Of a DNA stretch of 24,474 nucleotides, positions 1 through 24,474 are shown piece by piece (position 1 is the first letter of the stretch; the number at the start of each line of letters is the position of its first letter). The translations under genes and the position numbers were made by a program. Where the stretch lies: NCBI GenBank assembly GCA_038896955.1, contig JAWAXJ010000001.1:1-24474 (forward strand), written 5' to 3'. The stretch comes from Desulfurococcaceae archaeon (lineage in GTDB: Archaea > Thermoproteota > Thermoprotei_A > Sulfolobales > Desulfurococcaceae). Below the pieces are notes generated by a model, which ran no database searches, was not told the origin of the DNA, and saw only the letters and a list, made by a program, of their open reading frames with translations.

Positions 1-46
1 TTATAAAGCCGTATAGGATATGTGCTAGACTAGTCAATATACTCAT
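1..46 (-). CDS. Possible gene running off the window start (MSILTSLAHILYGFI...)
   Basis: Minus-strand ATG at 46 with AGGTGG (57-52) 5 nt upstream; frame open to position 1. Only 15 codons visible. Confidence 0.3.
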   Translation of the reverse strand, partial: MSILTSLAHILYGFI

Positions 47-63
47 AGCATCCACCTACAGCC

Positions 64-348
64 ATGTTGGAGCTTGAAAAATTCAAGCAACGAGCTAGGC
101 AACGAGCTAGCATGCTTAAGATCATCATACCAGCAACATTAATAATAATATTGTTGATTGTAACGCTTATCGGTGCTGCAATGCTATTCTCATCAGCATT
201 CTCACTGTTGAAAACGACGGGTAGCCTTGTCGAGGTTGGCCAGGCGGCGATAGCCGGTGCTCTAAACATACTTCTTGCGATAATACTTGTACTCATAGCA
301 GTAGCGTTGATGATACTGCTACTAGAGCTGGGCATATCTACTTTTTGA
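64..348 (+). CDS. Small membrane protein, two hydrophobic segments (94 aa)
   Basis: Basic N-terminus, then hydrophobic stretches IIIPATLIIILLIVTLIGAAMLFSSAF and AAIAGALNILLAIILVLIAVALMILLLELGI. Converges on the 577-338 gene. Confidence 0.6.
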   Translation: MLELEKFKQRARQRASMLKIIIPATLIIILLIVTLIGAAMLFSSAFSLLKTTGSLVEVGQAAIAGALNILLAIILVLIAVALMILLLELGISTF

Positions 349-577
349 TCAACCCCCTCTTGAGTGCTAAAACTGTGAAGAATTGTAGTGCAGCCGATAC
401 ACCTGCAGCGTACAGGTTTATGGGGGTCGGGTAGCCTGCAGTGCTAGTGCCAGCCAACGATGTGAAGAAGCTTATCATTGCTAGTATAGACGAGTCTATG
501 ATAGCCTCCTTCCATTCGAACTTCCCGTTAGCAGGATCTACACTACCTTTTATACTTAGATAATCTTTATCAGCCAT
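338..577 (-). CDS. Small membrane protein, about two TM segments with basic C-terminus (holin-like topology)
   Basis: ATG 577 follows SD GAGGGGG; hydrophobic AIIDSSILAMISFFTSLAG and LYAAGVSAALQFFTVLAL, ends KRGLIKK. A TTTATATT box lies upstream (618-611). Confidence 0.7.
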   Translation of the reverse strand: MADKDYLSIKGSVDPANGKFEWKEAIIDSSILAMISFFTSLAGTSTAGYPTPINLYAAGVSAALQFFTVLALKRGLIKK

Positions 578-644
578 ACACGCCCCCTCAATCATTTTCT
601 ACGTAATATCAATATAAAGCTTAATCTCTGCGTAACGTAAACGT

Positions 645-670
645 TTATATACCACAACTACATAGTTACA
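645..670 (+). promoter_or_regulatory. TATA box plus conserved downstream element, copy 1
   Basis: TTATATACCACAACTACATAGTTACA upstream of the RHH gene at 684; 24/26 identical to 1949-1974. Confidence 0.75.
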
Positions 671-683
671 TAATGGTGATATT

Positions 684-848
684 ATGTCCTGGAAGGATAG
701 AAAGACAAGGATAGATGTCTACATCGATAAAAAGCTAGCAGAGAGGCTTTTCAACTACGTTAAAAAGACTAACCCAAGACTGTTTGGCGGGTTGACGAAG
801 GCTGTCGAGGAGGCGATAGAAGAGTTTCTAGAGAAACGTGGAGCATGA
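684..848 (+). CDS. Ribbon-helix-helix (CopG/Arc-like) regulator, 54 aa; not in the ORF track
   Basis: MSWKDRKTRIDVYIDKKLAERLFNYVKKTNPRLFGGLTKAVEEAIEEFLEKRGA: alternating beta strand (RIDVYID) then two amphipathic helices. SD GGTGA at 675-679. Confidence 0.8.
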   Translation: MSWKDRKTRIDVYIDKKLAERLFNYVKKTNPRLFGGLTKAVEEAIEEFLEKRGA

Positions 849-1028
849 CTACGTCGCAGGCATAACCGATATCAGCCGGCTCCATTCGCCTGGAGTCTTA
901 GCTTCGGCGGTAAGCTTCCTCCATACATCGCACTCCTTGAAAGCGTCTCTAGCGATATTCGAGCATATATTCACATACTTGTCATATGTAACCTTCTCGG
1001 TGCATCTACCTAACAGCGGGCAAATCAT
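849..1028 (-). CDS. Small four-Cys protein, 59 aa (possible metal binder); not in the ORF track
   Basis: MICPLLGRCTEKVTYDKYVNICSNIARDAFKECDVWRKLTAEAKTPGEWSRLISVMPAT; SD AGGTG at 1041-1037; stop abuts the convergent RHH stop. Confidence 0.7.
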   Translation of the reverse strand: MICPLLGRCTEKVTYDKYVNICSNIARDAFKECDVWRKLTAEAKTPGEWSRLISVMPAT

Positions 1029-1046
1029 ACGTCAGACACCTACATG

Positions 1047-1071
1047 TTTATATAGCTAAACACTATATAAA
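1047..1071. promoter_or_regulatory. Overlapping divergent promoters: two TTTATATAG boxes forming a perfect inverted repeat
   Basis: TTTATATAG (1047-1055), 7-nt spacer, CTATATAAA (1063-1071), between divergent starts at 1028 (-) and 1078 (+). Confidence 0.7.
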
Positions 1072-1077
1072 GGTTTT

Positions 1078-1932
1078 ATGGAGCCACAGTTTGAGGTAGC
1101 GGTAAGCTGGGATGGATTCAAATGGTTTGTTAGCAGAGATGAGAGGCTCAAGCATAGCGTTGAGGTTTTAAGCAAAGGTGAGCTGAGCGTTCTAAGGGCT
1201 TTGAGGAGTATTGCCTCAAAAGATATGATATTCTGTGATGTAGGAGCTTTTGTCGGTTATTACACGTGCAGGTTGGCGCCATATGTCAGAGAGGTACACT
1301 CATTCGAGCCAAACCCGGTTTCGAGAACCATCCTCTTGAAGAATGTTGAGCTAAACGGTTTGGGAAATGTAAAGGTGCATCCGTATGCTTTAGGTGATAA
1401 GAGTGAGGTTAAAAAGCTGTATTTGATGGCGTCAGGCTCAACATTGCTTGAGGGCTACGGCGGTCTGGAGGTTGTTGATGTTGAGGTTAAGCCGATGGAT
1501 GATGTGGTGGATTGGGCTGATCTCGTGAAGATAGATGTCGAGGGGTATGAGTGGAATGTTGTGAGGGGGATGATGAACATCATAAGGAGGTGTAAGCCGG
1601 TCATAGTAATTGAGCATCACGACTTCAGGCATTACAGAATTGCAACATATGACTTGATCAAGAATACACTCAAAGCTGAGGGCTACATCCCAGTATACAT
1701 AACTGAGCCTCACAGGCTATACTGGCACTCCTCGAAGCCTATAAGCGAAATCAGGGATATCATCGTGGATCACTGGATAAATTACTGCATAATGAATATC
1801 AAGGAGGGTAAGCCTTGGTATTATGGGTTGCCTTGCACTTGGTGGTGGGGGATGAACCTGGTAGATTTCATACATGAGCTCCCAGAGCATGTAGATGCGG
1901 AGTATGAGTGGGTAAAGCGCTTGGATCCGTGA
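1078..1932 (+). CDS. SAM-dependent methyltransferase, FkbM family
   Basis: Motif I CDVGAFVGYYT, VHSFEPNP, and FkbM signature LVKIDVEGYE; Trp/Tyr-rich C-terminal extension. Confidence 0.9.
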   Translation: MEPQFEVAVSWDGFKWFVSRDERLKHSVEVLSKGELSVLRALRSIASKDMIFCDVGAFVGYYTCRLAPYVREVHSFEPNPVSRTILLKNVELNGLGNVKVHPYALGDKSEVKKLYLMASGSTLLEGYGGLEVVDVEVKPMDDVVDWADLVKIDVEGYEWNVVRGMMNIIRRCKPVIVIEHHDFRHYRIATYDLIKNTLKAEGYIPVYITEPHRLYWHSSKPISEIRDIIVDHWINYCIMNIKEGKPWYYGLPCTWWWGMNLVDFIHELPEHVDAEYEWVKRLDP

Positions 1933-1948
1933 GGTGTGGGGGAAAAGC

Positions 1949-1974
1949 TTATATACCACAATTACACAGTTACA
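1949..1974 (+). promoter_or_regulatory. TATA box plus conserved downstream element, copy 2
   Basis: TTATATACCACAATTACACAGTTACA preceded by BRE-like GAAAAGC; upstream of the 1993 gene. Confidence 0.75.
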
Positions 1975-1992
1975 ATATGACAGGTGGAGGCT

Positions 1993-2421
1993 ATGAAAGT
2001 AACGCTGCTAGAGGTATTCAAAGACTTTGAGGTGACGGTTAAAGGCTACGGTCAGTTTGGCAGATACGTGCAGTTGTTTAAGCTTGTTCCGATCCAGAAT
2101 GCAAATACCGTTACGGTCGAGGACTTAGAGAATTACGTGAAGAGTCTGCAGCAGAGGTATCCAGATAAAAACTTTTACTTGGATAAGAGGGTTTTAAACG
2201 GTAAAGTATTCTATATAGTTACTAAGAAGAAGAGGATGCCGAATGGAAGGCAGGTGTATGATCGCATACCGGTGTACTTCGATTTAGAGAATCAGAAGGT
2301 GTATGTGCCTAAAAGCTATGTGAAGAAGCAGAGACGGCTTACAAACTACATTCTCATGCGTGTACTCGGTGCTCTAGGAGTGGCTAGACAGTATTATGTT
2401 AGAACAGAGGGTAGGAGGTGA
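1993..2421 (+). CDS. Basic hypothetical viral protein (142 aa), possibly nucleic-acid binding
   Basis: ATG 1993 after AGGTGGAGG; Lys/Arg/Tyr-rich; genome-typical codon use. Family not recognised. Confidence 0.8.
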   Translation: MKVTLLEVFKDFEVTVKGYGQFGRYVQLFKLVPIQNANTVTVEDLENYVKSLQQRYPDKNFYLDKRVLNGKVFYIVTKKKRMPNGRQVYDRIPVYFDLENQKVYVPKSYVKKQRRLTNYILMRVLGALGVARQYYVRTEGRR

Positions 2422-2431
2422 TGGAGTAGTT

Positions 2432-2524
2432 ATGGAGAGATTACATCCACTATGGAGGTATTACATATATAGGCTAATCTGTGAGGGTGTTGGTAAGCGT
2501 AGATATGTGAAGCGTAAACACTAG
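2432..2524 (+). CDS. Possible 30-aa basic peptide (MERLHPLWRYYIYRLICEGVGKRRYVKRKH)
   Basis: Fills the gap between convergent genes exactly; GGAGGTGATGGAG upstream. Short, so could be chance. Confidence 0.35.
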   Translation: MERLHPLWRYYIYRLICEGVGKRRYVKRKH

Positions 2525-2832
2525 GGTAACCCGTACCTAGTCTTTATTCCTGACAGCACTCTATGCCTCAGTGCTTCAAGCTTGAATGCCTTCATAAAGT
2601 CGTTCACGATTTTTTCTACAGCATCTTTCAGTTCAGCTTCAGTTAGATCTGTATGTGTAGCTCTGAGTACTGTTTCGCAAACCTCATATAACCCCGCTCT
2701 TATCCGATCCTCGCTATCTGCTCCTTCGAGGTATACTGAGAAGAGGTAATTTATCGTCGTAGCAATATCAATCCTGGTTGCAGGATCGGTTATAGGTGCG
2801 ATAAGGTTTTTGATAAGCATACTTAAGCTCAT
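2521..2832 (-). CDS. Alpha-helical hypothetical protein (103 aa)
   Basis: ATG 2832 after GGAGGATGAGG; last gene of a three-gene minus operon divergent from the MCP. Confidence 0.75.
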   Translation of the reverse strand: MSLSMLIKNLIAPITDPATRIDIATTINYLFSVYLEGADSEDRIRAGLYEVCETVLRATHTDLTEAELKDAVEKIVNDFMKAFKLEALRHRVLSGIKTRYGLP

Positions 2833-2836
2833 ATCC

Positions 2837-2986
2837 TCATCCTCCACCCTTCTCAAACTCCTCTATAAGCTTTACTAAAGCCATCACTAATAAATCCTCC
2901 TTTCTTACCCCCCTCATCTTCTCAATCTTATCTAGAGCAATGAAGATCCTTTCAGGTACGATTATTTCAAGCCTACGAGCTGACAT
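2837..2986 (-). CDS. Ribbon-helix-helix protein, 49 aa; not in the ORF track
   Basis: MSARRLEIIVPERIFIALDKIEKMRGVRKEDLLVMALVKLIEEFEKGGG; SD GGGTGA; strand LEIIVP plus two helices; fills the operon gap. Confidence 0.75.
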   Translation of the reverse strand: MSARRLEIIVPERIFIALDKIEKMRGVRKEDLLVMALVKLIEEFEKGGG

Positions 2987-3407
2987 GCTTCTTCACCCAT
3001 TCACGGAATATCTTCTCTGTTATTATACCTGCTTCTCTCTCAAATTTTTTAACCCTGGTAACCTCTTTTAAGACTCTTCTTCTAGCCTTCACAAGCTTGT
3101 TAAGCTCGAAAGACTTCAATGCGAAGTAGTTTATCGTTTCGTCTGTCGCCTCAACCTCTATTATCGCTCTATACCCCTTCTCCAGTGGTTCAACCTTGAC
3201 CTTTGACACTACATCGATATTCCTCTCACGTAGAAATCTTACTCTGAAATTCCAGTAGCTTAATGTTGACTCGAGCATCGTACCTATGATCCATGCTAGC
3301 CCCTTCATCGCTCTTACAAAATCCTCTTTGGTAGGTGTTGACGCCTCCTCATCAACCTTATCCTTGCGTATAACGGCCCCCCTTTGCTTAGAGGATTGTA
3401 TAACCAT
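2973..3407 (-). CDS. Hypothetical protein (144 aa), charged
   Basis: ATG 3407 after SD GGAGGGA; divergent from the MCP. Confidence 0.75.
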   Translation of the reverse strand: MVIQSSKQRGAVIRKDKVDEEASTPTKEDFVRAMKGLAWIIGTMLESTLSYWNFRVRFLRERNIDVVSKVKVEPLEKGYRAIIEVEATDETINYFALKSFELNKLVKARRRVLKEVTRVKKFEREAGIITEKIFREWVKKHVSS

Positions 3408-3465
3408 TTCCCTCCTATGTTTATATGACACCGCCTATAAATAGATTTTACGGTGGTGTCGAGAT

Positions 3466-3840
3466 ATGCCTATCTACAAGACTGGAGCACAGATGTTTAA
3501 GAAGTACTCGGCTAAGTTTAACCCGACTGTGGTTGGTACAAGGTTCACCGATGTTAGGGAGGTAGCCCTTGATAGGGCTCAAGAGGGTTTAAATGTTATC
3601 GGCACGGCTAGAGACCTGATAAGACCGATACTAGATGAGTACGGTATAGGGGGCGGTTTAAGGGCTACGTATCTAGCCTTCGGTACCGCCCTCTTGAGGC
3701 ATGCTGTCAGGCAGAAGGGTGACGTAGCCAAGAAGGTAGCTAACGGTCTCAAGAGCTACTTCGTAACAGCATACGGTCTTGATCCAGCTGTATGCGATGA
3801 GATAATACAGGTGATAACTGGCTGGGTGATGCCGTACTAA
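3466..3840 (+). CDS. Major capsid protein, SIRV2-type four-helix-bundle fold
   Basis: Aligns by eye over its whole length with SIRV2 MCP recalled from memory: AKFNPTVVGTRFTDV ~ AKFNAFSNPTVASTILSNV; PILDEYGIGGGLRATYLAFG ~ AVLTQYGITGPNRAIYQGFG; NGLKSYFVTAYGLDPAVCDEIIQVITG ~ NGLKGYYISAFNANPQVLDAVVNIITG. CTATAAATA box at 3435-3443. Confidence 0.9.
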   Translation: MPIYKTGAQMFKKYSAKFNPTVVGTRFTDVREVALDRAQEGLNVIGTARDLIRPILDEYGIGGGLRATYLAFGTALLRHAVRQKGDVAKKVANGLKSYFVTAYGLDPAVCDEIIQVITGWVMPY

Positions 3841-3888
3841 GCTAGATAGCGGATAACTTTTTAAACCTCAACCCCCCTATTTTTTCAT

Positions 3889-4905
3889 ATGTTTGACTAC
3901 GGTGTAGTATCTAGTTATGCCCCCTCCCTCAGGGTTGTAAGCCAGGATATTGCTTACGCTTTGGAGAGGCATGGGCGTACAGCTAACGCATACACGTATA
4001 TCGTTCCCTGGTTCGATGCACAGTTTAGGAGAGCGATAATATTCATACCGTTCGATCCGCTGATCCTATCCCCCTGGGTTATGACGCATAGAGACTATGT
4101 TGATCACGGTATACCATCAGTGATATATGTCACTGTTGAGGGGGTGCCTAAACAGCATCTGATAGATGACTGGTGGGTTAGAGACGGTGTATTTGTAGCT
4201 AATAGTAGATTCACGTTTGAGATGCTCTGCAGGGTTGGTGTTAAACCTATAGCGGTAGTTCACCACGGCGTAAACCTTGATGCTGTTAACTCTATTACCG
4301 TTGATAAGCAGTCGGTTAAAAAACAGCTTAAAGCAAGGGTGTTATTCGGTACGGTTGCCTCTGAGCTTCCCAGGAAGGGTTTGGATAGGCTTGCTAAAGC
4401 TATAAGTCTAGCCTCACCTAAAACCCCGGATGCGAAATTCGTGATACTGACAACTGCTAGGGGGGCTACCCACTTCAGGGGTTTGAGCAACACATATGTG
4501 AGAGTTGAGTTTGGTAAACTCGATAGGTCTTCAATACTAGGCTTGATAGCTTCATTCGACTACTATGTCTGTAGTAGCCTTGCTGAGGGGTTTGGTCTAC
4601 CGCTTCTCGAGGCCCAGGCATTCGGTGTTCCATGCATATATCCTGAGTATCAGCCTCTGACAGAGGTAGCCCACCCGGCAGCGAACTTCACTGTGGGGGT
4701 GTCTGGTGAAGGCTATGAGGATCATGGTCAGGGTATACTCTACCTTATGCACTATTATAGTGTTGAGGAGCTTGCTCAACGTATAGTTGAAGCTTACGAA
4801 ATCTGTATATGCGACCCGGATGAGTATAACGAGAGGAGCAGACAGGTTAGAGAGCATGCTAAGCAGTTCGATGCTGTTAAAACATATAGCTGGTTTGTGA
4901 GGTGA
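3889..4905 (+). CDS. Glycosyltransferase, GT-B fold, GT4 family
   Basis: VANSRFT, VVHHGVN, PRKGLDRL, canonical EX7E motif AEGFGLPLLEAQAFGVP; directly follows the MCP gene. Confidence 0.92.
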   Translation: MFDYGVVSSYAPSLRVVSQDIAYALERHGRTANAYTYIVPWFDAQFRRAIIFIPFDPLILSPWVMTHRDYVDHGIPSVIYVTVEGVPKQHLIDDWWVRDGVFVANSRFTFEMLCRVGVKPIAVVHHGVNLDAVNSITVDKQSVKKQLKARVLFGTVASELPRKGLDRLAKAISLASPKTPDAKFVILTTARGATHFRGLSNTYVRVEFGKLDRSSILGLIASFDYYVCSSLAEGFGLPLLEAQAFGVPCIYPEYQPLTEVAHPAANFTVGVSGEGYEDHGQGILYLMHYYSVEELAQRIVEAYEICICDPDEYNERSRQVREHAKQFDAVKTYSWFVR

Positions 4906-4909
4906 ATCT

Positions 4910-6223
4910 ATGAGCTACGAGAACGTACTAGACAAGAGGAAGTATCATGTGAAGGTTGCTAGCGAAGACGGGGTGTACATCACATGGCTTAGGCTGCTTG
5001 ATGTTGCCCCACTCTTCAGTGAGTGGGCGTGGCTTCAAATACCTTTATTCGACCTCACACAGCTTGGTATGGTTATACTATTTGATATCGCACCATTCGA
5101 GTTTCAGCCGTATGCTCTCGACTACGAGTACACAACCCCATCGATAGATGAGGTTATGCAGGGTATATGGGTGAAGTTCACACCAGTAGACTATACTTTA
5201 AAGTATGCTTGGACTTCAAGCGTAGATAGATATACATATGTAAACTACAAGCCTGAGTATGCTGAATCTATAGATAGGACAAGGTTGAAGAAAGCCTACT
5301 ATGGTTTAACACGGTACGGTGAAAGCTACTATGACCCACCCGTGCAGAGGGAGTTTGTGCGTGCGACACTATATAGGTTGAGCCTTATGAGAACTGCTAG
5401 GGTAAGCTACTTAGCTGATATCGAGAGGGTTCATGAAACGCTTGATATACATGAAGTTGTAGGTGTGACACTGGTGAATAGGTTAGCTCTACTCTCATCT
5501 GCACAGATCAATGCGTTTGTACTAGGATTATCGCCTCTGGGTAGAGGAAGGCTTGCTGAAGATAAGGATGGCTTAACATCAATACCTGTAGTAGACTACA
5601 TGGGCAATATCTATGACGTAAAGTTTAGAACATTAGAGCATCTACAGAGTGGATTCATACTTGGCCTGACGTTTCTAGGATACGGGTTCCTAATGCCTAG
5701 AGAAACGATATATGTATACCCTGAGGGGAAAAGGAACCCGCCGTTCATAGATACGATAGTGTATAAGACTCGTGGGGTAATAAATAGACTGAGCCTAACA
5801 GCGTGGGCCTACTCAAACTATAATAAGCCTGAGGAGATGGTTGATTATCATAAGAGCGAGAAGACGAGCCAATACGACCTGCTTCAGGCATATAGGAGGC
5901 ATATTGAGGCGTGGGTTGAGGCTCAGATAACGCCCGAGGAGGCTAACGCGGTAAAGGTTAGACAGTATCAGAATGCGGTTCTACAGGCAATATCTTTCAG
6001 AGCTAAGAGGCATAGATGGGGATTCCAGGGATGGGGGGCGATGACCGAATATCAGTTTAGGGATTGGTGGATGCGTTACTGGACTGCACAAGGTTTAAAT
6101 AACGATGTGTTGAGTAAGTTGTATGAGGGGATGGCGTTATGGCTGAGCAGGTTAAGAGAAGTCAAGCTCAGAGTAGGGGAGCAGGTCAAGAAGACGCGGC
6201 TCAGGCTAGCCAGGTTAGCATAA
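4910..6223 (+). CDS. Putative minor virion structural protein (437 aa)
   Basis: Aromatic-rich; YYGLTRYGESYYDP motif; internal duplication AFVLGLSPLGRGRL / GFILGLTFLGYGFL; lies in the MCP operon. Function inferred from context. Confidence 0.7.
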   Translation: MSYENVLDKRKYHVKVASEDGVYITWLRLLDVAPLFSEWAWLQIPLFDLTQLGMVILFDIAPFEFQPYALDYEYTTPSIDEVMQGIWVKFTPVDYTLKYAWTSSVDRYTYVNYKPEYAESIDRTRLKKAYYGLTRYGESYYDPPVQREFVRATLYRLSLMRTARVSYLADIERVHETLDIHEVVGVTLVNRLALLSSAQINAFVLGLSPLGRGRLAEDKDGLTSIPVVDYMGNIYDVKFRTLEHLQSGFILGLTFLGYGFLMPRETIYVYPEGKRNPPFIDTIVYKTRGVINRLSLTAWAYSNYNKPEEMVDYHKSEKTSQYDLLQAYRRHIEAWVEAQITPEEANAVKVRQYQNAVLQAISFRAKRHRWGFQGWGAMTEYQFRDWWMRYWTAQGLNNDVLSKLYEGMALWLSRLREVKLRVGEQVKKTRLRLARLA

Positions 6224-6453
6224 CGGCTCCAGAGGTACCTGAGGAGGTGAGGACTGAATTAACATCGCTTATGCAAGATCTACTGCTTAAGACACATGAG
6301 CTTTCATTCGAGTATTCAACACTGGATTGTGAGAGCATCCAGGCATGCTCATTAGCTCAGAAATGTAGAGAGATCTTCAAGATTGTTAAGAGGCTTAACC
6401 AGGTTGTTAAAGGTATATCTGCACCTCAGAGGAAACCCTCATATACGACATAA
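6139..6453 (+). CDS. Hypothetical protein with helical hairpin and three Cys (104 aa)
   Basis: SD GAGGGG 8 nt before ATG 6139; overlaps the upstream gene by 85 nt; low-complexity N-terminus, helical C-terminal half. Confidence 0.6.
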   Translation: MAEQVKRSQAQSRGAGQEDAAQASQVSITAPEVPEEVRTELTSLMQDLLLKTHELSFEYSTLDCESIQACSLAQKCREIFKIVKRLNQVVKGISAPQRKPSYTT

Positions 6454-6469
6454 AGTATACTAGTTTCTT

Positions 6470-6745
6470 GTGGAGCCGTCATCGTTCACCCTACCTCCAC
6501 TCTCGATTACGCTAGATGGTTGTATAGTTGATGTGCTAGAGGTTACTAGATCAACACTTATCTCTGGTGAAACATGGCTCCATGTAGCTGTTAGAATAAA
6601 CTATATGGGTGTTAGGAGTAGGGTTTTTACGATAGATGCTAGAAGCCAGAGAGAGTTTATCGATAAGCTTAGAGTTGAGATAGCGAAAGTGAAATTCATA
6701 TATTACGCATATGGTATAGAATTGTTGAGGAGGCTGATAGCTTGA
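6470..6745 (+). CDS. Small beta-sheet/helix hypothetical protein (91 aa)
   Basis: GTG start; TTGA overlap couples it to the 1533-aa gene. Confidence 0.75.
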   Translation: MEPSSFTLPPLSITLDGCIVDVLEVTRSTLISGETWLHVAVRINYMGVRSRVFTIDARSQREFIDKLRVEIAKVKFIYYAYGIELLRRLIA

Positions 6746-9700
6746 GCCAGGAGCTACCTGAGATAAGACCTGAAGAGATAGAGCAAATGGCTAAGTTGTT
6801 AGCTGATGTATTCGTCCAATCTTACAGCCAGACACAGCCTGTCGAACTTACATGCACATACCAGCTAGTTGAAGAGGAGAAAATATGCTTAGATGCTATA
6901 GCGTCTTTCCAGGCAGGGGTACTAGATCCATTAGGTCAGCTTAGGGATTGGTTTGTAAGCGTGTTTAACTCAGTAGCATCTTGGGTAGCTTCAGCGATAA
7001 CAGCCTTCATAGAGAGAGCTGTTATACCAAGTATAAACGCTATATCTGACTTTCTAAATAGGGTGATTCTACCAGCTATAGAATCGGTTATAGGTAGCAT
7101 ATCAAGGGCAATATCTGATACGGTATCAGCTACCGGCAAAATACTGTTAGAATCACTTGGAGCGTTAGGTAAAACAGTAACGGATGCATTGAGTAGCTCA
7201 GTTAAAACACTATCAAACCTATTAGCATCGGTAGGCAAAACGATTCTCGACTCAATATCTGCAGCTTTCAAATCTATAGTAGACCTCCTCTCAGGTATAG
7301 GGAAAACAATAATGGATACCCTATCAGCGGCCGTAAAGTCTCTTTCAGATGCTTTCAAATCTATAGGTAAAACGATACTTGACAGTCTTGCTGGCTTCGC
7401 CAATAACATAATAGATGCTTTCAAATCTATAGGTAAAACGGTAATGGATGCATTATCTGGTGCTGCTAAATCGATAATTGACTACTTTAGCGTAGCTTTC
7501 AAATCTATAGTAGACCTCCTCTCAGGGATATTGAAAGGCATCATGGATGCTTTACACGGTGTTGCTGAAGTCTTTATCGATGCGTTAACAGTGATGGGTA
7601 GATCTATTCTAGATGCGTTATCGGCTGGTGTAAAGGCTTTATCAGACTTCTTCTCGAATATAGCGAAGTCGATCATGGATGGCTTTTCCAAGATAGATAA
7701 AGGATTGGTGGATCTATGGAACTTTATGGTTGGGGCATTCAAAGATATTGCAGGCATAATTTCAGTAGGCTTCTCAGAGATAGGCAGGGCTTTCATGGGT
7801 TTTGTAAACGGTGTGATTGAAGCTGGTGCATGGATAACATCGGCGATTAAACGGATTGGAGAATACATCTGGATAGGTCTGCCAGAATCGATCAGGCTAG
7901 GTTTGGAGCATCTATTCGAATTAATACAGAAAATAGTAAGGTATATGACTGAAGGTGTTGAACCTGGATGGGAGTTTACATCATCACCACCTCTCGTACT
8001 TGGTGTGAGATTGATACTACCGAAGTCTGAGTTCCCTGTATTCTTCTGTACGCCTTCAAGTTTATTCGCACCACTGGTTAATGCTCTTGTCGGGGTGTAT
8101 GAGGCATATATACAGCCAGCTCTTACAAGTATAACCCAGACAATCTGGAGTGGTATACAAACTCTACAGGAATTCTTCGCTAACGCTATACGAGCAGTCT
8201 GGGGGTCTGCGCAGAAGGTGTTTAGCGGGCTAGCAGAGTTTTTAGGTAGCTCTATCACAGGCTTTCTAGGCGGTCTATGGGAGGTGTTCTCAAGGTTATC
8301 ATCAATTCTGAGAGGTGTCTTTGAAGCTATTCTTGGAGGTCTACACGAACAGGTGGGTAAGTATATGGGTAGACAAGCAGCTCCGTTACTAACAGAGGTT
8401 GCGAAGTCTATAGGCATAGGTACACCTGAATACTTGAAAGCTGAAAATATCGAAACACAAATAATGAACATGTATACAATGGCATGGGTTTTCCTCTCGT
8501 CACCACTCTGGGCATCGATACCGGTTCGACTAGCGGCGCATGGAATGTATCAGGCTGGACAAGCGTTATACAACATACAGGAGCCGATCCACCTGAGCCT
8601 GAGACCATTCGGCATAGGTATAGATATACCTATTTCTATAACAAAGGCAATCGGGGCGTCGCTATCGCATTTCTCACGGGAAGTGAAGGAGTGGGTTGAC
8701 ATAGTTGGTAGCGCAATGGTTTACGGTATGGGCATCTGGGTTAGCCAGCCCATAAGCAGGGTGCTAAGCTATAGCCTCAGAAACGTGTTACCGGTTGAGC
8801 TACCGTCATTGGATCTGGTAATGGAGGCGGCTAGGAGGTCGATGCCGAGCGCGGCATACGAAGATATGCTTAAGCTTTCGAAATACTACCTATCATTGTA
8901 CGGATACTCTGATCTGGTGATAGACCTGCTTTTCGCATCAGTCGATAGGTATCATGTAGTGGTGAAGGATAGGTTCGGGGTGGAGAGGAAGATACCGCTA
9001 TCGCTGATCTACGAGTTACCGTCAGCTTCGGATGTTGCAACGATGATGGTGAGAGATATCTTCGCATCCATAGCTGACTTCTACACGCTGTACAAGGCAA
9101 GAGGTATGGCTGAGGATGTTGGGGCGCTCTACTACTTACTGAGATTCAGGTATCCATCACCTGAGCGTCTATGGCAGTTCACGACTAGAGGTATAAGCGG
9201 TCTACTATGGGTGACCATGACAGATGCGGAGAGAGCTGATATAGAGAAGGAAGCAAAGGACATAGGTGCTTACACACCTGTAGCGCCAAGCATGTTAAAC
9301 TTTAAAGTTCAAGACTTAATGAGGGCTTTGAAAACATACATGAAGTGGCATGACTACGCAAAGTTCAGCTGGCTTCAAGGCTTCACATCGGACAACATGA
9401 TCTACATCGACACGTTGGCTGATATACCTACAAAGATAGATCAGCGGTGGATGATCAAGTGGGGTATATACGAGCAGCTCAGCGCTAAAGGAGTGACATA
9501 CACTTCACCTGTAAACGAGTTTATAACTAGATACGTCGAGTTGACCCCGACATCAAGGATAACACTAGATTTGACAAACTTCTGTAGGACGCTGCAAGCT
9601 ACAGGTCTACACCCAGCATGGGTACCGGCTACAGCTGTAGCTGAAGCTATGAACGCATTATCAGAGGAACGTACGTTGCTTAGAACAGGTTTCGTAAACA

Positions 9701-11343
9701 TCTTCAAGGAAGGATTCTGGGATATAAAAGCTATAGACAAGTTCCTTGCGGGCTTCATAACGGCAAGCTTCAAAGTAGCCTACATAGACATGGCGACGAT
9801 GAGCTGGAGCGAGAAATGGGTAAACCAGCCGGTAATGTATCTACCACCAGAGCGGAAGCTGATAGAGCTTAGAGCACTGATGGATAGAGCGTTAGATATA
9901 CTGAAAGAGATACAGAAAGATATAGCGGTTGGCTACCAGGAGTACATTATAGCTACATACGATGAGTTCAAGAGTAAGCTTACAGGTGTAATCGAGAGGG
10001 TTAACAAGTTCTTCGCCGAAGACTACAAGCAGATAACTGGCTTGGAGCTACCGGATGAGCTTAAGCTATCGTTCGTCGAAGCATACTACAAGCCTTACGT
10101 TGAGAGCCTAGACATTTGGAGGGAGGTCTACACGGTTCGAAGGATCAGGATGTGGACTCAGCGCTGGCTCGGATGGTTGATGTACCGTGTTGCAACCGGC
10201 GTGGTGACAAGGGTTGAGATGAGTAGGCTTATAGATACCGTGGTTAAATACTCTAGGCTAACTGGGGTTGAGAGAGAGTTTCTATACGAGGTTATGAATA
10301 TAATGTTCGGTATAGCGGTGAAGGATTATGCGGTTACACCAACACAGCTTGCCTCACTAAGCGAATATATCGTTATACCAGACGAGCTTATAGAAGCTTG
10401 CTTCGAGGCTAGGCTAATACCTGAGGAGTGGAGGGGGGTTTGGAGACAGTACATATCTGTTAGACCGATAGCTGACGATGTTAAAGCATTACTATCAGTG
10501 TATAGACGCGCCATGCTATACGTTAAGATACCTGATGAGATTGATAAAGCAGTAAAGGAGTATGCTAAACTTATAGGTTTCACTGATAGAGAGATGGCTA
10601 TAATGCACCTTAGAAATCAACTCGAAGAACTTATACTGAATTCTAGAGAATATATACCTACACCTTCTATGCTTGCATCGATATGTGAGTACATACCAGA
10701 GGCTAGGAGGTTCTTCGACGATGTCATGAAGGCTAAGCGTGTACCGAAGGAGTGGCAGGAGGTATGGTCGAAGTATATAGATATAAAGCCTCTTGTTGAT
10801 GATATTAAACGATACCTGTCGAGGGCTGAACAGCTATATGCAAGCTTCATGATATCGTCTAGAGAGTTTGAAAAGGTTCTAAACGAAGTCTCAGGCTTGT
10901 TAGGGTATACGCCTAAGGAGTTAGAGTTCCTGAGAAAAGTGACAGACTATGAACGCTACAGACGTGCATGGACAGAACTCATAGGTACAGTTGATAGGCT
11001 TGTCGAACTTAGCGAATACTCACCTAAGGCAAGCAAGTATGCGCTTGGCAAAGTGAAGGAGATGATTGATGCGCTCCCATTGCCGTATGCGGATAAGCAG
11101 GAGCTGAAGGAGATGTGGGAGGAGTATATCCGTAATAGACCAGTTAAGCCCGAGGCAAGGATGTATATCACACAGCTGATAAACCTGTATGTTGATGGGC
11201 TGATATCAGATATTGATCTCGAGAAGGAGCTGAACGAGATGAAGAAGTGGGGCTTCTCAGATGATGAGATAATGTTCTATAAGGCTCAGGCAGCACTTAG
11301 AAGAGCTAGGAAGTTAAGAATACCTGTAACATATCCTGAATAG
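6742..11343 (+). CDS. Very large structural protein (1533 aa), probable terminal structure/fibre scaffold
   Basis: TTG start with SD GAGGAGG; N-terminal 11-residue amphipathic repeats, hydrophobic middle, three ~108-aa C-terminal repeats. Ligamenvirales use their largest ORF for terminal structures (e.g. SIRV2 ORF1070); homology not verified. Confidence 0.85.
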   Translation: MSQELPEIRPEEIEQMAKLLADVFVQSYSQTQPVELTCTYQLVEEEKICLDAIASFQAGVLDPLGQLRDWFVSVFNSVASWVASAITAFIERAVIPSINAISDFLNRVILPAIESVIGSISRAISDTVSATGKILLESLGALGKTVTDALSSSVKTLSNLLASVGKTILDSISAAFKSIVDLLSGIGKTIMDTLSAAVKSLSDAFKSIGKTILDSLAGFANNIIDAFKSIGKTVMDALSGAAKSIIDYFSVAFKSIVDLLSGILKGIMDALHGVAEVFIDALTVMGRSILDALSAGVKALSDFFSNIAKSIMDGFSKIDKGLVDLWNFMVGAFKDIAGIISVGFSEIGRAFMGFVNGVIEAGAWITSAIKRIGEYIWIGLPESIRLGLEHLFELIQKIVRYMTEGVEPGWEFTSSPPLVLGVRLILPKSEFPVFFCTPSSLFAPLVNALVGVYEAYIQPALTSITQTIWSGIQTLQEFFANAIRAVWGSAQKVFSGLAEFLGSSITGFLGGLWEVFSRLSSILRGVFEAILGGLHEQVGKYMGRQAAPLLTEVAKSIGIGTPEYLKAENIETQIMNMYTMAWVFLSSPLWASIPVRLAAHGMYQAGQALYNIQEPIHLSLRPFGIGIDIPISITKAIGASLSHFSREVKEWVDIVGSAMVYGMGIWVSQPISRVLSYSLRNVLPVELPSLDLVMEAARRSMPSAAYEDMLKLSKYYLSLYGYSDLVIDLLFASVDRYHVVVKDRFGVERKIPLSLIYELPSASDVATMMVRDIFASIADFYTLYKARGMAEDVGALYYLLRFRYPSPERLWQFTTRGISGLLWVTMTDAERADIEKEAKDIGAYTPVAPSMLNFKVQDLMRALKTYMKWHDYAKFSWLQGFTSDNMIYIDTLADIPTKIDQRWMIKWGIYEQLSAKGVTYTSPVNEFITRYVELTPTSRITLDLTNFCRTLQATGLHPAWVPATAVAEAMNALSEERTLLRTGFVNIFKEGFWDIKAIDKFLAGFITASFKVAYIDMATMSWSEKWVNQPVMYLPPERKLIELRALMDRALDILKEIQKDIAVGYQEYIIATYDEFKSKLTGVIERVNKFFAEDYKQITGLELPDELKLSFVEAYYKPYVESLDIWREVYTVRRIRMWTQRWLGWLMYRVATGVVTRVEMSRLIDTVVKYSRLTGVEREFLYEVMNIMFGIAVKDYAVTPTQLASLSEYIVIPDELIEACFEARLIPEEWRGVWRQYISVRPIADDVKALLSVYRRAMLYVKIPDEIDKAVKEYAKLIGFTDREMAIMHLRNQLEELILNSREYIPTPSMLASICEYIPEARRFFDDVMKAKRVPKEWQEVWSKYIDIKPLVDDIKRYLSRAEQLYASFMISSREFEKVLNEVSGLLGYTPKELEFLRKVTDYERYRRAWTELIGTVDRLVELSEYSPKASKYALGKVKEMIDALPLPYADKQELKEMWEEYIRNRPVKPEARMYITQLINLYVDGLISDIDLEKELNEMKKWGFSDDEIMFYKAQAALRRARKLRIPVTYPE
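7263..7526 (+). repeat. Exact in-frame direct repeats in the hendecad region
   Basis: 33-bp AGCTTTCAAATCTATAGTAGACCTCCTCTCAGG at 7263 and 7494 (231 nt = 77 aa apart); 28-bp AGATGCTTTCAAATCTATAGGTAAAACG at 7347 and 7413 (66 nt = 22 aa apart). Confidence 0.9.
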
Positions 11344-11681
11344 TGTGGTGGTCAGCCATCTCTCGATGGGGTCTAACATATAAGGGTGTTGAGATTTTAA
11401 CACCGGAAGAATGGAATGCGGTAGTCGATGCACTAGAAGAGCTAGATAAGAGAATCAGATGCGGTAAAGCGAAGTTTAGCGGCGATGGTGCAACCACAAC
11501 ATTCAATATAGCACATGAAGCAGGTAAAACACCTATAGTCGCACTCGTAGGCAAAGCTACCTCAGGGCTACCAGACATAGACTACTGGACTGTTGACGAA
11601 ACATATATATCAGTGACATTCAAAACAGCACCTCCAAGCGGTGCAGATGTACAGGTATGGTGGCTCGCTATAGCTATATGA
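11343..11681 (+). CDS. Small structural protein with N-terminal helix and beta-sandwich (112 aa)
   Basis: EILTPEEWNAVVDAL helix followed by FSGDGATTTFNIAH...FKTAPPSG, a pattern common in phage tail/fibre beta-domains; overlaps both neighbours. Confidence 0.75.
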   Translation: MWWSAISRWGLTYKGVEILTPEEWNAVVDALEELDKRIRCGKAKFSGDGATTTFNIAHEAGKTPIVALVGKATSGLPDIDYWTVDETYISVTFKTAPPSGADVQVWWLAIAI

Positions 11682-12754
11682 CTCGTCTAATATACTACTT
11701 CTATCCGGTGCTGCGTAGGGTTAGCTTCAGTGTAATAGCAAAGAAGCATTGCGAACAGCTTAGAAAGTACTTCAGGCTCTATGAGATGGATGAGCTGGCT
11801 CTGCCATACATAGAAGCCGCTACGAAGCCGCTGCTTATACTTCAACCCTACTTCTACCCGCTTCAAAAGTATGAGTCGAGATTGGCTAGGAAACGGCATT
11901 ACTTCAACGGTTTGATAGGTATCGATGTTGCTGATTCAACACATATAACACCATATGCGGTTAGTCTAACGGAGTATGCGGATGCTTTAATAGTCCCATC
12001 GAATTTTGCGAAGAGGGTTTATGAGGGTTCAGGCGTCAAGAAACCGGTACATGTGGTTCCGCATGGCGTGGACGAGTCTTGGATAGATGCCCCCCCGTCA
12101 AAGCCATCCAAGTTCAAGCATATATCTGATCTGAAGGAGAAGCTTGGCTGTAAGCTACTCCTAAGCTTCATAGTTCATAGCGAATACAGGAAGGGTTTGG
12201 ATATTTTGCTTGAAATTTATAGGAGGCTGTATGGCGAGAGGAGGGACGTAGCATTAGTTATTAAAACTATGCATGGAGCTGGCTACATATCGAAGCCAAT
12301 AGACTATAAGATGGATGGATTAGACCTCTATCTAGAGTGGAGGGTGAGCTCAGAGTGGTTTAGTGAGGGTGAGCTCATGGAGCTCATAGATATATGCGAT
12401 GTATTCCTGCTCACGAGTAGGGGCGGGGGGTTCGAGCACCCAGCTCTCCAAGCCCTCTCAAGGGGTCTGCCAGTCATAGCTGCTAAGGGAGGAGCATGGG
12501 ATGATTATCTACCAGAGTGGAGCCTTGTAGAGTCTGTCAGGAGTGGAAGGGTTTTGGAGAACAACCCAATACACGATGGTTACGGTGTGGAGATGGTTTT
12601 GGAGAAGGCTGTAGATAAGACAATAGATGTACTCGATAATCTTGAGGAGTATAAGGTTAGGGTGAAAGACTATGTTGATACACATGTGAGAAATGAACTG
12701 ACATGGGGTGCAATAGGTAGAAGTCTTAGAGATATAGTCGAGGAATATATGTAA
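11678..12754 (+). CDS. Glycosyltransferase, GT4-like, with variant nucleotide-binding motif
   Basis: IVPSNF, VHVVPHGVD, RKGLDIL, TSRGGGFEHPALQALSRGLPVI; ATGA overlap with the upstream stop. Confidence 0.9.
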   Translation: MTRLIYYFYPVLRRVSFSVIAKKHCEQLRKYFRLYEMDELALPYIEAATKPLLILQPYFYPLQKYESRLARKRHYFNGLIGIDVADSTHITPYAVSLTEYADALIVPSNFAKRVYEGSGVKKPVHVVPHGVDESWIDAPPSKPSKFKHISDLKEKLGCKLLLSFIVHSEYRKGLDILLEIYRRLYGERRDVALVIKTMHGAGYISKPIDYKMDGLDLYLEWRVSSEWFSEGELMELIDICDVFLLTSRGGGFEHPALQALSRGLPVIAAKGGAWDDYLPEWSLVESVRSGRVLENNPIHDGYGVEMVLEKAVDKTIDVLDNLEEYKVRVKDYVDTHVRNELTWGAIGRSLRDIVEEYM

Positions 12755-12792
12755 CGATAAGCTTTTTAGAGTGTACGCTAATAGATGTTCAT

Positions 12793-13248
12793 ATGTTTAG
12801 ACGTACGAAGGATAGGATCAGGTTAGAAGGGAAACTTACACTTATACTGATAAGATGTGGGAAGGAAGCATATAGGAAAACATATACTAACATGATCGTC
12901 GATGCTGGAATAGCACATATAGCTGGTCTTATAGGTGGTGTTGCAGCAACCCCATTCACATATATAGCGGTAGGGACTGGTACTACACCACCCTCACCGT
13001 CAGACACTGCTTTACAGAATGAAGTGATGAGGGTGCCGGCTACTATAACTATGTTAACTACAACAAGTCCCAACGATACGGTACACTATGATGCTGTATT
13101 CAATATAACAGCATCATACAGTTTAGCTGAGGCCGGTATATTCGACGCACCATCCGGTGGTACTATGCTTGCAAGGAGAACATACACCGCTATAAGTGTA
13201 GGCGGCGGGGATGTACTCAAAGTAGTATGGGATATAAAGGTGGGGTGA
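12793..13248 (+). CDS. Phage tail-collar/fibre-base-like protein (DUF3751/PF12571-like)
   Basis: NMIVDAG.AHIAGLIGG...YIAVGTGTTPPSPSDTALQNEVMR...NDTV...LAEAGIFDAPSGGTMLAR matches the recalled tail-collar pattern (T.aG..A...AvG.G...taL.nEv.R...E.GlFd..g.liA). Confidence 0.75.
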   Translation: MFRRTKDRIRLEGKLTLILIRCGKEAYRKTYTNMIVDAGIAHIAGLIGGVAATPFTYIAVGTGTTPPSPSDTALQNEVMRVPATITMLTTTSPNDTVHYDAVFNITASYSLAEAGIFDAPSGGTMLARRTYTAISVGGGDVLKVVWDIKVG

Positions 13249-13258
13249 ACCGTAAACA

Positions 13259-13447
13259 ATGTTAAAGACAATCTCTCTAGCTGATTCAGTAAAGCTTAAC
13301 GAGTACTTCACCATCAGCTTCTTACTGCATGGCTGTTTACTACGCCTCGTATTCAAGGGTAGTATGATTTTACCTGAAGACCATAACAATCCCGTCTATA
13401 TACTTAAGGAGATGGTGAGGAGGCTGAGGGCGGTGGGTTATACTTGA
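13259..13447 (+). CDS. Small hypothetical protein (62 aa)
   Basis: SD GGGGTGA upstream; TTGA coupling to the next gene. Confidence 0.6.
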   Translation: MLKTISLADSVKLNEYFTISFLLHGCLLRLVFKGSMILPEDHNNPVYILKEMVRRLRAVGYT

Positions 13448-14745
13448 CGACTTTAGACGATATCGAGGCTTACATAGATACTATAAGGAAGGTTGCTAAG
13501 GGTGATAGCGTAACAAGAGAAGATATGCATAGCATAAGATTAGGCATCGTAAAGCTAATCGAATATCTCAAAGAAAGGGGGGTTACACATCCATATCTAA
13601 CCAATGCTGAAAACGAGATTATGAAGGTTGGTGTACTGAAGTCTATGGATATAGTTTCACCAGAAAAGGAGAATGCGATAGTCATGTCATTATACTGGCT
13701 ATGGAGGCTTATCGAAAAACTAGCATATCTACAGTATACCGACTCTATAATTCTATCAGAACCCATATTCTTTGCGGGGAAGGAGTTTTTCGTAGACTAT
13801 ACCTGGTCTGATACGACACCGCACTTTTTCAACTATGACCCAAACTACACTTCATTCTATGTTTTACCTTCAGCAATAGAGCTTGATCAACCTGCCGCAA
13901 ACCATAAACGCTCATATGAGTATTACCGTACTACCCTCTGCTACACATTTGGATGGTACTGGCATTCAAACTTCACAGCTATGAACACGTTTAAGTTTAA
14001 TATGAGGATGGGGGCATACCACGGCTATGACGGGACTCGTGCTAATATAGCGCTTGTAATCGGCAACCCAGGCATATTCGATGAAACAGAACAGCCTGCA
14101 CTACCCTACTGTCTACTATCATGGAGCATGTATAGTTTAGGCTATCCTAACGGAAGCTACGACAAATCGCTTTACGGCTACATAGTATTGACGGATCCAC
14201 CTATATTAAGGTTTACACCGGCAAACCCGCCGCATGTAGCATACCGTGATATCACAAGTCTTGCAGGTTCGTCAGTCAACCTACTAGTCGGCTATAATGA
14301 TGCATGGTTGGCCGACTGGGATCAATGGGCTTCCCTACATAGGCTATCATACTTTGTTACGGGTCAAGCTACGCATGTAAGATATGAACTACGTAGAGAA
14401 ATAGAGATTGAAGGCTACTCTATCAGGATCATCAGGAGGGATGGTTTTGATGAGCTTTGGATAAAGAGGGGTAGGGAGGGCTTACTGATATCGTTCAACG
14501 ATAAAGTCGAGGTGGTGGAGGAGATACGTAGAGGTAATGTTACAGAGTCTCTCAACAAGTATGATGAAGTCTTCGCTAGCGGTAGAGAGAAGCCTATAGT
14601 ATCTGACGATACAGTACTCATCATAAGAAGGATGAGTACAGGTATACCATTGAGAGTTGTGTTAAAGTTTGTTAAGAAGACTGGTAGACTACTCGTTGTA
14701 TACGGTGAAGAAGGGAAGAACATGTTCCAGATAAGCGGTATATAA
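13444..14745 (+). CDS. Three-part putative structural/adhesion protein (433 aa)
   Basis: N-terminal duplicated helical motif, aromatic/Ser/Thr/Asn-rich beta middle (about 13740-14370), charged C-terminal domain. Confidence 0.75.
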   Translation: MTTLDDIEAYIDTIRKVAKGDSVTREDMHSIRLGIVKLIEYLKERGVTHPYLTNAENEIMKVGVLKSMDIVSPEKENAIVMSLYWLWRLIEKLAYLQYTDSIILSEPIFFAGKEFFVDYTWSDTTPHFFNYDPNYTSFYVLPSAIELDQPAANHKRSYEYYRTTLCYTFGWYWHSNFTAMNTFKFNMRMGAYHGYDGTRANIALVIGNPGIFDETEQPALPYCLLSWSMYSLGYPNGSYDKSLYGYIVLTDPPILRFTPANPPHVAYRDITSLAGSSVNLLVGYNDAWLADWDQWASLHRLSYFVTGQATHVRYELRREIEIEGYSIRIIRRDGFDELWIKRGREGLLISFNDKVEVVEEIRRGNVTESLNKYDEVFASGREKPIVSDDTVLIIRRMSTGIPLRVVLKFVKKTGRLLVVYGEEGKNMFQISGI

Positions 14746-14776
14746 GAAAAGATTAATACAGTAGAAGAAAGATGAT

Positions 14777-15526
14777 ATGTTGATGCCTGCGCGAAGGAGG
14801 AGGACACTATCAAGGTCACCAGTACAGAGAGCGAAGCTTTGGGATGTAAAGATGAAGCCCGACGTATATGCAGAGTATCTGAATGCTACAAAGCCACTAG
14901 CACTACCTAGCATAGCAAGCTACCAGGCGACACACGAACATCTCATATCAACCGTTAGAGAGATACTTAGCAAAAACCCATCTGAATACCCGGTGATGCA
15001 TGAGTACATGTGGTATGCTGAAAAACTTTGGAAGCTCGGTAAAACATACACGTCAAAAGCACTGCAGCTACAGGTAGACGCACTGTACATCTGGTATCTG
15101 GCTAGAGGTTTAAACGATGTAGTGCTGAGAGCGATAGCTTCCGCGTTAGGTATAAAAGTAAGCCCAGTAGAAGATATAGTCGACAGGGTTATAGCACCCA
15201 TGTTGCTTAGAATAGTTGGTAAAGGCTCGATAACAACTGATGGGACAGAGCAGACGATGTTCGAGTATATAGGTCTAGCTATGCTGAGCGGATACGTAGA
15301 TCTAAGCAATATGACAGATGGCGATACTGTTGTAATAAAGACGTTTGTAAAGATAAGGGAAGATGGAGAATACAAGAAGTATGCAGAGGAGACGTTTACA
15401 GGTAGACAGGAGTCGCCGGCATTATATTTCATACCAAGGCTGACGGCGTATGCGTATAAGGTCGTAATACATCAGACAGCCGGTTCGTTCAAGACGTTCG
15501 ACTACCTGTTCACCAAAGTAGTATAA
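14777..15526 (+). CDS. Second MCP-fold protein fused to a C-terminal beta-sandwich domain (249 aa)
   Basis: RSPVQRAKLWDVKMKPDV ~ SIRV2 RSYSQRYAKWQAKF..NPTV; TVREILSK...YMWYAEKL ~ NVSAVLTQ...YQGFGLKV; SKALQLQVDAL..WYLARGLNDVVLRAI ~ GPALVNMINGL..YYISAFNANPQVLDAV. About 110 extra beta-rich residues follow (SGYVDLSNMTDGD...HQTAGSFKTFDY). Confidence 0.72.
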   Translation: MLMPARRRRTLSRSPVQRAKLWDVKMKPDVYAEYLNATKPLALPSIASYQATHEHLISTVREILSKNPSEYPVMHEYMWYAEKLWKLGKTYTSKALQLQVDALYIWYLARGLNDVVLRAIASALGIKVSPVEDIVDRVIAPMLLRIVGKGSITTDGTEQTMFEYIGLAMLSGYVDLSNMTDGDTVVIKTFVKIREDGEYKKYAEETFTGRQESPALYFIPRLTAYAYKVVIHQTAGSFKTFDYLFTKVV

Positions 15527-15581
15527 CACACATATACAACCTCAGGCAAAAACTTATTTATCAGACGATACGATAGCATAG

Positions 15582-15905
15582 ATGGAGATGTGCCCAGATT
15601 TCCCGAGGGTTGAGGTTGGGGTTGTCGAAACGGTGCCGGCTGCTAGAGACCATCTGTTCATACCTGAGGTTGATGTTGACGATACCGGTGTATCACTCGA
15701 CGTAAACGGGTTCCTACACTGTATCAAGGTTCCGGCAGACTATCAGCCGGTTAAATTTAACCTAGACAGACCAGTCACTGATAGTGAGTACTCAGTCGTA
15801 TATCCTGGCGTTGCTAAAGTGATATCGCGGATCGCTAGAACACTATACCTTAAGGCTCCATCTGGACAGAGGACAAAGGCAGTCGTGGAGGTGTTAAAGC
15901 TATAA
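15582..15905 (+). CDS. Small beta-rich putative structural protein (107 aa)
   Basis: TTATTTAT box at about 15555; Val/Pro-rich all-beta pattern; TAATG coupling to the next gene. Confidence 0.75.
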   Translation: MEMCPDFPRVEVGVVETVPAARDHLFIPEVDVDDTGVSLDVNGFLHCIKVPADYQPVKFNLDRPVTDSEYSVVYPGVAKVISRIARTLYLKAPSGQRTKAVVEVLKL

Positions 15906-16084
15906 TGGATGAGGTGATAGCGTTGGTCAGGATGAGTGGGGGAGACTACGCGTTGATCTACCGTATAGCTAGGAATGAGAGGAAGACTGTTAACGACTGG
16001 ATAATGTCGTGTATACTTGAGAAGCTTGAGAAGCTTCAGGAGGAGTGGATGATTAAGCAGAAGATACAGGTTGACGAGAAGTAG
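15905..16084 (+). CDS. Ribbon-helix-helix-like protein, 59 aa; not in the ORF track
   Basis: MDEVIALVRMSGGDYALIYRIARNERKTVNDWIMSCILEKLEKLQEEWMIKQKIQVDEK; TAATG overlap; fills the operon gap. Confidence 0.7.
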   Translation: MDEVIALVRMSGGDYALIYRIARNERKTVNDWIMSCILEKLEKLQEEWMIKQKIQVDEK

Positions 16085-16096
16085 GGGGTGTGAACC

Positions 16097-17191
16097 GTGT
16101 CTCTGCTAGAGTTTCTCGACCCGGCGTACGTGAAAAGCAAGCTTGATAGCTTCGATAGCAAGCTAGATGTGGCTTTAAGTACTAGAGCATCAGAATCCAC
16201 GCTGGCGGCATTCAGCGGCAAGTTCCCGGGTGCCGTAACCCTAGGAGACACGATGTCAAACCCGACAACCACTATAATCGGCGGCGCCCTGCTAGGCTGG
16301 GATAGCGCGGGTGGCGTCTGGGAGAGAGTATATACTGACGGTTCTAATAGGCTTAAGGTTGCGTTGGATACTCTTCCAAACCCATCTAACCTGGATGTAG
16401 CGCTAAGCACAAGGGCTTCGGAGTCGACGCTATCCTCGATCTTAGGTAAGCTAGATGTAAACCTCTCAACCAGGCTAGCTGAGACAACATTCACCAGTAG
16501 ATGGGATGGAGGCATATACGGCTTCGATGGAACTACGGCAAGAAAGATTAAAACCGATGCGGCTGGTGAGCTGCAGGTCGACGTCTTAACATTACCAAAC
16601 CCATCGAACCTTGATGTAGCGCTCTCTACGAGGGCGTCTGAGACGACTTTAAGTGCGATTAAGACCCAGACCGATAAGCTGACATTCGATGCAGCGAATA
16701 GGCTTACAGTTAACGCTGCAGTGGTAGCTAACCCATCAAACCTTGATGTGGCTTTAAGCACTAGAGCTAGCGAGGCGACGCTATCCTCGATACTGAATAA
16801 GCTTGACGTAAACCTATCCACAAGGCTAGCCGATACGAAGATACCCAACGCTCTAGGCCAAGCCAGCCTAGACGTAGTCGGCTCGACGATGTATGCGTTA
16901 GGTGTCGTTCCTTCTTATCTACCTTCGAGAATGCCATACTGTATAGCGAATATCTCGGTCGGGACAACGGAAGGCAGCACCGCAATAGCTGCCCCGGGAG
17001 GAAAGATGCTGATACTCAGGAACAGGGGGGACGTAGACATATTGGTAGGTGTAAACGGCTCTGTTCCAGCTACCAACCCGCTTATCCTGAGGGCTAGGAC
17101 GATAAGGATATTCCCATTCAGCGGTGTAACCGCGGTATACTATAAGACCGCTACCGGTAGCAGCACCCTGGATATAGAGTATTGGAGCTAG
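16097..17191 (+). CDS. Repeat-rich fibre-like protein 1 (364 aa) with C-terminal beta tip
   Basis: Four LDVALSTRASE.TL and two LDVNLSTRLA repeats separated by G(W/F)D...TD...L.V segments; C-terminal beta-domain from about IANISVG. Confidence 0.8.
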   Translation: MSLLEFLDPAYVKSKLDSFDSKLDVALSTRASESTLAAFSGKFPGAVTLGDTMSNPTTTIIGGALLGWDSAGGVWERVYTDGSNRLKVALDTLPNPSNLDVALSTRASESTLSSILGKLDVNLSTRLAETTFTSRWDGGIYGFDGTTARKIKTDAAGELQVDVLTLPNPSNLDVALSTRASETTLSAIKTQTDKLTFDAANRLTVNAAVVANPSNLDVALSTRASEATLSSILNKLDVNLSTRLADTKIPNALGQASLDVVGSTMYALGVVPSYLPSRMPYCIANISVGTTEGSTAIAAPGGKMLILRNRGDVDILVGVNGSVPATNPLILRARTIRIFPFSGVTAVYYKTATGSSTLDIEYWS

Positions 17192-17202
17192 AGGTGGGGG
17201 GT

Positions 17203-17439
17203 TTGCCTGAATACGAGTATATATTCGACATGGTAGAGCTACTGAAGGATAAGCCTCTAGACGCCGCCCGCATCTTGGAGGCGGTAGCCAAACCCGGGTT
17301 TAAACCGCTAGCCGTCAAGGTTGACAACGAGAGGGGTCAGGTGGTCTTCTACTTCAGCAACCCGCTTGGAAGGGAGGAGAAGAGCGATCTAGACCTACTG
17401 GTTAAGAAGATCTTCCAGGAGTGGAAGAAGCGGGCGTAA
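17203..17439 (+). CDS. Small protein following fibre 1 (78 aa), paralogue of 20704-21021
   Basis: TTG at 17203 with SD GAGGTG 6 nt upstream; D...L...PLDA..I.......G...V..F..P pattern. Confidence 0.7.
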   Translation: MPEYEYIFDMVELLKDKPLDAARILEAVAKPGFKPLAVKVDNERGQVVFYFSNPLGREEKSDLDLLVKKIFQEWKKRA

Positions 17440-17443
17440 CTAG

Positions 17444-17671
17444 ATGTCAGCGAAGAAGTATGTATGCTCGATATGCGGTAGGGAGCTTGATGGTAGAAGC
17501 CTAGTCGTCGAGATACAGGATCCTATGGTAGCGTCTAAGGGTAAGGCTAGGATAGGCGACTTCATCTGCTATAACTGTATCTCGAAAGTCTACGAGCCAC
17601 CGGCAACATCCCCCAGAAAGATAACGGTTACCTGCCCTAGATGCGGGGAGGTGATCGATGTATGGCTCTGA
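17444..17671 (+). CDS. Small zinc-binding protein with three CxxC pairs (75 aa)
   Basis: CSICG, CYNC, CPRCG. Confidence 0.8.
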   Translation: MSAKKYVCSICGRELDGRSLVVEIQDPMVASKGKARIGDFICYNCISKVYEPPATSPRKITVTCPRCGEVIDVWL

Positions 17672-18564
17672 GACCTGGAGTAGACATACCGGTCGTTCAA
17701 TGGTGTGAGCCAACCCCAGACAGCCAGCACCACGGCACGGCTGTAGCATGGGACATGGGTGGCTACATATACTGGCTACGAGGCAACAATTCAAACTGGT
17801 TTAGAAGGTACAGCGTAAGAGGGGATACGCATCAGTACCTGGCTGGCGCTCCTTGGGCGGCATATCAGGGAGCACACCTCATATACGACCCGTCGCGAGG
17901 ATACTTCTTCGCCATACAGGGGAACGCTGGAACAGGGTTCGCATATTATAATCCAGCTAATGGGGGTTGGACATCCCTCGCGGCGCTACCAGTAGCGGCT
18001 AACTACGGTAGCTGGATATGCCACACGTGCTCAGCCCTAAGATCTGGGGCTAACGACGACTATGTATACTACGCACCGGCTTACGGTTCAACATCTTTCT
18101 ACAGGTACTCAATATCCGGCAACTCGTTCACATCGCTGGCGTCAGCTCCGGCGACGCTAAGCAACGGAAGCATTGGCGTTTGGGTCTATAACTACGACCC
18201 TGATAAGATATACGTTATAAGGGGAGGAGGAACTACAACAATATACGTATATAGCATAAGCGGAAACTCCTGGACAACTCTAACGTACACTCCAGCAATC
18301 TTCGGCTTCTCAACCGGTACTTACGCAGTATACGACCCAGATACAAATAGAATATACATGTGCCTGAACGAAGGATATAGATACATATACTATCTAGACC
18401 TGAGCACGAATAAAATGGAGGCTTACACTAGGCTACCGCTTCCATATTATAGGGAGGCTAGGAGGCTTGAGATAGTGAAGATCGGCGGCAGGAAGTTCCT
18501 GTACGTCTTCAGAGGGTACGAGGGGGCTCCGTTCGCCATCTGGAGGATACCACTTTACTGGTAG
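17662..18564 (+). CDS. Six-bladed Kelch-like beta-propeller, candidate receptor-binding protein (300 aa)
   Basis: ATG 17662 after GGAGGTGA; six blades such as YIYWLRG...FRRYSVRGDTHQYLAGAP, YFFAIQG...FAYYNPANGGWTSLAALP, KIYVIRGGG...YVYSISGNSWTTLTYTP. Confidence 0.8.
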   Translation: MALRPGVDIPVVQWCEPTPDSQHHGTAVAWDMGGYIYWLRGNNSNWFRRYSVRGDTHQYLAGAPWAAYQGAHLIYDPSRGYFFAIQGNAGTGFAYYNPANGGWTSLAALPVAANYGSWICHTCSALRSGANDDYVYYAPAYGSTSFYRYSISGNSFTSLASAPATLSNGSIGVWVYNYDPDKIYVIRGGGTTTIYVYSISGNSWTTLTYTPAIFGFSTGTYAVYDPDTNRIYMCLNEGYRYIYYLDLSTNKMEAYTRLPLPYYREARRLEIVKIGGRKFLYVFRGYEGAPFAIWRIPLYW

Positions 18565-18573
18565 GTGATGGAA

Positions 18574-20232
18574 ATGGCTATTCTGGAAGCCCTAGACCCT
18601 GAATTCGTTAGGTTGTTGATCGAGCAAATATCTCTATATTTATCTAGCATGCGGTATCTATCTTCTTTCATCATATTCGATGACTCGTCGAGACTTATAA
18701 CGAGGGTAGGCTATATTGACGACGGCTACGTGAGGATAAGGGATGCACAGGACACCTCGATAAGCATAGTAGAGATACTCAGGGAGATGACGTGGACGAG
18801 CCTGAGCCTAGCACAGCTAGGAGCAACAACAGCTCAACCGGGAGATCAACCGCCGCCGAATGTGATAGTTACGGGAGGGTTTGACGGTAGCTTAGTTAGA
18901 ATGCTTAAGACTGATTCAGACGGTAGACTACAGGTAGGAGTCGTATCGTTACCAGTTACCAAGGGAGACTGGCTATCTGTAATACCAAACCCGCCCAACC
19001 TAGACGTAGCGCTATCAACTAGAGCGTCAGAGGCGACGCTGGTAGCGATCAGGGACAGACTGCCCGCATCCCTCACATCAGCGGGCAACTTCAGAGTAGC
19101 TGTGCTAGAGGACGGAATAGGATTAGCAAAGGACTCAACACTATCCTCTATCCTGAGCAGACTAGACACAAACCTATCTACCAGAGCGTCTGAAACCACG
19201 TTGTCTGGTATAAAGTCTCAGACAGATAAGCTGACGTTCGACGCGTCGAACAGGCTGATCGTGAACGCAACCGTGGTAGCAAACCTGGACAGAAGCCTGC
19301 TCACGGTTAAGAGAGAGCTTTTAACGCTTGCTCCAGCGTCTGGGAGAAACGCAACAGTGCCGGTGGACGACTACGTTCACTGGATTGACTCAGCCGAGTA
19401 CAGTGTTACCGAGACCTCGTGGACGGAGAAGACAAGGTGCGTGGTGAGGCAACGAAACCTTCCCTCGAGAACGTACCTTGTTCACGTGTACGTCGAAGGG
19501 TACGTATCAGCTGGTCAAACCCTCTACGTCAGGTTCAGAAGCCACTACAGAGGTACACTGGCTTCGTTCACGTTCACCGAGACCTCGTACGTTAGCAAGG
19601 AGGCGAACGCAACGTACATTGCTCCCGGCTGGTGGGACGACCCCATATACGTGGAAGCGTACGTAACCGGTGGAACAGGGTACGTAAAGAACGCTCAGAT
19701 AAACTTCGTTAAAGCCAACGTCGTCGAAGGATGGACTGGCACAATCAGCGGAGAGCAGTTTAAACCGTTAAGAATTGACGCCGAGGGCTACCTTTTAGCT
19801 AAATCCCCACAGCTCCCAAGCACTTTAACCGCGGCTGGAAACCTCAAGGTTTCAGTTGAAGAGTCATCCATCAAGCAGCCAGTGAATATCCAAGACCACT
19901 GGGTTGAAAGCGTAGTTCTACTGCCAAGCGGGGCTCGGACAGCAAGCGGGAACACGGGGGACATAGATGTTGGGAGGTTCCTTTACGGCGAGATATGCAT
20001 AGATATAACCGCAGTTTCAGGTACGAATCCAACGTTGGACGTATACATCGAGGGCAAAGACCAATACACTGGAAAATACAAGGTTCTCTTCTCTCACACG
20101 GGCTTAAACTCGGTTCAAACAATATGGGATACAATAACACTGCTAGCCTTCAGGTACCTGAGGGTTAGATGGGTTGTTGGAGGAACCTCGCCTTCATTCA
20201 CCTTCTCTGTCTCAGGTGAGTTTAAGTCGTAA
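18574..20232 (+). CDS. Multi-domain fibre-like protein 2 (552 aa)
   Basis: ATG 18574 after AGGTGA; shares the LDVALSTRASE and TDKLTFDA.NRL.VNA.VVAN modules with fibre 1; duplicated LP.(S/T)LT.AGN..V; inserted beta-domain (about 19366-19720); C-terminal ARTASG...DITAVSGTNPTLDV...RYLRVRWVVGGTSPSFTFSV beta-domain of a type seen in tailed-phage proteins. Confidence 0.8.
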   Translation: MAILEALDPEFVRLLIEQISLYLSSMRYLSSFIIFDDSSRLITRVGYIDDGYVRIRDAQDTSISIVEILREMTWTSLSLAQLGATTAQPGDQPPPNVIVTGGFDGSLVRMLKTDSDGRLQVGVVSLPVTKGDWLSVIPNPPNLDVALSTRASEATLVAIRDRLPASLTSAGNFRVAVLEDGIGLAKDSTLSSILSRLDTNLSTRASETTLSGIKSQTDKLTFDASNRLIVNATVVANLDRSLLTVKRELLTLAPASGRNATVPVDDYVHWIDSAEYSVTETSWTEKTRCVVRQRNLPSRTYLVHVYVEGYVSAGQTLYVRFRSHYRGTLASFTFTETSYVSKEANATYIAPGWWDDPIYVEAYVTGGTGYVKNAQINFVKANVVEGWTGTISGEQFKPLRIDAEGYLLAKSPQLPSTLTAAGNLKVSVEESSIKQPVNIQDHWVESVVLLPSGARTASGNTGDIDVGRFLYGEICIDITAVSGTNPTLDVYIEGKDQYTGKYKVLFSHTGLNSVQTIWDTITLLAFRYLRVRWVVGGTSPSFTFSVSGEFKS

Positions 20233-20245
20233 TGGAGGTGAGTGA

Positions 20246-20704
20246 ATGAGCATATACCCGCCTACTGTAAGTGCAAAAGAAGTCTGGGAGTACCCACAAA
20301 GAACGTTAAACTATATGTACGGCATATCGCCAACAGACGATATTTTACTTAGCGATACAACCCTTCGTTACACGAATTCAACGAGCCCTGTAAAAATGAA
20401 AGAAATGCTTTTATTCTATGGTGGTGTAATACGCACATACTTTGAAATGTATGCAGCATCTGGTTACAGAGCGTATGGACGAGTGTACATTAACGATAAA
20501 CCCTATGGAACGCTCAGATCAACAACATCAACCACGCCTGTTGCATTTACTGAAGACTTATATTTCCCACCCAATTCATTTTACCAAATCTATGGTTATT
20601 CATCTTCTAGTTCCGCTTATGCATATTATCCTGTACAGAGTGTTAGGGGCGTGATAACACTAATATCGCCCCAACCACCTATAGTTGGGTTTGTGACACT
20701 ATAA
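20246..20704 (+). CDS. Putative fibre tip/adhesin beta-domain protein (152 aa)
   Basis: SD GGAGGTGA; N-terminal EVWEYPQRTL motif; Tyr/Ser/Thr-rich domain resembling the inserted domain of fibre 2; AT-rich codons. Confidence 0.75.
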   Translation: MSIYPPTVSAKEVWEYPQRTLNYMYGISPTDDILLSDTTLRYTNSTSPVKMKEMLLFYGGVIRTYFEMYAASGYRAYGRVYINDKPYGTLRSTTSTTPVAFTEDLYFPPNSFYQIYGYSSSSSAYAYYPVQSVRGVITLISPQPPIVGFVTL

Positions 20705-21021
20705 TGACAATTAGAATACTGATTGATAGAGAAAAATTAAAACATCTTGAGCCGCTTGATGCTGGCGTGATACAAAAGCATTTAGAGGATAAAGGCCATG
20801 TTTTCAAAGGAATTTCATGTGTTATTGCTGATGATGAAAAGGTTATAATCGTCTTTGAGGAACCGCCGGTACCAATTGATAAGGTAGCGGTTGACTTAAA
20901 TGTTGCGCCAACAGATATTGATATATTGGAATTTGAACATAGAGGAAAGAAAAGAGTAACGCTTTTTGAAGGAATTAATAAAAAGGGACGCTATGAAAAA
21001 ATAGAGCTACTGCTTGAATAG
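20704..21021 (+). CDS. Small protein (105 aa), paralogue of 17203-17439
   Basis: TAATG coupling; IDREKLKHLEPLDAGVI...G...VIIVFEEP. Confidence 0.75.
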   Translation: MTIRILIDREKLKHLEPLDAGVIQKHLEDKGHVFKGISCVIADDEKVIIVFEEPPVPIDKVAVDLNVAPTDIDILEFEHRGKKRVTLFEGINKKGRYEKIELLLE

Positions 21022-21035
21022 GAGTGGACCCAAAA

Positions 21036-21236
21036 ATGGATTCAACGAAAATAGTTGCAGTAATATGCTTAACGGCAATATGTATAGCAGCATTGCTTAA
21101 AGGCATAGATTCAGTGCTCGCGAGTGCTATTTCGGCATCAATTGGTGCGATCGCAGGCTACTCAGCTAAAAAGCTTAAGAAAAAGAAAAGTACTACAAGT
21201 ACATCAGAAAATGGTTGGATGAAGGAATTGATTTAG
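21036..21236 (+). CDS. Small membrane protein, two hydrophobic segments with poly-Lys tail
   Basis: IVAVICLTAICIAALLKGIDSVLASAISASIGAIAGYSAKKLKKKK; ATG 21036 (GTG 21024 is an alternative start). Confidence 0.65.
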   Translation: MDSTKIVAVICLTAICIAALLKGIDSVLASAISASIGAIAGYSAKKLKKKKSTTSTSENGWMKELI

Positions 21237-21246
21237 GGATTTCAAT

Positions 21247-21613
21247 ATGAAAAACTATATCGTCTGAGGATATAAGAGAGCTGATAAAAGGCTACGAACC
21301 CTATTTTTTAAAAGGGTTTTATGAAAGTGAGGGGTTGTGCTTTGAAGGCAAGGGAACTATGAATATACACATGTATAATTCAAATCCAACGCTGATAGAT
21401 ATCGTCTATGAGGCGCTTACGAGGCTTGGATTTTGTGCAGTGATTAAAGATAGGGGTTTACCCAAGGGGGCTAAGAAGAGGGCGTATGAAATAAGGATTA
21501 AAGGATGGAAGGAGAGTATGAAGTTCATCCTTTTAGTGAAACCAATTATTAAGGTTCCGCGATGGATTAAGTCTGCTCAGGAAGCATGGCTTCCTATGGG
21601 GGCAGAATCATGA
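21247..21613 (+). pseudogene. Single-motif LAGLIDADG homing endonuclease with a one-base frameshift
   Basis: YFLKGFYESEG motif, then IHMYNSNPTLIDIVYEALTRLGF and YEIRIKG...FILLVKPIIK. Removing one A from the A5 run (21250-21254) joins ATG 21247 to this frame: MKTISSEDIRELIKGYEPYFLKGFYESEG. Confidence 0.75.
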
Positions 21614-21767
21614 AATGCGAAGAATGTGGATTAACAATGGATAGAGACGTTATAGCTGTATTGAACCTTCAGATGCGGGGAGCTGGGTCCCCCCAAAGAG
21701 CCCTCAATGAGTTAATCGAGGGGGAAGGGCTATGTATGTCTATAAAAGACTACGTAGCTCAGAACCG
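21574..21767 (+). mobile_element. tnpB: 3' remnant of an IS200/IS605- or IS607-type tnpB with structured end
   Basis: GRIMKCEECGLTMDRDVIAVLNL is the second zinc knuckle plus RuvC-III DRD..A..NL motif of TnpB; followed by GC-rich hairpins. No upstream TnpB body and no TnpA. Confidence 0.75.
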
Positions 21768-21828
21768 TGAGGGAAAAGTTCACATACGGGGCTACGAGGA
21801 TTATTATCCTGAGACTGGGGTGATGTAA

Positions 21829-22290
21829 ATGGTTGACTTCAAGAGGTTCTCCATCTACGTGGCGAACAGGAAGGTGAGGAAGGGGTGGGACTACATTATC
21901 CTACCCGATGGAAAGAGGGTTTCAGTTGAGCCGGGCAAGTACCTGAAGCTGCTCAGCGAGAAGCCTTTAAAGTTCGGCTTCGAAGACCTGACTGAGGAAA
22001 TCGGTGAAAAACCCGACTGGGACTTCGACGAGCCTATATGCGAGGTTGTTGAGGAGACTGGAATCGTAAGCAAGAAAGTGAGACTTAAATGCACCTATGG
22101 AGCCGGCTATGAGAACCACCTCTACTTCGACAATGTTCTCATCTACAAGTTTACTCCTGGAGGATATACGGTAGAGATCTCCTTCACCTACACTGACTGG
22201 AAGCCGGTTATTATGGGAGTTGTCGGCGGTGTCGCCGCTACAGCAGCAATTATTACAGCAGCAATATATGCGAGAAGGAGAAGGGCATAA
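21829..22290 (+). CDS. C-terminally membrane-anchored protein (153 aa)
   Basis: SD GGGGTGA; soluble beta-rich region, then VIMGVVGGVAATAAIITAAIYA and RRRRA stop-transfer tail. Confidence 0.8.
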   Translation: MVDFKRFSIYVANRKVRKGWDYIILPDGKRVSVEPGKYLKLLSEKPLKFGFEDLTEEIGEKPDWDFDEPICEVVEETGIVSKKVRLKCTYGAGYENHLYFDNVLIYKFTPGGYTVEISFTYTDWKPVIMGVVGGVAATAAIITAAIYARRRRA

Positions 22291-22304
22291 AGCATATAGA
22301 CAAA

Positions 22305-22424
22305 ATGCTTAGGCAAGTATGGCGTATAACTATTGAGCTCATTGAATCAAAGATATCTGGTGATGAAAAGAAAGGAAAGGCAATATGCCCAATATGTGGA
22401 AGAGAACTATGCTCATGGGGGTGA
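22305..22424 (+). CDS. Possible 39-aa CxxC peptide (MLRQVW...AICPICGRELCSWG)
   Basis: Open frame after the anchored-protein gene with CPICG; weak SD. Confidence 0.3.
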   Translation: MLRQVWRITIELIESKISGDEKKGKAICPICGRELCSWG

Positions 22425-22516
22425 GGCTGGCGGGCAAAAGCTTAATAGGTCTGAGACGCTTACAATCACACCATTTAGGTGGTGCGATGGGCTGCTTCTG
22501 TATAGCGTAGATGCAG

Positions 22517-22954
22517 CTATAAATGTTCAGTATATGTTACAGATGCACCGCATACAGGGCATACACGTCTTACACGTTTGAAGCATCCGCTGGTAGCGGT
22601 CTCATACTCTACAATCCACTCGTCGTGTCTACACCGGGATATTGGTATAGGCTTCAATGCTAGAGTAGACATCACTATTTCTACAGCCCTTCTTCTTCTC
22701 CTTGAACGCCATTTGCTACGCTTAAGCATGGCGAGGTATGTGAGCGCTAGTTTACCATCCATCTGATGCTCCCAGAGGTGGTCAAGTAGCGCGGTTCTAT
22801 CGTTGAGTCTTGCAGAGCATGCTGGACACGTGTACGGTTCATATGCTTGTATATGCGCGGTTCTATAGTGTCTCACCAGATTCGATACATGCCTATATTT
22901 CACACCGCATACAGGGCATACATATATGTTGCTACGCATCACCGAGTATCTCAT
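22517..22954 (-). CDS. Tandem C2H2 zinc-finger protein with an extra C-terminal zinc site (145 aa)
   Basis: CPVC...LVRHYRTAH, CPAC...LLDHLWEH, basic RSRRRRR, then CRH...GC...CPVCG. Confidence 0.85.
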   Translation of the reverse strand: MRYSVMRSNIYVCPVCGVKYRHVSNLVRHYRTAHIQAYEPYTCPACSARLNDRTALLDHLWEHQMDGKLALTYLAMLKRSKWRSRRRRRAVEIVMSTLALKPIPISRCRHDEWIVEYETATSGCFKRVRRVCPVCGASVTYTEHL

Positions 22955-23160
22955 TCTTCCACCACCTTGTAGACCTTCACCATAAAGCCGTACTCTCTAG
23001 CTAGGCCTGCCAGCCTGTATGCTGCTGATCTACTTTCTGTTACGTATACACTCTTCTGCACACGTGTGACAGGCAGGTTCATCTTCTTGAGTCTGTAGTA
23101 GAATGTTCTTGGCATGCGGCCGGGTTTAGCTCCTGGTTTATCCATTACTACAAGGTACAT
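22951..23160 (-). CDS. Cas2/VapD-like small ferredoxin-fold protein (69 aa)
   Basis: MYLVVMDK...RTFYYRLKK...RVQKSVY matches the Cas2 pattern (YLV.YD...R....L.....RVQ.SVF); SD GGGGA; minus-strand T6 run just upstream. Confidence 0.65.
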   Translation of the reverse strand: MYLVVMDKPGAKPGRMPRTFYYRLKKMNLPVTRVQKSVYVTESRSAAYRLAGLAREYGFMVKVYKVVEE

Positions 23161-23194
23161 TCTCTATCCCCTGTAAAAAAGAGGCTGAGAGAGT

Positions 23195-23671
23195 TTAACC
23201 TTCGAATGTACGTTGTAGTTTGCGGCATTTTGGTGGTACTGGTAGGCTGTGCTCGTCTTCAGACGAGGAAGCCTTGCAGGCGGTTAGGAAGCTGTAGACG
23301 TAGTAGGCGTCGAGGGCGAGGTGGTATAGCCAGTCAGATGGTACCTTCTCTAGCTTCACTATATTCCTGGCAAGAAGTATATAGTCAGCTAGACACACAT
23401 TGGTGTATTGGAGTGCTGATGCAGTTTTAGCTGTATCTGACCCTCCTGTAGTAGTAACAAGGACTGTGCAGAAGGCTCGCCCCCCTGTAAACCTCACTCT
23501 TGTTACATATTTTCGTATCGGGCAGGCTGGACACGGCTTGAGAACAGTATACCTTATATTACTATACCTCCTATACACAACCCTGGCGTGGTTTTTCTCA
23601 CTCTTTATCTTTTCCACGATCTCTCTCGCGGAAAAGGTGTCAATACTCAAATATGTACCAAAGTATACCAT
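23195..23671 (-). CDS. Hypothetical protein with CPAC motif (158 aa)
   Basis: SD GGAGGAG; starts right after the upstream stop. Confidence 0.65.
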   Translation of the reverse strand: MVYFGTYLSIDTFSAREIVEKIKSEKNHARVVYRRYSNIRYTVLKPCPACPIRKYVTRVRFTGGRAFCTVLVTTTGGSDTAKTASALQYTNVCLADYILLARNIVKLEKVPSDWLYHLALDAYYVYSFLTACKASSSEDEHSLPVPPKCRKLQRTFEG

Positions 23672-23672
23672 A

Positions 23673-24065
23673 CTATATCTCCTCCATCATCCTCATATAC
23701 TTTTCATACAGACTTTGATCAAGACTAGAGACACCACCTAGGTAGTCGAGAAATACTGGTGTCTCAATAACGAACGTAACTGTGGACAAATTACCCCTGT
23801 TACTTACACGTACCAGTGTAGCTTTAGTACCTTTTAAAACGGTCACTAGCCACTTCTTGTGTGTCCCCCCTCCAACGAATATCGGAGGGGTAATGGGCTG
23901 GGGTTCAAAAAACCACCTACTAGATGCTCCAGTCCTGCTCCCTACATGCTCTTCGTACACGACAAGAACCCCAGCACTTGAAGAAGCCTGACCCATGCTG
24001 GCTGGGGTAGCATGGGCATCGGCCTGGGTTCGCTTAACGGTTTGGGTTGGGTTCTGGCTTGACAT
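23673..24065 (-). CDS. Hypothetical protein (130 aa), low-complexity N-terminus and beta-rich core
   Basis: ATG 24065 placed by the BRE/TATA GAAAGATTTAAATA at 24107-24094; core YEEHVGSRTG...LVRVSNRGN. Confidence 0.7.
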   Translation of the reverse strand: MSSQNPTQTVKRTQADAHATPASMGQASSSAGVLVVYEEHVGSRTGASSRWFFEPQPITPPIFVGGGTHKKWLVTVLKGTKATLVRVSNRGNLSTVTFVIETPVFLDYLGGVSSLDQSLYEKYMRMMEEI

Positions 24066-24093
24066 GGCCTGTGTACACGTGTGCATCGAGGAA

Positions 24094-24107
24094 TATTTAA
24101 ATCTTTC
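24094..24107 (-). promoter_or_regulatory. BRE-TATA promoter of the minus-strand cluster
   Basis: GAAAG followed by ATTTAAATA, about 28 nt upstream of ATG 24065. Confidence 0.65.
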
Positions 24108-24185
24108 CCATATGTGCAGCCCATGAGGATAAACCATCAAGTCAATATCCCGACGTGGAATCCCGGTTCAGCTTTAACATGCACG

Positions 24186-24217
24186 TGTATACCCGGTAGC
24201 CCCGGGCCCGGGATACA
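24186..24217. repeat. GC-rich nested palindrome/hairpin in the intergenic region
   Basis: Perfect palindrome CCCGGGCCCGGG (24201-24212); arms TGTATACCCGG (24186-24196) and CCGGGATACA (24208-24217) pair with a one-base bulge. Confidence 0.75.
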
Positions 24218-24220
24218 TCG

Positions 24221-24238
24221 GAAGAAAGCCTTATATAA
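24221..24238 (+). promoter_or_regulatory. BRE-TATA promoter of the HTH gene
   Basis: GAAGAAAGCC followed by TTATATAA, upstream of SD GGGGAG (24259-24264) and ATG 24273. Confidence 0.65.
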
Positions 24239-24272
24239 CCCAGGCCCACAAGACTACCGGGGAGAATCCAGC

Positions 24273-24474
24273 ATGATAACTACTACGCGTAGGGGGTATA
24301 TAAAGGTTCCTCCACTTCAACGGGAGAGGGCTACGGCTATAATGCTGTACAGGGCTGGCCAAAGCATAAACAACATAGCACTTTTCCTAGGAAGATCCAC
24401 ATCATGGGTATATAAGACGATCAAGAACGTGAAGCAGAGGTACGGGCTCATAAAGATGCGTAACGGACTCCTCT
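24273..24474 (+). CDS. Helix-turn-helix protein, truncated by the window end; not in the ORF track
   Basis: MITTTRRGYIKVPPLQRERATAIMLYRAGQSINNIALFLGRSTSWVYKTIKNVKQRYGLIKMRNGLL...: classic HTH pattern (Y..G.S...IA..LG.S...VY..IK). Confidence 0.8.
   Translation, partial: MITTTRRGYIKVPPLQRERATAIMLYRAGQSINNIALFLGRSTSWVYKTIKNVKQRYGLIKMRNGLL

Follow-up and report, generated by a model that had tools for sequence, protein, structure and literature searches.

A variable and modular gene block of the archaeal virus Chiyouvirus, probably serving host recognition at the virion ends

How does a filamentous virus with a SIRV2-type capsid come to carry genes that resemble the tail fibres of tailed viruses? 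The question is raised by positions 12793-21236 of a stretch of archaeal DNA of 24,474 nucleotides, referred to here as the window. An earlier note had read these genes as an undescribed system, in which a tail-style fibre apparatus was grafted onto a filamentous virus. The block consists of swappable fibre and sugar-binding parts and is not a transplanted phage tail. It is probably an accessory, variable and modular host-recognition block of the virus, for use at the virion ends, although the location in virions is one that we infer.

The virus itself is known. The window belongs to the genome of Chiyouvirus, published as a rod-shaped virus of the proposed family 'Chiyouviridae' (Ligamenvirales, Adnaviria; Duan et al., ISME Commun 2024, PMC10848311), with a Bathyarchaeon as published host. 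A comparison of coordinates with the published genes places the window at positions 2051-26524 of the 26,867-bp genome (IMGVR_UViG_3300022544_000008; PMC10848311), as the offset to the coordinates in Table S4 of that paper is +2050 for every gene from 9 to 41. About 2 kb are missing at the left and 0.3 kb at the right. The window thus stops short of both genome ends, and no terminal inverted repeat was found within it. The identity also follows from a mini-CRISPR array (four repeats, three spacers) just left of the window in assemblies L014-L017, since its spacers 2 and 3 match window positions 3227-3270 and 3081-3118, both at 100%. Two such self-targeting spacers are shared with the published genome, as are gene content and order, including two MCPs, a P1070 homologue and a Cas2-like gene. 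The system can therefore not be called undescribed. Table S4 already lists gene 21 (12793) as 'potential terminal fiber protein' with PF12571, the gene at 14777 as SIRV2-like MCP, the one at 17662 as Kelch, and genes 30 and 31 (18574 and 20246) as 'potential structural proteins' (PMC10848311). Genes 22, 24-27, 32 and 33 have no annotation in the paper, and the block is not discussed there. New with respect to the paper are the module shuffling within the block and its hypervariability, the predicted lectin-like fold of its 433-aa protein, the relatives in tailed viruses, the paralogy of the two fibres and the occurrence in relatives of the MCP2 beta domain as a gene of its own.

The open reading frames between 12793 and 21236 that the earlier note had named are all present, lie on the + strand and are tightly packed, with gaps of 0-55 nt. 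That they form one operon is unproven, as the block continues a + strand string of structural genes that begins at 3466, and TATA-like A/T-rich stretches precede 12793, 14777 and 15582. An assembly or binning artefact with a chimeric junction near 12.76 kb would be a trivial explanation for such a combination of genes. The contig was binned as Desulfurococcaceae, which does not fit the published host, and other contigs of the same bin hold similar fibre pieces. However, the order glycosyltransferase, 151-aa, 62-aa and 433-aa gene is the same in five independent assemblies (NCBI, ENA, JGI), contigs from four sequencing runs in three studies bridge 11573-12918 without a mismatch, depth stays uniform between 11.0 and 19.8 kb, and this gene order is also that of the published 26,867-bp genome. 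The chimera is thereby ruled out, and the chance of any such artefact is negligible.

Directly upstream of the block lies a conserved core, consisting of the MCP, a glycosyltransferase, a 437-aa minor structural protein, the P1070-type protein, a 112-aa protein and a second glycosyltransferase. The major capsid protein (3466..3840) is indeed of the SIRV2 type (PF12193, E 2.7e-19) and is 33-36% identical to rudivirus MCPs. The 1533-aa P1070-type protein (6742..11343; phrog_7334, E 1.5e-22) has been published as a terminal-fibre and host-recognition protein (PMC10848311), and its N-terminal part is tape-measure-like (TMP PHROGs, E 1.5e-23). Of 68 related loci, all have the glycosyltransferase, 31 have the giant protein and 22 the MCP. 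The recurring parts of the block are limited to the 151-like gene (5 loci) and pieces of the second MCP (15 loci). The block is thus hypervariable and adjoins a conserved core.

The first gene of the block (Chiyouvirus_21, 12793..13248) encodes a 151-aa protein resembling the N-terminal or collar domain of tail fibres (PF12571/Gp80-like). In the PHROGs database it matches phrog_5417 (E 1.2e-19), the 'tail fiber protein' family phrog_4176 (E 1.3e-12), the 'tail collar fiber protein' family phrog_4618 (E 4e-4) and phrog_3737, which bears out the earlier description as tail-collar-like. Its Pfam matches stay under the curated cut-offs (PF12571, 16.9 bits vs 23; PF23140, 20.9 bits vs 27), several close homologues carry a precomputed PF23140 match, and an HHblits probability of 98.6% has been reported for the gene (PMC10848311). 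The family, with 126 homologues found, has the conserved motifs GTGTT...DTAL...E..R and EaGiFnAssGGTMlaR. Relatives with 35-42% identity reside on contigs with Terminase_3 and SU10_adaptor or with Phage_capsid_4. On tailed-virus contigs the gene also lies directly upstream of large fibre genes, and homologues P0286 and P0337 have head/adaptor genes on their other side. Judged by sequence, the protein is homologous to proteins encoded in tail-fibre modules of genuine tailed viruses. A tblastn search of a phage collection gave six matches, with no rudivirus among them.

Does this homology mean that a complete fibre apparatus was taken from a Caudoviricetes virus and placed on a filamentous capsid as a cross-realm hybrid organelle? 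Besides the occurrence of the 151-aa family in tailed-virus tail modules and in the baseplate hub of HFTV1, the tape-measure-like part of the giant protein could be taken in that sense, as could the many Caudoviricetes tail proteins that match the model of fibre 2 (see below). However, the closest relatives of the 151-aa protein (53-59% identity) belong to sister adnavirus contigs, and those of the 433-aa and fibre proteins likewise belong to adnavirus-like or untyped archaeal elements and not to tailed viruses. In adnaviruses the 151-like gene lies directly 5′ of a large open reading frame (162 aa followed by 789 aa in L100, 153 aa followed by 738 aa in L103), and its position differs among the sister genomes. 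Because it recurs in many sister adnaviruses at varying positions and has its closest relatives there, the sequence comparison identifies the gene as an old, mobile component of the clade and not as a one-off graft. Moreover, when the 38 ORFs of the window were compared with Pfam or PHROGs, neither a tail tube or sheath nor a baseplate hub, portal, terminase or HK97 capsid turned up. The earlier note was thus right about the missing HK97 capsid, portal and terminase, but only fibre-type and lectin-type domains are held in common, which do not amount to a tail apparatus. The repeats of the 1533-aa protein are the sole feature in these ORFs that resembles tail machinery, and beyond the 151-aa domain the likeness consists of generic beta-sandwich adhesin folds. 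Wholesale capture of a tail-fibre apparatus is therefore unlikely. What stands of the hybrid organelle is an apparent fibre/adhesin module in a virus with a SIRV2-type capsid, at least one part of which, the 151-aa protein, has tailed-virus homology.

A 62-aa ORF (13259..13447), kept in assemblies L014-L018, overlaps the start of the following gene by 4 nt, and its C-terminus matches an ORF in L189 (pairwise E 2e-7) that lies upstream of a protein bearing the N-terminal module of the 433-aa protein. The latter (Chiyouvirus_22, 13444..14745) starts with a helical module (1-113), which is followed by a predicted lectin-like beta-sandwich (residues 114-305) and another beta domain. It has no Pfam match. 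The AF2 model is confident (mean pLDDT 84.4, pTM 0.75) and predicts a lectin-like beta-sandwich: Foldseek retrieves legume lectins from the PDB with a probability of 0.9-0.99, E ~1e-3 and a TM-score of 0.2-0.4, which is low since the model is multi-domain. Among 29 representative homologues, the 114-305 domain occurs at the N-terminus of 691-1001-aa proteins, and elsewhere both modules occur fused to beta-propellers. Laminin_G_3 proteins are encoded in the corresponding blocks of L012, L013 and C7, and in L103 a 433-like protein is partnered with a Gp80-like gene. A heterodimer prediction for the 151-aa and 433-aa proteins gave no support, an outcome that counts neither for nor against their interaction.

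As the earlier note had recognized, the 249-aa product of the gene at 14777..15526 (Chiyouvirus_23) combines a second MCP paralogue (1-125) with a beta domain (residues 125-249) in one chain. The profile of its N-terminal domain (residues 11-123) aligns with the MCP1 family over 113 columns (hhalign probability 99.3%, E 1.9e-20). In relatives, the C-terminal domain (~122 aa) is a separate ORF of 115-140 aa adjoining 151-like or 433-like genes. The fusion therefore links a capsid paralogue to the fibre genes.

Further downstream, a 107-aa protein (15582..15905) and a 59-aa protein with weak RHH/antitoxin-like matches (15905..16084; Pfam E 0.01-0.04 only) have copies of 65% and 73% identity on MAG contig C7, where the order of the 107-aa, 59-aa, fibre 1 and 85-aa genes is kept. 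The two repeat fibres of the earlier note are also real. Fibre 1 (Chiyouvirus_26, 364 aa, 16097..17191) and fibre 2 (555 aa, 18565..20232; published start at window position 18574) are paralogous in their repeat part (E 6e-26), in which six copies of a 44-nt repeat encode NLDVALSTRASExTL. Relatives of fibre 1 are found in the Thermofilaceae contigs L012 and L013 (39-53% identity) and in C7 (46%). In all three, a 47-53% identical homologue of the 85-aa protein (17182..17439) lies directly 3′ of the fibre gene, as it does here, making this protein a candidate chaperone or partner of fibre 1. Fibre 2 has 197 homologues, and the family to which both fibres belong extends across Thermofilaceae, Pyrobaculum and further elements of archaea. 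In the AF2 model of fibre 2, the beta domains at 270-385 and 474-555 are both confident (pLDDT ~90), yet the global pTM is only 0.37. A BFVD comparison of the model gives 475 matches (E<=1e-3), the majority of them to tail proteins of Caudoviricetes. On C7 the C-terminal domain recurs at 92% identity, and its depth in four metagenomes is 5-50x greater.

Between the fibre genes lie a 75-aa double zinc-ribbon protein (Chiyouvirus_28, 17444..17671; zinc-ribbon Pfam E 4e-5 to 1e-3, all under cut-off), published as a homologue of His1 ORF4 (PMC10848311), and the Kelch-type beta-propeller (17641..18564; published start at window position 17662). The latter assignment holds (PF13964, 28.6 bits vs a cut-off of 25.3; phrog_12615, E 3.8e-17), agrees with the published HHblits probability of 99.95% (PMC10848311), and a 90% identical copy occurs on MAG contig C211. 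The 152-aa beta protein at 20246..20704 (Chiyouvirus_31) remains a candidate fibre tip. Its fold is unsettled: the neighbours of the Atlas model (pTM 0.71) are C1q/TNF-like jelly-rolls (TM-score 0.58-0.66), whereas the paper reports a 'triple beta-helix' structural protein with 94.6% probability (PMC10848311). It is followed by a 105-aa protein without family match (20704..21021) and a 70-aa membrane protein (21024..21236) with one TM helix (Kyte-Doolittle 19-residue maximum 2.61) and a 48% identical copy on C26. The 105-aa and 85-aa proteins had been regarded as a pair, but they bear no significant likeness to each other (pairwise E 0.026). Six of the block's fourteen ORFs yielded no functional assignment.

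Apart from the 70-aa protein, no signal peptide or TM segment was found in the proteins of the block, for which reason the fibre and adhesin proteins would be assembled onto the virion termini in the cytoplasm. The same feature argues against a role in or on the infected cell, such as superinfection exclusion, glycan masking, aggregation or egress. Such a role would accord with the absence of rudivirus MCP2 paralogues from virions, with the presence of lectin and Kelch domains in cellular adhesins, and with homologues on untyped elements (C7, L010) whose visible portions show no capsid gene; placement in virions, moreover, is derived from sequence. On the other hand, the block stands in line with structural genes, the PF12571-like partner belongs to the tail-fibre modules of tailed viruses, and trimeric-fibre-style repeats and conserved pairs of a fibre and a small partner are typical of virion fibres. 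A purely cellular function thus seems improbable, even somewhat more so than the capture of a whole tail-fibre apparatus.

For a host-recognition block at the virion ends, the 151-aa protein, with its tail-collar fold, would be a small adaptor, and the lectin-like protein would be anchored by its helical N-terminal module, which can be swapped. The kit would further include the MCP paralogue-beta fusion, a Kelch propeller, a jelly-roll-like candidate tip and the paralogous pair of repeat fibres, which differ in their distal beta domains and of which the first is followed by a small conserved partner. These proteins may be arranged around the P1070-type complex, with the MCP2-beta fusion and the 151-aa adaptor possibly serving for docking. 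Glycans or filaments of the host surface would be contacted by the lectin, propeller and jelly-roll domains at the distal ends. The host range could then change when such cassettes are exchanged with other viruses and elements of archaea. In its most specific form, this model is tentative: the MCP paralogue-beta fusion might dock the PF12571-fold adaptor, which would carry interchangeable lectin, propeller and repeat-fibre RBPs, with cassettes traded, in whichever direction between virus realms, among Adnaviria, archaeal Caudoviricetes and other archaeal elements of the same hot springs. If true, a rod-shaped adnavirus would possess a modular, multi-protein adsorption device at its virion ends.

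How does the block compare with known systems? With the PF12571 and PF23140 proteins (podophage GP4 fiber I protein gp80), the 151-aa protein shares sequence homology at PHROGs E-values of 1e-12 to 1e-19. Tail-collar genes of tailed viruses and adnaviral 151-like genes also have in common a position directly 5′ of a large variable fibre/RBP gene. Unlike the tail-collar proteins, the 151-aa protein stands alone, in a virus without tail or baseplate. A second parallel is the adsorption device of another archaeal virus, Haloferax tailed virus 1 (HFTV1), whose baseplate hub gp44 (PDB 9h4p; Sci Adv 2025, PMC12494034) is matched by the profile of the 151-aa family in two tandem copies (residues 403-508 and 514-567; E 1.6e-4). 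HFTV1 is a siphovirus with tube, TMP and hub, whereas the Chiyouvirus block is without these and the likeness concerns a single domain. Within the block, the comparison with rudiviruses was made by sequence for the 151-aa protein (tblastn, phage collection) and through PHROGs profiles for the other ORFs, and the cultured rudiviruses matched core genes only, i.e., the MCP in the present analysis and the glycosyltransferases and minor structural proteins in Table S4. Chiyouvirus would share with rudiviruses such as SIRV2 the rod-shaped virion, and it has in common with them the SIRV2-type MCP, the P1070-type protein and the 437-aa minor structural protein, although its P1070 homologue, unlike that of rudiviruses, also has a tape-measure-like N-terminal repeat region. 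In rudiviruses the P1070-type and minor structural proteins act in host recognition at the virion ends, and the same role is read for their Chiyouvirus counterparts.

The window corresponds to positions 2051-26524 of the published genome of 'Chiyouvirus', the type of the proposed family 'Chiyouviridae' in the Ligamenvirales, Adnaviria (Duan et al., ISME Commun 2024, PMC10848311). The genes in Table S4 of that paper belong to IMGVR_UViG_3300022544_000008 (26,867 bp), and all their coordinates equal those of the window plus 2050. This constant offset identifies the window, together with a mini-CRISPR array that agrees with the paper. The array consists of four repeats (TTCAATTCTCTTTTTAGATGCATG) and three spacers, and is present in four other assemblies of Chiyouvirus (L014-L017), at 1616-1840 of L014, approximately 300-500 bp left of window position 1. 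Spacers 2 and 3 are 100% matches to window 3227-3270 and 3081-3118, respectively, within one of the virus's own ORFs, which occupies 2973-3431 on the minus strand and lies just upstream of the MCP gene. Such self-matching spacers have already been described for Chiyouvirus (PMC10848311). When the full window was compared with phage records by megablast, nothing matched.

The structural core starts with MCP1 (3466-3840), a major capsid protein of the SIRV2 type (PF12193, E 2.7e-19). It shares 33-36% identity with the MCPs of cultured rudiviruses and has more than 180 relatives in hot-spring metagenomes. Downstream come genes for a GT4 glycosyltransferase, a 437-aa protein, a giant 1533-aa protein of the P1070 terminal-fibre type (6742-11343), a 112-aa protein and another glycosyltransferase. 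The giant protein matches tape-measure families in its N-terminal part (E 1.5e-23) and phrog_7334 in its C-terminal part (E 1.5e-22); Table S4 lists it (gene 18) as a terminal-fibre/host-recognition protein with a BLAST match to a phage tape measure (PMC10848311). The 112-aa protein (11343-11681) always follows the giant protein (15 loci, approximately 60% identity) and carries the motif F-x-GDG-x-T-x-F. Its match to PF03906, the N-terminal domain of the T7 tail fibre (E 0.011), is a weak lead, and its family profile gave nothing significant against the PDB. Elsewhere in the window, a 69-aa minus-strand ORF (22951-23160) has no Pfam match at E<=0.05 and is labelled a Cas2 homologue by HHblits at 99.5% (PMC10848311). 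The adjoining 145-aa ORF encodes a C2H2 zinc-finger protein.

Behind this core lie the fourteen ORFs (12793-21236) of the block singled out in the earlier note, which all run in one direction with gaps of 0-55 nt. That note presented the block as its best candidate for an undescribed system, which does not hold, as the genome is published and the block partly annotated. Table S4 names gene 21 (12793) a 'Potential terminal fiber protein' with PF12571, gene 23 (14777) a SIRV2-like MCP, gene 28 a zinc finger and gene 29 a Kelch propeller; genes 22, 24-27, 32 and 33 are left blank, and the block is absent from the main-text discussion (PMC10848311). The Kelch match (17641-18564) exceeds the Pfam cut-off. 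What is new here is the analysis of the block proteins, their relatives and their modules. The junction at 12.76 kb, where chimerism had been a concern, is genuine. Five independent assemblies (NCBI MAGs, ENA and JGI samples) have the same order of glycosyltransferase, 151-aa, 62-aa and 433-aa genes, contigs from four public hot-spring runs of three studies bridge 11573-12918 without mismatch, and sequencing depth is even over 11.0-19.8 kb. These assemblies and bridging contigs rule out a chimera at this position, and the probability that the block is an assembly artefact is negligible.

Conservation differs sharply between core and block. Around glycosyltransferase homologues, 80 metagenome loci and one IMG/VR locus were collected, 68 of which were searched with the window ORFs. 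The MCP is found in 22 of these, the giant protein in 31 and the 112-aa protein in 15, whereas from the block only 151-like genes (five loci) and pieces of the MCP2 fusion (15 loci) recur. Each fibre is matched in one locus, and at E<=1e-4 none of the 68 loci has a counterpart of the Kelch protein, the 433-aa protein, ORF 20246 or the small proteins. Judged from these sequence comparisons, a conserved core beside a hypervariable, beta-rich block looks like a host-range module.

The 151-aa protein (12793-13248) had been called tail-collar-like. It matches phrog_5417 (E 1.2e-19) as well as three families of tail-fibre proteins, namely phrog_4176 (E 1.3e-12), phrog_3737 and phrog_4618; PF23140 and PF12571 stay below their curated cut-offs. 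Among its 126 homologues at E<=1e-3, the nearest are proteins of 148-183 aa with 49-59% identity. The one of these with a readable context lies on a sister adnavirus contig (L100) with the order MCP, glycosyltransferase, 221-aa, 162-aa, 789-aa and 112-aa proteins, glycosyltransferase and, further on, the giant protein. On another related locus, a 153-aa Gp80-like gene lies directly 5' of a gene for a 738-aa protein. Remoter members (35-42% identity) occur in true tailed viruses, one contig having Terminase_3 and an SU10-type adaptor and another Phage_capsid_4; in both, the 151-like gene is located just upstream of large proteins labelled tail fibres by PHROGs. Moreover, the HFTV1 baseplate hub (PDB 9h4p) has two domains in tandem that the family profile matches (E 1.6e-4). 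By sequence, the 151-aa family thus is a cross-realm domain family that adjoins a large variable fibre gene in both realms. Phmmer searches of the PDB sequences with the 151-aa, 433-aa and 555-aa proteins gave no significant match.

The earlier note had read the block as a tailed-phage-style fibre apparatus grafted onto a filamentous virus. The link to fibre proteins of tailed viruses is genuine, but the 151-like gene stands at differing positions in at least eight sister loci, which argues against a single recent graft. Also, as had been stated, none of the 38 window ORFs scanned encodes an HK97 capsid, portal or terminase, nor a tube or baseplate protein. In its strong form, a grafted tail apparatus is therefore considered unlikely.

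The ORF at 14777-15526 (MCP2, 249 aa) had been proposed as an MCP-fold fusion, and the profile of its N-terminal domain indeed matches the MCP1 family with 99.3% probability (E 1.9e-20). Its C-terminal half (residues 125-249) exists in relatives as a stand-alone gene of 115-140 aa. This gene directly follows the 151-like gene in two related loci (L019 and L020) and the 433-like gene on two contigs (C107 and C222) of the MAG that holds the window; the modules of the block are thus shuffled. The 121/122-aa ORFs behind the 151-like genes of L019 and L020 had been considered as MCP2 helix bundles, but the alignment shows the C-terminal beta domain instead. Searching the PDB and PHROGs with the beta-domain profile revealed no relative of known structure. 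By a gene-fusion argument, the protein may link the capsid lattice to the fibre genes, and the fusion of the beta domain to a capsid paralogue is the main reason to think that the block acts at the virion. A role of the block proteins outside the virion is regarded as quite improbable. No secretion signals were found in the fibre proteins. A complex prediction for a heterodimer of the 151-aa and 433-aa proteins scored 0.00, which by the tool's own statement is no evidence either way.

For the 433-aa protein (13444-14745), an exhaustive HMMER search yielded 29 representatives. The conserved piece, residues 114-305, is N-terminal in proteins of 691-1001 aa; two of these proteins come from adnavirus contigs that also encode the giant protein, and in one of the two the piece is joined to a propeller of the PQQ type. 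A helical module of its own is made up of residues 1-113; in another protein (P0387) it is joined to a WD40-like propeller, and P0387 is preceded by a small ORF similar to the 62-aa ORF at 13259-13447. The AlphaFold2 model, built with the HMMER alignment, has a mean pLDDT of 84.4 and a pTM of 0.75, with residues 110-433 mostly above 90. Foldseek against the PDB finds legume lectins (probability up to 0.99, E ~1e-3) with low TM because the model has several domains, and the BFVD matches, to tail proteins and to ConA-like proteins, are weak. With moderate confidence, this model points to a lectin-like adhesin with a swappable anchor. IMG/VR single-protein scans with the 433-aa and 555-aa proteins gave no matches, and the 433-family HMM did not detect the 789-aa ORF of L100. 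A 436-aa ORF of a Thermofilaceae contig (L012) was rejected as a homologue, as it corresponds to the 437-aa core protein.

The two repeat fibres of the earlier note are confirmed. Fibre 1 (364 aa, 16097-17191) and fibre 2 (555 aa, 18565-20232) both contain a repeat encoding NLDVALSTRASExTL, in six DNA copies, and their repeat parts are paralogous (E 6e-26). The small proteins of 85 aa (17182-17439) and 105 aa (20704-21021), which had been described as a pair, show no significant paralogy (E 0.026). Two Thermofilaceae MAG contigs (L012, 38.7 kb, and L013, 36.4 kb) have the giant protein, the 437-aa protein, a glycosyltransferase, fibre 1 and the 85-aa gene after fibre 1 in common with the window; the giant protein is 27% identical over approximately 1,570 aligned residues. 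These contigs encode a giant-protein homologue of 1,880-2,024 aa, two fibres and a Laminin_G_3 protein, and probably belong to filamentous viruses that form a sister clade and are linked to Thermofilaceae, the fetched part being without a capsid gene.

Homologues of fibre 2 number 197 and come from Thermofilaceae MAGs, from 'Pyrobaculum genetic element 1' and from further bins, Fervidicoccaceae and Methanomethyliaceae among them; a literature search on 'Pyrobaculum genetic element' found nothing. Its AlphaFold2 model is poor overall (pTM 0.37) with two confident beta domains (270-385 and 474-555). The 475 BFVD matches at E<=1e-3 are, after the Pyrobaculum-element protein, mostly to Caudoviricetes tail, minor-tail, neck-appendage and fibre proteins, and include compact ones to C1q-type domains. 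The C-terminal domain is 92% identical on MAG contig C7, the remainder of that gene being approximately 50% identical, and in four metagenomes its depth is 5-50 times that of its flanks: over 19808-20174, depth rises from ~25 to 170-670 in four hot-spring runs, with loose ends at 19953. Given this identity and excess depth, we take the domain, by sequence, as a putative circulating receptor-binding cassette. In four contigs of run X3, the repeat of the Chiyouvirus mini-CRISPR array directly abuts sequence that begins at 19953; arrays built on this repeat therefore contain spacers against the distal domain of fibre 2 or a variant of it. Separately, a contig in all four runs joins the repeat region of fibre 1 (16767) to that of fibre 2 (19219), with 31 other nucleotides in place of the intervening 2,451 nt and a depth above that of the virus. 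The sides are only 26 nt, which makes this weak evidence; the contig probably stems from another element with a related gene for a single fibre, or from recombination. For ORF 20246, a 152-aa candidate fibre tip, there are two candidate folds: the Atlas model (pTM 0.71) has C1q/TNF-like jelly-rolls as neighbours (TM ~0.6), whereas the HHblits label is triple beta-helix (PMC10848311).

The window is a whole contig in a 1.37-Mb hot-spring MAG, 62.8% complete and Desulfurococcaceae by its EF-2 gene, whereas spacers assign Chiyouvirus to a Bathyarchaeon (PMC10848311); the binning is thus no host evidence. The CRISPR spacers of the MAG have zero matches to the window and give no host link either. 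Candidate hosts are Bifangarchaeales, through a spacer match, and Desulfurococcaceae and Thermofilaceae, through co-occurrence. Eight further contigs of the bin (C7, C26, C42, C211, C107, C222, C84 and C209) carry block-gene copies with 34-92% identity. C211 has the Kelch gene and the start of fibre 2, and C7 the fibre-1/85-aa pair preceded by the 107-aa (15582-15905) and 59-aa (15905-16084) genes. C7 also encodes fibre modules and two Laminin_G_3 lectins. A minus-strand gene of this contig (14608-17082) codes for a subtilase of 824 aa (PF00082, E 5e-36) that is split by an intein containing a LAGLIDADG homing endonuclease. In the window, 21276-22000 reaches a depth of 350-1190x in all four runs and is high-copy IS-derived sequence, common to many other community genomes. 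It contains a TnpB/Cas12f-like TNB-domain remnant (21586-21828, PF07282, E 7e-5), next to an ORF (21335-21613) with a weak LAGLIDADG match that is listed as a homing endonuclease (PMC10848311).

Taken together, we lean toward an accessory host-recognition block, whose products would be mounted at both the P1070-type complex's surroundings and hence the ends of the virion. Docking may proceed from the MCP2 beta domain through the 151-aa adaptor to the receptor-binding proteins. The lectin, propeller and jelly-roll domains could then bind host-surface glycans or filaments, and the block might diversify through cassette exchange. To our knowledge, host recognition by filamentous archaeal viruses is known for very few isolates, essentially from the SIRV2 P1070 fibres that bind pili. 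Judging by the block, the rod-shaped viruses of an abundant uncultured clade may have a much richer, exchangeable host-recognition kit, with at least one domain family in common with the tail fibres of tailed viruses. It offers concrete candidate virion-end proteins and a case in which the movement of receptor-binding cassettes between virus realms of unrelated structure can be tested, an interest tempered by the published genome and several published key labels and by a virion role that is inferred. As an adsorption system, the block is a variation on the known terminal-fibre theme of rudiviruses, with a real link to the fibre proteins of tailed viruses.

Follow-up and report, generated by a model that had tools for sequence, protein, structure and literature searches.

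The 69-aa Cas2-like protein encoded near one end of the archaeal virus genome described here is, by comparison of sequence profiles, a distant homolog of Cas2, a minimal protein of the Cas2 superfamily with a ferredoxin-like fold. It shares its missing C-terminal segment with chromosomal relatives that are not cas genes, and we favor a role on nucleic acids that is independent of Cas1, with a probability of roughly 40%, over a role as a decoy of the host spacer acquisition machinery. Both the gene and the decoy hypothesis are found in Duan et al. (ISME Commun 2024, PMC10848311), and the finding itself is therefore already known. A rediscovered annotation and its hypothesis add little alone; the possible value of our analysis lies in the correction brought by family context, which argues against accepting the published decoy idea as it stands. 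Beyond the text of that paper are the recognition of a separate Cas2-like family, its chromosomal members, which are unlinked to Cas1 and share the truncation, and their partner genes.

The viral contig and its host

The window, that is, the whole stretch of 24,474 nucleotides under analysis, is the entire contig C1 of a MAG of 1.37 Mb and 62.8% completeness. Its genes include those for a capsid protein of the SIRV2 type (Sulf_coat_C, 2.7e-19), two glycosyltransferases of family GT1, an FkbM methyltransferase and a repeat protein of 1533 aa, and such a content is typical of a filamentous archaeal virus. The virus is Chiyouvirus, in full Bathyarchaeia bifangarchaeales chiyouvirus, described by Duan et al. 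(PMC10848311). Three adjoining entries in the supplementary gene table of that study are Chiyouvirus_38 (24601-25038), annotated as 'zinc finger protein', Chiyouvirus_39 (25035-25244), annotated as 'CRISPR-associated endonuclease Cas2' with an HHblits value of 99.54, and Chiyouvirus_40 (25279-25755). In the window, a 438-nt zinc-finger gene, the 210-nt Cas2-like gene and a 477-nt ORF reproduce the lengths and spacing of these three entries at an offset of 2084; the 69-aa Cas2-like ORF is Chiyouvirus_39, the same gene, already published.

Genes on the left-hand side of the window fit the published coordinates at an offset of 2050. The offset shifts from 2050 to 2084 across the ORF at 21829-22290, which is a single intact 153-aa reading frame with a C-terminal hydrophobic helix in the window and two short genes, Chiyouvirus_36 and Chiyouvirus_37, in the published table. 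Judged from the coordinates only, this implies that a 34-nt difference splits the gene in the published Chiyouvirus sequence.

The Cas2-like gene is the third in a compact block of four genes on the minus strand, near the end of the genome. The features of this region are listed below in the direction of reading:

24231-24238, minus strand: TTATATAA, a TATA-like box, seen by eye only, some 95 nt upstream of the four-gene block
23673-24137, minus strand: ORFan of 154 aa (Chiyouvirus_41), first gene of the block; no Pfam or PHROG match, Atlas scores <= 0.77
23195-23671, minus strand: ORFan of 158 aa (Chiyouvirus_40), directly upstream of the Cas2-like gene; no Pfam or PHROG match and no usable Atlas match
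23161-23194, minus strand: intergenic spacer of 34 nt that contains a T6 run and a Shine-Dalgarno-like GGGGA, read from the sequence, of putative function
22951-23160, minus strand: truncated Cas2-like protein of 69 aa (Chiyouvirus_39), identified by its ORF, an AF2 model, hhalign and the published gene table
22517-22954, minus strand: C2H2 zinc-finger protein of 145 aa (Chiyouvirus_38); Pfam zf-C2H2 1.5e-9, zf-Di19 1.6e-9

An earlier sequence-only reading of this DNA had reported a 69-aa ORF with the motifs YLVVMD and RVQKSVY at 22951-23160. Re-reading the minus strand gives the same 69-codon frame, with an ATG start, the N-terminal sequence MYLVVMD and an internal RVQKSVY. Several features establish it as a genuine gene rather than a chance frame: a Shine-Dalgarno-like GGGGA is found 8 nt ahead of its ATG, its TGA stop and the ATG of the zinc-finger gene overlap by 4 nt (ATGA at 22951-22954), and homologs occur among the cluster representatives discussed below. 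For the 154-aa ORFan, the ATG at 24137 gives a length in agreement with the published gene table.

Two spacers of one CRISPR array, found in the 'Candidatus Bathyarchaeota' MAG JAGTQC, match the window exactly:

661-690, plus strand: protospacer core (within window positions 657-696), identical over 30 nt to the spacer at 6688-6717 of JAGTQC010000007.1 (locus L043), in an array of 20 repeats
3535-3569, plus strand: second protospacer, inside the capsid gene, identical over 35 nt to the spacer at L043:6150-6184 of the same array

Through these two spacers the virus-host link is confirmed independently of PMC10848311. The array (5858-7158, with 20 copies of CTTTCAATTCTCTTTTTAGATGCATG) reaches the contig end. 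No cas genes lie in the 5.8 kb that precede it on JAGTQC010000007.1 and no Cas1 or Cas2 match was obtained in the whole JAGTQC assembly, so that the adaptation module facing the virus is either unassembled or absent.

The full Chiyouvirus genome is reported to carry two mini-CRISPR arrays of four repeats each, one of them with the host repeat (PMC10848311). In the window we detected no CRISPR-like array, no copy of the host repeat even at 3 mismatches and none of the MAG repeats; one published mini-array may sit in the stretch of about 2 kb by which the window falls short on its left side. Within the MAG assembly, Cas1 is matched only on another contig, C39, and the earlier remark that the window holds neither cas1 nor an array is accurate. 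The sole array-like feature in the window, at 7264-7510, consists of four copies of GCTTTCAAATCTATAG spaced 87, 66 and 78 nt, which fall within the 1533-aa gene, in the part that codes for hendecad repeats.

The Chiyouvirus contig is probably mis-binned in its MAG, since none of the 52 spacers of the MAG matches the window, no repeats are shared, C1 correlates less well with the remainder of the MAG in tetranucleotide composition (0.72, most large contigs reaching 0.92-0.95) and the class of the MAG (351 genomes, many of them complete at 2-3 Mb) differs from that of the spacer-linked host JAGTQC (17 genomes). On contig C12 of the MAG (genome G000), two arrays of a 24-nt repeat, CTTTCAGTCTTTTTTGATTGCTTC, lie in opposite orientation at 1563-3413 and 11832-12801; their spacers are unusually long, at 48-54 nt.

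Relationship to Cas2 and the missing C-terminal segment

An AlphaFold2 model computed with the first family alignment (mean pLDDT 93.3, pTM 0.80) has the order β1-α1-β2-β3-α2-β4, with strands at residues 2-7, 32-35, 38-41 and 60-65 and helices at 18-27 and 44-56. The ferredoxin-like fold anticipated from the sequence is thus what the model predicts. The protein has a net charge of +9. Searched exhaustively with phmmer, 1.84 billion cluster representatives returned 18 other proteins at E <= 1e-3, and a search with the family profile returned 31 relatives. The first family alignment shows no variation at D7, F20, Y21, Q35, S37, Y39 or L53; D7 and S37 are invariant over 28 divergent family members.

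Curated models see little of this protein. Pfam CRISPR_Cas2 scores 12.9 bits, against a cut-off of 23.8 (E 0.13), over residues 31-48 only; PADLOC Cas2 gives E 0.03, and NCBIfam gives no match. At the level of the family, 7 of the 18 members weakly match PF09827 and no other family recurs. The sole match of the family profile in the PDB is the Sulfolobus Cas2 protein SSO8090 (3exc), and two genuine Cas2 genes surfaced as weak matches when this profile was searched in six frames. Comparison by hhalign with 19 Cas2 proteins, all from genomes in the class to which the MAG belongs, yields a probability of 85.2% (E 6.1e-6) for the first alignment (A1) and 93.5% (E 2.3e-7, 65 columns) for the broader 28-member alignment (A8). 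Identity to canonical Cas2 is about 18% in the profile alignment, where D7 falls on the Cas2 aspartate and Q35, S37 and Y39 fall on the invariant Q, S and F of the 19 Cas2 proteins. These alignments bear out the Cas2 relationship proposed earlier, with the strand-1 Asp and the Q-S-aromatic motif of strand 2 retained.

Structural comparison is less specific. Foldseek, which uses 3Di states plus residues, places mostly Cas2 chains on top (E 5e-3, TM 0.5-0.6), with VapD of H. influenzae (6zn8) at ranks 9-10 (TM 0.54-0.62), behind several Cas2 chains. In the structure-only search by VIA-align, MESD/Boca, MzrA, NikR-C, ACT and PII domains are best (Z 6-7.7) and no Cas2 chain is found among the top 50; the BFVD viral library gave nothing meaningful. 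Since geometry by itself does not point to Cas2, the assignment relies on sequence profiles and not on the fold.

The PaaX-type domain (PF20803), put forward earlier as an alternative assignment, has to be abandoned. With six PaaX_M domains, hhalign gives the family 1.6%, against 93.5% with Cas2, and no PaaX match by Pfam was found among the 18 members at E <= 1. Furthermore, PaaX combines an N-terminal wHTH with a C-terminal PaaX_C domain, whereas the viral protein, of 69 aa, stands alone; a search for fused family forms of 222-2000 aa found none, which is weak evidence. PaaX_M is carried by one family in the MAG's class, and likewise by the Sulfolobus acidocaldarius control.

In structures of the Cas1-Cas2 complex, the C-terminal segment of Cas2 contacts Cas1. 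The viral protein ends 4 residues after strand 4 and reaches column 74 of the 99 Cas2 columns in the profile alignment. It is without the C-terminal 20-25 residues of canonical Cas2, and the conserved W..R.VIG block in that continuation is absent. Only 35 residues separate its Q.S motif from the C terminus, compared with 56-69 (median 64) among 15 canonical Cas2 proteins, and the segment is present in 19 of 19 canonical Cas2 proteins compared. That the protein stops before the Cas2 tail had been correctly seen. The same distance has a median of 43 residues in metagenomic members of the family and 40.5 in chromosomal members. As chromosomal members are short as well, the truncation is a trait of the family, and not a viral innovation or an adaptation to act as a decoy.

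The wider family and its chromosomal neighborhoods

The family comprises about 45 clusters. A quick maximum-likelihood tree, which has only 78 columns and calls for caution, splits 15 canonical Cas2 proteins from 47 family members (SH-aLRT 99), and the viral protein belongs to this distinct family and not to canonical Cas2. In the same 78-column tree, it falls in a clade of 31 proteins ('VVMD', support 99) nested among chromosomal branches. This clade has lost the N-terminal extension of the chromosomal members and carries, behind its first strand, a conserved loop of the form G-x-MPR-x-FY; the closest 'VVMD' relatives include proteins on contigs of 21, 23, 67 and 136 kb.

Chromosomal members are 88-152 aa long, with an N-terminal extension of the MGRKKL type and a first strand of the form VVYDF. 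Their matches to Cas2 models (Pfam 1.5e-4, TIGR01573 4.7e-5, PADLOC 1.9e-6) fall just short of the cut-offs. In the member from genome G708 (L062:3398-3700), the N-terminal 56 residues match positions 131-186 of NF011156 (E 2.6e-5), a model equivalent to PRK14562 and named 'haloacid dehalogenase superfamily protein'. This hints that the N-terminal extension may be a module shared with another archaeal protein family.

The family is present in 8 genomes, besides the window's own, in a sample of 400 from the phylum, and in 22 of 120 genomes of one class, mostly as one copy per genome. All genomes of five families have it (4/4, 4/4, 3/3, 2/2 and 2/2), as does the single genome of a further family, f63 (1/1), and it is found in 0 of 60 genomes of two other families. 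In some Thermoproteota families, the gene is single-copy and lineage-conserved. Apart from this contig, none of the 351 genomes in the class of the MAG contains the family, nor do any of the 17 genomes in the class of the spacer-linked host. Viral collections were unproductive: IMG/VR, scanned with the protein and two sub-alignments, yielded no relatives, and neither DNA nor protein comparison with the phage GenBank collection produced a match. A metagenome scan with the viral protein found nothing but an identical copy, on a contig of 1.8 kb, and a word-indexed protein search with the single protein as query returned only the protein itself.

Chromosomal members of the family are not cas genes. 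In five genomes, the family gene lies on a contig other than that of the canonical Cas1-Cas2 pair. Two genomes (G586 and G698) carry it with no Cas1 or Cas2, and a third (G581) has a weak, partial Cas1-like match only. Genes for an HTH-CBS protein, DUF2070, ZPR1 and assorted toxin-antitoxin genes are found as neighbors, and no cas family is present among the recurrent neighbors of the chromosomal members.

One neighbor deserves attention. In 11 of 25 cellular loci, a gene for a conserved protein of about 130 aa lies within 1.5 kb of the family gene, in co-directional or divergent orientation; at the other 14 it is missing within that distance. The partner is predicted to consist of a small β-β-α domain, a disordered linker and a winged helix in its C-terminal half, the latter based on sub-threshold matches to HTH_33 and Penicillinase_R and on an AF2 model with pLDDT of about 90 in this half, for which Foldseek retrieves PadR, MecI, Fur and MarR. 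Two further loci have a 99-aa HTH-like gene 12 nt after the family gene. A conserved chromosomal pair of a Cas2-like protein of about 100 aa and a winged-helix protein of about 130 aa is seen at loci L063-L065 and L075-L095 in Thermoproteota genomes G618, G638, G658 and others; both proteins stay below the curated cut-offs of Pfam and NCBIfam, the Cas2-like one just under those of Cas2 and the partner with weak winged-helix matches only, and the pair adjoins the DUF2070, ZPR1 and HTH-CBS genes. The window encodes no homolog of the cellular wHTH partner, to which the viral zinc-finger protein bears no relation, so that pairing with a DNA binder is an analogy between virus and cell and not a homology.

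Possible roles and known systems

We consider it most likely, at the probability given above, that the protein is a Cas1-independent nucleic-acid binder or cleaver of the Cas2/VapD type, acting with a DNA-binding partner in a regulatory or toxin-antitoxin-like function, and reused by the virus. Such a protein would be small, probably dimeric and metal-dependent. Its action would probably be tied to the DNA-binding partner, the wHTH protein in cells and the zinc-finger protein in the virus, and the two genes would form a regulatory or toxin-antitoxin-like module. The virus may deploy this module early in infection, for host takeover or regulation, in which case the protein would not be a structural poison of the host Cas1-Cas2 integrase. 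The nuclease activity of Cas2 is weak and variable, and the invariant Asp is therefore no proof of catalysis. We propose only tentatively a more ambitious version, in which the viral protein and its approximately 45 relatives make up an undescribed, minimal branch of the Cas2 superfamily that lacks the C-terminal segment, is independent of Cas1, forms a two-component module with a small DNA-binding partner (winged helix in Thermoproteota chromosomes, C2H2 zinc finger in the virus) and was exapted by the virus for host takeover and not as an anti-CRISPR. Against the favored reading, CRISPR targeting of the virus and the published mini-array with a host repeat raise the prior for a CRISPR-related role.

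The main competitor is the anti-adaptation decoy, which we regard as possible although doubtful: a mini-Cas2 would form heterodimers with the host Cas2 or replace it, and the resulting complexes would fail to bridge two Cas1 dimers, blocking acquisition. Homology to Cas2 with the core retained, loss of the segment with W..R.VIG, the two exact spacers against the virus and the position of the gene in a block of small genes near the genome end are all consistent with this mechanism, the same as proposed in PMC10848311. Precedents in the literature are a viral Cas4 inhibiting adaptation and AcrVA5 binding Cas2. Of the mimic with a lost tail imagined from the sequence, the Cas2 homology and the missing tail stand; the reading of this loss as a means to poison Cas2 is weakened, as the truncation is common to chromosomal members and hence not a viral adaptation. 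Moreover, the family occurs in genomes without cas1 or cas2 and is not linked to these genes, and identity to canonical Cas2 of about 18% on a long tree branch is unlike a recently captured mimic. The spacer-linked MAG offers no Cas1 or Cas2 to poison, although its array ends at a contig edge. Finally, very few Acrs derive from Cas proteins, according to a 2024 review. A viral Cas2 decoy, if true, would be notable for this very reason, few anti-CRISPRs being known to derive from Cas proteins. The family evidence lowers its likelihood and points to a conserved Cas2-like protein kept by cells without Cas1. The family thus bears on the old question of Cas2-type roles apart from integrase scaffolding, and the Cas2-like protein and its winged-helix neighbor are a small and tractable pair.

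We think it improbable that the protein is a generic small ferredoxin-fold or ACT-like protein for ligand binding or scaffolding, with a Cas2 resemblance that is functionally meaningless. The structure-only ranking, headed by MESD/Boca, MzrA, NikR-C, ACT and PII with Cas2 missing from the top 50, speaks for it. However, every profile signal, in Pfam, NCBIfam, PADLOC, the PDB and hhalign, leads to Cas2 only, and the match to Cas2 is motif for motif, Asp included.

Least probable is an adaptation helper, in which the viral protein would replace Cas2, recruit host Cas1 and load spacers into the viral mini-arrays: the two mini-arrays of the full genome, one with the host repeat (PMC10848311), and the retained Cas2 core would suit such a role, but the protein lacks the C-terminal segment found in all 19 canonical Cas2 compared, family members are Cas1-independent, and the window has neither array nor host repeat.

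What is added here to the account of Chiyouvirus_39 in the text of PMC10848311 is the absence of the C-terminal segment, the broader family with its Cas1-independent members on chromosomes, and the partner genes. The nearest viral parallel is the Cas4 protein encoded by archaeal rudiviruses. It too is a homolog of a Cas adaptation-module protein in a virus of the Ligamenvirales, and it is proposed to reduce spacer acquisition, as reported for SIRV2 Cas4. It differs from the viral Cas2-like protein in protein family and fold.

Like the viral protein, VapD of the VapXD system and the solo Cas2 homologs of mobile elements belong to the Cas2 superfamily and stand alone, away from CRISPR loci. Makarova et al. 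(2012, PMC3506569) discuss solo Cas2 homologs on mobile elements as possible toxin-like RNases. In contrast to VapXD, no VapX-like antitoxin is recognized beside the viral gene, which has a 158-aa ORFan upstream and a zinc-finger gene downstream, and the sequence models that match the viral family are of the Cas2 type.

From canonical Cas2 (PF09827/TIGR01573, 3exc), the viral protein differs by a loop between strand 1 and helix 1 that is 3 residues longer and has its own G-x-MPR-x-FY motif, by scores below every curated cut-off, by the lack of the C-terminal W..R.VIG segment and by the lack of a cas1 neighbor. Both have the β-α-β-β-α-β core, an Asp that closes strand 1, a strand 2 of the form R-[IV]-Q-x-S-[VA]-[FY] and a basic charge.
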